Source of the DNA: Candidatus Poribacteria bacterium
Lineage (GTDB): Bacteria > Poribacteria > WGA-4E > PCPOR2b
Assembly (NCBI GenBank): GCA_965215015.1
Contig: OZ244042.1
Coordinates: 10,768 to 74,767 of the forward strand
Direction: 5' to 3'
Length of the DNA stretch: 64,000 bases
The notes below the pieces were generated by a model. That model saw nothing but the letters and a program-made list of their open reading frames with translations, was not told where the DNA came from and did no database searches. The position numbers and the translations under genes are program-made. Below, in pieces: positions 1 through 64,000 of this stretch. Within the stretch, counting starts at the first letter, position 1; each line of letters opens with the position of its first letter.

Positions 1-3000
1 TCGTGGAATCTCTAACTCAATTCCCAATCCCTCATCTCTAAGAGGTTGAGCGACGCGCCCGGTTTGGTGAAGCTCTTCGATTTCTTTTTTTCCTTTTCTC
101 TGGAGAAGCACTCGATACCGATTTGCATCAAGAAAAAGGATAGCCCATTTCCCCGTTGGCGTGAGGCTTGAATCGAGGTGAATATAGGAGGTCCGTAATT
201 TTTGAACGCTTGTGTTTTCAGCTTGTGCTGAGGTCGTAAATTTTTCGGAGACTAAGTTTCCGGTATTATCGCGTAGCACCTCGGAGGGAAGCCGTTTCCA
301 AGCGTTAATATCCGTTTGCCATTGATAGATTGCGAGATTTTCGGTCTCTCTTTGTAAGGTGGGGTCAAATTCCGCCGTTGCAGGATTCAGCCCCCAATTT
401 GTCTGCAAGCGATCTTTCAAAGCGTCCAAATCGAAACGGAACCTGAGGGCCGCAGCTTCGACCAACTGCTCGGCACTAGAATGTAATTCAACTTGGTATG
501 CTCTATTTTGTAATATTGGTAGGCGGGGAAGCGAGACAAAACGGAGATCGGGTTGAAATGAGATAGATGGCTCGATTGTATTGATGGAAAGCGTTATTAT
601 GCGTTCAGGAGCGGCTCCGATTGGGAGCACAACGTCAAATACCCGATCCAAGCTAAACGCGGTGAGTGCTTCATCAACCTTCAGGGTAAATTCGTTGACC
701 ACGAGAGATTGGGACCCTTTGTTATCAAACGAGCGGGGCTCATCGAGCTTGCCGATCACCTCATCCGTGTGGTCGTCATCGGGGGATTCCGGATCCGCAA
801 AGACATGAATCTGATGAAAGCCGGTGGACAACGGTTCTGCAAGGATTAACGTCACTATTGTTTCTTGAAGATGCGTGTCCCCCGACTGCCACGCATCAAT
901 TCTGACCAAGACACGCCCAAGCACATCTGCTTCAGGGTCAATTTGGTTATCCCCGTTCCGATCCGGATCCCCTTCTGCGAACCAAACCTCGATGACTACA
1001 TCAACTTTTTGGCCGCCATCATTGATAAGCTTGGTGGTAAGGGTATAAGCTCTTTTCTCCTTTGAAAAGGTGTAACGGAGGGGAGCGACTGCTGCCGAAG
1101 CGATGGCGATATTTGCTCCTTCCGGGACCTTGAGCGGTTTTTTGTCGGTACTGATGGTATGATTGGTCCGGTCAGTCACTACGATTTGATACTGCACCGT
1201 CTGCCCCCCTTTTGGGAGGGGAATTGCGGTTTGCAGCTTGTACCAATGCCCTCCGTTCACCGCGGGGGTGGGTGGTACCGGATGGGGTATCATCGCCACC
1301 GTACGTTCCTTGGATTCCACGGTGTCGCTCCAAACTACTTCTATCGACTTTAGCCCTGTGGGACCTTCATTGTCCACTATCAACGCGGAAAGGTTCAGTG
1401 TATTGGTGACTTGGGAGTCAATATCTTCACGGACTTCGAGGATAGCAGGTTGGTATGCCCAAAACTGCGCCCCTCCCACCGCTGTCCGCTGATCGTCGAA
1501 AGCGAGGAGGCGGACAATACCTTGTCCGGCGGGGATATCTTCTGGAATAGGAATGCGAATCGCGCCGAACTCGCCCTGCCATACTTGGATACCAGCCTTT
1601 TGTTGCTGCAAATTGTTGAGCAAATTATCGTCTAAATTGTTGGCAAACAGTGCTATTGCGGACATCGTTCCTGCGCTGAAATCGGTCGCCTTGCGAAACT
1701 CGACCGCTCCCCTAATCGGCGAAAATTGGTGCTGCCCAACAACATTATGACGAATGATCAGCTCTTTGTTCGGATCGACTGCAACGCTCTCCAACTCGAC
1801 CTGAATCTCTAGTTCTGGCACAGCGAGGCGCGTCGCTGGATCACCGAAGAGGGTATACTGCATTGCACTAGGGAGCCACAGTTGTGGTGCGGTAATCATA
1901 AACTGCGTCTTAGCATTGGTGATGATTGCGCCGAGTGTTGACGGTTTAACAGTGAAGATGGAGGTAAAGAGATTTCTATCGAACGCCGCATTGACTGTTG
2001 CAAAGGTCAAGCGGGTCGCGCTCAGGACACCGATGGCACCGGCACTGCCCATCAGAAATTGCTCGCTTAAACTACGCTGCCCAAATTGCAGGGGTTGATC
2101 AAATTGCCCATTGAGACATGTTGTGGTGATAATAAACGGCAGGTGCACATTTCGCAAGCCCTCTGCATCTGCGATGCGGAAAATGCCCTCATCCGCCCAC
2201 GTTTGGGTGCCACCGTGCCCCGAATATTCGACGACGAGAACGCCCTCATTAATTGTCGCCAGAATCGCTCGATTGGTGCGTTCTGGACTCCCAATCTGCC
2301 GTAGGTACACCTTGCGAGTATCGTAGGCGACAGGAATATATTCCTCAATGAGTTGCTTGCTGGATCGCTCAAAAATGTCGTCCCCGACGTTGTCCACCTC
2401 ATTATCTGCTACCTGCATCAGCCTGCCCTGCCATAAGCCGGGCTGTCGCTTTGCCTCATAATTGATAATCTTTTTCACCATACCGTCCAACTCGTGTGGT
2501 AGCTGTACTGGAAGTCGCCCAATAAACATATCCGGCAGTGGGTCATCGCCACTGACTGTGACAAAGCGGTGATCCATCGCAGTTTCTCCACTCGCCGGTG
2601 CCCAACCGTGAAACGTCGGCACGTAGATGGGATAGAGGTCGTAGTCCTTGTCGAGCACACTCCTATATAGCTTGACAATTGCCCCTTTATAATCATAGTG
2701 TGCATCACCGACTAACAGGACGTATGTAGGCTTGGGCGCGCGCCAATGGGTGTAGGTGTAGTGCAAAAACTTTTGGATAGCGAGGGGGTTAAAAATTCCG
2801 TGGTTGAATTGATCATACACCTCTTCGACATCAACCACCATGACTGACAAGCCCTGTGACCGCCGAAAATCTGCAAGGGACTGAATGTTATTAATAAAAT
2901 CTCCGTGAGAGATAATAATGTAATCCGCTTGATTCCCAGGATTGCTGATTACCGATGGCTTGGCAGGAGCAATGTGATTCACCTGAATATATCGCGCTTG

Positions 3001-4812
3001 CTCAACCACAAAGTAGCCGACTAGCGATGTTACATTATCCTCAAAGGTTAGCTGGAAATTCCCGTCCACCCGTTCAACCCGACCGTTGGCGAGTTTTGCA
3101 ACTATACTTCCATTGCGAATCTGATACACATCAACATCGGGACGATGAATGTTTGTTAAACGGTACTGAACTCGTCCCGTCCTTCTCGGCTCGGTTTCCG
3201 AGTTAAACCCAAGCACTCCTTCGGACACCTTAAAGGTATGCCAATAATCGATCTCAAACCAATCCAGATAGAAATCGGGTTCGCCTGCCGGTGTACCGTT
3301 GCGGGCTTCGGCACGAATTCTCAGAACATTTGTATCCTCCGAATGACTAAATCGCCACGGTTCAATTTGGCGCGCAACCAACGGTGCGGCTTGCTGCCGC
3401 CACTCAGCGACTTGCCCAAGTTGTGCGTCGTTAAATAGAATGCGCGCTTGATGTCTGGCGTTCCTTTCACGGGAGGCCCCTTGAAACTTAATTCGGATCT
3501 CGGCATTCCGATTTACCAACCCTCTCGGTGCTACATGATGGAGTTGAATCGGAAAATCCTTTTGGCTCAATCTATTGTCTACTCCACCTGTCAGGCTTTC
3601 CCAGAAATAGTGATCTGCCTGCTCAGATTTCACATCAAGCAGTCGGTCATACTTAAGGTCCTGTTCAAAGCGTACAGTTTTCTTGAAAGCAAGCGGAGTG
3701 GGCACATTTGGCGTTTTTGGAGCAGCGTCTCTAACAGCTACCTGTGAACGACCAACACCGCCCCAACTCAACCAATACACGTTAGTATCAGTAAATCTAT
3801 CCCCAATTGGGGCTTGCCCATAAAACACAATTGAGTCGTCCCGATCGAATCTACCGTCTGTATCGTGGTCAAAGATGTGAAGCCCAACCCGGCGTCCGCG
3901 GTTTTCCATTTTAAGGGTCTCAAGTTCAATATCCACAGAATTGGCACCGGCGCGTCTAAGCTGACTATATGTTACTTGATAAATCCCTGTTTGGCTGATC
4001 ACAATCTTATATCTATTTAAGGGTTTACTAGCGTGTTGCACTGCAGGGGCAGCTGGGGCACTTTGGGGTGAGCGTCGCCATGCCTTCGCCTGATCGTAAT
4101 TGAGCAGTTTTACCTGAAAGAGTTGCTCAAAAGCCTGTGATGATTCTACGACAGAGAACGGGGGAGCAAGTTGTCTTGAAGTCCGGTGGGATTGGGGAGA
4201 TGAGTGAGTCCAATTGAAGTCAATTCGGATCAGCAGCTCGTGGTAAATTTTGAGCTGCAATCTGGCAGGATTATACTGAATCGGTTGAATTTGGAGCTGT
4301 GCAACCCGCTGTCCACGGATAAGCCCGATCGGCGTGACCTCTACGAGTTTGGTCGGGTAGGGACGATCCTGTCTGTAAAAGTTCGTGTCCATGATGAGTG
4401 TTGGTTGGGGAGTGGCGAGATTCAATGGTTGGGCGGGGATAATGCGCTCGGTTTGGCGGACTTCAAGTCGTGAGTCAATCACGGTCACATGCGATGAGGC
4501 ATCAATGGGAATCCCAATTAGCTGGGAGTAAGCAGGTAGGCTAGGGCGTCCCACATCTGTCGTGAGGGTTGCCCCTGTGAAAGAAATCCTCGTGAAGGTG
4601 CGTCTATTGATTTTTTGCGAACTAAATTGCAGCGTAGGCACCTCAAATTTGACGAGGAGACTATCCGTGTCTGCTTGGATAATTTGTAACGGAGATTTCG
4701 CGGCGACAGCAGCGACAGAAAGCCAAAAAGTTAGAAGTGTGTGAAACGTGATGCGTAAGTGAACCGATGATACCGGTTCCAGCTGTTGATTTCCTCTTAA
4801 CATAGACACCAT
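1..4812 (-). CDS. Peptidase C25 (gingipain/PorU-like) family giant secreted protein; 3' end runs off window start. Absent from supplied ORF track.
   Basis: Hand translation of the minus strand is open from ATG 4812 (second ATG 4803) to nt 1. An in-frame TAA lies just upstream at 4833-4831, and only short ORFs occur on + in this span. N-terminus MVSMLRGNQ...LLTFWLSVAAVAA is signal-peptide-like. ISHGDFINN...YVLLVGDAHYDYKG, EYSGHGGTQTW (His, about nt 2215-2230) and ITTTCLNGQFDQP (Cys, about nt 2096-2120) match the C25 catalytic dyad. Confidence 0.8.
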   Translation of the reverse strand, partial: MVSMLRGNQQLEPVSSVHLRITFHTLLTFWLSVAAVAAKSPLQIIQADTDSLLVKFEVPTLQFSSQKINRRTFTRISFTGATLTTDVGRPSLPAYSQLIGIPIDASSHVTVIDSRLEVRQTERIIPAQPLNLATPQPTLIMDTNFYRQDRPYPTKLVEVTPIGLIRGQRVAQLQIQPIQYNPARLQLKIYHELLIRIDFNWTHSSPQSHRTSRQLAPPFSVVESSQAFEQLFQVKLLNYDQAKAWRRSPQSAPAAPAVQHASKPLNRYKIVISQTGIYQVTYSQLRRAGANSVDIELETLKMENRGRRVGLHIFDHDTDGRFDRDDSIVFYGQAPIGDRFTDTNVYWLSWGGVGRSQVAVRDAAPKTPNVPTPLAFKKTVRFEQDLKYDRLLDVKSEQADHYFWESLTGGVDNRLSQKDFPIQLHHVAPRGLVNRNAEIRIKFQGASRERNARHQARILFNDAQLGQVAEWRQQAAPLVARQIEPWRFSHSEDTNVLRIRAEARNGTPAGEPDFYLDWFEIDYWHTFKVSEGVLGFNSETEPRRTGRVQYRLTNIHRPDVDVYQIRNGSIVAKLANGRVERVDGNFQLTFEDNVTSLVGYFVVEQARYIQVNHIAPAKPSVISNPGNQADYIIISHGDFINNIQSLADFRRSQGLSVMVVDVEEVYDQFNHGIFNPLAIQKFLHYTYTHWRAPKPTYVLLVGDAHYDYKGAIVKLYRSVLDKDYDLYPIYVPTFHGWAPASGETAMDHRFVTVSGDDPLPDMFIGRLPVQLPHELDGMVKKIINYEAKRQPGLWQGRLMQVADNEVDNVGDDIFERSSKQLIEEYIPVAYDTRKVYLRQIGSPERTNRAILATINEGVLVVEYSGHGGTQTWADEGIFRIADAEGLRNVHLPFIITTTCLNGQFDQPLQFGQRSLSEQFLMGSAGAIGVLSATRLTFATVNAAFDRNLFTSIFTVKPSTLGAIITNAKTQFMITAPQLWLPSAMQYTLFGDPATRLAVPELEIQVELESVAVDPNKELIIRHNVVGQHQFSPIRGAVEFRKATDFSAGTMSAIALFANNLDDNLLNNLQQQKAGIQVWQGEFGAIRIPIPEDIPAGQGIVRLLAFDDQRTAVGGAQFWAYQPAILEVREDIDSQVTNTLNLSALIVDNEGPTGLKSIEVVWSDTVESKERTVAMIPHPVPPTPAVNGGHWYKLQTAIPLPKGGQTVQYQIVVTDRTNHTISTDKKPLKVPEGANIAIASAAVAPLRYTFSKEKRAYTLTTKLINDGGQKVDVVIEVWFAEGDPDRNGDNQIDPEADVLGRVLVRIDAWQSGDTHLQETIVTLILAEPLSTGFHQIHVFADPESPDDDHTDEVIGKLDEPRSFDNKGSQSLVVNEFTLKVDEALTAFSLDRVFDVVLPIGAAPERIITLSINTIEPSISFQPDLRFVSLPRLPILQNRAYQVELHSSAEQLVEAAALRFRFDLDALKDRLQTNWGLNPATAEFDPTLQRETENLAIYQWQTDINAWKRLPSEVLRDNTGNLVSEKFTTSAQAENTSVQKLRTSYIHLDSSLTPTGKWAILFLDANRYRVLLQRKGKKEIEELHQTGRVAQPLRDEGLGIELEIPR

Positions 4813-4842
4813 ACTTTTCAGTTGGAAAATTTACCCCAAATG

Positions 4843-6387
4843 TTAGTCAAGCACTTCAATCTCCAGCTGATTCAGGGTCCGCATCACCCCTTCACCAAAC
4901 TCCAGCATAGAGTCGGATTCCAACTCGCTGCCAGCGAGTTGAATATGATTAGCATCCGCCTGGATTTGACCAAGCGTTGGCTCCATTGCTACCCACTTGC
5001 CCACATATACTTCGGGCCAAAAATGGTAGTAGAAAGCGTCGCGTTGAAATACAAGCCCTGCACAAACTCGCGCGGGGATACCAACGGAGCGTGCCATTGC
5101 AATCATTAGGACTGTGTGTTCTGTACAATCTCCCTCCAGCGATTCTAATGTTTGTAATGCCGAGCCAAACCCAACCTTCAGGTTCTTGTCATAGATGCTT
5201 TCATACACCCATCGACACAATTTCTGTGCGGATCTCCAAGCATTCATCTCACCATCAAGCACTTCAACGGCTTTCGCCCGGATCGTTGGGTGTTCCGCTT
5301 GGATATACACGGTTGATTTCAAGAACTGCGCGAGTTCCTTGGCCTCATGTTGGTTCTGTATCGGCAGGTTCAAAGTTTCCGTGCGATCAATCACGGGTAC
5401 GTTGATTTCAATCTCTCCATGGCGGGGGTCATTATCCACCCGCAGCTTCTGACGAGGGTTAATCATCACTGCTTTGTCCAACCGCCCTTCGGTCAGGTAC
5501 AAATACGCTTTGAAATAGCGGGCACGAGGAGTCGGGGTGCCTCCTTGGGCAAAGATCTTTGTATTCAGAATAACGTCAACTTCTCCAGATTCACCGAGTG
5601 CCGTTTGCATATTAGTCTTCGCCAAGACCATTTTTAGCCCCATCAGTCCGACCTCCAACCGATACGTTGTGCCATCGTGTCCCAACCATTGCGTCGTCGT
5701 GAATCCTCCCATGATGTCCATTGTGTAACTGACGACGTAGACCGGCTCCACTTTGCCATCAAATTCGATCTGGGCTTCTCGAAGGACTCTGACATCTGTT
5801 TTCACGGGCTTCATGAGGTCCAAATTGAATACGTGCAAGGTATGTGCATCACCGATCCGGATGCTACGTTGCAGCAGGAAGTAACTGATTACCTGTTCAA
5901 AAATTGTATCGCCTGAAATAGACATCTGGGTGTGAGTCGTTTTTCCTGCAAGACTTGTCTCTAGGTGAGCAATACCATCCTTGATTCGCCCTTCAACCCG
6001 TTTCTCTTGTCCTGTCTCATTGGAGGTGGTGATAAAATAGCGGGGTACGAGATCCATACCGACATGTGAGATTCGTGTTGTTGTGAGTCTTAATCCGGTG
6101 CCAGTGCGCTTGAGGTCCATCACCATATCAGCACGGACCCGAATAGTCTCCTCGCCTTCAAATCTTGATTTTTCCATATAGATATGGGCGTACCCGATTT
6201 TCGTGCCCATCAGTGTTAGGTTTAACCAGTCATCTTGAGGCAACTGCATCATTTTCTCAATCTCCGCCAGATCGATTTTTACCCATTGCCCTACCACACT
6301 TCCAACTAAAATAAAAAGCAAACAACAGGCACAAAAAATCTGTTGTCTCATCAGAAAATATTCCTTCTCCAATCCATCGTGTATCAT
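4843..6387 (-). CDS. Membrane-anchored transglutaminase-like (Cys-His-Asp) domain protein with DUF3857-like N-terminal region
   Basis: 514-aa ORF with N-terminal TM helix IFCACCLLFILVGSVVGQW. C-terminal core GDCTEHTVLMIAMARSVGIPARVCAGLV...YHFWPEVYVGKWVAMEPT is typical of the TGase-like cysteine protease fold. Lies 30 nt upstream of, and co-oriented with, the C25 gene. Confidence 0.8.
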   Translation of the reverse strand: MIHDGLEKEYFLMRQQIFCACCLLFILVGSVVGQWVKIDLAEIEKMMQLPQDDWLNLTLMGTKIGYAHIYMEKSRFEGEETIRVRADMVMDLKRTGTGLRLTTTRISHVGMDLVPRYFITTSNETGQEKRVEGRIKDGIAHLETSLAGKTTHTQMSISGDTIFEQVISYFLLQRSIRIGDAHTLHVFNLDLMKPVKTDVRVLREAQIEFDGKVEPVYVVSYTMDIMGGFTTTQWLGHDGTTYRLEVGLMGLKMVLAKTNMQTALGESGEVDVILNTKIFAQGGTPTPRARYFKAYLYLTEGRLDKAVMINPRQKLRVDNDPRHGEIEINVPVIDRTETLNLPIQNQHEAKELAQFLKSTVYIQAEHPTIRAKAVEVLDGEMNAWRSAQKLCRWVYESIYDKNLKVGFGSALQTLESLEGDCTEHTVLMIAMARSVGIPARVCAGLVFQRDAFYYHFWPEVYVGKWVAMEPTLGQIQADANHIQLAGSELESDSMLEFGEGVMRTLNQLEIEVLD

Positions 6388-6572
6388 TGCATTTTCAGCT
6401 TTCCGTTATAATAGCACAAGTTAAGGTGGTGGGCAATCGAAAAGCGTCTGCCAAACTAACCTTCGGAAGGTTTCTCACATATGCTTCTTGACACCAATAA
6501 TTCAAAAATGGTATCATATCGCAACGACTTTAATCTCTTCCTATCATGAAGTAATCCCCGCAGGAGAAAAAT

Positions 6573-7337
6573 ATGAAAGTTGGCATCCGAGATAGTATGT
6601 TAGGTTTACCCTTTGAGGAGGTATTCGGCAAAGCGAAAGAGATTGGCTTTGACGGCGTTGAAATATGTATCGGTGCCAACTATCGTGAGCACCCACTTTG
6701 GAGCGAGTCCGGTGTGGACGACATCAAGGCATTATCCGAAACAGCTGGTATTGAAACGCCGGCACTCTCGCCGGGGGGTTTCACTGCATATACGTTTGCC
6801 CATCCAAACGATGCAACGCGAGCTGAAGGAATCGCAATGTTGCAACACCTCTCGGCGGTTTGCCCAAAACTTGGAGCGTCTGTCATTCTTGTGCCGTTCT
6901 TCGGCGATGGTAAGATTGAAACAGAGCATATAACATCGCCACGTTTCATTGATGGGGTGAAGGTTGCCGCGGCGACAGCAGCACAACATAACGTTTGCCT
7001 CGCGTTGGAATCAACCTTAACGGCTGATGAACACCAACAGATTCTCGATCAGGTCAACTCCCCGGCGGTTGGCGTCTATTACGATATGGGCAATGCCACG
7101 GGACTCGGATATAACGCTGCCAAGGAGATTCGTCAGCTTGGGAAGGCTATCGCGCAGATGCACATCAAAGACACTGCGAGCAGCCACGCCGGCGAGGGTG
7201 GAGTTGATTTTCCGGCGATTATCGAAGCCACCCATGCAATTGGTTATGACGGCTGGTTTGTCCTCGAAACACCAGCAAACGGCGATCCAATCGCTTCAGC
7301 CATAAAGAACCTAAATTTTGTCCGAGAGAACTACTAA
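6573..7337 (+). CDS. Sugar phosphate isomerase/epimerase (xylose isomerase-like TIM barrel)
   Basis: 254 aa; MKVGIRDSMLGLPFEEVFGKAKEIGFDGVEICIG... is characteristic of the AP-endonuclease-2/xylose-isomerase-like TIM barrel family. Confidence 0.8.
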   Translation: MKVGIRDSMLGLPFEEVFGKAKEIGFDGVEICIGANYREHPLWSESGVDDIKALSETAGIETPALSPGGFTAYTFAHPNDATRAEGIAMLQHLSAVCPKLGASVILVPFFGDGKIETEHITSPRFIDGVKVAAATAAQHNVCLALESTLTADEHQQILDQVNSPAVGVYYDMGNATGLGYNAAKEIRQLGKAIAQMHIKDTASSHAGEGGVDFPAIIEATHAIGYDGWFVLETPANGDPIASAIKNLNFVRENY

Positions 7338-7360
7338 AATTTCCAACCAATGAGAGGGAT

Positions 7361-8185
7361 ATGAGTGTGAGTAGTGCAAAGCTCATTGACCCACAGCTGG
7401 AAGCTGAGAAACTGCTAAGAATGCCGGTGACCACGGCTGAAATGCTGTTTCAAGGTTTCACAATAGATCAGCAACTGGAAGTCATCTCATCTATACGAGA
7501 CGCGAAGGCGCGAGAGGAGTTGTATTATCTTGTGCCAGACTGTACCGAGTTAATCCAGATGAGTCCAATGGAAGATGTCTTGCAAATCTTGGATACAAGG
7601 CTTGGTACGGGAACGGCGTCCGCCCTGCTGCCGTGTCTGTCGCCGGATCAGTTTGAAGAAATGATGGATTTCGTCTTGTGGCGTAACGGCAAGCTCGATG
7701 AAAAAACAATCGATTTATGGCTTTTTGAATTGTCTGAATGTGAGATAGATGAACTGGGAGAGATGCTCTCCCAAATTGATGTGGGCATTCTCGGTAGTTT
7801 GCTGCAGGGGCGCGTTGAAATGGACGAAGAATTTAAAGCACTGTTTATTGAGGAGGGACTGGTCGACCCGTCAACGCCGGGTATTGACTACTTAGATGAA
7901 CGGGCAAAGGCAATCATGGACGCAATCTGGGAAGCGGACGCAGATCTGTTCATTCGTGTACTGTATGAACTCTTTGGGCTAGATCGGGAAGATGAGTTGG
8001 GTGAAGAACTGTGGGGATCGCTTGACCGCGTGAAAGGGGAACAGGAAGAGCGAGTCAGGGAACGCGATAAAGCAGCTGGCATTGACATAATCGAAACAGA
8101 AATTCTCGAAAAGGTAGACCTCGACCAACTTGATTTAGAGGACAAGGAGGTGTCTACAGTTGACGAGGAATCAGAAGATATTTGA
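7361..8185 (+). CDS. Hypothetical highly acidic protein (first of an overlapping gene pair)
   Basis: 274-aa ORF with RBS gagggat upstream; very D/E-rich C-terminus; no recognisable catalytic motif. Confidence 0.55.
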   Translation: MSVSSAKLIDPQLEAEKLLRMPVTTAEMLFQGFTIDQQLEVISSIRDAKAREELYYLVPDCTELIQMSPMEDVLQILDTRLGTGTASALLPCLSPDQFEEMMDFVLWRNGKLDEKTIDLWLFELSECEIDELGEMLSQIDVGILGSLLQGRVEMDEEFKALFIEEGLVDPSTPGIDYLDERAKAIMDAIWEADADLFIRVLYELFGLDREDELGEELWGSLDRVKGEQEERVRERDKAAGIDIIETEILEKVDLDQLDLEDKEVSTVDEESEDI

Positions 8186-9098
8186 AGCTGACGCGCTGAC
8201 CCATTACGATAGTCGGCTGTTTCTCGCCCAAACACTTGAACATGGACAAAAGATGGGGCGAATTTCACCCGCAAATCTGGACAAAATTCATCAAGATATT
8301 GCCTCCCTCGTTCACAAGTTGATTGAGATCAAAGTGGAAGATCTCTCCTCGCGCGCGGAGGTTCGAGGACAGATTCAAGAAGCGTTTACCTTGACAAGTT
8401 TGGGGCTAGAGTACGGTTGTGCAGGAGCACTCGATAAATCGGTTCGTCTGCTGAACAGCAACCGACTGATTAAGTTCTTTCAAATCGGCAATACGCTCGT
8501 TGATAAGTTGGTGGAACATTCCCGAAATATACTTGAAAAAGCCGTCCTCATCTCACCGGCGATGCGAGCTGTCGAGCCAGAGACGATTCCCGCTTACAAT
8601 GAATGGGAAAGCGATTTTCTGGAATCAATTATCGAGCGGAAACTCGCGATTGATGCCGCACAGATTTCACTTCATCAGCTATCCGCCAATCCCCGATCCT
8701 TGACGAGCCTTGCCGATGTCAACATCGCCAATCAACAGCTAGACTATATCAACCTCCGATTCAGCTACCTCTACGCATTACCGCAAGAGAAAATTTTCGC
8801 CATTGACTATCCGCCGGACACCGATTGCGATACCGTCCGCCGAATCACGATTGCACTGATGGTGAATTTAGTCCTATATCGCGAGATTGATTTCCACCTA
8901 GATGAAGAAGATTTGGACAATTTTCGCAATATCGCCTATGATATAGAAAGCTGCACTGTCAAAAAGACATCTCAAGACCTATTACTTGGTTGGATTCGAG
9001 GTTATATGGATTTGACAGGTCAACCGGAGGAAGTCAAAAAATACGCGGTCGAATACTGGAGATATTGCTTGTCTGTTTTTAAGGATGTGGTTAGGTAA
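8160..9098 (+). CDS. Hypothetical alpha-helical protein (second of overlapping pair)
   Basis: 312-aa ORF overlapping the upstream gene by 26 nt (translational coupling); no recognisable motif. Confidence 0.55.
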   Translation: MTRNQKIFEADALTHYDSRLFLAQTLEHGQKMGRISPANLDKIHQDIASLVHKLIEIKVEDLSSRAEVRGQIQEAFTLTSLGLEYGCAGALDKSVRLLNSNRLIKFFQIGNTLVDKLVEHSRNILEKAVLISPAMRAVEPETIPAYNEWESDFLESIIERKLAIDAAQISLHQLSANPRSLTSLADVNIANQQLDYINLRFSYLYALPQEKIFAIDYPPDTDCDTVRRITIALMVNLVLYREIDFHLDEEDLDNFRNIAYDIESCTVKKTSQDLLLGWIRGYMDLTGQPEEVKKYAVEYWRYCLSVFKDVVR

Positions 9099-9121
9099 TG
9101 GCTCTGCCCGACTTGAGACCC

Positions 9122-9177
9122 CTATCTGTATCCGCGCAATCTGCTGAATCCGTGATTCAGACAATTATGATGAGCAC
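9122..9177. repeat. Right-end fragment of the MITE-like element
   Basis: ctatctgtatccgcgcaatctgctgaatccgtgattcagacaattatgatgagcac matches the right arm of the 56308-56540 copy. Confidence 0.5.
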
Positions 9178-9346
9178 CCTCATCCACAGTAGCGATTTGG
9201 GATATCTGGGTTGAGGTTGATCTTGTATGGAAAGGTCTTTCTGCTGTTTTAGCTGTCCCTGCAACTGCGCTTCCGATATTGGATTGGCCAAAAACAATAA
9301 GTAGGAGGTCGGATTTAGTAGGAAAGGGGACACGAATCGAATATGA

Positions 9347-9391
9347 ATAGGAGTTACGCACTTGAGTTTGTAGTCGCGCAATTCAACCGCC
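9347..9391 (+). repeat. Module X intergenic repeat, copy 1
   Basis: ataggagttacgcacttgagtttgtagtcgcgcaattcaacc; shares the 5' tatgaatag lead with copy 5. Confidence 0.7.
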
Positions 9392-9601
9392 TAAAAAAGA
9401 CAGGATCCACAGACCTGTCCAAAAACTTAGTGGAGGAACTTCTGGCCCTAAGCAAAATCTCAAGCAACCTCTAAAGAAGGATTGAGAGAAATGTCCTCAC
9501 AGAATGCTAAAACTACGCTTTTTGTGTAATATAACAAATGGCGTAGCGTAACTTAGACGATATTACGATAATTTTATCGCATCACCAAAATTCTATATCT
9601 A

Positions 9602-10510
9602 GTGGAGTTAGTAATGTCACAAAACGCTATCACAGAAACAAGCCTAACGAATCTTGCTCTTGCCAACAGAGGTAAAGTCCGAGATCTCTATGACCTTGGC
9701 GAGCAATTATTAATTATCTCAACAGATCGGATCTCGGCATTTGATGTTGTGCTGCCGAACGGAATTCCGTACAAAGGACACATCCTGACCGGACTTTCTG
9801 AATTTTGGTTTGATTATACAAAATCAATCGTCGATAATCACATCATCACCACTGATGTTTCGCAGTATCCTGATGTGCTACAGACAGATGTCGAAGTGCT
9901 TAAAGGGCGCTCGATGCTTGTACGGAAAGCGAATCGAATCGATATCGAGTGCGTCGTGCGAGGATACATCGCGGGCTCCGCGTGGTCGGAGTATAAACAA
10001 GATGGAACGGTATGTGGGGAGAAGCTGCCGGAAGGGCTAATGGAATCGGAGCGGTTGCCGGAGCTTATCTTTACGCCTGCCACGAAAGCAGAACAGGGGG
10101 AACACGATGAGAACATCTCAATCGCAGAGATGGAGAAGGCGATTGGAAAAGAGTTGTCAGAAAAGATTATCCAAACCAGTTTTGCATTGTTTGAAGCTGC
10201 GAGCGAACATGCCGAAAAAGCCGGAATCATCCTCTGTGACACCAAGTTTGAGTTTGGGCAGATTGACGGTCAACTGATTCTCATTGACGAGATTTTCACC
10301 CCGGATTCATCTCGCTTTTGGCCCAAGGACGAGTATCAACCCGGCAGTTCCCCACCCAGCTTCGACAAACAATATGTCCGTGATTATCTGAGTGAGATGG
10401 GTTGGAACAAGCAGCCTCCAGCACCTGAATTGCCAGCGGAGGTCATCCGCCAAACCAGCGAAAAATATCTAGAGGCTTATCGCCTGATTGTTGGTCGAGA
10501 GTTGTTGTGA
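9602..10510 (+). CDS. purC: Phosphoribosylaminoimidazole-succinocarboxamide synthase (SAICAR synthetase)
   Basis: 302 aa; GKVRDLYDLGEQLLIISTDRISAFDVVLPNGIPYKGHILT is a canonical PurC N-terminus. Confidence 0.9.
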   Translation: MELVMSQNAITETSLTNLALANRGKVRDLYDLGEQLLIISTDRISAFDVVLPNGIPYKGHILTGLSEFWFDYTKSIVDNHIITTDVSQYPDVLQTDVEVLKGRSMLVRKANRIDIECVVRGYIAGSAWSEYKQDGTVCGEKLPEGLMESERLPELIFTPATKAEQGEHDENISIAEMEKAIGKELSEKIIQTSFALFEAASEHAEKAGIILCDTKFEFGQIDGQLILIDEIFTPDSSRFWPKDEYQPGSSPPSFDKQYVRDYLSEMGWNKQPPAPELPAEVIRQTSEKYLEAYRLIVGRELL

Positions 10511-10713
10511 GTGGCAACGTGAGCGACTATTCTTGATGAACTCAAAAATTAAAAAGGAATGGACAATAGCTGAAGAACAGAGGATAGGTGATTAGCCTGC
10601 GACAATAACCCCTATTAGCTATGTTGATATTGATGAAGAAATCTGGAATGTTGCTAGCCTATTGGGATGCGTAGGTAAAACGCGATATTTATCGCCTAAA
10701 GGCAGATTGTTCG

Positions 10714-11553
10714 ATGACAGGAATAAAAACAGACCTTTATCTTGGGGATTGTCTAGAAATACTCGCCAATTTTGAGACAGATTCATTCGACCTGATTATA
10801 ACCTCTCCCCCGTATGCGGACCGCCGATCCAAAACGTATGGCGGAGTCCATCCCGATGAATATGTCAATTGGTTCATGCCTCGCGCTGAAGAACTTTTAA
10901 GAGTCCTCAAACCCTCTGGCACATTCATTCTGAACATCAAAGAAAAAGCAGCTGACGGAGAACGGCATACTTATGTTATTGAGCTGATACTTGAGATGAG
11001 AAAGCAGGGATGGTTGTGGACAGAGGAGTTTATCTGGCACAAGAAAAATTGCTATCCGGGTAAGTGGCCAAATCGATTTAGAGATGCTTGGGAAAGGTGT
11101 TTGCAGTTTAATAAGACCAAGAAGTTCAATATGTATCAAGAAGCAGTTATGGTACCGATGGGAGATTGGGCGGAGAGAAGGTTGAAGCATCTCAGTGAGA
11201 CAGATCAGAGCCGGGATACGTCGAAAGTGGGAAGTGGTTTTGGTAAGAATGTTTCAAACTGGTTAGATCGAAAAATGGCATACCCGACGAATGTTTTGCA
11301 CTTGGCAACGGAAACAGGGAATAGAAAACATAGTGCGGTCTTTCCCAAGACATTGCCCCAATGGTTTATTAAGCTGTTTACCAAAGAAAATGATTGGGTG
11401 CTTGATCCGTTTACAGGTGCCGGCACAACGTGCCAAGTCGCTCAAACGTTGTTAAGAAATTCCGCCGGTATTGAAATTTTGCCTCAGTATTATCAGTTGG
11501 CAAAGGAAAATATCAAGCCGAAACAATATTTGAAATATCTTCCTGAACTCTGA
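10714..11553 (+). CDS. Orphan beta-class amino DNA methyltransferase (N4C/N6A)
   Basis: Motif IV TSPPYADRR lies near the N-terminus and motif I DPFTGAGTT near the C-terminus (beta-class order). The gene is visibly more AT-rich than its flanks. No endonuclease partner is adjacent. Confidence 0.85.
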   Translation: MTGIKTDLYLGDCLEILANFETDSFDLIITSPPYADRRSKTYGGVHPDEYVNWFMPRAEELLRVLKPSGTFILNIKEKAADGERHTYVIELILEMRKQGWLWTEEFIWHKKNCYPGKWPNRFRDAWERCLQFNKTKKFNMYQEAVMVPMGDWAERRLKHLSETDQSRDTSKVGSGFGKNVSNWLDRKMAYPTNVLHLATETGNRKHSAVFPKTLPQWFIKLFTKENDWVLDPFTGAGTTCQVAQTLLRNSAGIEILPQYYQLAKENIKPKQYLKYLPEL

Positions 11554-11612
11554 TTCCATCAATGAAAACAATCAGCGGTTGAGGAAAGTGAAATTTTGGC
11601 GAATGTGCTGAG

Positions 11613-12077
11613 TCACCTGACATCAAACACATGGCTCCGCTCGAACAAACCATCCAGAAAAATTTCGACAAACCATTCGCCATGGGCAAAGCCACTTGAA
11701 GGAGCGTCTATAAAGAACCAAGTAATCTGATCCCCCGTTGAGGAGGTGAAGGTCTCTTGATCCTCTCGGAAGGGGGGAGCGTCTAGGGCACCCTCCGGCG
11801 AAAACCAGTTGACTTCAACCGTATGCCGTCCCTTGACGTTCACCCAAAAGATCCATAGGTAAATCCGATCGCTCGTGTCGAAAAAGGTGTCAGCAATTCC
11901 ATCCGGACGATCATCGCTGACATTAATTGCGAGGGTAGAGTCCAAAATCACAGGTTCACCCCTGAGCAGGCTTACCGATCCACTTCCACCTGAACCCGCA
12001 TCATCACACCCGCCAAAAATGATGCTAATTAGAAAGAGTTTTATAAAGAGACCGAAAAAATGAAATTTATTGTGCAT
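11613..12077 (-). CDS. Hypothetical lipoprotein
   Basis: 154 aa; N-terminal hydrophobic signal ending ...IIFGGC (lipobox-like Cys). Confidence 0.45.
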   Translation of the reverse strand: MHNKFHFFGLFIKLFLISIIFGGCDDAGSGGSGSVSLLRGEPVILDSTLAINVSDDRPDGIADTFFDTSDRIYLWIFWVNVKGRHTVEVNWFSPEGALDAPPFREDQETFTSSTGDQITWFFIDAPSSGFAHGEWFVEIFLDGLFERSHVFDVR

Positions 12078-12222
12078 TCGTGCATTTCTCCTCCCCGATC
12101 CTGCAATCGGGATTCAAAGCAACTTGTATTTATGTTGAAGCCTGATTACATCGTACCCGATCTATTTTTCCATGTCAACCGAAAATCTGCATTTATAGGG
12201 GTTAGGAATAACCAGCAAGATA

Positions 12223-13800
12223 ATGCCCCAACACAATAATGGAGAATACTTGATGCAATTTGACTATATTATTCATGGCGGAAAGGTTGTCGATGGCACA
12301 GGTGAGCGCGAGCCTTTCCCCGCGGACGTTGGTGTCATTGATGACCGGATTGCTGCTATTGGGAAATTAGATCCCACGCAAGCAAACCGGAGTATTGATG
12401 CAGCAAGACAGGTCATAAGTCCCGGTTTCATCGATGTCCATGTTCACTCGGAAATTTCGCTGTTGGGTGGCCGAGATCAGCTGGGAGCGGTCCGTCAGGG
12501 GGTGACCACCCAACTTACCGCGCCAGATGGTTTTGGGTGGGCACCACTCCCACCTGAGAAAGCGCAAGAGATGTGGAGCTATACGCAGTTTGCTATTGGG
12601 GATGTGGAACTCAAGCTCGATTGGCACACCGCTGAAGATTATCTGAGCATCTTTCCCGGCAATACTCCTGCCAACGTTTATCCACAGGTGCCGCACTGTG
12701 CAGTTCGTTTGGGGGCAATGGGGTGGGACCCCCGACCCGCTACCGATGAAGAATTGCAGACTATGGTAGAGACAACCCGCGAATGGTTGGAGGCGGGCGC
12801 AGGGTGCCTGTGCTTGGGGCTTGACTACCAGCCAAGTGCCAATGCAGATCTACGCGAACTTGTGACTTTGTGTAAGTTAGCAGCTTCATACGGTGCAATC
12901 TATGCCGCACATATCCGTTACCGAATCCTCGGACGCAAAAAAGCGTGGGAAGAAACCTTCGCGCTTGCCCAACAGTCGGGCATCCCCGTCCATATCTCTC
13001 ACGAACGGGTAGATGACGAGAGCGCAGCATTGCTTGAGCAGGTGGACCGCGAGGGCATTGATCTAACTTTCGAGTCCTATCTCTACCCTGCGGGGATGAC
13101 CCATCTCGCGTTGATGCTTCCGGCGGAGTTTCAAGCGGGAAGTCTCGCAGAAGTCTTGGTAAATTTGGAGCGGTCGGAGGTGCGGGAAAAATGCCTGCCT
13201 CATATCCGAGAACAGTTGGGACGGGGCGATCAGATTGTCGGCTATACCCGTTCTGGTCGATTCATCGGCATGACCTTATCGGAAGCCGCCGAAAGCGAGG
13301 GTAAATCCCGCGAGGACTTTGCTTACGACCTGATGCTTGAAGAGGAAGGAATAGAAACTTTCGTTTTCCCATGGCAGACACCGCCCGAAGATAACAAAGT
13401 GACAATTGACCGCACGGCTGTCCACCCGCGAATGATGATCGCTAGCGACGGTGTCTACGATATTCCTCACCCGCACCCACGGGGATATGGCTGCTTCGTG
13501 CAGTACCTTGGACGCTTCGTTAGAGACCGTCAACTGGTATCCTTACAGGAAGCGGTCTATAAAATGAGCGGGTTCCCGGCAGCGCGTTTTGGGATCAAGG
13601 ACCGGGGGCGAATCGCCGAAGGTTTGGCTGCTGATCTGGTTGTATTTGACCCAAAAACCGTTGCTGACCGTTCGACATGGCAAGATCCGGTGCAGCCGGC
13701 AGTCGGTGTAAACTGGGTACTGGTCAACGGTGTTCCCGTGATTGACGCTGGAAACCCCACAGGACAACTGCCGGGGCGCGTAGTACGACATTCTCCATGA
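12223..13800 (+). CDS. N-acyl-D-amino-acid deacylase (D-aminoacylase) family amidohydrolase
   Basis: 525 aa; MQFDYIIHGGKVVDGTG...ISPGFIDVHVHSE metal-binding motif. Start may be the ATG at 12253. Confidence 0.85.
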   Translation: MPQHNNGEYLMQFDYIIHGGKVVDGTGEREPFPADVGVIDDRIAAIGKLDPTQANRSIDAARQVISPGFIDVHVHSEISLLGGRDQLGAVRQGVTTQLTAPDGFGWAPLPPEKAQEMWSYTQFAIGDVELKLDWHTAEDYLSIFPGNTPANVYPQVPHCAVRLGAMGWDPRPATDEELQTMVETTREWLEAGAGCLCLGLDYQPSANADLRELVTLCKLAASYGAIYAAHIRYRILGRKKAWEETFALAQQSGIPVHISHERVDDESAALLEQVDREGIDLTFESYLYPAGMTHLALMLPAEFQAGSLAEVLVNLERSEVREKCLPHIREQLGRGDQIVGYTRSGRFIGMTLSEAAESEGKSREDFAYDLMLEEEGIETFVFPWQTPPEDNKVTIDRTAVHPRMMIASDGVYDIPHPHPRGYGCFVQYLGRFVRDRQLVSLQEAVYKMSGFPAARFGIKDRGRIAEGLAADLVVFDPKTVADRSTWQDPVQPAVGVNWVLVNGVPVIDAGNPTGQLPGRVVRHSP

Positions 13801-13819
13801 TGTCAAAAGGTAACAGCGA

Positions 13820-16800
13820 GTGGATATGCCAAACGTAAATTCCTATCAATCCCTTGATGAAACCATTTCCAAAAATGCCACCATCCTCGCTGGTCAACTC
13901 AACAGAGCCGCTGCTTCTACGTCGAAAGAAGAAGAAATCCGTATTGCAGCTGAGAGAGAACTCGCCTTCATCCAACGCGAAGCGGGTATTGAACTGAACG
14001 GAAAGCATGAATTCACAATCGGTACGGGCAGAGCTGACTCTGTTTATGACTGTATCATCATTGAATATAAGAACCCTGCCGGTGCGGATAAACTTTCTGC
14101 CCGAAGCGAGGAATCCGGGAATCAGCAGGTTGTTAAACAACTCAAAAGACGCTTTTACGATATGCGAACTGAGTTCGGGCAGCCGCTTAACACCATGTTT
14201 GGTGTGGGGTGCGATGGCAACTATTTTATTTTTGTCCGCTTTCGAGATGATAAATGGGAAATTCAAGATACAGTCGAAGTCAATCCCTATAGCACCGAGC
14301 GTTTTCTATGGGCATTATTTAACTTAGGGACAAAAGGGAAAGCGTTCTCACCGGAGTATTTAGCGGCTGACTTCGGTGCTGATGCCAGGCTCGCTCAAGA
14401 TGGCATTCGTGCCCTCTATGATACTATCTGTACCACGGCAGACCCAAAAAGCCAGACCTTCTTTCAGCAGTGGAAAATCCTGTTTGGTGAGGTGTGCGGA
14501 TACGATGTCAATACTCCTTCAGACAAAATGGAAAAATTGGGTGAGGCCTACGGTGTTTATGGCACCCTCAGACCGGCGGAACTGCTCTTTGCTTTCCATA
14601 CCTATTACGCTTTGTTTATGAAGTTCTTGGCAGCCGAAATCGTAACGTTTTTCCACAACTTGCCGACTCCGCTTCAAAAAATTGTCCAAGCAGAGACCTC
14701 CAACAAACTTAAACAGGAAATGGAAGATTTAGAAGCGGGGAGCCTTTTCCGTCATTTGAACATTACTAACTTTCTCGAAGACGACCTTTTCGCTTGGTAC
14801 ACAACGGCTTGGTGTAACCCTGTTGAGAAACTCATCCGGGATATGAGCGCGAAACTTGACGACTATAACCCCGGAACGTTGTCCGAAGACCCCGCCGGCA
14901 GCCGTGACTTACTCAAGAAACTGTATCAACAACTTTTCCCTCAGACGGTTCGACACGATCTCGGAGAATATTACACCCCCGATTGGCTAGCAGAGCATGT
15001 CCTTAACAAGTTGGAATACACCGGCGACCCGGAAAAACGCATACTTGACCCCGCGTGTGGTTCTGGCACCTTCCTGGTGACTGTGATAAACCGTATCCGC
15101 AAGTGGTACGATGACAATCGTGAACGCTGCCCGTATAGCGAAAGCGAGCTATGCCGAAAGATTCTCCAGAATACCATCGGCTTTGATTTGAACCCCCTTG
15201 CGGTTATGGCTGCCCGCACAAACTATCTCATCGCTATCCGAGACCTGATCAGCCATGTGGGAAGCGTAGAAATTCCCGTTTATCTCTGCGATTCCATCAT
15301 GACGCCATCGGAGTACAGCGGACTGATACTGGGAGGAAGGCTTGGCGATGTTCGGAAACTCCAAACTAGTGCCGCGGGGTTCCTTGTTCCTACCGAAATC
15401 GCAACAAGTCATGATGACTTGGCGAAGTATACCGAAAAATTAGAATTTTGCATTCGTAATAGCTACTCGCCCGAAGAATTCATCGAACAGTGTCGTGATG
15501 AATCCCTTCCTGTTACCGTTGAAAACTTCCACATAGATCTTTATAACACTTTGGTGAAACTTGACAGGGAGAATAAGAACGGTGTCTGGGCACGGATTAT
15601 CAAAAACAGTTTTGCACCATTGTTCATTGACCCGGTAGATTATGTCGCAGGAAATCCGCCGTGGGTGAATTGGGAACATCTGCCAACCGCCTACCGGGAT
15701 TCGATGGCTCCGCTGTGGCAGCAGTATGATCTATTTCGTCATAAAGGAATCAGAGCGCGGCTTGGGGGTGCGAAGGACGACCTTTCAGTTCTAATGACAT
15801 ACGTTGCACATGATGCCTACTTAAAAGAAGAAGGGAGACTCGGTTTTGTAATCACACAGACTGTTTTCAAAACCAAAGGAGGAGGAGAGGGATTCAGAGG
15901 TTTTACTTACCAAAAAGGGGGCAAGAACATTTCTCTGAAAGTTCTCTCTGTTGACGATATGAGCGATTTGCAGCCCTTTGAAGGCACTACAAATCGCACA
16001 GCCGTTTTCTTATGTGAAAAAACAGCGAAGCCTTTCGACTATCCGGCACCCTACATTCTTTGGAAAAAAACGAGAAAAGGACGGATTGATCAAGATGCGA
16101 CACTTGCGGAGGTGCGGGCAGAAACGCTGCAGCACCAATTGGGTGCGATTCCTGTGGACAAGAATGATTTAACATCGCCGTGGCTGACGATGCCGGAAGC
16201 GGCTTTGTCTGGAATCCAAAAGGCTATCGGTAGAAGTGATTACAAGGCTCATGCTGGCATTACTACATGGCTAAATGGTGTCTATTGGATTCGCATTTTA
16301 GCGTATTTACCCAATGGCGAACTGCTCATCGAAAACCGCCATGATGTAGGTAAAAAAAAGGTGAAACGCGTCCAAGTAAGCATTGAACCCGATCTAGTCT
16401 ACCCCCTCCTTCGCGGGCGAGATGTGAAGCATTGGCAAGCGGAACCGTCAACTGCTGTCATCCTTGCAAATCGGACAGATAAATTAGCGGGTATCCCTGA
16501 AGTTGAGATGAAACGCCAGTACCCAAGAACCTATGCCTACTTCAAGTTATTTGAAGAGCCGCTTCGGCAGCGTTCTGGTTACCGGAAATTTTTCAAACCG
16601 ACTGACCCATTTTGGTCAATGTATAACGTTGGACCCTATACGCTGGCACCTTGGAAGGTATTGTGGGCTGAGGTTGGACACAAAGTACAAGCAGGTGTTT
16701 ACAATCCTATTTTAGACGAGTTTAATCGCTTAGAAAAAACACCAATTCCTGATCATACTGTTATTGCTATTTCTTGTGAACGCGGAAAATCGGAAGCATA

Positions 16801-17155
16801 CTTTATAGCTGCGGGATTGAATTCCTCGCCAATCCGTTCCATCGGTCTAGGATATATCACTCTGCATCCATCGCCGCATGTTCTGGCCTACATGGCTGTC
16901 CCACGGTTCGATCCGAAGAATACTTTGCATATCCACCTCGCACAACTTTCTGAATGTTGCCATGACGCTAGGGCGAAAGGAGATAGATCAAACCTTGCCA
17001 CTTTGGAATCTGAGATAGACAAGGCAGCTACACAACTCTGGGGCATCACCGAGAATGAATTGAAGACGATACAAGATGCTCTGAAGGACATGGAGAAGCC
17101 GGGGGAAAGTCGTAGAAAAACGTCCGATGAAGCGAATCTCAAGACAAGATTTTGA
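13820..17155 (+). CDS. MmeI-like Type IIG/IIL fused restriction-modification enzyme (N-terminal PD-(D/E)xK nuclease + gamma-class N6-adenine MTase + C-terminal TRD)
   Basis: 1111 aa. N-terminal GRADSVYDCIIIEYK gives D73/D77...E82-x-K84 (about nt 14036-14071), matching MmeI D70/E80/K82 spacing. Motif I DPACGSGTFLV (about nt 15048) precedes motif IV NPPW (about nt 15655). Confidence 0.75.
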   Translation: MDMPNVNSYQSLDETISKNATILAGQLNRAAASTSKEEEIRIAAERELAFIQREAGIELNGKHEFTIGTGRADSVYDCIIIEYKNPAGADKLSARSEESGNQQVVKQLKRRFYDMRTEFGQPLNTMFGVGCDGNYFIFVRFRDDKWEIQDTVEVNPYSTERFLWALFNLGTKGKAFSPEYLAADFGADARLAQDGIRALYDTICTTADPKSQTFFQQWKILFGEVCGYDVNTPSDKMEKLGEAYGVYGTLRPAELLFAFHTYYALFMKFLAAEIVTFFHNLPTPLQKIVQAETSNKLKQEMEDLEAGSLFRHLNITNFLEDDLFAWYTTAWCNPVEKLIRDMSAKLDDYNPGTLSEDPAGSRDLLKKLYQQLFPQTVRHDLGEYYTPDWLAEHVLNKLEYTGDPEKRILDPACGSGTFLVTVINRIRKWYDDNRERCPYSESELCRKILQNTIGFDLNPLAVMAARTNYLIAIRDLISHVGSVEIPVYLCDSIMTPSEYSGLILGGRLGDVRKLQTSAAGFLVPTEIATSHDDLAKYTEKLEFCIRNSYSPEEFIEQCRDESLPVTVENFHIDLYNTLVKLDRENKNGVWARIIKNSFAPLFIDPVDYVAGNPPWVNWEHLPTAYRDSMAPLWQQYDLFRHKGIRARLGGAKDDLSVLMTYVAHDAYLKEEGRLGFVITQTVFKTKGGGEGFRGFTYQKGGKNISLKVLSVDDMSDLQPFEGTTNRTAVFLCEKTAKPFDYPAPYILWKKTRKGRIDQDATLAEVRAETLQHQLGAIPVDKNDLTSPWLTMPEAALSGIQKAIGRSDYKAHAGITTWLNGVYWIRILAYLPNGELLIENRHDVGKKKVKRVQVSIEPDLVYPLLRGRDVKHWQAEPSTAVILANRTDKLAGIPEVEMKRQYPRTYAYFKLFEEPLRQRSGYRKFFKPTDPFWSMYNVGPYTLAPWKVLWAEVGHKVQAGVYNPILDEFNRLEKTPIPDHTVIAISCERGKSEAYFIAAGLNSSPIRSIGLGYITLHPSPHVLAYMAVPRFDPKNTLHIHLAQLSECCHDARAKGDRSNLATLESEIDKAATQLWGITENELKTIQDALKDMEKPGESRRKTSDEANLKTRF

Positions 17156-17196
17156 TTCACTGACATATTGCGCCCACAATTCTCAGGAAATGATTT

Positions 17197-18744
17197 ATGG
17201 CACATCTCATCGGTATTGATGTTGGAACAACAGGGGCGAAAACAATTCTCGTTGATGAAAGCGGTCAACTGCACGCCAGCACCCTAGAAGAATATCCGCT
17301 GTATACACCTCAACCAAAATGGGCGGAACAAAACCCGGAAGATTGGTGGCTGGCAACGGTGAAATCCATCCAAAGGGTACTTGCCGAATCGCAGATAGCA
17401 CCCAAAGAAATCAAGGGAGTAGGGCTTTCCGGTCAGATGCACGGTTTGGTGCTGATGGACAACGGGCACCGTGTCCTGCGTCCGGCAATGCTATGGTGTG
17501 ATGGGCGAACGACAGAGCAGTGCCACTACATCACAGAGACTGTCGGTGAGGATTTGCTGGTGCAGCGTACGTGTAACCCCGCACTTGAGGGGTTTACTGC
17601 GCCAAAAGTGATCTGGGTGCGAGACAACGAGCCTGAGATTCTGGGAAAGACAGCCACAATGTTGCTTCCCAAAGATTACGTCCGATTCCGCTTGACAGGG
17701 GAAATCGCCGCAGAGGTTTCCGATGCGGCGGGGACACTCCTGTTCGATGTGCGGCAACGATGCTGGTCTAAGGAGGTGTTGCACAAGCTCGGTATCGATC
17801 CAACACTTCTGCCGCCCGTGTACGAGTCGGTCGATATCTGTGGAAAGATTACCGCTGAGGTCGCCGAATTGACCGGACTCCCGGTAGGGACTCCGGTCGT
17901 CGGAGGTGGGGCGGATAACGCCTGTAGCGCAGTCGGCAACGGGATTGTCAGGACGGGGCGGGTTTCGGCAAGTATTGGGACGTCGGGAGCAATCGTTGCA
18001 CATACCGATGAAGCCAAAGTAGACCCAAACCTACAAGCACATAGCTTCTGCCATTCTGCCCCGCACAAGTGGTATCTGATGGGCGTGGTCCTTTCAGCCG
18101 GCGGCGCATTCCGTTGGTTTCGCGATAATTTAGGAGATCCAGAGGTTGCGGCTGCACAAATCGAAGGCGTTGATTCATATCAGATTTTGACCCAGCGCGC
18201 AGCAGAAGCACCTGTCGGCAGCGAGGGCTTAATCTTTCTGCCATACCTCACCGGCGAGAGAACGCCACACGCGGACGCAAATGCCAAAGCGACCTTCTTC
18301 GGTATGACGTTGCGGCACGGCAAACCCCATCTGATCCGCTCGGTAATGGAAGGCATTGCCTACGCCTTGCGCGACTCGCTAGAGATTATTCGTGGATTAG
18401 GAACGCCCATTGAGCGAATCTACGCCACGGGCGGCGGCGCACGGAGTTCACTCTGGCGACAAATCCAAGCCGATGTCTACGATGCCGAACTGGTCACGAT
18501 TAACATTGCCGAAGGCCCCGCATTTGGCGCAGCAATTCTCGCGGGCGTCGGAACAGGAGTTTACCAAAGCGTTGAGAGTGCAGCAGATGAAATTATCGAA
18601 ATTACGTCAACGACGCAACCGAACTCTGACAATGTGAGAATTTATGAGGAATACTATCAGATTTACCGCGCGCTGTATCCCGCACTCAAGCCACAATTCG
18701 ATTGGGTGACAGCGGTGGTTTCGGGCGGAGGATATGATGAATAA
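17197..18744 (+). CDS. xylB: Xylulokinase (FGGY carbohydrate kinase)
   Basis: 515 aa; strong end-to-end similarity to E. coli XylB (IGIDVGTTGAK..., LRPAMLWCDGR, LPKDY..R.TGE, GGGDNA, HSFCH). Confidence 0.85.
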   Translation: MAHLIGIDVGTTGAKTILVDESGQLHASTLEEYPLYTPQPKWAEQNPEDWWLATVKSIQRVLAESQIAPKEIKGVGLSGQMHGLVLMDNGHRVLRPAMLWCDGRTTEQCHYITETVGEDLLVQRTCNPALEGFTAPKVIWVRDNEPEILGKTATMLLPKDYVRFRLTGEIAAEVSDAAGTLLFDVRQRCWSKEVLHKLGIDPTLLPPVYESVDICGKITAEVAELTGLPVGTPVVGGGADNACSAVGNGIVRTGRVSASIGTSGAIVAHTDEAKVDPNLQAHSFCHSAPHKWYLMGVVLSAGGAFRWFRDNLGDPEVAAAQIEGVDSYQILTQRAAEAPVGSEGLIFLPYLTGERTPHADANAKATFFGMTLRHGKPHLIRSVMEGIAYALRDSLEIIRGLGTPIERIYATGGGARSSLWRQIQADVYDAELVTINIAEGPAFGAAILAGVGTGVYQSVESAADEIIEITSTTQPNSDNVRIYEEYYQIYRALYPALKPQFDWVTAVVSGGGYDE

Positions 18745-19216
18745 ACTCACACATTTTGACGAAAAAGGACAAGTCCACATGGTTGATGTCACGCCGAAGG
18801 CAGAAACCCTACGCGTTGCGGTGGCACGGGGGCATGTGTTCGCAAAACCGGAGACGCTCCGATTAATCGCTGAACGTGGTTTTGAAAAAGGGGATGTCCT
18901 CGAAGTAGCTCGCCTCGCCGGCATCATGGCAACCAAGCACACTGGCAGTCTCATCCCCCTCTGTCATCCGATCGCGCTGACCTCCGTCAAAGTTGATCTG
19001 TCAATCAATGAAGCGGAACGCCGCGTCCAAATTGAGGCGGAGGTACAGACCGTCGGACGGACAGGTGTCGAGATGGAAGCCTTGACCGCTGTTTCTGTCG
19101 CCGGTTTGACGGTCTACGATATGTGCAAGTCGGTAGACAGGGGGATGGAGATTTCTGATATTCGATTGGTCAAAAAAACTGGTGGGAAAAGTGGAACATT
19201 TATCCGGGAGGAGTAA
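18734..19216 (+). CDS. moaC: Cyclic pyranopterin monophosphate synthase MoaC
   Basis: 160 aa; HFDEKGQVHMVDVTPK...GDVLEVARLAGIMATKHTGSLIPLCHP; overlaps xylB by 11 nt. Confidence 0.9.
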   Translation: MMNKLTHFDEKGQVHMVDVTPKAETLRVAVARGHVFAKPETLRLIAERGFEKGDVLEVARLAGIMATKHTGSLIPLCHPIALTSVKVDLSINEAERRVQIEAEVQTVGRTGVEMEALTAVSVAGLTVYDMCKSVDRGMEISDIRLVKKTGGKSGTFIREE

Positions 19217-19574
19217 TCATCGTCAACCACCCAACCCTAAAGGGTAGGGCTTGTCAACCGTTCCCTTAACTGGTATCTTTAGGGGCTTATCGGTCTTGGC
19301 TCGTCGCTTTACACGCGTGCGACCGAAGGTCAAAAGTGTACCTTTAGAATGCAAGTCAAGCAGAATCGGCGATTCCACGAACTCAATTTCAACGCGAACC
19401 CTCGGACAACCTTCTCTCCTTTGGCTACTACGCCAAGAGGGAAGCGAAAAGCGAGCGTTTTTCTTAAGGCGTCGAGCTACGATAATACCCCAAGACGTTT
19501 TGGAAAACAAGGCTAAAGCAGATGTTACCTCCCACCACAGAGGTGTGGGTTTCCACACCTAAAGGAGTTTTCTA

Positions 19575-22500
19575 ATGAAAAAAGAGGAACACAAAGGCAC
19601 AGAGAGGCGTAAAAATAAACACAAACGTGCAACGGCGAGAAGTTGTAAAGAATCTTTATTATTTTTTATTTTTGCGTCCTTGCGCCCAAGCATCCTTGCG
19701 TTCTTTTCAAATGCGTCTTTGCGTCCAAGCAGTAAAATAAAAAGATCGATTCAAATCTCCAGCTTGAAATCGGGACTCACAGCAGTTTACGTTTGCCTGA
19801 TTTTGAGCTGTATTCTACTCATCACACCGGACACCTCTGCCGAAGATTACGCACTTATCATTGGCGGCGTTGGCGGTGAGAAATCCTTTTATGATGAGTT
19901 TTGGAACGCGACCACACGAATGCGTGAACTGCTGATAGAGGAATACAGCTACGCATCGGAGCATGTCACCTTTCTGTTTGAAGATGACGGAGAGGTGTCG
20001 AATCTGATCGACGGGAAATCAACGAAAGCAGGAGTTGAAGCCGCTTTCACTAATCTACAGGCCCGGGTACAGCCGAGAGATCGGTTCCTCCTTTTCATGG
20101 TGGGTCATGCAACCAAAACCACAGGTGGACTAAAATTCAACTCACCCGGACGGGATATCAGGGGCATAGAATGCGCTGCGCTCATTGAGAAGATTCCCGC
20201 TGAGCAGATGATCTTAATCTTCGGATTTCCTTACAGCGAGCGCGTCGTCTCTCAAGTGAGCAAGGAGGGGCGAACAATTATAACCGCGTGCTCAGCGCGT
20301 GAAGGGTACATGCGTTCAGGATTTGGGAACATCTTCATTGACGCCTTTTCCGATGGTGCCGCTGATGCGGATGACAATGGAGCAATCTCACTGTTAGAGG
20401 CGTTTCTGTACACTCAAAAACGGGTGAAAACGTGGTACGAAAACGATGGTTCTATTCAATCGGAGCATCCCCATCTTGACGATAACGGGGATGGGAACGC
20501 TTCACGCAAAGAGTTACCAAACGCTTCAGATGGTGCCCTCGCTCAAAGCACCTACCTTGGAAAACGTCGTTCAGCACTCGTTGCCTCTGTGTCAGCCGAA
20601 GTGGACTTGAATCGTCCCAATGGTGAATTGACAGAAACGCTTAACGAGGCTGACTACCCACCATCCCAACGCACCTCAATTTCCTATAATTTCGTTTCAA
20701 AAACAGATGAAGCACAGATCGAAGGGTTGCTCGCTGATGCACCGAAGGCGGATGATCATCCCGATAGCGGCGCGGTTGTGCTTTGGGAAACAGAGGTGAT
20801 GAACGTCAACGAAGACAGCAGCTACATCTATTCGACGCGGCGGATTGTAAAGATTTTCAATGATACGGGGCATAAATTTGGTAAGGTTAGCATCCCTTAT
20901 ACCCGCGGAAACGATGACATCACGATTCATCACGCTCGAACACTCACCCCCGATGGGCGTGTAATCGATCTGGACCAGCGGAGAATCGTGAAAAATATCC
21001 CACCCCCGAGTGCGGTCGAAGCAGGGTTATTTGTAGACGCTCGCCTCATGCACTTTTCAATGCCAGAGATGTCCGATGATTGCATCATTGACTACGCCTA
21101 CTCGTCCAACAATCGAGGACATTTGATGCAGGGCGAATTTTGGCATCAGGCCTACTTTCAAGCCTCGGTGCCTGTGCTGCACTACCGTTTCACGATTCAT
21201 GCGCCGAAAAAGAAAACTGTCTATTACCAGATTAACAGTCCGCAAACCATCGGGAGTGAACCGACAATCACGGAGAATCGCTATACACGTACTTATACAT
21301 TTGAGATACATGATGTTCCCCCGCTCCGTGAAGAGGCGTTTATGCCAGCCATCGCGGACCTCGCTTACAGCATCAACATCACATCGCTTGATTCGTGGAA
21401 TAAACTTATGGAGTGGTACGGCACTCTTATTCGTGAGCAAGATTATGTGACACCAGAAATCGAGCAGAAGGCGAAGGCGTTGCTGAGAGGGGCATGGAGC
21501 CGAAAAGAGAAGATTAAACGGCTTTACGAATACGTTGCGACGAACATTGATTATGTCGGCATCGAACTCGGAATATGGGCGATAAAACCGCACTCGGCGC
21601 CCGAAATCTTTAAGGAAGGATATGGAGACTGTAAGGATAAGACAACGCTGCTCAGTACGATGCTCTCCGCGGTGGGCATCCAGTCCTATCCGGTGCTGAT
21701 TTCCGCGGGTGAATCCAGCAGGGTTGTCCGTGAAATCCCTTCACTCGCGTACTTTAATCACATGATTCTCGCTGTCGAGGAAAGTGACGAGGGGGGGCTC
21801 ATCTGGCTAGATGCGACAGCGGAGACCTGCGCGTTTGGAGATCTCCCCGCCAGCGATCAGGATCGGTGGGCACTCATCGTCAACCCTGATTTTCTCATGA
21901 AGGAACGGGAAGGGATAGACCAAGGGTTTACTTCAAATTCCGAGAAAATTGGCGGAATGCGGGAGCAATTATATCGATTCGCAAAAAGTCCAACCATTGG
22001 AGCGGCAGCAAACCTCAAAAGTGTTGAGACGCGGATACAGGTGGAAGATGATCTATCAGTAGAGGTCACTCAAACACTCACCGTAACCGGGGCGTTCAAC
22101 ACGAAACTACGAAGCCAATTGAAATATATCAATCCTAATGAGCAATCGAAGTTTCTGCATGAATACATGGAGCTGGACGATCGCGCAAAGTTGGAGAAGG
22201 TTTCGACCCCAAAACTTGATGCCATGGAGGACAAATTGAAGATTGTCCTCACATGGCGATGTGAGGATTACCTCTTTGCTATTGGACAGCAGTATGTTCT
22301 TGAGTTACCGCTTGTCAAGCATCCTTACGCTGCGCTGCTCAGTGAAGAGGATAGGACGCACCCGGTCATCCTCGGCAAAGCGATTACTTTTGTGGATGAG
22401 GTTATCGTCAATTTATCGTCTCTATTTTCGGTGGATTCTGTGCCTGAAGACCGTGAAATTCATAACCGAGTTGGGGCTATCCAACTCAAGTATACAAAAT

Positions 22501-22640
22501 CGAAACGAAAAATGGTAATGAAGCAGACACTCCGTTTCCATCGTCCAACAGTCCATGTCAATGAGATTCTCGACCTAAAGGCACTTGTCCGACAAGCCTC
22601 AAACAAGGGGACAAAGCGGGTATTGTTAGTCCACAGGTAA
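19575..22640 (+). CDS. Fusion protein: legumain-like (peptidase C13, clan CD) domain + DUF3857-like region + transglutaminase-like domain
   Basis: C13-like DYALIIGGVGG...FLLFMVGHAT (His, about nt 20095) and IITACSAREG (Cys, about nt 20285). TGase core GYGDCKDKTTLLSTMLSAVGI...YFNHMILAVEE...WLDAT (about nt 21620). The first ~63 codons are low-complexity with DNA direct repeats; an in-frame TTG at 19764 would give a clean signal peptide. Confidence 0.75.
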   Translation: MKKEEHKGTERRKNKHKRATARSCKESLLFFIFASLRPSILAFFSNASLRPSSKIKRSIQISSLKSGLTAVYVCLILSCILLITPDTSAEDYALIIGGVGGEKSFYDEFWNATTRMRELLIEEYSYASEHVTFLFEDDGEVSNLIDGKSTKAGVEAAFTNLQARVQPRDRFLLFMVGHATKTTGGLKFNSPGRDIRGIECAALIEKIPAEQMILIFGFPYSERVVSQVSKEGRTIITACSAREGYMRSGFGNIFIDAFSDGAADADDNGAISLLEAFLYTQKRVKTWYENDGSIQSEHPHLDDNGDGNASRKELPNASDGALAQSTYLGKRRSALVASVSAEVDLNRPNGELTETLNEADYPPSQRTSISYNFVSKTDEAQIEGLLADAPKADDHPDSGAVVLWETEVMNVNEDSSYIYSTRRIVKIFNDTGHKFGKVSIPYTRGNDDITIHHARTLTPDGRVIDLDQRRIVKNIPPPSAVEAGLFVDARLMHFSMPEMSDDCIIDYAYSSNNRGHLMQGEFWHQAYFQASVPVLHYRFTIHAPKKKTVYYQINSPQTIGSEPTITENRYTRTYTFEIHDVPPLREEAFMPAIADLAYSINITSLDSWNKLMEWYGTLIREQDYVTPEIEQKAKALLRGAWSRKEKIKRLYEYVATNIDYVGIELGIWAIKPHSAPEIFKEGYGDCKDKTTLLSTMLSAVGIQSYPVLISAGESSRVVREIPSLAYFNHMILAVEESDEGGLIWLDATAETCAFGDLPASDQDRWALIVNPDFLMKEREGIDQGFTSNSEKIGGMREQLYRFAKSPTIGAAANLKSVETRIQVEDDLSVEVTQTLTVTGAFNTKLRSQLKYINPNEQSKFLHEYMELDDRAKLEKVSTPKLDAMEDKLKIVLTWRCEDYLFAIGQQYVLELPLVKHPYAALLSEEDRTHPVILGKAITFVDEVIVNLSSLFSVDSVPEDREIHNRVGAIQLKYTKSKRKMVMKQTLRFHRPTVHVNEILDLKALVRQASNKGTKRVLLVHR

Positions 22641-22713
22641 ACGTGAATTTGCAATCCAATCCTAGTTAAAAGGGATTTTGACCGTTTGAGTTTAGTGGAT
22701 GTGAGGAGAGAAA

Positions 22714-23817
22714 TTGGTGAGGCAGAAAGACTACTATCAAATCCTTGGTGTGGGTCGGGATGCAACCTTCGACCAAATAAAGAAGGCTTATCGAAAAATT
22801 GCGATGCGTTATCATCCCGATAAAAATCCGGGGGATAAGCGTGCAGAGGAAAGATTCAAGGAAGCATCGATGGCTTATCAGGCATTGACCGAACTCACTC
22901 CGCAGCACATCGGCAATCAACCGCCAGGGAGGGGTCCGGGTAGTCAAGGCGGTGGAGGTTTTGGACCTTCTGGTGATAGTGTCTCCAAAATTAATGACCT
23001 CTTTGATAACCTATTCCAGCCCGGGGCGCAAACCAAACGGAAAACAAAAACGAAACGAACAGTTAAAGCGAAGGGAAGACGTGGTTCCAACATAAGAGCT
23101 AGTCTGACCCTCACGTTTACTGAAGCGATGCTGGGAACGGAGCGGCCTATCCGTGTACCCCGCCATGAGGAATGCGACAGTTGTAATGGCACAGGTGCAC
23201 AAAAGGGCTCGCCTCAATCAACTTGTCCTAATTGTATGGGAAACGGCGCGATCTTCGACCAGTTGCTACGTGGTAATGCAGCGAACAATAAACCGTGCGA
23301 ACGCTGCCGAGGAACGGGTGTCCTCATTCATCGACCGTGTCAGACCTGCCGCGGGACAGGTGCTACCCGCAAGGAGCGTTCTTTACTAGTGAAAACGCCT
23401 CCGGGGATTGAGAGTGGTAAATCATTACGCTTACCCGGTCAAGGAGAATGTGGTTTACGGGGGGGGGGTTACGGCGATCTGTTTGTGGATGTTGTTGTCA
23501 AACCGCATCCGGCTCTACAACGCGATGGATATGATTTGCGCTATCAGGTTTCAGTTGGCTTTGCGATTGCGGCACTAGGTGGAGAAATCGATGTTCCGAC
23601 ACTTACTGACCCCATAGCATTGAACCTCCCCCGAGGTACACAACCCAATCAGACGTTCCGGCTAATCGATCAAGGGATTCAAAAATCTGAAAACGAGAGG
23701 GGAGATCTCCTTGTCACTGTAGTCATTGAAATTCCTACTACCCTAACGAGGAAACAGGAACAGCTCCTGAAGAAGTATATCGAGTTGGAGAAAAAAGCGT
23801 CCTCACAGGAACCTTGA
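22714..23817 (+). CDS. dnaJ: Chaperone DnaJ (type I, with Zn-finger CxxCxGxG repeats)
   Basis: J-domain DYYQILGV...HPDKN; four CxxCxGxG motifs (CDSCNGTG, CPNCMGNG, CERCRGTG, CQTCRGTG); carries an unusual basic insert KRKTKTKRTVKAKGRRG. Confidence 0.85.
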   Translation: MVRQKDYYQILGVGRDATFDQIKKAYRKIAMRYHPDKNPGDKRAEERFKEASMAYQALTELTPQHIGNQPPGRGPGSQGGGGFGPSGDSVSKINDLFDNLFQPGAQTKRKTKTKRTVKAKGRRGSNIRASLTLTFTEAMLGTERPIRVPRHEECDSCNGTGAQKGSPQSTCPNCMGNGAIFDQLLRGNAANNKPCERCRGTGVLIHRPCQTCRGTGATRKERSLLVKTPPGIESGKSLRLPGQGECGLRGGGYGDLFVDVVVKPHPALQRDGYDLRYQVSVGFAIAALGGEIDVPTLTDPIALNLPRGTQPNQTFRLIDQGIQKSENERGDLLVTVVIEIPTTLTRKQEQLLKKYIELEKKASSQEP

Positions 23818-23965
23818 CAAACAGCTCGATACTCCCCGATGCACAGACTCAGATAGGCAGATCGGTTCTGTTCCGAGAATCCCGATTTGTCGGGATATTC
23901 AAAACAACCCCGATAAGATTGGAATTCAAAGGAACTTGATGCCTTGACTCGCTTTCTCGTTCACT

Positions 23966-24022
23966 GGTTCGTTAATGAACCCATGAACTGAAATCAGCAC
24001 ATGAACTCATGTACTAATGAAC
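23966..24022. promoter_or_regulatory. Cluster of ATGAAC/GTTCAT hexamers including the near-palindrome GTTCGTTAATGAAC, upstream of the sulfotransferase gene
   Basis: ggttcGTTAATGAACccATGAACtgaaatcagcacATGAACtcatgtactaATGAACc. Confidence 0.45.
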
Positions 24023-24585
24023 CTATCACGGTGGTGTCGGGGCTCCCCCGATCCGGCACCTCAATGCTGATGCAAATACTGGCTGCCACCGGCTACCCGT
24101 GCCTGACTGATGGAGTACGGAAGGCGGACGCCGACAACCCGCGTGGCTATTTTGAATATGAAAAGGTAAAATGGATTCGGCGAGATTATTCGTGGCTGCC
24201 TAAAGCGAAAGGCAAAGCGGTGAAAATCATCGCCCAACTGATGCCGTTTTTGCCGCCCCAATTCAGCTATCGAGTTATCTTCATGAAGCGCAATATCAAC
24301 GAAGTGCTTGCGTCTCAGGGGAAAATGCTTCAACGTCAGGGGAAAGGCGGCGGTAGCTTGTCCGACGTGCAGCTGGGCAAAATCTTTGAACGTCAGATCT
24401 GTCAGGTGAAGCAGCTGCTGACTCAACGTAATATTCCGACGCTTAATGTAGCGCATTCGGATGCCCTTCAACGCCCGATGGAAATCGCGAAGAAGATTGA
24501 AATGTTCTTCGGTGAGGATTTGGATGTGTATGCCATGGCTGCAGCGGTTGACCCTAACCTCTACCGTCAGCGATATAAACAATAG
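24001..24585 (+). CDS. Sulfotransferase family protein
   Basis: 194 aa; 5'-PSB-like motif GLPRSGTSML near the N-terminus. Confidence 0.7.
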   Translation: MNSCTNEPITVVSGLPRSGTSMLMQILAATGYPCLTDGVRKADADNPRGYFEYEKVKWIRRDYSWLPKAKGKAVKIIAQLMPFLPPQFSYRVIFMKRNINEVLASQGKMLQRQGKGGGSLSDVQLGKIFERQICQVKQLLTQRNIPTLNVAHSDALQRPMEIAKKIEMFFGEDLDVYAMAAAVDPNLYRQRYKQ

Positions 24586-24728
24586 ACTCCAACATCATTT
24601 GTATCGCATCGGCAGCATAGATCCATCTTCTGTCACGGTTCCCCTCAATCTTGGGTTCTCGAAATTACGAGAAAAGGCCTGATCGGCTTGGATAGACATA
24701 TCCAAGCCATAACCGTGTAAAAGAAAAA

Positions 24729-25907
24729 ATGCACCCTACCAACACAAAACCGCTCACGGCAGAAGAGGCAAGGGTATGTATCACCGGCTGGGATTTCAAT
24801 CGTCCGGATCCATTCCCCGGACTCGGCGACTTTATTGGATGGGCCGGGGCACTGGAGCGAATGCCTAATGGAAATTTACTGCTCGCCCACTCCGCCGGTT
24901 ACTGGCACGCCTCGTTTGCATCACCGAGATTGTTTGAGAAAGAGACCCGTGAACGCTATGCCGCTGAAGGTTGGCCCGTGGATTTTGTCGCGCCCACAGG
25001 TGGACGCTCGATGGCAGTCCATTCCACCGATGACGGTCGTACCTGGAGTAAACCTGTCGGACTGATAGACCTCCCTTTAGATGACGCTCCCGTTACGTTG
25101 TTTGTCTGTCGAGATAATACCGTACTCTGTTTCATCAATGTGCAGGCATCTTGGTATGGATTCTCAGAGGCACCCCCGGCTTTCCGCAAAGACCTGAATG
25201 GCTTGAATACCCAGCAGTGCGTGATCAGATCAACCGACAGCGGGACGACCTGGAGTGAACCGATTTGGTTGGACAGTCCCGGCTCATTTTACGAAAGGAG
25301 TCACGGTCAGGCGGTCCAACTTCCCGATGGGGGTATCCTCTGGCCCACCTACTATTCAAGTCAGAATGAAAATCATCTCTTGGGTGCGATGCGCCGCTCT
25401 GATGATGCCGGAAAGACGTGGCGCACCGTTTCCACCATCCGCCGCAAAGGGAAGGATGTGGATGAACCTGCTATCGCCCGTTTCGACAGTGGACGGCTCG
25501 TTATGGTGTCCCGACCCGATGGCGGTATCTTTTTCTCAGACGACGATGGTGTGAGTTGGCACGAGTCCGGACAAATTGTAACCCCCTCCCCCCGTAGGCG
25601 GGGAGGGGAGACGCTCAAAGCACCCCGATTGTTTGTGTTGGAAGATGGCACACTCGTCTGTGTCACAACCTACCAAGGTGGATTATATGTTTTCTTGAGC
25701 CGGGACGGAGGGGCGAATTGGACGCCGGAACTTCCCCTCGATGTGTCTTGCTACGGCTACCCCGGTGGATTCCAGATTGAGGATGGATCACTGTTGATCT
25801 CATATTGTGAAAGTGGTAAAGCACCAAACCGCGTGTATGTGATACGGTTCACGGTCAACTCCACACGAGATGGTATAGAACTATTGGGCATTGGAAATTC
25901 TCCATAG
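24729..25907 (+). CDS. BNR/Asp-box repeat protein (sialidase/GH33-like beta-propeller)
   Basis: Five SxDxGxTW Asp-boxes (STDDGRTWS, STDSGTTWS, SDDAGKTWR, SDDDGVSWH, SRDGGANWT). Confidence 0.75.
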   Translation: MHPTNTKPLTAEEARVCITGWDFNRPDPFPGLGDFIGWAGALERMPNGNLLLAHSAGYWHASFASPRLFEKETRERYAAEGWPVDFVAPTGGRSMAVHSTDDGRTWSKPVGLIDLPLDDAPVTLFVCRDNTVLCFINVQASWYGFSEAPPAFRKDLNGLNTQQCVIRSTDSGTTWSEPIWLDSPGSFYERSHGQAVQLPDGGILWPTYYSSQNENHLLGAMRRSDDAGKTWRTVSTIRRKGKDVDEPAIARFDSGRLVMVSRPDGGIFFSDDDGVSWHESGQIVTPSPRRRGGETLKAPRLFVLEDGTLVCVTTYQGGLYVFLSRDGGANWTPELPLDVSCYGYPGGFQIEDGSLLISYCESGKAPNRVYVIRFTVNSTRDGIELLGIGNSP

Positions 25908-25937
25908 TAACCTTTAGTGCGGGAGGGTGAAGATATT

Positions 25938-25961
25938 GAGTTCATCGGTTCATTAATGAAC
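25938..25961. promoter_or_regulatory. Perfect 14-bp palindrome GTTCATTAATGAAC plus an extra GTTCAT, upstream of endonuclease III
   Basis: gaGTTCATcgGTTCATTAATGAACtaa, 39 nt upstream of the ATG. Confidence 0.5.
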
Positions 25962-25999
25962 TAATACAACAATAAACCAAAAAGGATTGGAGGTATGAT

Positions 26000-26662
26000 T
26001 TGGACCTTGAGCAGAAAACAGAGTTAATTTCTAATGCTTTAGAAAAACTTTACGGTGTGCCTGAACCGGATACGGAAGAAAACGTCCTCGATTGTTTGAT
26101 ACTTACAATCTTGTCCCAGAACACAAATGATGTCAATCGCGATAGGGGATTTGCGGTCCTCAAGGAACGTTTGCCGACATGGGAGGAGGTTCTCGGTGCT
26201 GATGTAGAGGAAATCGGGGATGCAATCAAGATTGCAGGATTGAGCGGACAAAAAAGCCAAACCATCAAGAATTTCTTGACATGGCTCAAGGCAGAATATG
26301 ACGAGCTAAATCTGGAGTTCATCCGCGAAATGGAAACCAAAGATGCAATACAACTGCTGTCTCAGCACAAAGGCATCGGTATCAAGACTGTGTCCGTTAC
26401 ACTTGCTTTTGCTTGTGGGCGCGATGTGTTCCCTGTGGATACGCACGTCCTGCGGATCAGCAAACGGCTTGGATTCGTGTCATCAAATTGTACTGCGGAA
26501 AAAGCGCATGAATTGATGCCGCAGATCATCCCTAAAGGCAAAGCGTACCCGTTTCACATGAACCTTATTGCTTTTGGACGCCAGATCTGCGACGCGCGCA
26601 AGCCGAAATGCGATCAGTGTCCCATCACGGCACATTGTCTCTATTATCGGGAGGAGTTGTGA
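26000..26662 (+). CDS. nth: Endonuclease III-like DNA glycosylase (HhH-GPD, 4Fe-4S)
   Basis: LILTILSQNTNDVN...GIGIKTV...PVDTHV plus C-x6-C-x2-C-x5-C cluster CDARKPKCDQCPITAHC. Confidence 0.8.
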   Translation: MDLEQKTELISNALEKLYGVPEPDTEENVLDCLILTILSQNTNDVNRDRGFAVLKERLPTWEEVLGADVEEIGDAIKIAGLSGQKSQTIKNFLTWLKAEYDELNLEFIREMETKDAIQLLSQHKGIGIKTVSVTLAFACGRDVFPVDTHVLRISKRLGFVSSNCTAEKAHELMPQIIPKGKAYPFHMNLIAFGRQICDARKPKCDQCPITAHCLYYREEL

Positions 26663-27064
26663 AACGAAAGGGTATCCAGATTGGAAAGACGGGGATTATT
26701 CTATTAATAATCGCCCGATAGAAGCGGTGCATCCTTATCAAGGTCCCACTGAAATGTCTTTGTGTCCGACATAAAATGCTTAAATTCAACATGATTTTGG
26801 TAGGCCCTATATCGGAACTAAAAAAAAGAGACGCAAAAATGCCAATCCAATGAGAAACGAAATGAAACGACGCTGAAACATGCTAATAGCCTCCCTATTC
26901 GTTGTAGAGGCAGTAGGAAGTCCCGATTTGTGCTCCCTCCCTCCTCAAATTTGCACAAGGCGAAAAGACCTTCACCCCAACTTCAATTCGTATGATAGCA
27001 CATCGAGTTCGTGTGTATCGGTTCGATACGCTGCCTCCAACCAGTGATCCAAACTATTCCCAAC

Positions 27065-27316
27065 TCAACAATAAATGATTCCAACGATATATCGACTGGT
27101 GTAAATCCTCCGTAACTTTCCGCAGAATGGGCGGGGCTTGTTCTCATACCTAATTCGCGTGTAGCTGCTTTTTCCGGGAACCACCTCGCGTGTTTTATAA
27201 TATGAGCCGTTATGGGCAGCCCCATCATCTACCTGAAAAGCGGCTATCAGTCCCAAACCAACGCTCAATAACCCAACAATAAAAACCATCGCATTCAAAT
27301 GGCGTAAACTTAACAT
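27065..27316 (-). CDS. Possible small single-TM membrane protein
   Basis: 83-aa ORF with an aggaaaa RBS 8 nt upstream; hydrophobic segment AMVFIVGLLSVGLGLIAAF. Weak. Confidence 0.3.
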   Translation of the reverse strand: MLSLRHLNAMVFIVGLLSVGLGLIAAFQVDDGAAHNGSYYKTREVVPGKSSYTRIRYENKPRPFCGKLRRIYTSRYIVGIIYC

Positions 27317-27336
27317 AATTCATTTTCCTATGAGTT

Positions 27337-27461
27337 GTGCTCATAAAGTAGTAGGCACGACCCGCATGCCGTAAACAACACAACCGTTATGACACATTGC
27401 TGGGTTAACACGCAACTGCCATCTGTTGAATCCGTGATTCAGACAATAATTATGCACACCC
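27337..27461. mobile_element. Shorter (125 bp), degenerate copy of the same MITE-like element
   Basis: GTGCTCATAA...CACGCAACTGCCATCTGTTGAATCCGTGATTCAGACAATAATTATGCACAC; the right TIR is mutated. Confidence 0.5.
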
Positions 27462-27590
27462 CTCGCTAATATAGTATAGTCGATAAAACTCACCTTCGCT
27501 AAAAAAATAACGGAAAATAACAGCTTCGACATTGCAATCACATTATGATGTGATATACTGTATCCTAACATTTGTATCCGAGGTGATTGA

Positions 27591-28902
27591 TTGCCGAATA
27601 TAGAACATCATACCGTAATTATTGTGGGCGGGGGGGCCTGCCGGGCTGCCGCTCGCTGTGGTGTTGGGAGGTTGGCACCCTTACTTTCGTGGAAGTCGTA
27701 TGTTCAACCTGCGCTATCCACAATTGGCTGCGGGGCTGCAGCAAATCAAAGGGACCCTTTTGGGATTAGATTTCAAAGGATTGTCCAGAAACGTCCCGCC
27801 CGTGGATCTATTCCGACTCCTCCATCATCCCAGACAGCTGTTTGAAGAACTCGCGCAAATCGCGATGGAGTTTCGCCAAGAGACGCCGATAGATTATCTA
27901 CTCATTACCCAAGAGGAGGTCGGTGGACTGTGGAACAATGTTCCCCAAAATCTTTTGACCCTTTCCCCAGGACAGTGGATGGAGTTTCCGTTCTATCCAC
28001 TCGCACGACATATCCAGGAACAGGGGATTGACTTAAACGTCAACGATCTAATAATCAAAGGGGATTTACTGCGTTACTATCATAGCATTCCCGGTCGATT
28101 TGGACAAACTGACCGCATCCACACCGGCGAAACGGTTGTCCGTATTGAGCCGCATGAACGCGGCTTTCTAGTCAAGAGCAAAGATCTCGGAACGGAGATA
28201 AGCCATCAATATACCGCTAAATACCTCGTTTACGCCGTTGGGCAGCGGTGCATCTTCCGGCGACTCAATGTGCCCGGGGAAGATCTTCCGTTTGTGGCGA
28301 AAAGCTACAATCGACCGGAGGATTTCCCCGGCGAGCGAGCGATTGTCGTCGGTGGTGGCAGATCGGCGGATTGGGCAGCAACGGAGCTCTACGATGCGGG
28401 CAAACAGGTGTATTATGTGATGCGCCAACCGTTTGAAAAACACTGGCGGTTAATCAGTGAGAGCCGCTATGGTCTGCCCTATTATGCTCGACTTGCAGAG
28501 ATTATGGAGAGCCGAGACCCTCGATTTCAGACGTTGTATCAAAGCCATATCCGCAAGATTGAGGAAGGGGTTTCCATCGGTCTAGTGACAATAGACCATC
28601 AGAGTGAAAAACAAACCATCGAAGCCGAGCATGTTATCTTGGAGATTGGCGGTATCGCAGACTATTCTCCCTTTCAGGGATTTGAGCCGCTCGAACAGGT
28701 CGAAAAATATGACAACTATCGTTTCCAGTTACATCAGGTGAGGACGCATCCGCATAACTACGAAGCGGTCAATATTCCGAACCTCTATATGGGCGGTTAC
28801 CTCGCATCGGGCATCGGATTAGTGGTCATTGCCATGCACGGGACAACTTACGCGATTGCTGGGGATATCCTTCAAAAAGAGGGACTTATCAGAGAAACGT
28901 GA
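27591..28902 (+). CDS. FAD/NAD(P)-binding oxidoreductase, frameshifted at a G7 homopolymer (27630-27636)
   Basis: ORF 27591 encodes HTVIIVGGG, then frame 27622 encodes PAGLPLAVVLGG. Removing one G restores a canonical dinucleotide-binding GxGxxG (VIIVGGGPAGL). A second Rossmann motif AIVVGGGRSADWAA lies downstream. Confidence 0.7.
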
Positions 28903-28933
28903 GACGTGAAACCTAAAAAAAATGGGGGCATAG

Positions 28934-28963
28934 GTTCATGAATGAGCGCATGAACTAATGAAC
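28934..28963. promoter_or_regulatory. GTTCAT/ATGAAC hexamer cluster upstream of the Gfo/Idh/MocA gene
   Basis: agGTTCATgaatgagcgcATGAACtaATGAACcg, 22 nt upstream of the start. Confidence 0.45.
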
Positions 28964-28984
28964 CGATGCACTCTTGAATAAGGC

Positions 28985-30007
28985 TTGGAGCAAAACATGA
29001 CACGTATTGGCGTTATCGGCACAGGAGGAATGGGTAGTGGCCATTGCAATTCGCTGCCCCACGTTGAAAATTGTGAATTTGTCGGCGTTGCGGACCTCCG
29101 GTTAGAGGCGGCACAAGCAGTCGCAGAACAGCATCAAATCCGTGCATTCCAAGATTACCGTGAACTGCTAGAGATTGTGGAGGGTGTTGTGGTTGCAACG
29201 CCACCTGTAGCACATCGGGAGGTTGTCGTTGCAGCGGCGGAGGCCGGTGTTCACGCTTTTTGCGAAAAACCCCTGTCTCTCACCCTCAGCGATGCAGACG
29301 CTATGATTGCAGCTGCAGACAAAGCAGGGACGCATCTGATGGTTGGTCAAGTGCTCCGATTCTACCCTGTGCATATCCTCGGCAAGCGTTTGATCGATGA
29401 CGGTGGGATTGGGGATGTGACCTATATTGAAACGGATTATAGCGGGCCCTATCGGGGGCCGCGAGAACGTCCATCAACTTGGTACGGGAGTGTCGGTGGA
29501 CTTCTGGAAAACGGCATCCACAAATCCGATCTCATTAACTGGTATGGTGGAACCGCTCTAACGGTCGCGGCAGAAGTGGGCAGCTTTTCTGGGCACGAAG
29601 ATTGGGAGGATTACACCGTGTCGCTCATTCGGTATGATACGAAAGTTGCTTTGAATCCCAATCGAATCGGGGCAGTGGGTATATTGCGATGGGGTGGGTT
29701 CATGGGGGCACGCGGCACAAACGAGACCATCATTGATGGATCGAAAGGCTCGCTACGGCTCGATATGGGAGCCGACATGGCGTACCTCAAAAAGATTGGC
29801 GAATCGGAATGGAAGGCACTCACTCCCGATCGCACGGCACCTCACGGCGTCGTCGGTGAACTGACCCATTTTGTGGAATGTATCCGTGAAGATAAAACAC
29901 CCCTGATTGATGGCAGAGGCGGGCGTCATGCTGTTGAAATTGTCTTAGCAACTTACCGTTCAGCAAAGGAAAAGATTAAAGTTATCTTGCCGATGCAGGA
30001 TCTATAG
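28985..30007 (+). CDS. Gfo/Idh/MocA family oxidoreductase
   Basis: MTRIGVIGTGGMGSGH... NAD-binding N-terminus; probable start at the ATG at 28997. Confidence 0.85.
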   Translation: MEQNMTRIGVIGTGGMGSGHCNSLPHVENCEFVGVADLRLEAAQAVAEQHQIRAFQDYRELLEIVEGVVVATPPVAHREVVVAAAEAGVHAFCEKPLSLTLSDADAMIAAADKAGTHLMVGQVLRFYPVHILGKRLIDDGGIGDVTYIETDYSGPYRGPRERPSTWYGSVGGLLENGIHKSDLINWYGGTALTVAAEVGSFSGHEDWEDYTVSLIRYDTKVALNPNRIGAVGILRWGGFMGARGTNETIIDGSKGSLRLDMGADMAYLKKIGESEWKALTPDRTAPHGVVGELTHFVECIREDKTPLIDGRGGRHAVEIVLATYRSAKEKIKVILPMQDL

Positions 30008-30392
30008 AGAAAATAAGGGGCGGGAGCACATCAATCATTCCAGAATCGGACGATTTTCCTAACTGCTTGATATTGCCGTTCTCGCTCATCTTTTATCTTA
30101 GCTTGCAGTTACCGTTTTTCAGCATCGGTGAACTTCCTCATTGGCAATCATCCCCTTGGGTGCTTTGTCCGAGCAGGCGTACTCGACTAACTACAACGGC
30201 TAACGACTTTTTGACTGTTTCCCCACTGTTTTGAACGGGCAAATCCGTTTTTGGAGGCTTTGGTTCTTACAAGTTGGCGTAGTATCGTCTTCTATCTTTC
30301 ACTAGCGTATAAGATTGTTAGAAGAATTATATGATAAAAATATCTATTAAGACTACACCCCCATTTTTTTATAAAAACTTAATTTGATACAA

Positions 30393-30450
30393 TTAGGAGT
30401 TACGCCCTTGAGTGTGTAGTAATGCCATTCAACCCGCGTCAAGAGGATAA
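30393..30450 (+). repeat. Module X intergenic repeat, copy 2 (diverged)
   Basis: ttaggagttacgcccttgagtgtgtagtaatgccattcaacccgcgtc; followed by hairpin ggtatacgccgtatgcc and G-rich palindromes. Confidence 0.65.
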
Positions 30451-30480
30451 ATTGATCGACAGTAGTCGGTATACGCCGTA

Positions 30481-30592
30481 TGCCGTACCCCCCTTCCCCT
30501 GCAAGCAGGGGATGGGGCGTAAGTGAGGAGAAATAGACTCAATGAGTCTGTCTCCCCCTGCTTGCGGGGGGACTAAGGGGGGTCTTAGGGGA
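30481..30592. repeat. G/C-rich hairpin repeats (variant copies)
   Basis: ccccccttcccctgcaagcaggggatgggg and tctccccctgcttgcggggggactaaggggggtc, flanking the palindrome gactcaatgagtc. Confidence 0.7.
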
Positions 30593-30647
30593 TAAATCGC
30601 TGAACTACAAGGCTTCGGGTCAACTGCGTAAGGCCTAACAATTTTGA

Positions 30648-32126
30648 ATGAGGTTCAACATGCCTACGAACAGCGAACAAAACCTGCGTCCGAATATCCT
30701 CTGGATCTGTACCGACCAGCAGCGTTACGATACAATCGGTGCGCTAGGCAACCATTATGTCTCAACCCCGAACATCGATCAGCTGGTCGAAAAGGGGGTC
30801 GCTTTTACCCACGCCTACTGCCAGAGCCCAATCTGCACGCCTAGCCGGGGCAGTTTCCTCACAGGTATGTATCCGAGTGCGGTGCATGTCAACGGAAACG
30901 GCAACGAATACTTCCCGGACAATCCACCCCTTGTAACGCGCCTGCTCGCAGACGCTGGGTACGACTGTGGATTGATTGGCAAGCTACACCTCGCTAGCGC
31001 TTATGGTCGTATTGAACCCCGCGTGAACGACGGATACCGATATTGGCAGTATAGCCATGCACCCCGCGATGATTGGGAAACGGGACACGACTACGCAGAC
31101 TGGGTGCGATCCAAAGGGCATACTCTGAGGGAATTGACCAAAAGCATTAACGGTGTTCCGGCTGAACTCCATCAAACCACTTGGTGTGCGGAAAAGACGA
31201 TCGAATTTATCCGACAAGAACGGGACGCGCCGTGGTTGGCAAGTGTGAATATTTACGACCCTCACCCACCCTTCAATCCGCCCAAAACTTACAGGGATAT
31301 ATTCAATCCGGCGGATATGCCGGGCCCCCTTTTCCGAGAGAGCGATTTGGAACAGCAGCGGAAGCTCGAAGCAGTTGATTTCCAGTCAAAGGGGCACCCT
31401 CCAGAGGAATTGGATATCCGCAGCCCAATCGTGCCCCAGCCTCCGGGGACAGCGGAGCCGGCTTCAGCGGGAGGACGCGATGCCAAGACCTTGCAAGCAG
31501 CATATTACGCTATGATTAAGCTAATCGACGATGCGCTGGGGTGTATCTTGGAGACACTGGAGGAAACTGGGCAGCGTGAACGGACAGTGATTATCTTCAC
31601 CAGTGATCACGGAGAAATGCTCGGTGATCATGGATTGATTCAGAAGGGCTGTCGGTTTTACGAAGGATTGGTCCGTGTGCCGCTCATCTTTTCTTGCCCC
31701 GGATACTTTGAAAGGGGGGTGAGAAGTGATGCGTTGGTAGGGCTGCTCGATAAGGCACCAACCTTGTTGGATTTGGCTGGTTTGGAAATCCCTGATCGTA
31801 TACAAGGCATGTCGCTGCTGCCAATCCTCAAGGGGGAGGTCTCTCCCTCTCATCACCGGGATTTTGTCCGCTGCGAATTCTATGATGCCTTAGATCAGCC
31901 GGACAGTACCTTTGCCACGATGTACCGGGATAGGCGATATAAGCTGGCGATTTACCACGGGCACCAGCACGGAGAACTCTACGACCTTGAAACGGATCCG
32001 GGGGAATTTGAAAATCTGTGGGATGTGTCGAGCGTACAAAACCTCAAGTTGGAGCTGATGAAACGAAGCTATGATGCTTCAATGATGGCGATGGACCGGG
32101 GGCCTCGACGAATTGGTCCCATGTGA
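30648..32126 (+). CDS. Sulfatase (formylglycine-dependent arylsulfatase family)
   Basis: ILWICTDQQRYDT...CQSPICTPSRGSFLTGMYP (C-x-P-x-R FGly motif). Confidence 0.9.
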   Translation: MRFNMPTNSEQNLRPNILWICTDQQRYDTIGALGNHYVSTPNIDQLVEKGVAFTHAYCQSPICTPSRGSFLTGMYPSAVHVNGNGNEYFPDNPPLVTRLLADAGYDCGLIGKLHLASAYGRIEPRVNDGYRYWQYSHAPRDDWETGHDYADWVRSKGHTLRELTKSINGVPAELHQTTWCAEKTIEFIRQERDAPWLASVNIYDPHPPFNPPKTYRDIFNPADMPGPLFRESDLEQQRKLEAVDFQSKGHPPEELDIRSPIVPQPPGTAEPASAGGRDAKTLQAAYYAMIKLIDDALGCILETLEETGQRERTVIIFTSDHGEMLGDHGLIQKGCRFYEGLVRVPLIFSCPGYFERGVRSDALVGLLDKAPTLLDLAGLEIPDRIQGMSLLPILKGEVSPSHHRDFVRCEFYDALDQPDSTFATMYRDRRYKLAIYHGHQHGELYDLETDPGEFENLWDVSSVQNLKLELMKRSYDASMMAMDRGPRRIGPM

Positions 32127-32201
32127 TAAAATGGTTAAATTGAAAACGCACCGCTCACATTTCACTTACACCATTGCAACGAAGAAAAAGGGGCACAACT
32201 A

Positions 32202-33638
32202 ATGTCTGATTCCAATAATCGTCAGCCTAATATAGTCTTTATTTTAACCGATGATCAGGGACCTTGGGCGGCGGGCTGCTGTGGCAACGATGAAGTTCGC
32301 ACACCAAACATAGATCGACTTGCGGAGACGGGTGTTCTCTTCGATAACTTTTTCTGTACCTCTCCCGTCTGTTCTCCAGCTCGGGCTAGTCTGATGACCG
32401 GACGGATTCCATCAGCGCATGGTGTACACGACTGGATTCGGGATGGGAATATGCCGCCGAATTCCGCGAGGTATCTTGAAGGTCTGACGTGCTACACCGA
32501 TGTGCTCGGTGAAAACGGCTACACCGTCGGTCTCAGTGGGAAGTGGCACCTCGGCGATAGTATGACCCCACAGCACGGCTTCAGTCACTGGTTTGCGATG
32601 CCACTGGGTGGTAGTAAGTATAATGACGCAGAGATGATTCGGGACGGAGCTGTGGCAGTGCAGCCCGGCTACGTTACCGATATCATCACGAACGACGCCT
32701 TGCAGTTTATTGAGGCAAACAAAAATCAACCTTTTTACCTCAGTGTTCACTACAACGCACCCCACACGCCGTTCGACGGGCACCCACAGGATATTGTGGA
32801 TTCTTACGATGATTGTCCATTCAAAACGTGTCCCCAAGAAGCGGCACACCCGTGGGCTGTCCCCGGTGCTCGGATACATTTAGGAAACAGGGAATCGTTG
32901 AAGGGCTACTTTGCGGCGATTACAGCAATGGACTTGAACGTCGGTCACATTCTAGAGAAGCTTGAGGGGCTTGGCCTGCGAGAAGACACACTAATCATCT
33001 TCAGCAGCGACAACGGCTATTCCTGTGGACATCACGGGTTCTGGCACAAAGGAAATGGCACCTTCCCGCTGAATATGTATGAGAACTCCGTCAAGGTGCC
33101 CTTTATTATGAGCCACCCCGGAGAGCTTCCACAGGGGCGCGTTACCACAGCGATGGCAAGTCAATACGATTTCATGCCGACCCTGCTTGACTACCTCGGC
33201 TTGGAGATGCCAGCAGATCCATTGCGCCCCGGGCGGAGTTTCCGAGCAGCTTTGCTCGGTGAAACGGACGACGCACAGGATGAGGTCGTCATTTTTGACG
33301 AATACGGTCCCGTCCGAATGATTCGGACGCAGGAGTGGAAATATGTGCACCGCTACCCTTATGGGCCCCATGAACTCTATGATCTGGTGAACGATCCAGA
33401 CGAGCGGAAAAACCTCGTGGACGAGAAATCGAAGGGCGCACTGGTGAAGGAGATGCGTCAACAACTCGCCTCCTGGTTCAGCCGATATGTTTTGCCGGAG
33501 CTTGACGGGACACGATTCCAAGTTACAGGTCTGGGTCATGCTGCCAAGATTGAGCCGGGGGCCTGTGGTGAAGGTGCTTTCCATCCGCTGCCAGAGGACT
33601 GGCACGAAGTCCGACAACGGCTATTCCAGCATAGGTAG
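32202..33638 (+). CDS. Sulfatase (formylglycine-dependent)
   Basis: NIVFILTDDQG...CTSPVCSPARASLMTGRIP (C-x-P-x-R). Confidence 0.9.
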   Translation: MSDSNNRQPNIVFILTDDQGPWAAGCCGNDEVRTPNIDRLAETGVLFDNFFCTSPVCSPARASLMTGRIPSAHGVHDWIRDGNMPPNSARYLEGLTCYTDVLGENGYTVGLSGKWHLGDSMTPQHGFSHWFAMPLGGSKYNDAEMIRDGAVAVQPGYVTDIITNDALQFIEANKNQPFYLSVHYNAPHTPFDGHPQDIVDSYDDCPFKTCPQEAAHPWAVPGARIHLGNRESLKGYFAAITAMDLNVGHILEKLEGLGLREDTLIIFSSDNGYSCGHHGFWHKGNGTFPLNMYENSVKVPFIMSHPGELPQGRVTTAMASQYDFMPTLLDYLGLEMPADPLRPGRSFRAALLGETDDAQDEVVIFDEYGPVRMIRTQEWKYVHRYPYGPHELYDLVNDPDERKNLVDEKSKGALVKEMRQQLASWFSRYVLPELDGTRFQVTGLGHAAKIEPGACGEGAFHPLPEDWHEVRQRLFQHR

Positions 33639-33744
33639 GCACCGGTTAGGCAAGCGAGAATAAGTCACCCCTGCAATTGGATTAAACAGGTACTCGCTCA
33701 AAGCATCCAATAGAAGGTTTTATTTGGGTCAATTGGAGAAAATC

Positions 33745-33846
33745 TGACGAAAGAAATGAAACAGGAACCTTTCCTGGCGAATCGGAGAACGGGAAGCCGG
33801 TTCGATCGCTTTCTCGTTTTCTAACTCTCCCGTTTTCTTTTTTTTG
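33745..33846 (+). repeat. Partial module Z copy (3' half with terminator-like T-runs)
   Basis: aaatgaaacaggaacctttcctggcgaatcggagaacgggaagccggttcgatcgctttctcgttttct...cccgttttctttttttt aligns to the 3' part of Z. Confidence 0.5.
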
Positions 33847-33966
33847 CGTTCCCCTTCCCCCTGCTTGCGGGGGGATTGAGGGGGGTCCCTTCCCTCCCCC
33901 TGCTTGCGGGAGGACTGAGGGGGGTGCCTTCCCTCCCCCTGCTCGCGGGGGGACTGAGGGGGGTGT
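33847..33966 (+). repeat. Three tandem copies of a ~39-bp G/C-rich hairpin repeat
   Basis: ccttccctccccctgcttgcggggggactgaggggggtg x3, with the first and third copies slightly variant. Confidence 0.85.
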
Positions 33967-34104
33967 CCCCGCGTTTTATTAAAAGCCAGTAACTACTTAT
34001 TGCCACAAAAAATACTGCGTAACGAGTAATGCGTCAGAAGATCGTTACTATTACTTACGCATCACGGATTATGCATCCACTACGACTGCATCTGGAGTGC
34101 GTAA

Positions 34105-35478
34105 GTGCTTTCAAAACAGATTTCACAGGAGATTACAATGGAAAACAGAGTAACCGAAGATGTCACGGCTTCACTAGAGGAGAGCTATCGAGCGCGCACC
34201 CCACGGTCTCGGGAACTCTTTAAGCAGGCGCGAAAGACGATGCCCGGTGGGGCGAAAGGTGCCTATTTTCATCAACCGTATCCTCTCACAATGGCGCGCG
34301 GCGAGGGATGTTATCTGTACGATGTCGAAGGGCAGCGATATGTGGATTTCGCCAACCATCACACAGCACAGATACTGGGACACAATCACCCCGCAGTCAT
34401 AGATGCTATTGAGAAACAGATGGCGAAGGGCATTGCGTTGGGTGCACCGGTCGGCGTTGAGGCAGAGTTGTGCGAGGAGATGTGCCACCGGGTGGCATCC
34501 CTGGACCGGATTCGATTCTGTAACTCCGGCACCGAAGCGACACTGCACGCTATACGGCTAGCGCGCGGCGTCAGTGGACGGGCTAAGATCGCTAAGTTTG
34601 AGGGCGGCTACCACGGCAGTCACGATGTCGTCGAAATCAGTTCCGCCCCGTCTTTGGACAAAGTGGGCCCCGAAACAGCTCCCAACTCCGTTCCTTCAAC
34701 AGGCGGGCTATCTCCACACGCGGCAGAAGAGGTAATTGTTCTCCCCTACAACGATGAGGCTTCGGTGGAACGCCTCGTCACGCAGCACCGTGATGAGTTA
34801 GCGTGCATTATTTTCGATACCAAAGCGGGCATCGTGCCGCAACGTAGAGAATTCGTGCAATTTGTCGGGGAGATAGCACACAAAAACGACCTGCTGTTTA
34901 TTTTGGATGAAATTGTCGGTTTCCGAGTAGGGACAGGCGGATTGCAGGAATACTACGGCATTACGCCCGACTTGACCGCCTATGGCAAGATTGTTGGCGG
35001 CGGTTTTCCTGTCGGCGCGTTTGGTGGACGATCGGATATTATGGATTTGCTAGATGGTACGCGCGGCAGCTCCGGTTTCTTCCAGAGCGGCACATTCAGC
35101 GCACATCCCATCACAATGGTAGCTGGTTTGGCAACCTTGAGACAACTCACACCTGAAGCTTTCGCCCACCTGAACGGATTAGCCGCCCGGCTGCGTGTCG
35201 GCCTGAATGAACTGTTCGCCCGTGAAAATATCGCAGCGAAAGCGGTGAATACTGGCTCAGTGTTTAGCATTCACTTTACCAGCGAAGACCTCGTCAACTA
35301 TCGCAGCCTCGCTCGCACCGATAAGGCAATGGCACATCGCGTCTTCCTCGCGCTGTTAACAGAAGGCTATTTCTTGAGTCATGGGTTGTCTATGAACGCA
35401 ATCTCACTGCCGACTGAAACCAGCCATGTGGACGAATTGATAGAGACGGTAGGACGCGTTATCAAACAATCGCAGTGA
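34105..35478 (+). CDS. Class-III aminotransferase (glutamate-1-semialdehyde aminomutase-like)
   Basis: GGAKGAYFH...GEGCYLYDVEGQRYVDF...FCNSGTEATLHAIRLARG...KFEGGYHG; probable start ATG at 34138. Confidence 0.8.
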   Translation: MLSKQISQEITMENRVTEDVTASLEESYRARTPRSRELFKQARKTMPGGAKGAYFHQPYPLTMARGEGCYLYDVEGQRYVDFANHHTAQILGHNHPAVIDAIEKQMAKGIALGAPVGVEAELCEEMCHRVASLDRIRFCNSGTEATLHAIRLARGVSGRAKIAKFEGGYHGSHDVVEISSAPSLDKVGPETAPNSVPSTGGLSPHAAEEVIVLPYNDEASVERLVTQHRDELACIIFDTKAGIVPQRREFVQFVGEIAHKNDLLFILDEIVGFRVGTGGLQEYYGITPDLTAYGKIVGGGFPVGAFGGRSDIMDLLDGTRGSSGFFQSGTFSAHPITMVAGLATLRQLTPEAFAHLNGLAARLRVGLNELFARENIAAKAVNTGSVFSIHFTSEDLVNYRSLARTDKAMAHRVFLALLTEGYFLSHGLSMNAISLPTETSHVDELIETVGRVIKQSQ

Positions 35479-35506
35479 GCAACAGTGAGCAACAGGAGGA
35501 ATAGTT

Positions 35507-36694
35507 ATGCACAGTGCTGATACCCATGCCTACGATCTCCTTGTCCGCGCCGGGCGCGTTGTATGTCCGGCAACTGGACTGGATGGGCCAGGCATAGTCG
35601 CGGTTCGTGGAGATCGAATCGTCGCTGTCGGTGATCAGATTGATGGGGCCGCGCGGGAGACACTAAATTTCCCGGATGCCATGCTGCTGCCGGGATTGGT
35701 GGACATGCACGCCCACCCCGCCCGTGAAGGCTCAAAGTATGGTGTTGACCCCGATGTTCACTTCCTCCCCCGTGGAGCGACGACCGTGCTTTCCCAAGGG
35801 GATGCAGGTGCCGGCAATTGGCCCCGATACCGTGAATCGATCATCGAAGGCGCGCAGACACGCGTCCGGTTGGCTATCAATCTCTCCGTTACGGGGGAAT
35901 CGAACCCGGCGAGCGGCTGTTTCGAGAATTTGGACGATGTGGATGTAGATGCCTGTGTGGCAGCGATTGAAGATGGAGGGGAGGCAATCTGGGGTATTGC
36001 CGCCAACATAGCCAAATCCTGTGCCGGTGATAATGACCCTCGCGAGATTCTGAACCGGGCGTTGGCAGCCGGCAATCAAACAGATCGCCCACTACTCTTG
36101 GGCACGCGGCGGGATGCGGATTTTCCTTTGGACGAGCAATTAGCACTGTTACGCCCCGGAGATGTAATCACTTACTGTTTTCAGAGCGATCTGGATTGTC
36201 TCGTGATGGACGGCCGTATCAAGGATGAGGCGTGGGCAGCTCGTGAGAAAGGGATACTGTTCGATATCGGGCACGGCATGAATTCATTCCACTTTGACGT
36301 GGCAGAGATAGCAATCGCGAACGGATTCCTACCAGACACCATCTCGACAGACCAATATATCCGACATGTGAATAGCAACCCGCAACATGATTTACCCCGT
36401 ACCCTTTCTAAGTTAATCGCTGCCGGCATGTCTGAAGCGGACGCGTTGGCACGGGTGACGGTGTGTCCCGCAGAATTTCTCGGGCTGTCCGGGGAGGTTG
36501 GGACGTTGTCGCCCGGTGCTTGTGCAGACCTCGCCGTGTTGCGTTTCAATCAAGATGCGCTACCGCTGCAAGATGTCAAGGGACTGGAGCGGCCTGGAGG
36601 CTGTTGGGAACCGATTTTCACTGTGCGGGCGGGGGAGATTGTCCGCACCAAGACGACTGCCGCGACCGCTTCTACCACTCTTGGTAGATCTTAG
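35507..36694 (+). CDS. Amidohydrolase-family metallo-hydrolase
   Basis: N-terminal beta-sandwich, then PGLVDMHAHP metal-binding motif; gene visibly GC-richer than the window average. Confidence 0.75.
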   Translation: MHSADTHAYDLLVRAGRVVCPATGLDGPGIVAVRGDRIVAVGDQIDGAARETLNFPDAMLLPGLVDMHAHPAREGSKYGVDPDVHFLPRGATTVLSQGDAGAGNWPRYRESIIEGAQTRVRLAINLSVTGESNPASGCFENLDDVDVDACVAAIEDGGEAIWGIAANIAKSCAGDNDPREILNRALAAGNQTDRPLLLGTRRDADFPLDEQLALLRPGDVITYCFQSDLDCLVMDGRIKDEAWAAREKGILFDIGHGMNSFHFDVAEIAIANGFLPDTISTDQYIRHVNSNPQHDLPRTLSKLIAAGMSEADALARVTVCPAEFLGLSGEVGTLSPGACADLAVLRFNQDALPLQDVKGLERPGGCWEPIFTVRAGEIVRTKTTAATASTTLGRS

Positions 36695-37318
36695 ATGCTC
36701 ACGTAGCGGGGAATTGCCCACGACATTCTTGGCGACCGAACCGGATTACGAACCCATACGCGTGGGACGAGTCTCGTGAATCCGGTAACGAAAATGGAAA
36801 CCGACGCACAACTTGAAGTGTGAGCGCATAATCGGGGCTCCGCAGATGTTACAGCGTTGGGTAAATATTATCGCCGCATCGTGCACAACGATGGCGAAAT
36901 CATCGTTGAAACTTGCTGCCATCTTCAAAGCACCGAAACAGCGTTTCACGTCACGATTGAGCTGTATATCACCGTCAACGGCTTACCGCACCATCAACGG
37001 CGGTGGGTACGGACGTTTCCCCGCGCCTTGCTGTGAAATTCCATTAAGGTTGCCGCAGATTTGTGGATATAGTAAAATAGAGACCCAAACGGCAAACAGT
37101 ATCTTAGATAGACAGCCGAGGATATAGGATGAAGGTCACTGCCTTCATGCAATCGTCGTCATTGCATATAATGACGAGTTTGTTTACGTTAAAGATTTGA
37201 AGTTTACGAACGCGCCCCAAAAAGTCATATAGCAAGATTTTTCTGCTGCATGGGATGCGGTAGGATATTTCAGAGCAATTCTCGCAAAATAGCTATAAAC
37301 TGAAAGGAGCTACTAATT

Positions 37319-38173
37319 ATGGACCTTACACGACAGCCACCACGGCGTCCATCAAACCTGAGCCTCGCCGGCATTGTCGGCGCAGCACGAATGACCGACA
37401 AAGCCAGAGCGCATAACAACGGAACGACCGGCGATTACCTCTACGGAGAGGATTCCGGTCTAGACCAGAAAGTTCTCGAACTACTGGGAATTGCAGCCGA
37501 TGACTTTGCCAAAGCTGCTGATGAACACGATGATGAAACCTTGCAGGCGTGGGTGTTCAAAAACTCGAGCGTTACGGAGACAGAGATTGATGCGTTTAAT
37601 CAGCGGGAATTGAGCCTTGAGCCGCCGAACGAGGAGTATAAGCAACGCTTGAGAGATCGGCTTGCCAAGTACGCCCCCGGTAGGACAGATATCACAACAG
37701 TACTTCAATCGGTAGAACTAGATGATTGGGGTGGTTTCTGGCAGGTTGACTTGACGGTCGGCCCCCCGCGTAGTCCCCATTCTAAGGAGGTCGTAGGCTG
37801 CCATGGTGTCGCACGGATGGCAGATAAAGCGCGCGCAGCACGCGCCGGAAAAATCGGAGAATATCGGTATGGCGAGGATTCCGGACAGGATAGACGTATC
37901 TTGGAGTTTCTCGGTATCTCTGAGGAAGATTTCCAAGATGCCGCGGTCAACAACCCCAACGACATTGAGATTGGTACATGGGTGCTTGAAAACAGCGGTA
38001 AAGGGGCAGATGAAATCGCAGCCTTCAATGAACGTATGGCAAATTGGGGGCCTGAGGATGAGTCGTCAAGAGCCTATTTTGAAAAGCGGCGTCAAGAGGT
38101 AGATCCAAGCCGTACAGACATTAAGACTTGGGCAGACCTTCAAGACATTGACGACAAACTCAGTTTCGAGTAG
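37319..38173 (+). CDS. Hypothetical protein with tandem internal duplication of a ~110-aa domain
   Basis: GIVGAARMTDKARAHNNGTTGDYLYGEDSGLDQKVLELLGIAADDF is repeated as GCHGVARMADKARAARAGKIGEYRYGEDSGQDRRILEFLGISEEDF, each followed by ...WV..NS....EIDAFN.R. Confidence 0.65.
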   Translation: MDLTRQPPRRPSNLSLAGIVGAARMTDKARAHNNGTTGDYLYGEDSGLDQKVLELLGIAADDFAKAADEHDDETLQAWVFKNSSVTETEIDAFNQRELSLEPPNEEYKQRLRDRLAKYAPGRTDITTVLQSVELDDWGGFWQVDLTVGPPRSPHSKEVVGCHGVARMADKARAARAGKIGEYRYGEDSGQDRRILEFLGISEEDFQDAAVNNPNDIEIGTWVLENSGKGADEIAAFNERMANWGPEDESSRAYFEKRRQEVDPSRTDIKTWADLQDIDDKLSFE

Positions 38174-39248
38174 GCCGAAAATTGAGTATATCGAGGACGG
38201 TTGCGGTTTTATCATCGACAAGCACGACCCCCAGATTGCCCCAACCGTGATTGTGGTAACTGACAAACCAAGCAAACCCTTGAAATAAGGCGTATCCGTG
38301 CACACCTGTGTGCGCTGTTAGGTGTGTACGGACACGTTCATCCCTATTAGCAATCCTCAACGCTTGTGTGGATGTTAATTGTGGAGCAGGACTGATAGAT
38401 GGACGGGATAAGTCCCTCAACATAGATTCTGCTTCGGTGGGCAAGGTTTTTGTCGGTTTGCCCTCAGCGAGTTCGCGTAACAGGGCTGCCCATTGACGAT
38501 ATGCGTTTCGGACTTTTTCATACTGCGTGACACAGTTCGCCTCTACCTTTGAGAGGTCATTTGCCGCACGACGGGAAATTACCTCTCGGCCCACGCCCTC
38601 TGCTGCGCCACCGACCGCATCGCGATTCAGAGCACTCCACCGGAAATAGGCGACTGTTATCTCGTTATATTGGTCAGCACACATCTCCGCAGCATCGGCT
38701 TCGAGATAAAGAACAGCGGCAAAATTCCCCCTCCTTTTGAAAATTTCCTGTTCCACTCTAAAAAAACTAGGGTAGATACCGTAATGATAAAATCGATTCG
38801 GATAGATCTGTGCCCACGTTGAAATAAACTGCGTAATTTTCTCGTGTTCCACCTCCAGTTCGGGCGAAGTCCCCTCTATTTCTGACCTTTTCCACTTTGC
38901 CTTCGCAGCCTTTAGATGGTATTCTCGCCGTTTCTTTATATTCGCTAATTCTCTACGACTCCGCTCCACCCGTACATCTTTTCCATGACGGAGATAGTAG
39001 CGAATTTGGATTTCCGTCATCGGAATAGAGATGATTTTCAGACAGTCCGCAGCTGCTTCGTGCCACAGGGCTGCCTTGGCAAAGTTTCCCTCCCGTTCAT
39101 ACCGCTGGATCATAGCCGTAGCGTTGGCGGTGCCTTCACGAACTGCATGGCACAGTTGAACATAGCAAATCAACGCCCAAAGAACGATGAGGGAGTAGAT
39201 TATCTTCATCTTGATAGATTCAATATTTTGGGCAGGCACAAGCCCCAT
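38160..39248 (-). CDS. Hypothetical secreted protein
   Basis: 362 aa; signal peptide MKIIYSLIVLWALICYVQLCHA after an internal Met; no recognisable motif. Confidence 0.6.
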   Translation of the reverse strand: MGLVPAQNIESIKMKIIYSLIVLWALICYVQLCHAVREGTANATAMIQRYEREGNFAKAALWHEAAADCLKIISIPMTEIQIRYYLRHGKDVRVERSRRELANIKKRREYHLKAAKAKWKRSEIEGTSPELEVEHEKITQFISTWAQIYPNRFYHYGIYPSFFRVEQEIFKRRGNFAAVLYLEADAAEMCADQYNEITVAYFRWSALNRDAVGGAAEGVGREVISRRAANDLSKVEANCVTQYEKVRNAYRQWAALLRELAEGKPTKTLPTEAESMLRDLSRPSISPAPQLTSTQALRIANRDERVRTHLTAHTGVHGYALFQGFAWFVSYHNHGWGNLGVVLVDDKTATVLDILNFRPTRN

Positions 39249-39483
39249 CCCTACATTTGGTTAATTGCTATAGGGGCAACCCTTGTAGTTATCCTGCCGT
39301 AGGTCAATTTTCCAAAATCGACAATGCCTAGACTCTAGCGCGAAAGTTCGGCTAATTGAGCCAAGATTGTAGTGGGGCAGGCCGGGTATTTTGTCGAGAT
39401 ATGAACCTCGACCGACCTGCTGTGCTAGTATTTTCCACGATTTGCGTTATATCACACCCATGTGTGATTGAAATGTCGAACTG

Positions 39484-40401
39484 TCATTTTCCGTATTTGA
39501 ACCGTGCAATCGCGCCCTGCTCTACTAATTCTGCGCGGGCGTAATGCGCGGGCATCTGAGGCGATTTCCATCGCCCGGCAACCTGCATATTCACAACAGA
39601 CGCCCCGGCTTGGGCAAGCGAGACAGCAGAACCGATACGAAGGGAGTGTCCAGAAATCTTGCCTTCCACACCCGCCGCGCGTGCCCTACGCTTGATAACC
39701 TTCCTTACACCATCAATCGTTAGCCTGCCCCCAGTTATGTTATCACCCCGACGAATCCACCGAAAGAGTGGACCATCAGTGATATCCCCCGATTCACAAT
39801 ACCGCTTTATCGCCTCCCGCGTGGGATCCCCAATATACAGCGTCACACCGAGGACGCCCGCCGTACCCGGGTGGGTCTTTGACTGATAAACCCTCAACGC
39901 ACTATCAACATCCTCTACATCTACCGCGACCGCTTCACTAATGCGTAACAGACAGTCACTCATCAGTCGAATCAGGGCCGAATCTCTCAGTCCAGCAACG
40001 GTTTCCTCCGCTTCGGCAAGCGCACAGATTCTCTCTACTTCATCCCACGTTATGCCATCCATCTGTCCTCGGCCTCTGCCTTTGCCTTTACGTCGAATGC
40101 CGGCGAGTGCCTTTTCCGTAATCTCAAAGGAGAGCTCCTTTGCCCCCACGCTGTGATTCTTCACCATCCATTTGACTGCAGCAACGATTTTACTGATGGT
40201 CGATGGCGACCTTCCGTTTTGATACAACTCTGTGATATAGTTTGCGAGTAGGTTATCGCTCAGGGAATGTCCATCCAACCAAATTTCCAACTGTTGCATC
40301 GCGAGACGATACGTCTCGACGGTGCTCGGTGCAACGCTCGCTTTGACTAATTCCTCCGTTTCGTCGCTGATAACGACCTGCTTCCAAGCTGATGCATTCA
40401 T
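39484..40401 (-). CDS. Tyrosine site-specific recombinase/integrase (XerC/D-like size)
   Basis: C-terminal catalytic signature ...GHSLRIGSAVSLAQAG...VAGRWKSPQMPAHYAR (R..H.LR...GRW.S...Y). Confidence 0.85.
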   Translation of the reverse strand: MNASAWKQVVISDETEELVKASVAPSTVETYRLAMQQLEIWLDGHSLSDNLLANYITELYQNGRSPSTISKIVAAVKWMVKNHSVGAKELSFEITEKALAGIRRKGKGRGRGQMDGITWDEVERICALAEAEETVAGLRDSALIRLMSDCLLRISEAVAVDVEDVDSALRVYQSKTHPGTAGVLGVTLYIGDPTREAIKRYCESGDITDGPLFRWIRRGDNITGGRLTIDGVRKVIKRRARAAGVEGKISGHSLRIGSAVSLAQAGASVVNMQVAGRWKSPQMPAHYARAELVEQGAIARFKYGK

Positions 40402-40448
40402 GATTATCCCTCCATGACTAAGTTCCTAATCTCTCTGATAGTTCTATA

Positions 40449-40735
40449 GAATCCTGATTCTGACAAGTTACACCTCAGCCTCCAAAATCATCGCCGCATT
40501 CTGTCTGAATCGGGATTTACTGGATTTTAGGATTCACAGGATTGACTCTATCCATTGCCATTGGCTATCCTGAAAATCATTCCATCTTGAGAATCCTGAT
40601 TCTGACAAGTTACACCTCAACCTCCAAAATCATCGCGACATTTGTCTGAATCGGGATTTACTGGATTTTAGGATTCACAGGATTGACTCTATCCATTGCC
40701 ATTGGCTATCCTGAAAATCCTTCCATCTTGAGAAT
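40449..40735 (+). repeat. Two tandem copies of a 142-bp unit with four GGATT iterons each, upstream of the integrase gene
   Basis: Units 40449-40590 and 40591-40732 are about 95% identical. Each contains cGGGATTtactGGATTttaGGATTcacaGGATTgact plus an inverted AATCC. The array is bracketed by the 8-bp direct repeat TTCTATAG (40442-40449 and 40741-40748). Confidence 0.85.
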
Positions 40736-41000
40736 AGCATTTCTATAGCGTCTTATCTGTTTCTGAAGCGAATCCTCTAACGGAATGCCAACGCATTCCC
40801 TAAAACTCATGCTTTGGAGATAACGATAAGAACCGCTTTTTGGTTGATCCACTATATTTATTGTGTATAAGTAGTTACTAGCTTTTAACAAAACACAAGC
40901 GAGCAAAGACATTGTTCAAATTTTAGGAAAACGCCAGATCATATAGGGAGAAGGTTATCACACCTTTATGTGGTTTAGGGCACGCGACTCGTGCCGGCTC

Positions 41001-41121
41001 CTTTATGAGCCCCCCTCAGTTAGTTTTCGGTCATGGGATCTGCTTATGCCAGTTGTCCAGGCCGTCTTTTATCCGTGTCCTCCGTCAATCGGTGCTTATC
41101 CGTGATTCAGACAATAATATA
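41001..41121. repeat. Two degenerate right-end remnants of the MITE-like element
   Basis: ctttatgagcccccctcagttagtt (41001-41025) and cttatccgtgattcagacaataatat (41096-41121). Confidence 0.4.
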
Positions 41122-41377
41122 GGAGAATTAAAGGACCCTATTTTTACCGCTTTTTCGCTTGATTGGTGTTATTAATCTTGATATAATATCCACAACCGAA
41201 CACTTTAGAATACATAGCAGCCAATATAAGAAGGCTGCTGTTAAGAAATTGTGCAACAGACCGTGAGCTTTCAAGAAAAAACTCGGGCTCTCTTCGCGCC
41301 ATGTACTCTCTTTAAGCCTTACGCAGCTGATACCAAGCAAAGGCCTCAGAAAAACTATCTATAAGGAGACACTCCCT

Positions 41378-44300
41378 ATGTTTAAGCATCATTTCATTTC
41401 CGATTCGATGGGAATTTGCAAACAACGGCAGCACCTCATCACACTTATTAGTCTATTGATGTGCATCGTAGGTTATCAAAATGTATACCCCCAACAACAG
41501 ATTGCCCAAGATGCCTACGCTATTTTTCAACAGAGCTGCCTCATCTGCCATGGACCCGACGGTGCCTATCGAGAGACACTCCTAATGGAACACAACTCAC
41601 TCATCGAAAACGGGACAGTGGTCCCCGGAAACCCCAATGCCTCCGAACTGTATAACCGGCTCCTGACGACTGAGATAGCCAAACGGATGCCCCTTGGACA
41701 ACCCCGGCTATCCACTCAAGCGATTGCCACCATCCGAAACTGGATATTCGCTGGCGCACCCGATTGGGCGGCAACCCCCGCAGCCGATAGACGCTTTATC
41801 TCTCCCGGTGAAATACTCAATACCATCGAGACTCACGTCATGTCGCTGGCACCGTTTGACCGTGCCTTTGCCCGGTACTTCACAATGACACACCTCTATA
41901 ACGCAGGTGAGACCACGCGAGCTCTTGACAGCTATCGTAACGGCCTCTCGAAACTGGTCAATAGCCTCTCATGGGGGAGTACCGTCACCAACCCCCAACC
42001 CATTGACCGACAAGGCACCATCCTCTACATTGACCTGCGACACTACGAGTGGGATCGCAATGATGGGTGGGGGCAGATAGAAGCGGCATATCCCTATCAC
42101 ATCGGGTTTGATGCACCGACACAGACCGCGCTACGGGCCCAACTGACCCGGTTACAGACGGCGATGAAGTCTGATATACCATCGGTTCATGTCGACTGGT
42201 TTATAGCACAAGCCTCTTTACCTCCACTCTACCATGATTTACTCTCTCTCCCCTTAACGGATAAAGAGTTAGAGACCCGATTAGAAGTCGATGTTGTCCG
42301 TAACCTGCAAAATGCACCGGGGGTGCGTGTCTGGCGGGCCGGCACCAACAATTCAGGTGTCTCCAATCACAACCGAGTGATAGAACGCCACACCTCTCGC
42401 TATGGTGCCTATTGGAAAAGTTACGACTTTGGGGGGAGTGTGGGTACACAGAACATCTTCACCCATCCCCTGTCATTCACCCATGATGGTGGTGAGGTTA
42501 TCTTCAACCTACCCAACGGGTTACAGGGATACTACCTTGCCAATGGGGCCGGTTTTCGCCTAAATGAGGCACCGATAAACATTGTTTCTAATCCCGCAGC
42601 GAGTGATCCGACGGTGCGGAATGGTTTATCCTGTTTCGGTTGCCACACAGAGGGTATGAAGCCATTTGAGGACCAAGTCCGTTCGGTGATAGCGAATAAT
42701 ACCGCTCCCACTTATGACAAAGCGCAGGCGTTGCGGCTCTACGTGGCAAAATCAGAGATGAACGCGCTTGTGGGTGAAGATATGAATAGGTACAGGGTTG
42801 CCCTTGAAGCGACGGGCGGGGCGTTTGATGACATTGAACCCATCTCCCGTTTCCACGAGGCATTTCAGGAGGAGGTAGACACAGCACACGCCGCAGCCGC
42901 GGTTGGGTTAGAGCCGGAGGCGTTCTTGGAAAAGATACGTGAGAATATAGGGCTACAGGATATCGGCTTGCTGGTGTTAGACAGTGAGGCTGGAAGTATG
43001 AAACGGGACACCTGGACATCGAGTTTTCGGGATATAGTTTTTGCGTTGGATTTCCCGGAGCGTTTCACCCCTCCCACGGCGATAACCCCGCCGGTAGTGA
43101 CACCGGGTACGGTTGTGTATATCCCGGACCCAAACCTGCGTGCGGCAATAGCGGAGGCACTGGACAAGAGCCCCAATGCTCCGATTACTGCCGAGGAGAT
43201 GGCAAAGTTGAGCAGGCTCGATGTGCCGCGCAGGGGCATCCGTGATTTGACAGGGCTGCAGTATGCAACCAATCTGACACGGTTAAATATTAACGACAAT
43301 CAGGTCTCCGACATCTCACCGCTAGCGGGCTTGATCGAACTGCGCGAGCTCCGGATTCACGACAACGACAACCTCTTGTCCGATATATCGCCTGTGAGAG
43401 GCTTAACCAATCTCACTTATCTTCAGTTTGACCGCTCTACAGTCTCTGATATATCTCCCGTGAGAGGCTTAACCAATCTTACTTACCTTGAGTTTGACAA
43501 CACTTTGGTATCCGATATATCTCCCGTGAGAGGCTTAACAAATCTCATTACCCTTAAGTTTGGTCACACTTCGGTATCCGATATATCTCCGGTGAGGAAC
43601 TTAACAAATCTCACTCGCCTTGAGTTTGAGCACACTTTGGTATCTAACCTATTGCCAATTGCGAGATTAATCAATCTGGAGCGGTTACATTTGGGAAGTG
43701 ATAATATCTCCGACCTGTCGCCGGTTTCAGGATTAATCAACCTCAAACACATTAGTGGTGGTTGGGGCAGCTCTATATCCGATTTATCGCCCTTGGCAGG
43801 CTTAACAAAACTGGAGCAGATACATATGCACGGCGGAAAGATATCAGATCTCACGCCTTTAGCAGGCCTAACCGGCTTGAAGGAACTGCATTTTCGGGAC
43901 AACGACATATCGAATCTCGCCCCCCTCGCAGGGTTAACACAGCTAACTCGTCTGCAGCTCGCGAACAACAATATATCGGATCTCTCCCCCCTTGCAGGGT
44001 TAACCAACTTGAAATGGCTAGTGATCCATGACAACGAGATTTCTGACATTTCTCCGCTGCAGGGACTCCGCGAGAATATAACGACGTTCGTTTGGCATGA
44101 CAACCCGGGATTCCCAAAAGTGGGACCGTCAATCGAGGGGCCGTGGTTATGGGTTGTATTACCGGAAACAAGACCGAGTAGCAGTAAGGATTTACTGTCA
44201 GAAGTGAGCGGGGGGGCGGTAACAGAGACGGAGATTGCTACCCATGGGGCAACCGTGGGAAGTTCTGTAGGTGATGATGTATGGACCTACCGCACACTCC

Positions 44301-45649
44301 CGCCTACGGGCTGGGCTAATGTTCGCCAAATGCTTGACGGCCACATCGATGGTGCCAGCCTCTACGGCACGGTGTCCTTGCATTCACCACGACAACAGGA
44401 CACAACACTATACGTTGGCAGTCATAACGATTTTAAGGTCTGGCTCAACGGGACTTTGATTTACGAGTCTCTCCGTTACCATGCGAGTTTCGGTTACACG
44501 GATTCTCTGCCGGTCACGCTGAAGCAGGGAAGAAATGTGCTATTGGTAGCCGTTAGAGCCCAGTATAATGCCTTTTTTGGGTTTGAACCCGGCACCGAAT
44601 ATACTGTGGCGAACCCCGGTGTCGGATACACTTTTTCCAAGACACCCATTCATATAGGCGATACCTTTACCCTTAATCTTCGCGCCGAAACGGTCTCCGA
44701 CTTGGCAGGCTGGCAGTTCGATATTGCCTTTGACCCGGCTGCCCTCGAAGCCATTGACGTCAGCGAAGGCAATTTCCTGAAGGCAGATGGGGGCTCCACC
44801 TTCTTTCAGGGTAGGAGCATCGATAACGCGACAGGTAAAATCTCAGGACTCAGTGCGGCGCGATTGGCTGCCCAAGGTGTAAATGGCACCGGCACCCTGC
44901 TGCAGGTCAGGTTCAGGGCGAAATCTGCCGGTGAAACAGAGTTGGTGCTGCAAAACTTTCAGTTTGGCTCCATCACCGGCGATACTATCCCTGCAGGACC
45001 GCGTCAAATTCGCATCGCTGTCGAGGGACGCCTGGCGACCGGGGACGTGAATCGAGATGGTGTGGTCAGCATTTTGGATCTCATTCTCGTCGCACAGCAG
45101 TTGGGGAAAAAGGTGGCCCCCAACTCACCGGTAGATGTCAACCGAGATGGTGTTGTCAGCATCCTTGACCTTATCGGCATCGCGCAGGGGATCGGGAACA
45201 CCACAGCACCTGCCGCCCCGGCACCCTCCTCACTGGAGGTAAATCCTGAGACCATAGCGGCATGGATTGCACAGGCACAGGTGGCAGATGACGGTTCCCT
45301 TGCCTTCAAACAGGGTATCGCAAATCTCCAAAACCTGTTAGCCGCGTTGATTCCTGAAGAGACTGCGTTGTTGGCAAACTATCCGAATCCGTTTAACCCG
45401 GAGACGTGGATACCGTATCAGTTGGCAACCCCTGCGGAAGTTACATTGACCATCTATGATAGGAACGGGGAGGTCGTTCGCCGGTTAGCCGTGGGACATC
45501 GAGGCGCGGGTATGTATCAGAGTCAAAACCGTGCGCTATATTGGGACGGACGGAATCAGCTGGGTGAACCTGTCGCCAGTGGCCTCTATTTTTACACACT
45601 GACAGCAGGCACATTCACGGGGACGCGGCGGATGTTGATACTCAAATAA
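41378..45649 (+). CDS. Giant secreted multidomain protein: dihaem cytochrome c region + leucine-rich repeats + cohesin-like + dockerin-like + T9SS C-terminal sorting domain
   Basis: CxxCH haem motifs at about nt 41536 (SCLICHG) and about nt 42633 (CFGCHTEG). About 15 22-aa LRRs (LTNLTYLxFDxTxVSDISPVRG). Cohesin-like WQFDIAFDPAALEAIDV. Two dockerin repeats DVNRDGVVSILDL. C-terminal NYPNPFNPETWIPYQL...WDGRNQLGEPVASGLYFYTL...RMLILK. Confidence 0.85.
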   Translation: MFKHHFISDSMGICKQRQHLITLISLLMCIVGYQNVYPQQQIAQDAYAIFQQSCLICHGPDGAYRETLLMEHNSLIENGTVVPGNPNASELYNRLLTTEIAKRMPLGQPRLSTQAIATIRNWIFAGAPDWAATPAADRRFISPGEILNTIETHVMSLAPFDRAFARYFTMTHLYNAGETTRALDSYRNGLSKLVNSLSWGSTVTNPQPIDRQGTILYIDLRHYEWDRNDGWGQIEAAYPYHIGFDAPTQTALRAQLTRLQTAMKSDIPSVHVDWFIAQASLPPLYHDLLSLPLTDKELETRLEVDVVRNLQNAPGVRVWRAGTNNSGVSNHNRVIERHTSRYGAYWKSYDFGGSVGTQNIFTHPLSFTHDGGEVIFNLPNGLQGYYLANGAGFRLNEAPINIVSNPAASDPTVRNGLSCFGCHTEGMKPFEDQVRSVIANNTAPTYDKAQALRLYVAKSEMNALVGEDMNRYRVALEATGGAFDDIEPISRFHEAFQEEVDTAHAAAAVGLEPEAFLEKIRENIGLQDIGLLVLDSEAGSMKRDTWTSSFRDIVFALDFPERFTPPTAITPPVVTPGTVVYIPDPNLRAAIAEALDKSPNAPITAEEMAKLSRLDVPRRGIRDLTGLQYATNLTRLNINDNQVSDISPLAGLIELRELRIHDNDNLLSDISPVRGLTNLTYLQFDRSTVSDISPVRGLTNLTYLEFDNTLVSDISPVRGLTNLITLKFGHTSVSDISPVRNLTNLTRLEFEHTLVSNLLPIARLINLERLHLGSDNISDLSPVSGLINLKHISGGWGSSISDLSPLAGLTKLEQIHMHGGKISDLTPLAGLTGLKELHFRDNDISNLAPLAGLTQLTRLQLANNNISDLSPLAGLTNLKWLVIHDNEISDISPLQGLRENITTFVWHDNPGFPKVGPSIEGPWLWVVLPETRPSSSKDLLSEVSGGAVTETEIATHGATVGSSVGDDVWTYRTLPPTGWANVRQMLDGHIDGASLYGTVSLHSPRQQDTTLYVGSHNDFKVWLNGTLIYESLRYHASFGYTDSLPVTLKQGRNVLLVAVRAQYNAFFGFEPGTEYTVANPGVGYTFSKTPIHIGDTFTLNLRAETVSDLAGWQFDIAFDPAALEAIDVSEGNFLKADGGSTFFQGRSIDNATGKISGLSAARLAAQGVNGTGTLLQVRFRAKSAGETELVLQNFQFGSITGDTIPAGPRQIRIAVEGRLATGDVNRDGVVSILDLILVAQQLGKKVAPNSPVDVNRDGVVSILDLIGIAQGIGNTTAPAAPAPSSLEVNPETIAAWIAQAQVADDGSLAFKQGIANLQNLLAALIPEETALLANYPNPFNPETWIPYQLATPAEVTLTIYDRNGEVVRRLAVGHRGAGMYQSQNRALYWDGRNQLGEPVASGLYFYTLTAGTFTGTRRMLILK
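43300..44060 (+). repeat. Intragenic ~66-bp tandem DNA repeats encoding the LRR units of the giant protein
   Basis: Consecutive units such as gatatatctcccgtgagaggcttaaccaatctcacttatcttcagtttgacc are repeated with high nucleotide identity. Confidence 0.8.
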
Positions 45650-45740
45650 ACCAGATGGGCTTGTTTCACTTTAGCCATACGGAAATTGCTGTGGAACTAT
45701 TGTATGTAGGTCGATTTGCCAAAATCGACAATCCCTATCG

Positions 45741-45890
45741 GGGATTCACGGTTTCATCGGAAGAAGAACCAAGAAACGAAACAGCAACCTTCCCTGACGA
45801 AAGGAAAGACGGGAAGCCAGTTCTCTCGCTTTCTTTTTTTCCGCTCCCCTTCCCCCTGCTTGCGGGGGGACTGAGGGGGGTCCGTCTTAT
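45741..45890 (+). ncRNA. Module Z repeat (candidate ~150-nt structured RNA ending in an intrinsic terminator), copy 1
   Basis: ggggattcacggtttcatcgg...gacgggaagccagttctc + T-run, then G-rich palindrome; repeated in tandem at 46004-46165. Confidence 0.45.
45811..45840 (+). terminator. Intrinsic terminator-like hairpin + U-tract (inside module Z copy 1)
   Basis: gggaagccagttctc + tcgctttcttttttt, 160 nt downstream of the giant gene's stop. Confidence 0.5.
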
Positions 45891-45899
45891 AGAATACCA

Positions 45900-46165
45900 G
45901 AACCCAATGAGTGGATAGGAGCTTTTCTCTGAATTTAACGCAAAATCGCCCCCCCGCAAGGAGGAGGGGGCACCAGTCCCGATGCTGTTGCCCTCTAAAG
46001 GGAATGCTTACCGCATCGGGGATTCACGGTTTCATCGGGAGAAGACCCAAGAAACGAAACCGGAACCTGCCCTGACGAAAGGAAAGACGGGAAGCCGGTT
46101 CCCTCGTTTTCTTTTTTTTCGTTCCCCTTCCCCCTGCTTGCGGGGGGACTGAGGGGGGTCCGTCT
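45900..46165 (+). ncRNA. Module Y (45900-46000) + module Z copy 2 (46004-46165) composite
   Basis: Y: caatgagtggataggagcttttctctgaatttaacgcaaa, also at 63838. Z: as copy 1, with terminator gggaagccggttccc + T8. Confidence 0.45.
46089..46120 (+). terminator. Intrinsic terminator-like hairpin + U-tract (inside module Z copy 2)
   Basis: gggaagccggttccc + tcgttttcttttttttcg. Confidence 0.5.
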
Positions 46166-46255
46166 TTATTTCTGTTGGTCGTCGTGCTATAATGAAAGTA
46201 TTGAAATTTGGTTTCTAAACCGATTTGATGCCCCAAACGCAGAAAGGGAATTAGA

Positions 46256-46663
46256 ATGGCTATCTTTTTACACACGCGCGTTAGAGTGAGCAATCTCGAT
46301 CAATCAATCAAATGGTATTGCGACCACTTAGGTTTTGTTGTAAAAAGTCGAAGCGATAAATCTCCAGCAGGCAACCAGATCGTCCATCTGGAACTTCCGG
46401 GTAACGTACCGACGCTGGAGTTGACCTATTCGCCCGACTATAAACTAAATGTTCCAGAAGATCTGATGCACTTTGCTATCAGTGTGCCGAATCTCGTTGA
46501 CTGTTGTGACACATTGGAGAAGGCGGGACTTGAAATTTGGCCCGATGGCTGGCGAGAACAGTTCACATCGGGAGGCATGAAGATGGCATTCATCACCGAT
46601 CCAGACGGTTACGAAGTTGAACTGCTGGAAGATATCGATGAGATTCTGGCAGAGTTGGAATAG
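46256..46663 (+). CDS. VOC/glyoxalase-family protein
   Basis: 135 aa; MAIFLHTRVRVSNLDQSIKWYCDHLGF is a typical glyoxalase/bleomycin-resistance fold N-terminus. Confidence 0.8.
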   Translation: MAIFLHTRVRVSNLDQSIKWYCDHLGFVVKSRSDKSPAGNQIVHLELPGNVPTLELTYSPDYKLNVPEDLMHFAISVPNLVDCCDTLEKAGLEIWPDGWREQFTSGGMKMAFITDPDGYEVELLEDIDEILAELE

Positions 46664-46768
46664 CTAAACGCACCCAAAAAGCTGGAATCTGTCCGCCCGA
46701 CCATTCCTATTGAACCTTTGGTGATAGTTGGTGAGGGTGTCGTTATCGTTCAAGAGTTCATTAGTACA

Positions 46769-46852
46769 TAGGAGTTACGCACCTGAGTTTGTGGTAACGC
46801 CATTCAACCCACGTCTTTAAGGGTTACGGTATACAGAGTATACCGTAACCCT
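46769..46852 (+). repeat. Module X intergenic repeat, copy 3, plus downstream hairpin
   Basis: ataggagttacgcacctgagtttgtggtaacgccattcaacccacgtctttaaggg, then ggttacggtatacAGAgtataccgtaacc. Confidence 0.75.
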
Positions 46853-46905
46853 CCTGCCCCCGCTGAGCCCCCTAACCCCCAACCCCCCGCAAGCGGGGGA
46901 AGGGG
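46853..46905 (-). repeat. G/C-rich hairpin repeat in reverse orientation
   Basis: ctgcccccgctgagccccctaacccccaaccccccgcaagcgggggaagggggg. Confidence 0.7.
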
Positions 46906-46960
46906 GGATAATGAACCAATGAGCAAATGGTTTTCCCGTTTCACCTGGTTATTGAGGCCT

Positions 46961-48268
46961 CTACTCCTCCTGATAGACCTCCTTGAGTTGTGTGGTGGTG
47001 ATAAACCCCAGCAATCCCATCCCGATGGCAACGGCGAACATTCCTGCATAGTTTACAAGTCCGATGAGTTGCCCCGCGAGCATTGGCATAAAGCTGAACG
47101 GAAAGAGGATTGTGTTTATAAAACCGACATAGCTTGGACGATTCAAGCTTGGTGCAATATTTAGCAGATACGCCATGAACCCTATCGACGAACCGCTCAT
47201 TGATGCGCCGTTGAAGACAAACGTCAGAAAATAGCACGGCACCTGCCACGCCGTCGGCAAGTATTTCACCAAAATCGCAACCAACGGTGATGCACATCCC
47301 AATGCCGAGGTGCAACTGAGGATGTATCGCACACCATATCTCTCCCCTAGGTAACCCCACAGTGCATTTGACATGACACCGCTGATGGAGACAACGGCGA
47401 GAAACGTTCCAATCGTTGCGTCCGGCACTTCCAATTTGAGCAAGGCGTAAGGGACATAAAAAGGGGTGCACATCCCGGCGACGGTGGTACACATTCGATA
47501 GTAAAAGAACCAGCGATAATTCCGATCTGTCTGAAAGAAGTGTGGTCCCTGCTTCAGGTGCTGTCCAAGCGGTTGACGCGCACTTTGGACGGGACGGATG
47601 GGCTCGCGGAGCTGCAGAAAAGTCGTAAGCGACAACGCAATAGCTACCCCCGCGCACCCGAAAAGGAGCGCATAATTCGTTGGGAATACCAATCCGGATT
47701 CAGGGTTTAAGATATATCGGATAAAGAAAAAACCGATGAACACACCGAAGAACCCACCCATCAACTGGCGCAAACTGAAATATCGGGATCGCCGCTGCGG
47801 TTCAATGGATTTGGAAATAATATCCATATACGGAAGCGTGGAAACCCCCATCGCCGAAGATCTGATGAAATAACAGCAGAGAAAGCACGCGGCAAGTAAC
47901 CCGTTGTTTCCAGAACCGACCAAAAGGGTGCAGACGACCATTGTGATCCATGCGAGCAGTCGAAAGCTCATACCGAGGACATAGAAGGGCATCTTGCGTG
48001 GACGGTGTTCTAGCAGATTCGAGATCAGGAGTTGGGGCCACATCCAACCGGCTCGCGTCATCGAACCGGTCAAACCGACAAGCGTGTTTGAGGAAGTGAG
48101 TTTTAAAATAAAGGCAGGGAGAACCGTTGTTGAGTCTGCAAACGCAAAAGAAATTCGTATGAATGTGCCTTGAAGCACAGCAATCCAAAAATTACGGTTC
48201 TGTTCCCGTTCCCTGTCTGTTTCCTGTTGATGCTCGGACTCCGATGTGTTCGTCAGGGCAGCTTTCAT
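46961..48268 (-). CDS. MFS transporter
   Basis: 435 aa with about 12 predicted hydrophobic helices. Confidence 0.8.
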   Translation of the reverse strand: MKAALTNTSESEHQQETDREREQNRNFWIAVLQGTFIRISFAFADSTTVLPAFILKLTSSNTLVGLTGSMTRAGWMWPQLLISNLLEHRPRKMPFYVLGMSFRLLAWITMVVCTLLVGSGNNGLLAACFLCCYFIRSSAMGVSTLPYMDIISKSIEPQRRSRYFSLRQLMGGFFGVFIGFFFIRYILNPESGLVFPTNYALLFGCAGVAIALSLTTFLQLREPIRPVQSARQPLGQHLKQGPHFFQTDRNYRWFFYYRMCTTVAGMCTPFYVPYALLKLEVPDATIGTFLAVVSISGVMSNALWGYLGERYGVRYILSCTSALGCASPLVAILVKYLPTAWQVPCYFLTFVFNGASMSGSSIGFMAYLLNIAPSLNRPSYVGFINTILFPFSFMPMLAGQLIGLVNYAGMFAVAIGMGLLGFITTTQLKEVYQEE

Positions 48269-48423
48269 AGTCAGTTTCGTTTTCCCTCTACACCTCTATC
48301 GAACCTTGCTGACAAGACTCCATGCCTTTAGGCTAGGGACAGCTGGTTAGGTATCACCTAACATTATAGTCAGTCGAAGTGCGTTGATATATAAAAACTG
48401 GTGAATTTATAAGTAAAATAGAG

Positions 48424-48505
48424 TTAGGAGCTCCACACTTGAGTTTGTAGTAACGCCATTCGACCCACGTCTTTAAGGGAGTCAGCATACAGAGTATGCC
48501 ATCCC
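48424..48505 (+). repeat. Module X intergenic repeat, copy 4, plus hairpin
   Basis: ttaggagctccacacttgagtttgtagtaacgccattcgacccacgtctttaaggga, then gcatacAGAgtatgc. Confidence 0.75.
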
Positions 48506-48990
48506 CCCCTTCCCCCGCTAAATACCCTGTGGGTTGTCCGTCAGTTCCTGGCTCATTGAGTCTACCCCCCTCAATCCCCCCGAAAGCAGGGGGAGACAGA
48601 ACCACCCCCCTCAATCCCCCCGCAAGCAGGGGGAACGTATCGGTAGTTGGCACCTCTTTGCCCCTCCCCGCTTGCGGGGAGCTCTGTTCCGCCACGCTTA
48701 CGGCCTCTTCCCCTCCCTGCTTGCGGGGAGGGGCTAGGGGTGGGGTTCTTAGGGGGACACCCCACCGGGTTGCGGCCCCGCTTGCGCCCTTCCCCCTGCT
48801 AAACACCCTGTAGGTTGTCCGTCAGTTCCTGGCTCATTGAGTCTACCCCCCTCAATCCCCCCGAAAGCAGGGCGAAGAGATACCGTATCGGTATTTGGCA
48901 CTTCTTTTCCCATCACCCCTTGCAGCCTCTTCCCCTCCCTGCTCGCGGGGAGGGGCTAGGGGTGGGGTTCTTGCGGTTTATGAATCTCGA
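48496..48990. repeat. Complex array of G/C-rich hairpin repeats, including a ~190-bp unit duplicated at 48510-48700 and 48790-48980
   Basis: Repeated ccccctcaatccccccg(a/c)aagcaggggg and cctcttcccctccctgcttgcggggaggggctaggggtggggttctt. The sub-motif ccctgtgggttgtccgtcagttcctggctcattgagtcta also occurs at 56247-56290. Confidence 0.8.
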
Positions 48991-49038
48991 CTTACAGCGT
49001 TTGCAGAATCGGCGACAGTAAAATGCCAACACGGCATA

Positions 49039-50145
49039 TCAAGTCCGGGGGCTATACCTAGGTTGTCGAGGGGCACGGTCTCGCAGGAGCCGAATCGGAC
49101 GCCCCTGCAGCGGCAATTCGACCCGTGCCCCACCACAAAGATGTGATTCGATGGTTGCAAAGATTAGCTCTGTGCCAGCGTGTGCAACCCGCACCCCGCC
49201 GCGTGGTGGCTCGCCGGTGTCAAGTGAATGGACGAGATCTTCCACGAGTCGTAGGTTGGGACTGGCTGGTTCGTAGTCGGGAAACGCTGCGTCCACAACC
49301 GTCGGCTGCCCCCGGTAACCCGGTGGCCCCTCTGCTCGCATTCGATACACGCTGTTGGGCAAGGCGGTCAAACTCCCTTTTTCACAGTTGACTTCCCACT
49401 CAATTTCACGGCTAGGGGTTACAGCATACGCTGTCATGTTGTTCTCAAAATGAATAACCCCGTGCCCAACCGGGTCCTCGGTCAATCGGTCCCCGTCAAC
49501 CTGCCAATTGCCCTCCCTCAGATGCGCTTGCACCCAAACTGCACGGCGGTCACTATTTAGGAACAACAGGTTATCATAGTAATGACTGGCTCCATTAAAC
49601 AGCGTGCTACCGTTGAAGATAATCGTCTTTGGGGCACCAAGTTTGCCGCTGTCGATGATTTCCTTCATTTTAGTGAAGCCGGGATGCCACCGCCGTTGGG
49701 TGCCGAGGTTAAAGAAGACACCGTTCCGCTCGCAGGTTTCAACCATTGCATCAGCTTCTGCCATTGACGCTGCCATCGCCTTCTCAGCATAGATTGCTTT
49801 GGCACTGTGCTCGGCGGCATAGATGACGATTTCAGCACGATGCTCCGGCTGTGTAGCGACACTGACAATGTCGGGCCGCTCTTTGTCAATCAATTCTTTG
49901 TAGTTGGTGTACTGTTTTTCTTTTGGGATATTATACTGCACTCCAACTTCAGCCATGACCTCTGGACGGAGGTCTGAGCACGCAATCAGGTCTGTTCTAT
50001 CGCAGGCGGTAAATACTGCCGTGTGCGAATAGGGAGGCACATGCCCTGGTGCCCCAACAACCTCATTGTCGATGAACGCTCCCATGCGGCTGCATCCGAT
50101 AACCGCTGCTCGATATGTCTTCAACATCAATTCCTCCCGATACAC
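49039..50145 (-). CDS. Gfo/Idh/MocA family oxidoreductase
   Basis: MLKTYRAAVIGCSRMGAF... NAD-binding N-terminus. The 3' end reads into the G-rich repeat region, so the true stop is uncertain. Confidence 0.75.
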   Translation of the reverse strand: MYREELMLKTYRAAVIGCSRMGAFIDNEVVGAPGHVPPYSHTAVFTACDRTDLIACSDLRPEVMAEVGVQYNIPKEKQYTNYKELIDKERPDIVSVATQPEHRAEIVIYAAEHSAKAIYAEKAMAASMAEADAMVETCERNGVFFNLGTQRRWHPGFTKMKEIIDSGKLGAPKTIIFNGSTLFNGASHYYDNLLFLNSDRRAVWVQAHLREGNWQVDGDRLTEDPVGHGVIHFENNMTAYAVTPSREIEWEVNCEKGSLTALPNSVYRMRAEGPPGYRGQPTVVDAAFPDYEPASPNLRLVEDLVHSLDTGEPPRGGVRVAHAGTELIFATIESHLCGGARVELPLQGRPIRLLRDRAPRQPRYSPRT

Positions 50146-50399
50146 GAAACATATAACAACTCAAGTTGCCCCCTAAAGCCCCAGCAGAGCGACAGGTGTC
50201 AACTTGCCTACCCTTCTGAAGTTCCCACGTACGATCTATTTTTACCTTAGCATAAAATGACTAATCTGTCCAAATATTTATGTATAAGTCTTGGTTGCGG
50301 AAAGATCAATTTAGTAAAATATTAGATATCGCCCCTGTGCAACCTGTGATTCTCTTCGTGCTTGCCTTCCTGATGTTCCGACACTCCCGTAAAAAAAAG

Positions 50400-50428
50400 T
50401 TGACAACTCCTAAAATATGGGTTATCAT
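50400..50428 (+). promoter_or_regulatory. Near-consensus sigma-70 promoter with upstream A-tract
   Basis: aaaaaaaag TTGACA actcctaaaatatgggt (17 nt) TATCAT. Confidence 0.6.
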
Positions 50429-50440
50429 GTACTGATTAAG

Positions 50441-50460
50441 AATTTAGGAGTGCCTAAATC
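50441..50460 (+). promoter_or_regulatory. DtxR/MntR-type palindromic operator candidate, overlapping the +1 region
   Basis: aaTTTAGGagtgcCCTAAAtc (TTAGG-N5-CCTAA inverted repeat) lies 12 nt downstream of the -10 and upstream of the regulator and metal ABC genes. Confidence 0.5.
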
Positions 50461-50853
50461 TAATTTTTGGATGGTCAAGAATCAATAACCCCGTCCTAAA
50501 GGTCAGAGCTTGTACGAAGCGAATGCCACCCGCCGCTCCACAAGCTAAACCGTTGACTACACAGATGGTAACTTAGCTGTCTCTGCGTGGTAGCAGTCAC
50601 CAGATGATACGGATGCCTCCTTATGGAGAATTACTGATGTTCGTCCCAGTTGTAAACAAAAAATCAAAAACTGTTGATGCCTACCAAGCCCGCCCGTGCC
50701 CGGCGGTGGATTAAACAGGGCACAGTCAATCCCTTCTTTAACAAAGGTGTGTTCTGTGTTCTATTAAATATTGAGCCATCTGATAGCCAACTTGACGATA
50801 AGGAGCGCAGTTGCCTCCACACCATAGAAAGATGGGGAACTGCGAAGATCTTG

Positions 50854-51522
50854 ATGATAACCCATGCGATGGAAGATTATCTGAAGACAGTCTACTTGCT
50901 GCAAGAAGGTCGGGAGAAAGTCTCTACCTCTGCTATAGCCCAGCAAATGGATGTTTCTGCCGCATCTGTCACCGGTATGATCCGAAAGTTGGCAGCGATG
51001 GGATTCTTGAATTACGCCTCCTATCACGGCGTTGAATTGACAGAAGGTGGAAAAAAAATCGCTCAAGAAATTATTCGTCATCATCGGTTACTGGAACTTT
51101 ATCTCGTGGAAATCATGGGATTTACTTGGGACAAAGTGCACGATGAGGCGGATAAACTGGAACATGTTATCTCCGAGGAGTTTGAGGAAAGGATGAGCGA
51201 GGCGTTGGGACATCCGACAACCGACCCGCACGGACACGCTATCCCAGCCAAGGATGGTGCACTCCAAGAAGTTACTTATGAAACGCTGACAGAGGTGAAT
51301 GTGGGCAGTTCTGCTACCGTTCAGCATGTCAATGATAATAATCCCGAAATGCTGCGTTACCTCGATCAGCTGGGTTTGCTGCCGGGCACCGTTGTCCAAG
51401 TTATGGCGAAAGAACCATTTAATGGACCATTGCGTTTGAGGATTGACCAGACCGAACACTTTGTTGGTCTCGAAGTCGCAGGAAATGTGTTTGTAAGTCC
51501 TCAGACCACCTTATCTGCATGA
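50854..51522 (+). CDS. DtxR/MntR-family metal-dependent transcriptional repressor with C-terminal FeoA/SH3-like domain
   Basis: MEDYLKTVYLL...SAASVTGMIRKLAAMGFL...RHHRLLELYLVEIMGFTWDKVHDEADKLEHVIS. The ORF track starts at 50674, but homology begins at MITHAMEDYL (ATG 50854 or 50869). Confidence 0.85.
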   Translation: MITHAMEDYLKTVYLLQEGREKVSTSAIAQQMDVSAASVTGMIRKLAAMGFLNYASYHGVELTEGGKKIAQEIIRHHRLLELYLVEIMGFTWDKVHDEADKLEHVISEEFEERMSEALGHPTTDPHGHAIPAKDGALQEVTYETLTEVNVGSSATVQHVNDNNPEMLRYLDQLGLLPGTVVQVMAKEPFNGPLRLRIDQTEHFVGLEVAGNVFVSPQTTLSA

Positions 51523-51566
51523 CGTTTGCACCGATCGAAATTTGTGTGATGCCAATTTAAGAAAGG

Positions 51567-52544
51567 GTGAGGAAAAGTATGCACATAATCTATGGGTTGT
51601 TAGCTTTCGTGATGATATTATTTGTTACTTGCGACCATCAATCGGACAAGGCTAGCCAGAAGACGTCAAGCTCAACAGGTATATCCAGCCAGAAACCGAT
51701 TCGCGTAGTGACAACAATCGGCATGATTACCGATATTGTTCAGAATATTGGAGGGGACCGGGTTAATGCGACGGGATTGATGGGACCCGGCATTGATCCA
51801 CACCTATACAAAGCGAGTGAAGGCGATGTGGCTCGGCTCGCAGGTGCTGACCTCATCTTTTACAATGGTCTGCATCTAGAGGGGAAAATGGCCGGTGTGC
51901 TCGAAAGGATGCAGGACCAAGTAAAGACAGTTGCTGTAACACAGGACATTGATAGGGAGATACTGTTGGCTCCACCAGAGTTTGAAGGGGCATACGACCC
52001 GCACGTATGGTTCAATGTCACTCTTTGGATGAAAGCGGTTCAACGTATACGGGATACGCTCATTGAGGTGAATAAGAGCAGTGCAGCGTTGTACCAGACG
52101 AATACAGAAGATTACCTAGCAAAGCTAGAGGAACTGCACAATTATGTAACACAGCAAGCGGAGCGGATACCTTCTGACCGAAGAGTGCTCGTCACGGCTC
52201 ACGATGCCTTCAATTACTTTGGCCGCGCTTACGGATTTGAAGTGCGCGGTCTTCAGGGAATTAGTACCGCAACTGAAGCGGGCACAGCTGATGTGCAAGC
52301 ACTCGTGCGGTTTATCGTCGAACGCCGCATCCCTGCTATGTTTGTCGAAACATCCGTGCCCCGCCAGAGCATCGAGGCAGTACAAGCCGCTGTCAAAGCG
52401 AAGGGATTTGCTGTAGAGATTGGCGGGCAGCTTTTCTCAGATGCAATGGGAGCGACGGGAACTCCAGAAGGCACGTACATCGGGATGGTGCGTCATAACA
52501 TTGATACAATCGTCGCATCGCTTCTGCAATCGGCGACAGACTGA
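51567..52544 (+). CDS. Metal (Mn/Zn/Fe) ABC transporter substrate-binding protein, TroA/ZnuA cluster-9 family
   Basis: Signal peptide; VVTTIGMITDIVQNIGGDRV...DPHLY...DPHVWF are typical of TroA/ZnuA/MntC. Confidence 0.85.
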   Translation: MRKSMHIIYGLLAFVMILFVTCDHQSDKASQKTSSSTGISSQKPIRVVTTIGMITDIVQNIGGDRVNATGLMGPGIDPHLYKASEGDVARLAGADLIFYNGLHLEGKMAGVLERMQDQVKTVAVTQDIDREILLAPPEFEGAYDPHVWFNVTLWMKAVQRIRDTLIEVNKSSAALYQTNTEDYLAKLEELHNYVTQQAERIPSDRRVLVTAHDAFNYFGRAYGFEVRGLQGISTATEAGTADVQALVRFIVERRIPAMFVETSVPRQSIEAVQAAVKAKGFAVEIGGQLFSDAMGATGTPEGTYIGMVRHNIDTIVASLLQSATD

Positions 52545-52631
52545 TAGGGGTGTGGCCACCTTTTGTTTGTAGGGTGCAACAATCGTTGAACCCTATAACA
52601 TGTGTTCACCCAAAAATAGATAGGCGAACGA

Positions 52632-53522
52632 GTGTCGGTGTGCGAGAGGAGGACGAATGATATGGCAAAATCCCTTAATAATCCATTGGCGATTGAGGTT
52701 GCAGATTTGACCGTGGCGTACCGGGATCAACCTGTGTTGTGGGACGTAGACCTTAACGTACCATCGGGGGTCCTCATGGCAATCGTCGGGCCCAACGGTG
52801 CAGGCAAAACGACGCTCATCAAAGCAATCTTGGGGCTAGTGACACCGGCAGCCGGGCGAATATTAATCTACGGTCAACCCTACGCCGATCAGCGGCAACT
52901 TGTGGGATACGTCCCGCAACGCGGGAGCGTTGATTGGGATTTTCCGACAAGTGTATTGGACGTAGTCATGATGGGATGTTATGGTGCACTGGGATGGGGA
53001 CGTCGCCCGGGCCGTCAGGAACGTGTACGAGGAATGGAAGCCCTTGAAAATGTTGGGATGCTTGACTTTGCAGACCGGCAGATTAGTCAGCTCTCCGGCG
53101 GACAACAGCAGCGGGTCTTCTTGGCACGGGCACTAGTGCAGGACGCCCAAGTGTATTTCATGGACGAACCATTTCAAGGCGTTGATGCGACGACCGAGCG
53201 GGCAATCGTTGCGCTTCTGCAAGACCTGCGCGCTGCTGGTAAGACCGTCATTGCTGTTCATCACGACTTGCAGACAGTGGCGGATTACTTCGATTCCGTA
53301 ACGCTGCTAAACGTGCGTCGAGTTGCTAGTGGTCCAGTGAAGGAAGTATTTACAGAGCAGAATCTCCGACTGGCGTACGGTGGTCGCGTCGCTTTTCTCA
53401 GTCGAAATGATCAGGCTGATGGGACCACAGGACAACCTGATGCAACATTATCTCAACCTGTTGGCGAAACCACAACTGTACAGGTTGACAAACCGATGGA
53501 CACCTCGCTCCGTCTATCTTAG
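52632..53522 (+). CDS. Metal ABC transporter ATP-binding protein
   Basis: Walker A GPNGAGKTT, signature LSGGQQQR, Walker B VYFMDEP; probable start ATG at 52662. Confidence 0.9.
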   Translation: MSVCERRTNDMAKSLNNPLAIEVADLTVAYRDQPVLWDVDLNVPSGVLMAIVGPNGAGKTTLIKAILGLVTPAAGRILIYGQPYADQRQLVGYVPQRGSVDWDFPTSVLDVVMMGCYGALGWGRRPGRQERVRGMEALENVGMLDFADRQISQLSGGQQQRVFLARALVQDAQVYFMDEPFQGVDATTERAIVALLQDLRAAGKTVIAVHHDLQTVADYFDSVTLLNVRRVASGPVKEVFTEQNLRLAYGGRVAFLSRNDQADGTTGQPDATLSQPVGETTTVQVDKPMDTSLRLS

Positions 53523-53553
53523 AGTAAACTTACCTTAGGAGGTTATTTTTTTA

Positions 53554-56223
53554 ATGACACGAAAACTGTTGGTTGTTACTGCTACACTTTTGATTATCTT
53601 TTCTCTAAAGGTTCAAGCCAAATCTGGTGATGCACCGTATCAAAAGCTACAGGTAAACACGGCACAAGCAGTTACCTTTGAATCAACATCTACTGATGTT
53701 GGAAATCTAGTGGTTATCAACGGTAACGAGCATATCGTCCAGCCGAAGAACGCTTTCGATTTAGCGGGACACGGTTTACGTTTCACGCCTAATGACCCGG
53801 ACGGATACGATGTATCTATGCCAGAAGAGATTGAGTTTGTTAAAGCCTTTGGGGATGTATTGAATCTGAATGATGACGACAGTAAGAAGATCGATATCGG
53901 GTTTAATTTTCCATTTTTTGGTGAGGAACATACGGAGGTTTTTGTCAATTCAGACGGAAATTTAACATTCGGCAAAGGGGATGCCGCTTCGCAGGCGCGG
54001 GACTTGCAACGATTTTTGGGAGAGGCCCCTCGCATCGGTGTGTTGTACACTGATCTGAATCCGTTCTCCGGCGCAACTGTTGAGGTAAAGCAATCCTCTA
54101 GACAAGTTACCGTCACTTGGTTCAATGTTGAGGCCTTCAGCGAATACCTCTTTAGTGGAGAGGCCATTACAATGCAGGTTGTCCTGTTCAATACAGGCAT
54201 CATTGACATCGTTTTTGAAAAGTCTGATATAAGAACAGGTATTGTTGGAATATCCCCCGGCGGACTCAATGATGCCTTTCAAGTGACTTTAGTGGACTAC
54301 TCCGACAATTTGCCACTTGAAGGGACAATGGGGGCTATCGCAGAAGTCTTCGTAGAGCTACCAACCGTCAACCTACAGAATGTTGCTCGCGAGTTTTACC
54401 GGACCCATGGCGACGATTTTGATAGTTTAGTTCTCTTCACTAATTTTGAATCGAACCTAGACCAGGTCGGGGTTCTAGCATTTGCTATTTCCGTCCAGAA
54501 TGATGTGTTAGGCATTGGCAACCCAAACAGAGGCGAAATCTTTCCACAATTTGATGACACCGCCGCTTATGGCAGCCAGGGCAAACTAAGAACCTTCCTC
54601 GGTATGAAAAACTTGAAGGTGTGGGAGGACGATCCCTTGGAGAATACTTTTGGTCCAGCGACATCCACGCTGAGTGTACTCGCGCACGAATTTGGGCATC
54701 GGTGGATCGCTTACATCGATCCACCCGATTTATTAGGTCGGGATTTTGCACATTGGAGTTTTTTCCTGCATACCAGTGGGTCTGTTATGGGCGGCAATGA
54801 TATCCAAGATAACAGGGATGGCACTTTTACTACCCTGGCACCAAAAGATCTTTATAGCCCGCTCGATTTATATTTGATGGGGTTGCTAAAGCCAGAAGAG
54901 GTTCCCCCTACCTTCTTGGTGGCCAACGCCTATGATTTGGACATCCCACCTCCTTATGATGAACAGTCTATCTTTTCAAATGATTTACGATACTTGAATC
55001 CCTTGGGAGACGTTAGTTTTCGGGGGGAAAAACAAGAGATAAAAATTGAAGATATTATTTCGATAAACGGAGAGCGAATCCCCGATGCTGAATCCTCTCA
55101 GAAGGACTTTCGGACTGCGTTTATCCTGCTTGCCATGGGTGAGGAGGGACCCACTCCTGACGAGATCGACAAGGTGGAGGCTGTCAGACTGTACTGGCCC
55201 CCTTTCTTCCATCGCGCCACGAACAACTTGGCAACGATGGTGAGCACCCTCGATGGTTCACCTGAAAACGTTAGGTTGCCCAGTGGAGATGAACACGAGG
55301 AGCGCATTTTTAATTTTACACTGCATCTAAATAACGGGTTAAATATCATTTCACCGCCGCTACGCCCACCAACGCCGCTGACAGCGCGCAGCTTTATGGA
55401 AATGGTCGGATCGACGGTTATTATCGCTGCCTTGGAAAATGGAGAGTTCATATCTCATACCAACGCAACACCCGGGGATGGATTTCCGATTGAAGGTGGA
55501 CGGGGGTATATTGTCAACACGCCGGAAGGAGGGACGGTCACATTCACAGGAGAACCCTGGGACGATTCCGATTCGACCCAAGCTGCTGAATCGGCGAGTG
55601 CCCCACCTGTCAACGGAACGCTTTGGGCGTTCGTCATTGATGGGGTTCTGGGCAGAGAAGGGTTCCAAGAATCTTACCAAATTACCGTTGATAATCTCAG
55701 GATAGGTAGTCGATTGACGGAAGGATTAGCAGAAGCAGGGGGCAGATTTACTTTAGGCTATGCCGATTTGAGTCGAACCCCAATCGTCCAAGTTGGCGAT
55801 ACTTTGCGTTTGACGCTTACCGATATCACTTTAGGTAAACCTATCGGCAAGACAGACTATACCATCACAGCCAATGATATTCGGAAGGCATATACAACAC
55901 TTCACCTAACCTTCGATAGCATTGCCCCGATGCACACCCAGCTGCTTCAGAATTACCCAAATCCATTCAATCCTGAGACGTGGATTCCATATCAACTCGC
56001 CTCTGATGCGGATGTGTCTATCATCATCTACACCCCATCAGGTGAACAGATACGCACAATCTCGTTAGGTAGTCAAGCTGCTGGCTCATATCTTACCAAA
56101 GGACGCGCAGCTTATTGGGACGGGCGCAACGGACGTGGTGAGCTAGTCAGTAGTGGCCTCTATTTTTACCATCTACAGGCTAGTGACTTTACGGATGTCA
56201 AACGGATGATCATCCTAAAATAA
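53554..56223 (+). CDS. Secreted HEXXH zinc metallopeptidase with T9SS C-terminal sorting domain, inserted inside the metal ABC operon
   Basis: Signal peptide MTRKLLVVTATLLIIFSLKVQA; LAHEFGHRW (about nt 54682); C-terminus NYPNPFNPETWIPYQLAS...YWDGRNGRGELVSSGLYFYHL...KRMIILK. Confidence 0.8.
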   Translation: MTRKLLVVTATLLIIFSLKVQAKSGDAPYQKLQVNTAQAVTFESTSTDVGNLVVINGNEHIVQPKNAFDLAGHGLRFTPNDPDGYDVSMPEEIEFVKAFGDVLNLNDDDSKKIDIGFNFPFFGEEHTEVFVNSDGNLTFGKGDAASQARDLQRFLGEAPRIGVLYTDLNPFSGATVEVKQSSRQVTVTWFNVEAFSEYLFSGEAITMQVVLFNTGIIDIVFEKSDIRTGIVGISPGGLNDAFQVTLVDYSDNLPLEGTMGAIAEVFVELPTVNLQNVAREFYRTHGDDFDSLVLFTNFESNLDQVGVLAFAISVQNDVLGIGNPNRGEIFPQFDDTAAYGSQGKLRTFLGMKNLKVWEDDPLENTFGPATSTLSVLAHEFGHRWIAYIDPPDLLGRDFAHWSFFLHTSGSVMGGNDIQDNRDGTFTTLAPKDLYSPLDLYLMGLLKPEEVPPTFLVANAYDLDIPPPYDEQSIFSNDLRYLNPLGDVSFRGEKQEIKIEDIISINGERIPDAESSQKDFRTAFILLAMGEEGPTPDEIDKVEAVRLYWPPFFHRATNNLATMVSTLDGSPENVRLPSGDEHEERIFNFTLHLNNGLNIISPPLRPPTPLTARSFMEMVGSTVIIAALENGEFISHTNATPGDGFPIEGGRGYIVNTPEGGTVTFTGEPWDDSDSTQAAESASAPPVNGTLWAFVIDGVLGREGFQESYQITVDNLRIGSRLTEGLAEAGGRFTLGYADLSRTPIVQVGDTLRLTLTDITLGKPIGKTDYTITANDIRKAYTTLHLTFDSIAPMHTQLLQNYPNPFNPETWIPYQLASDADVSIIIYTPSGEQIRTISLGSQAAGSYLTKGRAAYWDGRNGRGELVSSGLYFYHLQASDFTDVKRMIILK

Positions 56224-56307
56224 CGCAAGTTGCCACTTAAAGCCCAAATGCCCGGTGGGTTGGCCGCCAATTCTTGGCTCATTGAGCCTAGAACAGTTTA
56301 GTGAGGG

Positions 56308-56540
56308 GTGCTCATAAAGGAGTCGGCACGCCCAGCGTGCCGTAAGCCCCACAATCGTTATAGTATATGGCTTGGCTAACACGCAACTGTCATTGAACTC
56401 CCAACATAATTTGAAGAACAAAGTACCTCCAACCCCGTAGGTGGGGCATCTTGCCCTATCTCCCACCTGGGGCCCATATCTGTATCCGTGCAATCTGCTG
56501 CATCTGCTAAATTCGAGATTCAGACAATTATTATGAGCAC
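56308..56540. mobile_element. MITE-like nonautonomous element (233 bp) with ~16-bp terminal inverted repeats
   Basis: Left end TGAGGGGTGCTCATAA, right end TTATGAGCACGCCTCA, with GTTTAG immediately outside both ends (possible TSD). Internally homologous to the 27337-27461 copy. Sits between the metallopeptidase and permease genes. Confidence 0.6.
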
Positions 56541-56716
56541 GCCTCAGTTTAGTGAGTGTTCGGGTATTTGCGATAAACGCACCAGATTCGTTATAGGCCC
56601 AACGGGCCAACAGGGACCAAATCGAAAAAGAGGAAACGAGGGCTTTTGTCTTTGCTCCCTTTCTCACCCTTTCACTTGCTTCCTTTCATTAATAGGTAGC
56701 CACAATAGGTCAGCGA

Positions 56717-57838
56717 ATGGAATTGCTACATAATCTCTTCTTTGATTACACCCTACGTACAGTCGCACAAGGCTCCGCCACCCTTGGAATTGTCAGCGGT
56801 GCCTTAGGGACATACGCCGTCCTGCGGAAGCAGAGCTTGTTAGGAGACGCAATTTCCCATGCAGCATGGCCCGGTATTGCCCTAGCATTTCTGTTGACAG
56901 GCAGCAAAGCCCCCCTTGTATTGGTGTTGGGTGCCGCTGCTGCCGGTTGGATAGGTACACTCGTTGTGATGGGCATTGTCAATACGACCCGCATCAAAGA
57001 TGATAGTGCATTGGGGTTGGTGCTCTCCGTGTTTTTTGGTTTCGGCCTTGTCCTGCTGACAGCGTTCATTCAGAAGATGCCCAACGCGAATCAGGCCGGA
57101 CTTGACAAATTCCTCTTTGGTCAGGCGGCGGCACTGGTAGAAAGAGACGTTAACACGATGGCGTCGCTGGGTATCATTGCACTGCTGATAATGATGGTTT
57201 TCTGGAAGGAGTTCAAACTTCTCAGTTTTGACCCCGATTTCGGAGCCAGCCTCGGTTTTCCCATGCGCTGGCTCGACGTTTTGCTGACGACACTTATTGT
57301 GATTGCTATCGTACTGGGATTGCAAACTGTCGGTGTGGTGCTGATGAGTGCTATGATTGTCGCACCGGCGGCGGCGGCCCGGCAGTGGACAGACCGTCTG
57401 GGCGTGATGGTTGCCCTATCTGCTCTGTTTGGTGCAGTTGCCGGCGTGAGCGGTGCACTCATTAGTAGTAGCATGGCCCGGATTCCCACCGGTCCAACCA
57501 TCGTACTCTGTATCAGCGCAATCGTTGTAATATCAATGACTCTCGCACCGAATCGAGGGTTGGTCTGGAATTGGATGCGACATCAACGCAACCGTCGTCA
57601 ACTCCGCGTCGAAATGGTTCTGGATGACCTCTACGCACTGACGTTGCAGCATGAAGATTTAGAACATCGGCATTCTGTAACCGTCTTAAATGCGATGAGT
57701 GCCGGGCGCGGCGGTGTTAAGCGTAGCCTCGAAGAACTAGAGACTCGTGGCTGGGCACAGCGAGACAGCACAGAATGGGCACTAACCCCGAAGGGATTGG
57801 CGGAAGCAGAACGCTTGGCGGAAAGGCGGGGAAATTAG
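56717..57838 (+). CDS. Metal ABC transporter permease (ABC-3 family) with ~90-aa C-terminal winged-helix-like extension
   Basis: 8-9 TM helices, then the hydrophilic tail ...LDDLYALTLQHED...LNAMSAGRGGVKRSLEELETRGWAQRDS. Confidence 0.85.
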   Translation: MELLHNLFFDYTLRTVAQGSATLGIVSGALGTYAVLRKQSLLGDAISHAAWPGIALAFLLTGSKAPLVLVLGAAAAGWIGTLVVMGIVNTTRIKDDSALGLVLSVFFGFGLVLLTAFIQKMPNANQAGLDKFLFGQAAALVERDVNTMASLGIIALLIMMVFWKEFKLLSFDPDFGASLGFPMRWLDVLLTTLIVIAIVLGLQTVGVVLMSAMIVAPAAAARQWTDRLGVMVALSALFGAVAGVSGALISSSMARIPTGPTIVLCISAIVVISMTLAPNRGLVWNWMRHQRNRRQLRVEMVLDDLYALTLQHEDLEHRHSVTVLNAMSAGRGGVKRSLEELETRGWAQRDSTEWALTPKGLAEAERLAERRGN

Positions 57839-59005
57839 ATGGACCTATCACCACAGGTAGAAATTCAAATTATCGCTGCAGTTGTTGCTGTTGCATGTGC
57901 TTTGCCGGGTGTCTTTCTGGTACTCCGCCGTATGGCATTGATGAGCGATGCCATCAGCCATGCAATCCTTTTGGGCATTGTTTTAGCGTTTTTCGTTATT
58001 GAGGACCTCGCATCGCCACTCCTTATTGTCGCAGCCGCAATCACCGGCGTGATTACGGTCGCGCTCGTGGAGCTCTTGCACGGTACCGGACTTGTGCGTG
58101 AGGATGCCGCCATTGGAATTGTGTTTCCGGCACTATTTAGTGGAGGTGTGATTCTCATCTCTCGCTACGCAGGGAATGTCCATCTAGATACTCATGCTGT
58201 GCTGCTGGGGGAGTTGGCCTTTGCTTGGATGGAGCGATCGACCGTTTTCGGATACGACCTACCCAAATCGCTTTGGGTGATGGGGGGTATCCTGCTAATC
58301 AACCTCATTTTCATTACACTGTTCTACAAAGAACTGAAACTGGCAACCTTTGACGCCGGACTCGCCGCCGCGCTCGGATTTTCACCTGTCCTCGTCCACT
58401 ACGGTTTGATGACGTTGGTTTCGATCACAGCCGTTGGAGCATTTGACGCGGTAGGGTCCATTTTAGTTGTTGCGCTGATGATTGCCCCCCCAGCGACCGC
58501 TTACCTGCTGACCGATCGACTATCCTATCTGCTTGGATTGAGTGGGTTGAATGGTATAGCGAGCGCTATCACAGGCTACTGGTTGGCGCGTTGGCTGGAT
58601 GCGTCTATCGCCGGGTCTATGGCAACGATGAGTGGTGTCTTCTTCCTTTTAACCTTTCTTCTTGCACCAACCCGCGGCATCATCGCTATCGCCCGGCGAC
58701 GCGTGCGGCAGCGATGGCAATTCGCTCAGACAATGCTCACCATTCACCTGCTGAATCATGAGGGGTCTCCTGAAGCCCAACGAGAACGGCGGATTGAGCA
58801 TCTAGATGAGCATCTGCGCTGGAACCCTTCTTTCGCGGGGCAGGTTGTGAGATATGCAGAGAAACACGGCACCATCCGGGCCGATGCAGGTAATCTAATG
58901 TTGACCAAGCGTGGACGACAGATTGCCCGCGAAGGTTTAAGTATGTCTGAGGCAAACCCCGATCAGAAATTGGAATTCGCGGTTTCGCCGGGTTTCAGAG
59001 ATTGA
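57839..59005 (+). CDS. Metal ABC transporter permease (ABC-3 family) with ~100-aa C-terminal extension
   Basis: ATG immediately after the upstream TAG; TM core, then the tail ...TMLTIHLLNHEGSPEAQRERRIEHLDEHL...MLTKRGRQIAREGL. Confidence 0.85.
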   Translation: MDLSPQVEIQIIAAVVAVACALPGVFLVLRRMALMSDAISHAILLGIVLAFFVIEDLASPLLIVAAAITGVITVALVELLHGTGLVREDAAIGIVFPALFSGGVILISRYAGNVHLDTHAVLLGELAFAWMERSTVFGYDLPKSLWVMGGILLINLIFITLFYKELKLATFDAGLAAALGFSPVLVHYGLMTLVSITAVGAFDAVGSILVVALMIAPPATAYLLTDRLSYLLGLSGLNGIASAITGYWLARWLDASIAGSMATMSGVFFLLTFLLAPTRGIIAIARRRVRQRWQFAQTMLTIHLLNHEGSPEAQRERRIEHLDEHLRWNPSFAGQVVRYAEKHGTIRADAGNLMLTKRGRQIAREGLSMSEANPDQKLEFAVSPGFRD

Positions 59006-59038
59006 GACTATCGAAACCGAAATTTTATACCTCTATAA

Positions 59039-60511
59039 GTGGATCGGCATGTGGACTTCTCTCCCAATCCTCCAAATCACTCTCCAAAGCGAATTATCTC
59101 ATTCCTCAATCTTATTCCAATCCAATGCCTCTGTATTGCCCTTTTCTTCCTAATTTACCACAAGCTCCTTGCCCACTGGATGCGGACGGCTTCTGTTAAT
59201 CTGGGAGCGGTCAAATTTCATCGCCATGTGGTTCCCCTCTACGCACTACCGCAAATCGATCTGAGCATCTGGCTGCTTCCTGCATTGGTTGTTTTGGTAG
59301 TGTTCCTGCTCCTTTGCCACAAGATTCTGATCCAGCGATCTGTGCCATCTACTTGGCTCTTTCTAATCTCGGCTGGGTTCTTTCTTGCCATTAGTATTAG
59401 CGTTGCGATGATTGATGGCTACCAAGAGGTAAGTGGAAGGCAGTTGCCTGCATTCCAAGAACCGTATACGCGGACAAGATATGAATATTACAATGATGTG
59501 CCAAAGGTAGATCGGGCCGGTCTCTTGTCATTCATACGAGATTACGCCAAACCGGAGTTGTTCTCAACGTTATCGGGACATGCACAAACCCATCCGCCCG
59601 GCGGTATACTGTTCCTGTGGATTGTCAGCAAACTCTTCGGATATAATCTGTTGGCTGCATCACTTGGGTCAATTGTCTTCACGAGCTTAACGGTGATACC
59701 AATCTACCTGCTTGCGAGAGAACTGTATGGTGAATTGACCGCACGATATACCCTGGTGCTGTTCCTAATTACTCCCAATTTCGTCATGTTTACGGGAACA
59801 TCAATGGATGGACCGTTCAGTGTTTTTCCAATCTTAAGTCTCTACCTCTTTTACGAGCGGAGGGGCTCGGAGAGGGCGATACTCTACGGATTCTTGACGG
59901 GAATTTCGCTTAGTTGTGGAATGCTGATGACGTACTCGACAGTGTTCATCGGTTTATTTTTTGGTGTCGTCATGCTGCTTATCTTAATTGTCGACCGAAG
60001 GAGATTCAGACATACACTGACCCTATTACTGACTATCGGCGTTACCTTCACCGCATTTTATCTGCTGATATTTCTATTTACAGGGTTTAATCTGCTGGAG
60101 GCTTTGCAGGCGTCGATAAGGAAAGACAGGGAGGGACTAGGAACAGGATATGAAACGATTGGGCTATACTTAAACTTGAGTATTGGCAATCTGTTTGCCT
60201 TTCTTATTGGGGTCGGAATACCGATGACAACTGTGTGGATTCGGCAGGTTGTGCGAACGATTCAAAACGGCCAGCGTGGTGAACCAATCGACATCTACGT
60301 CATTAGCTATCTAATCTCGTTGTTGGTGATTGCCTTTTCTGCACTTTTCACAATGGAGGTTGAACGAATCTGGATCTTTATGGCTCCTTTTGTTATTATT
60401 CCTGTGGCGAAATATCTGAGCCAGCGAGGGATAGCCGATTTTTATTGGGTCACCGGGTTGTTGTGCCTGCAATTGGTTTTGTTTGAGGTGACGCTGTATA
60501 CTTACTGGTAA
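59039..60511 (+). CDS. Polytopic membrane protein, ArnT/PMT-like (GT39/GT83-type) glycosyltransferase candidate
   Basis: 490 aa, more than 10 TM helices, HPPGG motif in an early loop; family assignment tentative. Confidence 0.55.
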   Translation: MDRHVDFSPNPPNHSPKRIISFLNLIPIQCLCIALFFLIYHKLLAHWMRTASVNLGAVKFHRHVVPLYALPQIDLSIWLLPALVVLVVFLLLCHKILIQRSVPSTWLFLISAGFFLAISISVAMIDGYQEVSGRQLPAFQEPYTRTRYEYYNDVPKVDRAGLLSFIRDYAKPELFSTLSGHAQTHPPGGILFLWIVSKLFGYNLLAASLGSIVFTSLTVIPIYLLARELYGELTARYTLVLFLITPNFVMFTGTSMDGPFSVFPILSLYLFYERRGSERAILYGFLTGISLSCGMLMTYSTVFIGLFFGVVMLLILIVDRRRFRHTLTLLLTIGVTFTAFYLLIFLFTGFNLLEALQASIRKDREGLGTGYETIGLYLNLSIGNLFAFLIGVGIPMTTVWIRQVVRTIQNGQRGEPIDIYVISYLISLLVIAFSALFTMEVERIWIFMAPFVIIPVAKYLSQRGIADFYWVTGLLCLQLVLFEVTLYTYW

Positions 60512-60667
60512 CCATAGCAATCACACCCACTTAAAAAAGTCAAGTAGACAGCTTCAATGACGACTGACCTTGCAATAGCTTAGCAAAACGGGTAAAATAT
60601 GCCAACCACGTAATAGTACAATGAAAAATGTCCCGATCAGATCGGGATTAGACGAAGGAGAGATGCC

Positions 60668-61681
60668 ATGTCAGACAAAGTTGGAGTCGGGCTTATCGGC
60701 TGCGGTGGGATGGGAGCACATCATGCACGGAATCTCGCTGAAATTGAAGGCGCACATTTACGCGGATTCGCCGATGTCCGCAGTGAAGCCGCCCAACGAT
60801 TGCAGACCGAAGTCGGCTGTGACTATTGCACAACCAATCCACAAGATATCTTCAACGACGACCTGGTTGATGTTGTGTTAATCTGTACCCACCACGACCT
60901 GCATGTACCCCTCGCGATTGCAGCTGCAGCCGCTGGTAAACAAATCTTTGTCGAAAAGCCGTTAGCACTGACGATTGAAGGATGCGAACAGATTGAGGCA
61001 GCGGTAGAACATACAGGCGTCAAATTGATGGCTGGATTTCAAGCGCGATTCTCGCCATTCATCACCAAACTCAAAGAGGTAATCCCAGTGCCGCTGGTGA
61101 TTGTCGGGCAACTCGTGGATCCGCGCTGGGGCGATGATAACTGGGCGAACGATCCGGTCGAAGGGGGCGGCAACGTTCTTTCTCAAGGCTGTCATCTATT
61201 CGACGCAATGTGTTGGCTGGCTGGAGCCGAACCTATCACCATTTATGCAGAAGGCGGTAACTTGACCCATCCAAAGATTCCCGAAATCACCGACAGTGTT
61301 GTTGCCACGATTCGATTTGCCAACGGCTGCGTGGCAAGCGCAATCAATGGGGACTTTGGTTCGCCTGCATTGGCTGGGAAAGCGTTCTACGAATTGTTTA
61401 GCGGAGCGAAGACAGCAACGCTCTACGGTTATTACGGTGAACCCGCAATCAAGTTTTGGGGTGTAGAGCCTGCCGATTTCACGATGGAAGATTTACCACC
61501 CGATTATCGCAACGGTAGTGCGGCTCACGGATATGTCGATGAGATGCAGGCGTTAATTGATTGGGTAGGGAAAGATGTCGATCCCGTGAACGCAGCAAAG
61601 GTGAAGGACGGGCTGCGAGCAACGAAAATTGGGGTCAAGGCAATCGAGTCGATTCAGACAGGTCAGCCGCAGCGTTTATAA
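60668..61681 (+). CDS. Gfo/Idh/MocA family oxidoreductase
   Basis: VGVGLIGCGGMGAHHARN... N-terminal NAD-binding motif. Confidence 0.85.
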   Translation: MSDKVGVGLIGCGGMGAHHARNLAEIEGAHLRGFADVRSEAAQRLQTEVGCDYCTTNPQDIFNDDLVDVVLICTHHDLHVPLAIAAAAAGKQIFVEKPLALTIEGCEQIEAAVEHTGVKLMAGFQARFSPFITKLKEVIPVPLVIVGQLVDPRWGDDNWANDPVEGGGNVLSQGCHLFDAMCWLAGAEPITIYAEGGNLTHPKIPEITDSVVATIRFANGCVASAINGDFGSPALAGKAFYELFSGAKTATLYGYYGEPAIKFWGVEPADFTMEDLPPDYRNGSAAHGYVDEMQALIDWVGKDVDPVNAAKVKDGLRATKIGVKAIESIQTGQPQRL

Positions 61682-61692
61682 GGGGCAACAGC

Positions 61693-62880
61693 ATGAAAAT
61701 TACAAACATTGAAACATTTATCGTGGATGCCGGCTGGCGTCCATGGACATTTGTCAAAGTTGAGACCGATGAGGGCATCACCGGTTACGGCGAGTGTAGC
61801 GACGGCAGATCCCCTCACGGAATCGTCGGGACAATCAAGGACTTAGAACGGGTGCTTATCGGTACAGATCCAAGAGCTTTCGAGATGCGATTTTGGGACA
61901 TGATTCGGGGCACGCGCCAAAGCCCCGGCGGCATCGCTGCCAAAGCCATCGCCGGAATTGAGTGCGCCCTTATAGACATCAAGGCGAAAGCACTCGGTAT
62001 CTCTGTTGTTGAATTATTCGGTGGACCAACGCGGGATAAAGTTCGACTGTACTGGTCTCATTGCGGAACAAGCCGCGCCAGACATCATGAGCTAATAGGT
62101 GTACCACCCATCAAAACGATGGACGACATTGCCGCATTGGGACGGGAAGTGGTGGAGCGCGGCTTCACTGCACTCAAGACCAACATCGTGATTCCCGGTG
62201 AACCGGCGGCTGTGTACTTCAGTGGGTTCGGCGGCGGTTCCGGCACCACAGATCAGGTGGTCACGCCCGCGCTGTTGAGACACATTGAGATGCTGATAGG
62301 GACGTTCCGGGAGGCGATTGGGCCCGATGTGGGACTCTGTCTAGACCTCAACTTCAACTTCAAAACGGAAGCGTGCCTACGGATTGCTCAGGTATTAGAA
62401 CCCTTCAATCTCCAGTGGCTCGAAATTGATATGTACGACCCAGAAGCAATCTTGCAAATCAAACAATCCACGACCACCCGCATCTGTACGGGCGAAAATC
62501 TGTTCTACATGCGGGAGTTTATCCCCTATTTTGAACTGCACGCCGCAGACGTGATGATGATTGATGTGGCATGGAATGGGTTCACGCAATCCAAGAAGAT
62601 CGGAGACCTGGCAGAGGTATACCAGACCAATATTGCGCCCCACAACTACTACAGCCACTTAGCGACATATATGAGCGCGAGCCTATGCGCCGTTCTGCCC
62701 AATGTCCGCATTATGGAAATCGACATTGACGATGTACCATGGAAAGATGACCTCGTCACCGACCCACCGGAGATCATTGAGGGCTACATGACAATTCCCA
62801 CGAAGCCGGGGTGGGGGACTGATCTGAATGAGGCGGAAGTCGAAAAACATCTATGGGAGAACCGGTCTGTGAATTGGTAA
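61693..62880 (+). CDS. Enolase-superfamily dehydratase (mandelate racemase/muconate lactonizing enzyme; D-galactonate dehydratase-like)
   Basis: MKITNIETFIVDAGWRPWTFVKVETDEGITGYGEC...; ATG 61693 follows the upstream stop, whereas the ORF-track start 61561 overlaps the previous gene. Confidence 0.85.
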   Translation: MKITNIETFIVDAGWRPWTFVKVETDEGITGYGECSDGRSPHGIVGTIKDLERVLIGTDPRAFEMRFWDMIRGTRQSPGGIAAKAIAGIECALIDIKAKALGISVVELFGGPTRDKVRLYWSHCGTSRARHHELIGVPPIKTMDDIAALGREVVERGFTALKTNIVIPGEPAAVYFSGFGGGSGTTDQVVTPALLRHIEMLIGTFREAIGPDVGLCLDLNFNFKTEACLRIAQVLEPFNLQWLEIDMYDPEAILQIKQSTTTRICTGENLFYMREFIPYFELHAADVMMIDVAWNGFTQSKKIGDLAEVYQTNIAPHNYYSHLATYMSASLCAVLPNVRIMEIDIDDVPWKDDLVTDPPEIIEGYMTIPTKPGWGTDLNEAEVEKHLWENRSVNW

Positions 62881-62900
62881 ACAACTGTCTCTATGAATAG

Positions 62901-62980
62901 ATAGGAGTTACGCACTTGGGTTTGTAATATCGCAATTCAACCCACGTCTTTAAGGGAGTCGGCATACGGCTTATACCGAT
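62901..62980 (+). repeat. Module X intergenic repeat, copy 5, plus hairpin
   Basis: ataggagttacgcacttgggtttgtaatatcgcaattcaacccacgtctttaaggga, then tcggcatacggcttataccgat. Confidence 0.75.
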
Positions 62981-62982
62981 TC

Positions 62983-63021
62983 CCCCCTTCCCCCTGCTTG
63001 CGGGGGGACTGAGGGGGGCGA
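62983..63021 (+). repeat. G/C-rich hairpin repeat
   Basis: ccccccttccccctgcttgcggggggactgaggggggcg. Confidence 0.8.
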
Positions 63022-63135
63022 GGATACCATGACTATGGCGCCATAATCCTGGCTCAACCAACCATAACCATGGCGCGACCTTTTTTGGTGTTGGCTTTGA
63101 ACGTTCAACTGCGTAAATCCTAAATAGAAATAATT

Positions 63136-63813
63136 ATGCGGTCAATAAATGAATGCAAGGCTATCATTTTTGATATGGATGGGTTGATGATCGACACCGA
63201 AAGGCTTGCGCTCAGAGCATGGCAGCTGGCGGGAGCTGATTTCGGATTTCCCATTAGCGATGATATTTTTATTACTATAGTAGGTCGAAATCGCAGAGAT
63301 TCGGACCGCACCCTAGTTGAAATTTTTGGAACCGATTTCCCAGTTGAGGCTATGCGAAACAGGTATCGCACGTACCTCGATAGCTGGATTGACGAAGGCA
63401 AGTTATCTATTAAGCCTGGACTTCTGGAGTTGTTAGGCTTCCTAGACAGGATTTCAATGCCAAAGGCGGTAGCGACCTCTACAGAATATAAGCGAGCGAT
63501 TCACAAATTATCACTCACAAATCTGTTAGACCATTTCCCTATAGTGATTGCTGGTGATCAAGTGCAAAAGGGTAAACCCGCACCGGATATTTTTCTCATC
63601 ACCGCGGCGCGACTAGAGGTTCTCCCGGAGAATTGTCTGGTCCTGGAAGACTCAGACGCCGGCATTCAGGCAGCCCACGAGGCAAGAATGACACCTGTTA
63701 TGATTCCAGACATGAAGCCCCCCTCAGAGAAAAGCCTCGCTTTTGCCTACAGAATTTTTGGAGGGTTAAGGGAGTTTCACGATTACTTTCGAGAAAGTTT
63801 AAGGTTGGTGTAA
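63136..63813 (+). CDS. HAD-IA family hydrolase (beta-phosphoglucomutase-like)
   Basis: Motif I KAIIFDMDGLMIDTE; later K/DD motifs. Confidence 0.85.
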   Translation: MRSINECKAIIFDMDGLMIDTERLALRAWQLAGADFGFPISDDIFITIVGRNRRDSDRTLVEIFGTDFPVEAMRNRYRTYLDSWIDEGKLSIKPGLLELLGFLDRISMPKAVATSTEYKRAIHKLSLTNLLDHFPIVIAGDQVQKGKPAPDIFLITAARLEVLPENCLVLEDSDAGIQAAHEARMTPVMIPDMKPPSEKSLAFAYRIFGGLREFHDYFRESLRLV

Positions 63814-63837
63814 CCGCGTTCTGCTAATCTAAATCGC

Positions 63838-64000
63838 AATGAGTAGATAGGGGCTTTTCTCTGAATTTAACGCAAAGACGCAGCGTCGCAAGTCCCGATT
63901 CCGTTGCCCTCCAATCGGAACGCCACCCCGTTTACCCCCTAACCCCCTCCCAAGTGGGGAGAGGAAGGAAATGCTTACCGCATCATGGATTCACAGTTTC
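63838..64000 (+). repeat. Module Y + G-rich element + start of module Z (truncated by window end)
   Basis: caatgagtagataggggcttttctctgaatttaacgcaaag ... atgcttaccgcatcatggattcacagtttc. Confidence 0.5.

What the first reader, a model, noticed from the sequence alone, without database searches (positions are those of the whole stretch)
45725..46175. Tandem Y-Z repeats: candidate small structured RNAs with intrinsic terminators downstream of the giant T9SS protein
Module Z (about 150 nt, ggggattcacggtttcatcgg ... gacgggaagccRgttcYc + U-tract, then a G-rich palindrome) occurs twice in tandem (45741-45890 and 46004-46165), separated by module Y (caatgagtggataggagcttttctctgaatttaacgcaaa). A partial Z is at 33745-33846, and a Y + Z start recurs at 63838-64000. 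Each Z ends in a textbook rho-independent terminator, so these behave like small transcription units or terminator cassettes that have multiplied. They may be an undescribed sRNA family, or a riboregulatory leader of the downstream glyoxalase gene.
Basis: seen in the sequence. Interest (0 to 1): 0.6.

Follow-up and report, generated by a model that had tools for sequence, protein, structure and literature searches.

The report
Two adjacent copies of a small transposon
The repeated "Y" and "Z" blocks are pieces of one short non-coding mobile element (a MITE) that has inserted several times between genes of an uncultured sponge-symbiont bacterium (Candidatus Poribacteria). They are not a small-RNA gene and not a control region for the neighbouring glyoxalase gene.

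Summary
The repeats are real. Z1 (45737-45888) and Z2 (46015-46166) are 93% identical. A partial Z lies at 33746, and a Y plus the start of a Z lie at 63837-64000.

Y and Z are not free-standing units. They are consecutive parts of one element of about 276 bp with no gene of its own:
- Order: 5' inverted repeat, Y, Z, 3' inverted repeat.
- Two complete copies, recovered from strains of the same species, are each flanked by an 8-bp direct repeat (ATTTAAAT, ATTTTTAA).
- The ends form an imperfect inverted repeat.
- The element is absent from the matching sites in other Poribacteria. One of these has only 30 nt between the same two genes.

This is the signature of a MITE. The G-rich palindrome is a separate REP-like repeat nested inside it.

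At 45.7-46.2 kb two truncated copies lie head to tail. They end at 46167, upstream of a glyoxalase promoter (TGcTATAAT, 46185-46193) that is conserved in nine of ten related contigs lacking Y/Z. That refutes the leader idea.

Rfam gave no match, covariation was negligible, and only one copy, in two sister strains, has a promoter-like site.

Each Z carries a weak hairpin followed by T7-8, so it may terminate transcription incidentally.

Verdict: a new MITE family, biologically ordinary.

The parts
45706..45736 (+). Fragment of another repeat family: the hairpin GTAGGTCGATTTGCCAAAATCGAC plus AATCCCT. It abuts the truncated 5' end of copy A.
   Evidence: 91% match to window 39299-39330. 92-96% matches in other Poribacteria (L039, L041, L045). 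In L039 the hairpin is the left end of an element of about 85 nt with GTAGGTTGA/TCAACCTAC ends.
45737..45888 (+). Copy A of the MITE, truncated at its 5' end: Z1 core plus a nested G-module. In this strain its 3' inverted repeat has been lost in a 54-nt deletion.
   Evidence: 93% identical to 46015-46166. In strains L001 and L002 the 3' inverted repeat GCGTTTTGTTAAAAGCCAATAACTACTTA follows directly.
45811..45840 (+). Z1 terminator-like block: hairpin GGGAA-GCCAG-TTCTC (45811-45825), then TCGCTTTC and T7 (45834-45840).
   Evidence: The window scan does not flag it because it has only 2 G-C pairs. The L001 version, with TTCCC, is flagged.
45845..45881 (+). G-module: a G/C-rich imperfect palindrome resembling a REP element, nested in copy A.
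   Evidence: Family D1 and inverted pairs I3-I12. Hairpin energy -24 to -30 kcal/mol. Absent from copy E (L047), where the element is otherwise complete.
45889..45904 (+). Spacer between the two copies (ATAGAATACCAGAACC). It is what remains of the flank that, in L001/L002, supplies the TAGAAT of a promoter-like site.
   Evidence: Strain alignment. TTGACA-N18-TAGAAT, 11 of 12 matches, in L001 only.
45905..46167 (+). Copy B of the MITE, truncated at its 3' end: 5' inverted repeat, Y, Z2 core and a nested G-module. It has no 3' inverted repeat.
   Evidence: The 5' end CAATGAGTGGATAGGAGCTTTT matches the 5' ends of copies D and E. Homology with other species resumes at 46168.
45905..45926 (+). 5' terminal inverted repeat of copy B.
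   Evidence: Matches the reverse complement of the 3' ends of the other copies (GTAGTTACTGGCTTTT versus GTRGATAGGRGCTTTT).
45947..45972 (.). C/G-rich hairpin inside Y (CGCCCCCCCGCAAGGAGGAGGGGGCA). This is a variable slot: copy E has a reversed G-module here and copy D has none.
   Evidence: On the minus strand it scores as the best terminator-like site in the region (9 pairs, 7 of them G-C).
46015..46119 (+). Z2 core: purine-rich arm, hairpin GGGAA-GCCGG-TTCCC (46089-46103), then TCGTTTTC and T8 (46112-46119).
46124..46159 (+). G-module nested in copy B.
46168..46255 (+). Native glyoxalase promoter and 5' untranslated region, with an extended -10 element TGcTATAAT at 46185-46193. This is not part of the repeat.
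   Evidence: 73-83% identical directly upstream of the glyoxalase start codon in 9 of 10 orthologous contigs from other Poribacteria; L038 has different sequence there.
33746..34006 (+). Copy C, truncated at its 5' end: 3' part of Z (T8 at 33838-33845), three tandem G-modules (33849-33965) and the 3' inverted repeat (33971-34006).
   Evidence: The left junction lies at the start codon of a PhyH gene that is present in L046.
63827..63834 (+). Left copy of the 8-bp target-site duplication of copy D. It reads ATCTAAAT here and ATTTAAAT in strain L029.
63837..64000 (+). Copy D: 5' inverted repeat, Y, a nested C-rich hairpin and the start of Z at 63982. It runs off the end of the window.
   Evidence: The complete copy is seen in same-species strains at L029 1723-2121 and L030.
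40862..40894 (-). A lone 3' inverted repeat of the same element family, with no Y or Z attached.
   Evidence: Inverted pair I2 with 33973-34017. TIR search. Sequence read.

Best explanation
Y, Z and a third block (here called P, GCGTTTTATTAAAAGCCAGTAACTACTTA) are consecutive segments of one non-autonomous transposable element, a MITE.

Anatomy of the element:
- The basic form is about 276 bp and has no gene.
- Its two ends form an imperfect inverted repeat. The 5' end is GCAATGRGTAGATAGGGGCTTTT. The 3' end, read as reverse complement, is GAAATAAGTAGTTACTGGCTTTT.
- Insertion duplicates 8 bp of A/T-rich target.

How it spreads and changes:
- A transposase encoded elsewhere, not identified here, would recognise the ends and move it. 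This step is inferred.
- Copies then pick up nested insertions of a separate G/C-rich, REP-like palindrome.
- Copies are also truncated or rearranged by deletion and recombination.

The locus in question holds two copies head to tail. Copy A has lost its 5' part (Y). Copy B has lost its 3' end. They lie between the end of the large LRR/cohesin/dockerin gene and the glyoxalase gene's own promoter.

Inside Z, a purine-rich arm, a short hairpin, a pyrimidine-rich arm and a run of 7-8 T look like a weak intrinsic terminator on the + strand. There is a weaker one on the - strand. When a neighbouring gene is transcribed through the element, this block probably stops some transcripts, as a by-product rather than the reason the element exists. 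This last step is inferred, not shown.
For: Multi-copy and species-specific:
- There are 5 Z copies at 4 loci in about 92 kb of same-species DNA: the window plus L029/L047/L049.
- A profile search finds none in about 230 kb from other Poribacteria.

Target-site duplications in both complete copies:
- L029 1723-2121 is flanked by ATTTAAAT on both sides.
- L047 14601-14876 (minus strand) is flanked by ATTTTTAA on both sides.

Terminal inverted repeat:
- 16 of 21 positions match in the L047 copy; 1 of 1000 shuffles reaches that score.
- 14 of 20 match in the L029 copy; 88 of 1000 shuffles reach it.
- The same ends recur in five 3' copies and three 5' copies.
- The whole element folds with its ends paired.

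Empty site:
- Between the HAD and CoA-binding genes there are 30 nt in L036 and 458 nt in this species.
- In L031 the same gap is filled by a different element.

Non-coding:
- The open frame through Z shows 7 amino-acid-changing versus 3 silent differences between Z1 and Z2 (read by eye) and has no shared start codon.
- A search with all six translated frames found nothing.

Not an RNA leader:
- The conserved glyoxalase promoter lies downstream of copy B.

Terminator-like block:
- The T7-8 run and ACGGGAAGCC are kept in all five Z copies.
- The scan flags the hairpin plus T-tract.

Known precedent:
- A review of prokaryotic MITEs gives the criteria (under 500 bp, terminal inverted repeats, flanking direct repeats, A/T-rich intergenic targets).
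- It also notes elements with terminator-like motifs that insert into one another (PMC10969869).
Against: - No transposase gene or full-length insertion sequence with matching ends was found in any DNA I could fetch.
- The inverted repeat is imperfect, and on the L029 copy alone it is not significant.
- Only two complete copies could be examined, because the 5.94-Mb source contig was not retrievable.
- At all four loci the element points the same way as the gene just downstream. Pure random transposition does not predict that (about 0.06 by chance), so some selection or function tied to transcription is possible.
- The hairpin before the T-run is weak, and nothing shows that it terminates transcription.
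Confidence: 0.78

Rival explanations
1. Y-Z is a family of small RNA genes. Each copy would be a transcription unit of about 230 nt, with a promoter just upstream of Y and its own terminator at the T-run of Z. The flanking repeats would be incidental.
For: - In strains L001 and L002 a near-consensus promoter-like site (TTGACA-N18-TAGAAT, 11 of 12 matches) lies directly upstream of Y of copy B.
- The sequence just upstream of Y is A/T-rich, with TAnnnT-like hexamers, at all three Y copies.
- Every Z ends in a hairpin plus T7-8.
- MITE-derived sRNAs are known in Coxiella (PMC10969869).
Against: - The promoter-like site is missing in the window strain (54-nt deletion) and at the other copies.
- No Rfam match.
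- Folding is no better than for shuffled sequence (z -0.2 to -1.7).
- The covariation term is -0.7 to -1.1 kcal/mol, and the predicted 5' structure changes with the set of sequences.
- Z1 in the window carries changes that break pairs predicted for Z2.
- The family is absent from all other Poribacteria sampled.
Confidence: 0.1
2. The blocks are functional terminator (or terminator-plus-promoter) cassettes kept by selection. They would spread mainly by recombination rather than transposition. Z plus the G-module would stop upstream transcription, and the P block would restart it for the next gene.
For: - At all four loci the element points the same way as the gene immediately downstream. This includes the minus-strand copy in a divergent intergenic region.
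- P is present where the element separates a gene from its former upstream promoter (CoA-binding gene, L047 gene). It is absent where the gene's native promoter lies downstream (glyoxalase).
- The T-run is retained in all copies.
- Copy C keeps an 11-pair alternative stem directly before its T8 run (worked out by hand from the sequence; the computed fold pairs a different arm).
Against: - The 8-bp flanking duplications and the inverted ends point to transposition.
- No consistent -35/-10 pair lies at a fixed distance from P (the sequences were compared by eye).
- The hairpin is weak (-9 to -11 kcal/mol).
- Terminator-like sites are only mildly enriched in this window overall: 30 found against 20 expected, and 27 against 18.
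- Four loci are too few to establish an orientation rule.
Confidence: 0.1
3. Y-Z is a cis-regulatory leader, such as a riboswitch or attenuator, of the downstream glyoxalase gene.
For: Its position upstream of the gene and in the same orientation, and a terminator-like hairpin that could in principle act as an attenuator.
Against: - The conserved glyoxalase promoter (TGcTATAAT, 46185-46193) lies downstream of Z2.
- Nine of ten orthologous contigs keep that promoter region, and none of the ten has Y or Z.
- Other copies sit next to unrelated genes.
Confidence: 0.01

Closest known systems
Prokaryotic MITEs in general (for example Correia elements of Neisseria, Chunjie of Geobacter, QMITE1/2 of Coxiella)
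   Same: - Under 500 bp with no gene.
- Imperfect terminal inverted repeats.
- Flanking target-site duplication.
- A/T-rich intergenic targets.
- Many copies, including truncated ones that have lost an end.
- Ends that can pair in a transcript.
(Criteria from PMC10969869; tested.)
   Different: - No sequence similarity to any of them was tested or found.
- The parent insertion sequence and transposase are unknown.
- The family is so far restricted to one Poribacteria species.
[quoted passage not shown]
   Same: - A short interspersed repeat that carries a terminator-like hairpin plus T-tract.
- It occurs in clusters in which different small repeats lie next to and inside one another (PMC10969869).
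   Different: - An unrelated organism.
- I did not compare the sequences.
- Whether SPRITE has inverted ends and duplications like those found here was not checked.
REP / BIME elements of enterobacteria (relevant to the nested G-module only)
   Same: - An imperfect G/C-rich palindrome of about 35 nt.
- Extragenic, with many copies in both orientations.
- Tandem clusters (three in a row at 33849-33965).
- Mixed with other motifs into mosaics.
   Different: - Association with a RAYT-type transposase could not be tested.
- The module also occurs inside other mobile elements.
- It is itself interrupted by another repeat inserted in its loop.
Intrinsic (rho-independent) terminators
   Same: A purine-rich tract, a stem-loop and a run of 7-8 T on the transcribed strand, kept in all five Z copies.
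   Different: - The stem adjoining the T-run has only 5-6 pairs and is weak.
- One copy lies where there is no upstream gene on the same strand.
- Termination has not been shown.

Membership tests
MITE (non-autonomous DNA transposon) | Short (typically under 500 bp) and without a transposase gene | tested here: met
   Complete copies are 276 bp (L047 14601-14876) and 399 bp with nested inserts (L029 1723-2121). There is no conserved reading frame (about 7 amino-acid-changing to 3 silent differences, read by eye). The six-frame protein search found nothing.
MITE (non-autonomous DNA transposon) | Terminal inverted repeats | tested here: met
   16 of 21 positions match in the L047 copy (1 of 1000 shuffles reaches that score). 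14 of 20 match in the L029 copy (88 of 1000). The same ends are found in three 5' copies and five 3' copies.
MITE (non-autonomous DNA transposon) | Flanking direct repeats (target-site duplication) | tested here: met
   ATTTAAAT flanks the L029 copy and ATTTTTAA flanks the L047 copy. Only two complete copies were available. Both lie outside the window, in strains of the same species.
MITE (non-autonomous DNA transposon) | Multiple dispersed copies, with sites that are empty in relatives | tested here: met
   5 Z copies at 4 loci in about 92 kb. The HAD/CoA-binding junction is 30 nt in L036 against 458 nt here. The element is absent from 10 glyoxalase loci of other Poribacteria.
MITE (non-autonomous DNA transposon) | A related autonomous insertion sequence with the same ends, whose transposase moves it | tested here: inconclusive
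   No matching ends occur next to any transposase gene in the fetched loci. The full genome could not be retrieved, so absence is not shown.
Small RNA gene / described RNA family | Match to a curated RNA family model | tested here: not met
   No match at gathering score in the whole window. Only chance-level hits (E of 5 or more) in 45600-46300.
Small RNA gene / described RNA family | Conserved secondary structure supported by compensatory changes | tested here: inconclusive
   The covariation term is -1.1 and -0.7 kcal/mol, and the predicted 5' helices differ between the two alignments. Only 4-5 independent copies were available.
Small RNA gene / described RNA family | Own promoter and a discrete transcript | not testable with these tools
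   A promoter-like site is seen only upstream of copy B in L001/L002, not in the window or at copy D. No expression data were available.
Cis-regulatory leader of the glyoxalase gene | Lies between the gene's promoter and its start codon, and is conserved with the gene | tested here: not met
   The conserved promoter region 46168-46255 lies downstream of Z2. Nine of ten orthologous contigs keep it, and none has Y or Z.
Intrinsic terminator | Stable G/C-rich stem-loop followed directly by a U-tract | tested here: inconclusive
   A T7-8 run is present in all copies, but the stem has only 5-6 pairs and -9 to -11 kcal/mol. Z2 is flagged by the scan and the window's Z1 is not.
Intrinsic terminator | Stops transcription in vivo at the 3' end of a gene | not testable with these tools
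   Three of four loci lie after a gene on the same strand. The L047 copy lies in a divergent intergenic region.
REP-like element (G-module only) | Short G/C-rich imperfect palindrome, extragenic, many copies, tandem arrays | tested here: met
   At least 11 copies in 64 kb, in both orientations, with three in tandem at 33849-33965. Hairpin energy -24 to -30 kcal/mol. Also present in other Poribacteria species.
REP-like element (G-module only) | Associated RAYT-type transposase in the genome | not testable with these tools

The most novel reading that the evidence does not exclude
The element could be a mobile unit of transcriptional punctuation. In this reading, its internal hairpin and T-run, together with the nested G/C hairpin, stop incoming transcription, and its 3' end restarts transcription for the next gene. 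Each insertion would then rewire an operon; for example, it would split the HAD/CoA-binding gene pair that is contiguous in a related species. The consistent orientation toward the downstream gene would be the mark of selection. Its transcripts might also yield a species-specific family of RNAs of about 230 nt.
Probability: 0.12. Interest if true: 0.45.

Novelty: new member of a known kind. Interest (0 to 1): 0.2.

Why it matters
- It removes a false lead. Neither an sRNA family nor a glyoxalase riboregulator is supported here.
- It documents that this Poribacteria genome carries several families of small mobile repeats nested in one another. About 27% of the intergenic DNA in the window is repeated within the window.
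- These repeats differ between strains and break short-read assemblies. They have separated genes that are adjacent in relatives.
- For people annotating genomes of uncultured sponge symbionts, recognising these elements avoids spurious gene and RNA calls. It also gives markers for strain typing.
- If the terminator-like block works, the element would also be one more case of a transposon that alters transcription of its neighbours.

Tried and rejected
1. **Genome scan.** The scan of genome contigs with the Z core pattern gave 23 single hits in unrelated organisms, all chance. The source genome is not in that collection.
2. **Metagenome scan.** One hit, inside a coding region, also chance.
3. 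**Other collections.** Two scans of viral contigs and one plasmid search found nothing.
4. **Six-frame protein search.** All six translated frames of Y plus Z were joined into one query, hoping to catch spurious gene calls over other copies. There were no hits.
5. **Exact look-ups of window proteins.** These failed for the HAD and GFO genes and for P0121 from the source contig. The source contig itself could not be fetched. I got around this by using cluster members from a sister strain.
6. **A 5' hairpin apparently shared with the 33.7 kb copy.** I first read one as conserved. I withdrew this after finding that the left part of that copy is the remnant of a PhyH ribosome-binding region.
7. 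**Orientation of the G-module.** I first thought it follows the direction of transcription (5 of 5 intergenic regions in the window). Copies in L038 and L039 lie the other way round, so I rejected this as a rule.
8. **The P block as a sigma-70 promoter.** No -35/-10 pair lies at a constant distance from it, so this is not supported.
9. **Integron attC sites.** Considered because a tyrosine recombinase gene lies nearby. The recombinase scores far below every family cut-off, and the flanking genes are syntenic housekeeping genes. Rejected.
10. **Parent insertion sequence.** I looked for one among transposase-bearing loci of relatives and found no matching ends.

Full report
**1. The observation**

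The region 45650-46255 lies between the stop codon of a 1423-aa protein and the start of a 135-aa glyoxalase/VOC protein. The large protein has LRR, cohesin, dockerin and FlgD_ig domains.

- Z1 (45737-45888) and Z2 (46015-46166) are 93.4% identical over 152 nt (E = 1.8e-62).
- A diverged Z lies at 33746-33888.
- Y plus the start of a Z recur at 63837-64000.

So the repeats are real. Three details needed correcting:
- The second Z begins at 46015.
- The G-rich palindrome at the end of each Z is an independent 35-nt module. It has at least 11 copies in the window, in both orientations and often on its own.
- The hairpin before the T-run has only 5 pairs.

**2. The organism and the available relatives**

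The glyoxalase falls in a 90%-identity cluster with a protein named 'VOC family protein [Candidatus Poribacteria bacterium]'. The gene content fits: sulfatases, cohesin/dockerin, LRR and Planctomycete cytochrome C domains.

The source is a 5.94-Mb contig that could not be retrieved. Both large DNA scans returned only chance hits.

I did obtain two sets of related DNA:
- Contigs of two sister strains: GCA_964348125.1 and ERZ21848999 (loci L001, L002, L029, L030, L047, L049).
- Syntenic loci from several other Poribacteria species (L027, L028, L031-L046).

**3. Not a known RNA, not coding, no convincing structure**

- Rfam gave nothing at gathering score in the whole window. In the region itself only chance-level hits appeared.
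- Single-sequence folds are no more stable than shuffled sequence (z -0.2 to -1.7).
- Two alignments of the Z copies gave consensus folds whose covariation term was only -1.1 and -0.7 kcal/mol. The 5' helices differed between the two alignments.
- A frame stays open through Z. However, Z1 and Z2 differ by 7 amino-acid-changing against 3 silent changes in it (my count by eye). It has no shared start codon.
- A six-frame protein search found nothing.

**4. Not the glyoxalase leader**

I fetched ten contigs from other Poribacteria that carry the orthologous glyoxalase.

- In nine of them, the roughly 85 nt directly before the start codon are conserved at 73-83% with window 46168-46255. L038 has different sequence there.
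- This region includes an extended -10 element, TGcTATAAT, at 46185-46193.
- Upstream of 46168 everything differs.
- None of the ten has Y or Z.

So Z2 ends where the native promoter begins. The other Z copies sit next to an aminotransferase, a CoA-binding protein and a hypothetical protein.

**5. What Y and Z are**

Sister-strain contigs gave the complete version of the copy that the window cuts off at 64000 (L029 1723-2121). They also gave a fifth copy on the minus strand (L047 14601-14876).

In both, the order is Y, Z, then a third block (P, GCGTTTTATTAAAAGCCAGTAACTACTTA). The P block also follows the 33.7 kb copy. In strains L001 and L002 it follows Z1.

Three features identify the whole as one mobile element:
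- **Flanking duplications.** Each complete copy is flanked by an 8-bp direct repeat: ATTTAAAT in one case, ATTTTTAA in the other.
- **Inverted ends.** The start of Y and the reverse complement of P form an imperfect terminal inverted repeat.
  - It matches at 16 of 21 positions in the L047 copy (1 of 1000 shuffles reaches this).
  - It matches at 14 of 20 in the L029 copy (88 of 1000).
  - The same ends recur in all three 5' copies and all five 3' copies.
  - The element folds with its ends paired.
- **Empty sites in relatives.** Between the HAD and CoA-binding genes, a related species has only 30 nt (TAA...AGGAGAACCAAATG). This species has 458 nt, and a third species has a different small element there.

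Profile and BLAST searches find Z only in this species: 5 copies at 4 loci in about 92 kb. They find none in about 230 kb from other Poribacteria.

These are the defining features of a MITE as listed in a recent review: under 500 bp, inverted ends, flanking direct repeats, A/T-rich intergenic targets (PMC10969869).

**6. Reading the locus in that light**

- **Copy A (45737-45888)** has lost Y. Its left edge joins a fragment of another repeat at the short motif ATCGGGGATTCA, which related repeats in other species also contain.
  - In L001 and L002, copy A still has its 3' end.
  - The window strain has a 54-nt deletion there.
- **Copy B (45905-46167)** has the 5' inverted repeat, Y and Z2, but no 3' end. 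It abuts the glyoxalase promoter.

Each copy carries a nested G-module. Y contains a slot where different C/G hairpins sit in different copies.

**7. The terminator-like block**

All five Z copies keep the following, despite 7-29% divergence elsewhere:
- ACGGGAAGCC;
- a short hairpin;
- a pyrimidine-rich tract;
- a T7-8 run.

Three of the six T>=7 runs on the + strand of the window are in Z.

The purine-rich arm upstream can pair with the pyrimidine-rich arm, giving several alternative long imperfect stems. The minus strand also shows a weaker hairpin-plus-T pattern.

The very stable G-module (-24 to -30 kcal/mol) follows directly.

My inference is that transcripts entering the element in the + orientation are partly terminated. 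Nothing here shows that this happens. Terminator-like sites in general are only mildly enriched in this window.

**8. Open points**

- At all four loci the element points toward the gene just downstream. This includes the copy in a divergent intergenic region. With four loci this could be chance (about 0.06).
- In L001 and L002, the 3' end of copy A together with its flank forms TTGACA-N18-TAGAAT just upstream of copy B. This is the only support for a dedicated Y-Z transcript, and the window strain lacks it.
- No parent transposase was found.

**9. Comparison with known systems, and verdict**

The element is a new MITE family. It resembles the pneumococcal SPRITE/BOX/RUP situation in two ways: it carries a terminator-like motif, and it lies in clusters of small repeats inserted into one another (PMC10969869).

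The G-module behaves like a REP element. I found no literature on such repeats in Poribacteria.

The finding is real but biologically ordinary. The sRNA reading is unsupported and the leader reading is refuted.

Noticed in passing
window 30394-30637 and 62902-63122; partial copies at 9348, 46769 and 48425; also L028 11617-11715 and 11836-11998, L040 ~3660-3825, L047 ~14885-15075: A second MITE family. Its ends are TAGGAGTTACGCA ... TGCGTAA(nn)CCTA, and it has 5-6 bp flanking duplications (ACAAT; AATAGA). It is about 220-240 bp long, often has a G-module inside, and is shared across several Poribacteria species.
   Followed up: partly
window 33849-33965, 30553, 62988, 46883(-), 48564(-), 48604(-), 48845(-): The G/C-rich 35-nt palindrome (CCCCTTCCCCCTGCTTGCGGGGGGACTGAGGGGGG) is a REP-like repeat in its own right. 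It occurs three times in tandem at 33.9 kb, inside other elements, and in other Poribacteria species (L038-L040).
   Followed up: partly
L029 1993-2064; window 48506-48594, 48787-48875, 56246-56290: Another repeat (TAAATACCCKGTGGGTTGTCCGTCAGTTCCTGGCTCATTGAGYCTA) sits exactly in the loop of a G-module, splitting it. This suggests an element that targets the hairpin loop.
   Followed up: no
window 39484-40401 (-) and 40402-46167: A Xer-like tyrosine recombinase gene is conserved next to a segment whose gene content differs in every species examined. Here it holds the LRR/cohesin/dockerin giant; elsewhere it holds cytochrome c peroxidase, transposases and others. The segment ends at the glyoxalase promoter, so this looks like a recombination hotspot or island.
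   Followed up: partly
window 44654-45646 (C-terminal 331 aa of the 1423-aa protein): The cohesin-dockerin-FlgD_ig C-terminal module has more than 6000 database relatives with E of 1e-5 or better. The best 120 are 57-81% identical, many on 5-7 Mb contigs. This is a very large paralogous family in Poribacteria.
   Followed up: no
window 40443-40735: A tandem duplication with a unit of about 141 nt (96-99% identity), in the divergent region between the recombinase gene and the giant gene.
   Followed up: no
window 33700-33746 compared with L046 1700-1745: A PhyH gene that lies between the sulfatase and aminotransferase genes in a related species is missing here. The breakpoint lies exactly at its start codon, and a truncated MITE copy takes its place.
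   Followed up: partly
window 48269-49038 compared with L001 4831-5585: This repeat-rich intergenic region differs between sister strains by 235 gapped alignment columns, while the flanking genes are 99-100% identical. The small repeats are therefore rearranging at strain level.
   Followed up: no
window 7361-8185 and 8160-9098: Two overlapping reading frames match the N-terminal and central parts of the same family (DUF6178). This is possibly one gene split by a frameshift.
   Followed up: no
window 1-4830 (-): An open reading frame of more than 1610 codons runs off the left end of the window.
   Followed up: no
L031 10693-10925: At the same HAD/CoA-binding junction, another species carries a third kind of small element. 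Its ends are a perfect 13-nt inverted repeat, TAACGCAAGTTGC ... GCAACTTGCGTTA. The same ends occur in L028.
   Followed up: no

What the first reader, a model, noticed from the sequence alone, without database searches (positions are those of the whole stretch)
62881..63021. Module X family: five-copy ~60-bp intergenic element always followed by a covarying hairpin and a G/C-rich palindrome
The consensus is ATAGGAGTTACGCACTTGAGTTTGTAGTAACGCCATTCAACCCACGTCTTTAAGGGA. Copies at 9347, 30393, 46769, 48424 and 62901 are 80-90% identical, on the + strand, in gene-free spacers; this one begins 21 nt after a stop codon. Each copy is followed by a hairpin whose sequence differs but whose pairing is maintained (ggttacggtatacAGAgtataccgtaacc, gcatacAGAgtatgc, ggtatacGCCgtatgcc, tcggcatacggcttataccga), and then by ccccctgcttgcggggggactgagggggg. 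Compensatory changes imply selection on RNA structure, so this may be a novel 3'-UTR/terminator RNA motif or a BIME-like mosaic element.
Basis: seen in the sequence. Interest (0 to 1): 0.6.

Follow-up and report, generated by a model that had tools for sequence, protein, structure and literature searches.

The report
Small mobile DNA element in Poribacteria
The repeated 60-base "module" is the left end of a roughly 220-base miniature transposon (MITE) that has jumped into gaps between genes of a Poribacteria genome, so it is an ordinary kind of selfish DNA in a little-studied group, not a new RNA motif.

Summary
The five + strand copies of "module X" are real (0 expected by chance). Module X is not a free-standing RNA motif. 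It is the left arm of a 115-244 bp non-coding element whose right end (TCAACTGCGTAAnnCCTA) is the inverted complement of its left end (TAGGAGTTACGCACTTGA). All four full-length elements I could examine are flanked by 5-6 bp direct repeats: window copies 5 and 2, and two from other Poribacteria genomes. For the copy in the finding, five contigs from close relatives (94-95% identical flanking protein) carry the same two genes 25-28 nt apart. Three of them hold a single AATAGA exactly where the window has AATAGA, a 221-bp insert (62902-63122), then AATAGA. This is the signature of a MITE: terminal inverted repeats, a target-site duplication and an empty site. Copies 1, 3 and 4 keep only the left arm. 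The hairpin is present in 4 of 5 copies, but its covariation is not significant with n=4. The G/C-rich palindrome is a separate REP-like family with at least 11 sites, most of them away from module X. Rfam has no match and no terminator-like site is present. The transposase that moves the element was not found. Verdict: a new member of a known kind, of modest interest.

The parts
62896..62901 (.). Left copy of the target-site duplication AATAGA (copy 5)
   Evidence: L007, L008 and L019 have a single AATAGA at this site. The window's left and right flanks overlap exactly on it.
62902..63122 (+). Full-length element, copy 5 (221 bp): the complete insertion that contains the finding
   Evidence: It is absent from five syntenic contigs of relatives, L007, L008, L019, L020 and L021. 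Its ends TAGGAGTTACGCACTTG and the reverse complement of the right end, TAGGATTTACGCAGTTG, match at 15/17 positions. It folds with the termini paired, z = -3.6. It holds no credible ORF.
62902..62957 (+). 'Module X', the left terminal/subterminal arm, including the 12-17 nt left inverted repeat
   Evidence: The right-end motif search also hits the left ends on the opposite strand.
62959..62979 (+). Internal hairpin tcggcatacggcttataccga, specific to the subfamily in this genome
   Evidence: The motif occurs only at the four module X copies.
62982..63018 (+). G/C-rich two-tier palindrome unit CCCCCCTTCCCCCTGCTTGCGGGGGGACTGAGGGGGG, a member of a separate REP-like family carried inside the element
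   Evidence: The core is found at 11 sites in the window, most without module X. It is absent from all relatives' loci.
63105..63122 (+). Right terminal inverted repeat TCAACTGCGTAAATCCTA
63123..63128 (.). Right copy of the target-site duplication AATAGA; the HAD hydrolase gene starts at 63136
30394..30637 (+). Full-length element, copy 2 (244 bp), flanked by ACAAT at 30389-30393 and 30638-30642. Its right end lies 22 nt before the sulfatase start codon at 30660.
   Evidence: The element is absent from syntenic L017/L018, but the boundary there is not clean.
9348..9391 (+). Copy 1: left arm only (about 42-44 nt), with no homologous hairpin, no right end and no flanking repeat
46769..46908 (+). 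Copy 3: left arm, a perfect 14-bp hairpin and an inverted G/C unit. It has no right end or flanking repeat and lies between convergent genes.
   Evidence: (right boundary found by comparison with L014)
48425..48503 (+). Copy 4: left arm and hairpin, leading into a 770-nt array of other repeats (48269-49038) that occupies the place of a TPP-enzyme gene present in relatives

Best explanation
Module X is the left arm of a miniature inverted-repeat transposable element (MITE), a short non-coding, non-autonomous DNA transposon. The element begins TAGGAGTTACGC... and ends ...GCGTAAnnCCTA.

The inferred mechanism is as follows. A transposase encoded elsewhere recognises the two inverted ends. It inserts the element into A/T-rich intergenic sites through a staggered cut, and repair of that cut duplicates 5 (occasionally 6) bp of the target.

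The subfamily in this genome carries an internal hairpin and one or more units of an unrelated G/C-rich REP-like palindrome between the arms. Copies 1, 3 and 4 have lost their right halves through later rearrangement and are probably immobile.

Shown here: terminal inverted repeats, target-site duplications, the empty site, the multi-copy and intergenic distribution, and the lack of coding capacity. Inferred: the transposase (not found), the cut-and-paste chemistry, and any effect on neighbouring genes.
For: 1. Terminal inverted repeats.
- A search with the right-end motif returns the left ends on the opposite strand.
- The left end and the reverse complement of the right end match at 12-17 nt. 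In copy 2 and L001 a gapped match extends to about 40-48 nt.
- Full elements fold with their termini paired.

2. Direct repeats at the exact boundaries of 4 of 4 independent full-length elements in three genomes.
- AATAGA for copy 5.
- ACAAT for copy 2.
- TATCT for L001.
- AAGGT for L009, identical in L010-L012.

3. Empty site.
- L007, L008 and L019 encode an MR_MLE protein 95% identical to the window's. They have MR_MLE and HAD genes 28 nt apart with one AATAGA.
- The window has 255 nt there, with AATAGA duplicated around the 221-bp insert.
- L020 and L021 are also empty.

4. The element is non-coding, multi-copy and intergenic.

5. It is specific to this lineage. About 120 kb from syntenic relatives holds no copy. 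Two other Poribacteria genomes gave one pattern match each.

6. It matches no known RNA family and shows no terminator signature.
Against: - No transposase with matching ends was found.
- Three of the five window copies lack a right end and a flanking duplication, so for them the MITE origin is inferred from homology of the left arm only.
- Only one insertion has a clean empty site. The copy 2 comparison is blurred by divergence.
- The ends (TAGG...) do not match any IS family that I can name from memory, and no IS database was available to check.
- All five window copies point the same way. Several full-length copies also place their right end just upstream of a co-oriented start codon, which pure junk insertion does not predict. 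With n=5, P is about 0.06.
Confidence: 0.85

Rival explanations
1. Module X, the hairpin and the palindrome together form a cis-acting structured RNA, such as a 3'-UTR stabiliser, a terminator or an intercistronic processing site. On this reading selection on RNA pairing maintains it.
For: - The hairpin is retained in four copies, with changes on both sides at 4 of 14 pairs.
- Whole elements fold better than shuffles, with z from -3.4 to -4.4.
- Copy 5 lies 21 nt after a stop codon, inside what is a 28-nt intercistronic spacer in relatives.
Against: - Rfam has no match at E<=1.
- No + strand hairpin with a T-run is present in any copy.
- Covariation is not beyond controls: 32 of 500 shuffles do as well, with n=4.
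- In copy 3 three of four adjacent bases change at once (AGTC to TTAC), giving a perfect 14-bp palindrome. That looks like a single DNA-level quasi-palindrome correction rather than stepwise compensation.
- Copy 4 is antisense to both neighbours and copy 3 lies between convergent genes.
- The strong folding is explained by the inverted terminal repeats.
- The empty site and target duplication show that the sequence arrived by insertion.
Confidence: 0.05
2. The whole block is a REP/BIME-type element: short extragenic palindromes spread by a RAYT (IS200/IS605-like tyrosine transposase) and assembled into mosaics.
For: - The G/C-rich unit is a roughly 38-nt imperfect palindrome.
- It occurs in both orientations and in tandem with a 39-nt period at 33834-33966.
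- It is always intergenic.
- The region is a mosaic of modules.
Against: - Module X itself is not a palindrome.
- The element has 12-17 nt terminal inverted repeats and a 5-6 bp target duplication. REP/RAYT and IS200/IS605 insertion does not produce these (my own knowledge of the family).
- No Y1 transposase is encoded in the window.
- This reading may hold for the G/C unit alone, but it was not tested.
Confidence: 0.06
3. Module X is a repeated protein-binding or regulatory site, such as an operator or promoter cassette, native to these intergenic regions and conserved by selection rather than spread by transposition.
For: - The right ends of copies 2, 5 and L009 lie 12-22 nt upstream of co-oriented gene starts.
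- All five window copies share one orientation.
Against: - The flanking genes are functionally unrelated: SAICAR synthetase, sulfatase, MFS transporter, GFO oxidoreductase and HAD hydrolase.
- Orthologous spacers in relatives lack the sequence entirely.
- No sigma-70-like promoter is found on the + strand of any copy.
Confidence: 0.03

Closest known systems
Bacterial MITEs in general, e.g. Correia/NEMIS elements of Neisseria, RUP of Streptococcus pneumoniae and Nezha of cyanobacteria (from my own knowledge)
   Same: - Size of 100-250 bp, non-coding.
- Terminal inverted repeats that make the element a long hairpin.
- Target-site duplication.
- Many intergenic copies.
- Presence/absence differences between close relatives.
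- Often inserted close to gene starts and co-transcribed.
   Different: - The sequence is unrelated.
- The duplication is 5-6 bp rather than the TA of Correia and RUP (IS630-type).
- The ends begin TAGG.
- The interior is highly variable and carries nested units of another repeat family.
- The partner transposase is unknown.
TIMEs (Tn3-derived inverted-repeat miniature elements) and other elements that make 5-bp duplications, such as MITEs derived from IS1380/ISEcp1-like or IS21-like elements (from my own knowledge)
   Same: - A 5-bp duplication of an A/T-rich target.
- Relatively long subterminal inverted similarity of about 40 nt.
   Different: - Tn3-family ends start GGGG, IS1380-family ends start CC and IS21-family ends start TG. 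These elements start TAGG.
- I found no evidence of alternative right ends for the truncated copies.
- Family assignment was not possible.
BOX elements of Streptococcus pneumoniae (modular boxA-boxB(n)-boxC) (from my own knowledge)
   Same: A modular build, with conserved end modules and a variable number and kind of internal modules.
   Different: The modules are unrelated in sequence. Here an insertion with a target duplication and an empty site is directly documented.
REP / BIME elements of Enterobacteria and Pseudomonas
   Same: The G/C-rich palindrome units resemble REPs: about 38 nt, both orientations, tandem arrays and intergenic location.
   Different: - Module X and the complete element have inverted terminal repeats and target duplications, which REPs lack.
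- No RAYT was seen in the window.

Membership tests
MITE (miniature inverted-repeat transposable element) | Short (less than about 500 bp) and without coding capacity | tested here: met
   The elements are 115-244 bp. Copy 5 contains only spurious antisense ORFs of 43-56 aa.
MITE (miniature inverted-repeat transposable element) | Terminal inverted repeats | tested here: met
   TAGGnnTTACGC at one end and GCGTAAnnCCTA at the other match at 12-17 nt with 1-3 mismatches in all four full-length elements.
MITE (miniature inverted-repeat transposable element) | Target-site duplication of fixed length flanking the element | tested here: met
   AATAGA, ACAAT, TATCT and AAGGT sit at the exact boundaries of 4 of 4 full-length elements. 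The three truncated copies have none.
MITE (miniature inverted-repeat transposable element) | Insertion polymorphism: an empty site with a single copy of the target in a relative | tested here: met
   For copy 5, L007, L008 and L019 have one AATAGA and a 28-nt spacer, and L020/L021 are also empty. For copy 2 the element is absent from L017/L018 but the junction is not clean.
MITE (miniature inverted-repeat transposable element) | Multiple dispersed copies in a genome | tested here: met
   There are five copies in 64 kb. The genome-wide count could not be obtained.
MITE (miniature inverted-repeat transposable element) | A related autonomous element (IS/transposon) with the same ends that encodes the transposase | not testable with these tools
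   The window has no transposase. The viral and plasmid collections gave nothing.
REP / BIME | The unit is a 20-40 nt imperfect palindrome, without terminal inverted repeats or target duplication at the element level | tested here: not met
   Module X is not a palindrome, and the complete element has inverted ends and a target duplication. The nested G/C unit alone does fit the palindrome criterion.
REP / BIME | Association with a RAYT (Y1 transposase) gene flanked by the repeats | tested here: inconclusive
   None was found among 40 window proteins scanned against Pfam.
Intrinsic (Rho-independent) terminator | A G+C-rich hairpin immediately followed by a T/U run on the transcribed strand | tested here: not met
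   There are no + strand terminator-like sites in any of the five copies.
Any described RNA family (Rfam 15) | A covariance-model match | tested here: not met
   There were no matches at the gathering threshold or at E<=1 in the window. In L001 the only hits were spurious miRNA-hairpin matches outside the element.

The most novel reading that the evidence does not exclude
The element may be more than junk. It could be a mobile cis-regulatory or leader cassette that lands, in a preferred orientation, within about 25 nt upstream of start codons (copies 2, 5 and L009; L002 has a truncated copy similarly placed). In that position it would insert a strongly structured RNA segment, or an outward promoter, between genes that were tightly coupled. 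It would also ferry REP-like G/C palindromes to new sites and seed the repeat arrays that replace genes in this lineage. That would make it an active driver of operon rewiring and gene loss in a symbiont genome.
Probability: 0.1. Interest if true: 0.5.

Novelty: new member of a known kind. Interest (0 to 1): 0.3.

Why it matters
- It replaces a tempting but unsupported reading (a new covarying RNA motif) with a documented one: a new MITE family with a clean empty site.
- I found no description of MITEs in Poribacteria in the searchable literature.
- The family and a companion REP-like palindrome appear to have expanded in this genome. There are 5 and at least 11 copies in 64 kb, against none in about 120-180 kb from relatives with 86-95% identical proteins.
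- Two genes present in relatives are replaced by repeat arrays here, which hints that small repeats shape genome erosion in this lineage.
- Annotators should mask these elements before searching Poribacteria genomes for non-coding RNAs.

Tried and rejected
- Genome collection scan with the 27-base left-arm pattern: only one hit in each of two other Poribacteria MAGs. The source genome is not in that collection.
- Metagenome scan with a looser pattern: four hits, three of which look like chance. L006 has a 20-nt exact match and then no similarity.
- Viral contigs: none. Plasmid BLAST: none.
- Exact-protein look-ups for four window products failed. A cluster look-up gave no accession. So more of the source genome could not be fetched and the copy number is unknown.
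- I first thought copy 3 had a degenerate right end at about 46935-46960. Comparison with L014 shows that stretch is native flank downstream of the MFS gene, so I rejected the idea.
- A possible degenerate right end for copy 1 (GCGTAACTTAGA, near 9545) has no flanking repeat and failed the 3-mismatch search. It is left as unproven.
- Alternative right ends (one-ended or ISEcp1-like transposition) for copies 1, 3 and 4: no downstream copy of the left-flank 5-mer sits in a sensible position.
- The TATAAAAACT...AATTT motif shared to the left of copies 2 and 4 is not a repeat family.
- Subterminal TTACGC repeats as multiple transposase sites are prominent only in L009, so I make no claim about them.
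- Literature searches for Poribacteria MITEs or repeats, and for the end sequences, returned nothing relevant.

Full report
**The observation**

The window is about 50% G+C, and its proteins are closest to Candidatus Poribacteria. No hits are expected in shuffles. Over the first 42 nt the copies are 79-90% identical. All five lie between ORFs. Copy 5 begins 21 nt after the stop codon of an enolase-superfamily (MR_MLE) gene. This part of the finding is correct.

The statement that each copy is 'always followed' by a covarying hairpin and the quoted palindrome is only partly right.
- The homologous hairpin (GGYATAC-N3-KTATRCC) is present in copies 2-5 and nowhere else in the window.
- Copy 1 diverges after about 42 nt.
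- The G/C-rich palindrome follows in the quoted orientation only in copies 2 and 5. It is inverted in copies 3 and 4 and absent from copy 1.
- The palindrome core CCCCYGCWWGCRGGGG has 11 sites in the window. Five of them have no module X nearby, including a three-unit tandem with a 39-nt period at 33834-33966. It is therefore a separate repeat family.

In a related copy from another Poribacteria MAG (L001) module X is followed about 140 nt later by TCAACTGCGTAAGTCCTG. That sequence is the reverse complement of the start of module X. Searching the window for this right-end motif returned two + strand sites (30620-30637 and 63105-63122). It also returned the module X starts themselves on the opposite strand, and the converse search gave the same result.

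Copies 2 and 5 are therefore complete elements of 244 and 221 bp. Their left ends read TAGGAGTTACGC. The reverse complements of their right ends read TAGGCCTTACGC (copy 2) and TAGGATTTACGC (copy 5). In copy 2 and L001 a gapped inverted similarity extends to about 40-48 nt. A 115-bp version with the same ends occurs in four TARA ocean contigs (L009-L012). Full elements fold with their termini paired, with z from -3.4 to -4.4 for copy 5, L001 and copy 2. The 115-bp L009 version also pairs its termini but with a weak z of -1.6.

**Target-site duplications and an empty site**

Each of the four independent full-length elements is bracketed by a direct repeat at its exact boundaries:

| Element | Flanking repeat |
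|---|---|
| Copy 5 | AATAGA |
| Copy 2 | ACAAT |
| L001 | TATCT |
| L009 | AAGGT |

For the copy in the finding I obtained the orthologous locus from relatives. I searched with the flanking MR_MLE protein and fetched the contigs encoding its closest homologues.
- In L007, L008 and L019 (95% identical protein) the MR_MLE and HAD-hydrolase genes are 28 nt apart. The spacer reads ...tctatgAATAGAaataattATG.
- In the window the same flanks read ...tctatgAATAGA, then 221 bp, then AATAGAaataattATG.
- L020 and L021 (94%) are also empty, with a diverged 25-nt spacer.

The whole block is therefore one discrete insertion with a duplicated target: module X, hairpin, G/C palindrome, a unique 83-nt stretch and the right end. 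Because all five relatives are empty, the insertion is most simply derived in the window's lineage.

The copy 2 element is likewise absent from syntenic L017/L018 (91% identical protein). The junction there is blurred by an additional roughly 27-nt A/T-rich difference.

**The incomplete copies**

Copies 1, 3 and 4 have the left arm but no right end and no flanking repeat. Comparison with L014 shows that the sequence to the right of copy 3 (from about 46909) is native flank. Copy 4 leads into a 770-nt array of other repeats. I interpret these as truncated or rearranged descendants. This rests on homology of the left arm only.

**What it is and how it most likely works**

The defining features of a miniature inverted-repeat transposable element are all met:
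- small and non-coding;
- inverted ends;
- target duplication of constant length;
- an empty site;
- dispersed copies.

The inferred mechanism is mobilisation in trans by a transposase that binds the two ends and inserts through a 5-bp staggered cut at A/T-rich intergenic targets. The transposase was not found, and this is the main gap. Forty window proteins scanned against Pfam include no transposase. The only recombinase is a tyrosine recombinase that is syntenic in relatives. The remaining collections gave nothing. From memory, the ends (TAGG...) do not fit Tn3 (GGGG), IS1380 (CC), or IS3/IS21/IS481/Tn7 (TG), so I do not assign a family.

**The RNA-motif reading**

Several results count against it.
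- Rfam has no match at gathering thresholds or at E<=1 in the window or in L001, L002 and L009.
- No + strand hairpin with a T-run is present in any copy.
- Orientation relative to neighbours is inconsistent. Copy 3 sits between convergent genes and copy 4 is antisense to both neighbours.
- On the four hairpins, 80% of cells pair and 4 of 14 pairs show changes on both sides, but 32 of 500 column shuffles do as well. With n=4 this cannot carry the claim.
- In copy 3 the left arm differs from the other copies at three of four adjacent bases (AGTC to TTAC), giving a perfect 14-bp palindrome. This is what a single DNA-level quasi-palindrome correction would produce. It does not require selection on RNA. 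This last point is inference.
- Positions 5-6 of the terminal repeat are mismatched in every element without compensation. That fits protein-recognised ends better than a selected stem.

**Context**

About 120 kb from syntenic relatives holds no module X. About 180 kb of all fetched loci holds no G/C palindrome core. Both families therefore appear to have expanded in this lineage.

Two genes present in relatives have no trace in the window, and repeat arrays occupy their places:
- a TPP-enzyme gene between the GFO and MFS genes;
- a PhyH gene after the second sulfatase.

In copies 2, 5 and L009 the right end lies 12-22 nt upstream of a co-oriented gene start. This could reflect target preference for A/T-rich spacers or a regulatory effect. 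I could not test either.

**Verdict**

The sequence observation is largely real, but the element is larger than described and is a MITE. It is a new family in Poribacteria of a well-known kind of element. I found no paper describing it. Interest is modest at 0.3. Confidence in the MITE reading is 0.85.

Noticed in passing
window 30496-30582, 33834-33966, 45846-45883, 46124-46161, 46871-46908, 48564-48634, 48845-48875, 62982-63018: A G/C-rich two-tier palindrome unit of about 38 nt (CCCCCCTTCCCCCTGCTTGCGGGGGGACTGAGGGGGG). It occurs in both orientations and in a 3x tandem with a 39-nt period, is always intergenic, and is absent from about 180 kb of related loci. It looks like a lineage-specific REP/BIME-like family. 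No RAYT is present in the window.
   Followed up: partly
window 48269-49038 versus L014 8082-9608 and L015 8247-9965: Relatives have a TPP-dependent enzyme gene between the GFO oxidoreductase and MFS transporter genes. The window has no trace of it by tblastn. A 770-nt array of nested and duplicated repeats, including module X copy 4, occupies the place.
   Followed up: partly
window 33639-34104 versus L017 9201-10109: A PhyH-family gene present in the relative, between the second sulfatase and the class-III aminotransferase, is absent from the window. The gap holds a roughly 150-nt repeat plus three tandem G/C palindrome units.
   Followed up: partly
window 33746-33888, 45737-45888, 46015-46166: Another repeat family of about 150 nt (GAAACAGGAACCTTTCCTGGCGAA...), ending in a T-rich run followed by a G/C palindrome unit. 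Two copies lie 278 nt apart downstream of the LRR/cohesin/dockerin gene.
   Followed up: no
window 9108-9177, 27331-27459, 41098-41115, 56246-56540: A repeat family containing the perfect palindrome CTGAATC-CGT-GATTCAG followed by ACAATWAT, with longer shared flanks at two sites. It lies in intergenic regions upstream of + strand genes and could be another MITE or an operator-like site.
   Followed up: no
window 40502-40735: A near-perfect (99%) 141-nt tandem duplication lies immediately upstream of a tyrosine recombinase (Phage_integrase) gene at 39484-40401 (-). A Phage_integrase gene also lies at the corresponding end of the syntenic loci L014 and L015.
   Followed up: no
window 41313-41330 (- strand): A solo 18-mer resembling the element's right end (TCAGCTGCGTAAGGCTTA, 2 mismatches) lies 47 nt upstream of the 1423-aa LRR/cohesin/dockerin gene. 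No partner left end is present. It may be a remnant or chance.
   Followed up: no
L006 4537-4556 (Ga0247727_10055746): A 20-nt exact match to the left end of copy 5 occurs in a G+C-rich metagenome contig, next to what looks like coding sequence, with no similarity beyond it. Its origin is unclear. It could be a solo end in an unrelated organism or coincidence.
   Followed up: no
window 1-4830 (- strand): A very large ORF of at least 1610 aa runs off the left edge of the window. It has peptidase C25 (gingipain-like) and propeptide domains. The window also encodes an LRR/cohesin/dockerin protein with 66-nt periodic repeats (41378-45649).
   Followed up: no
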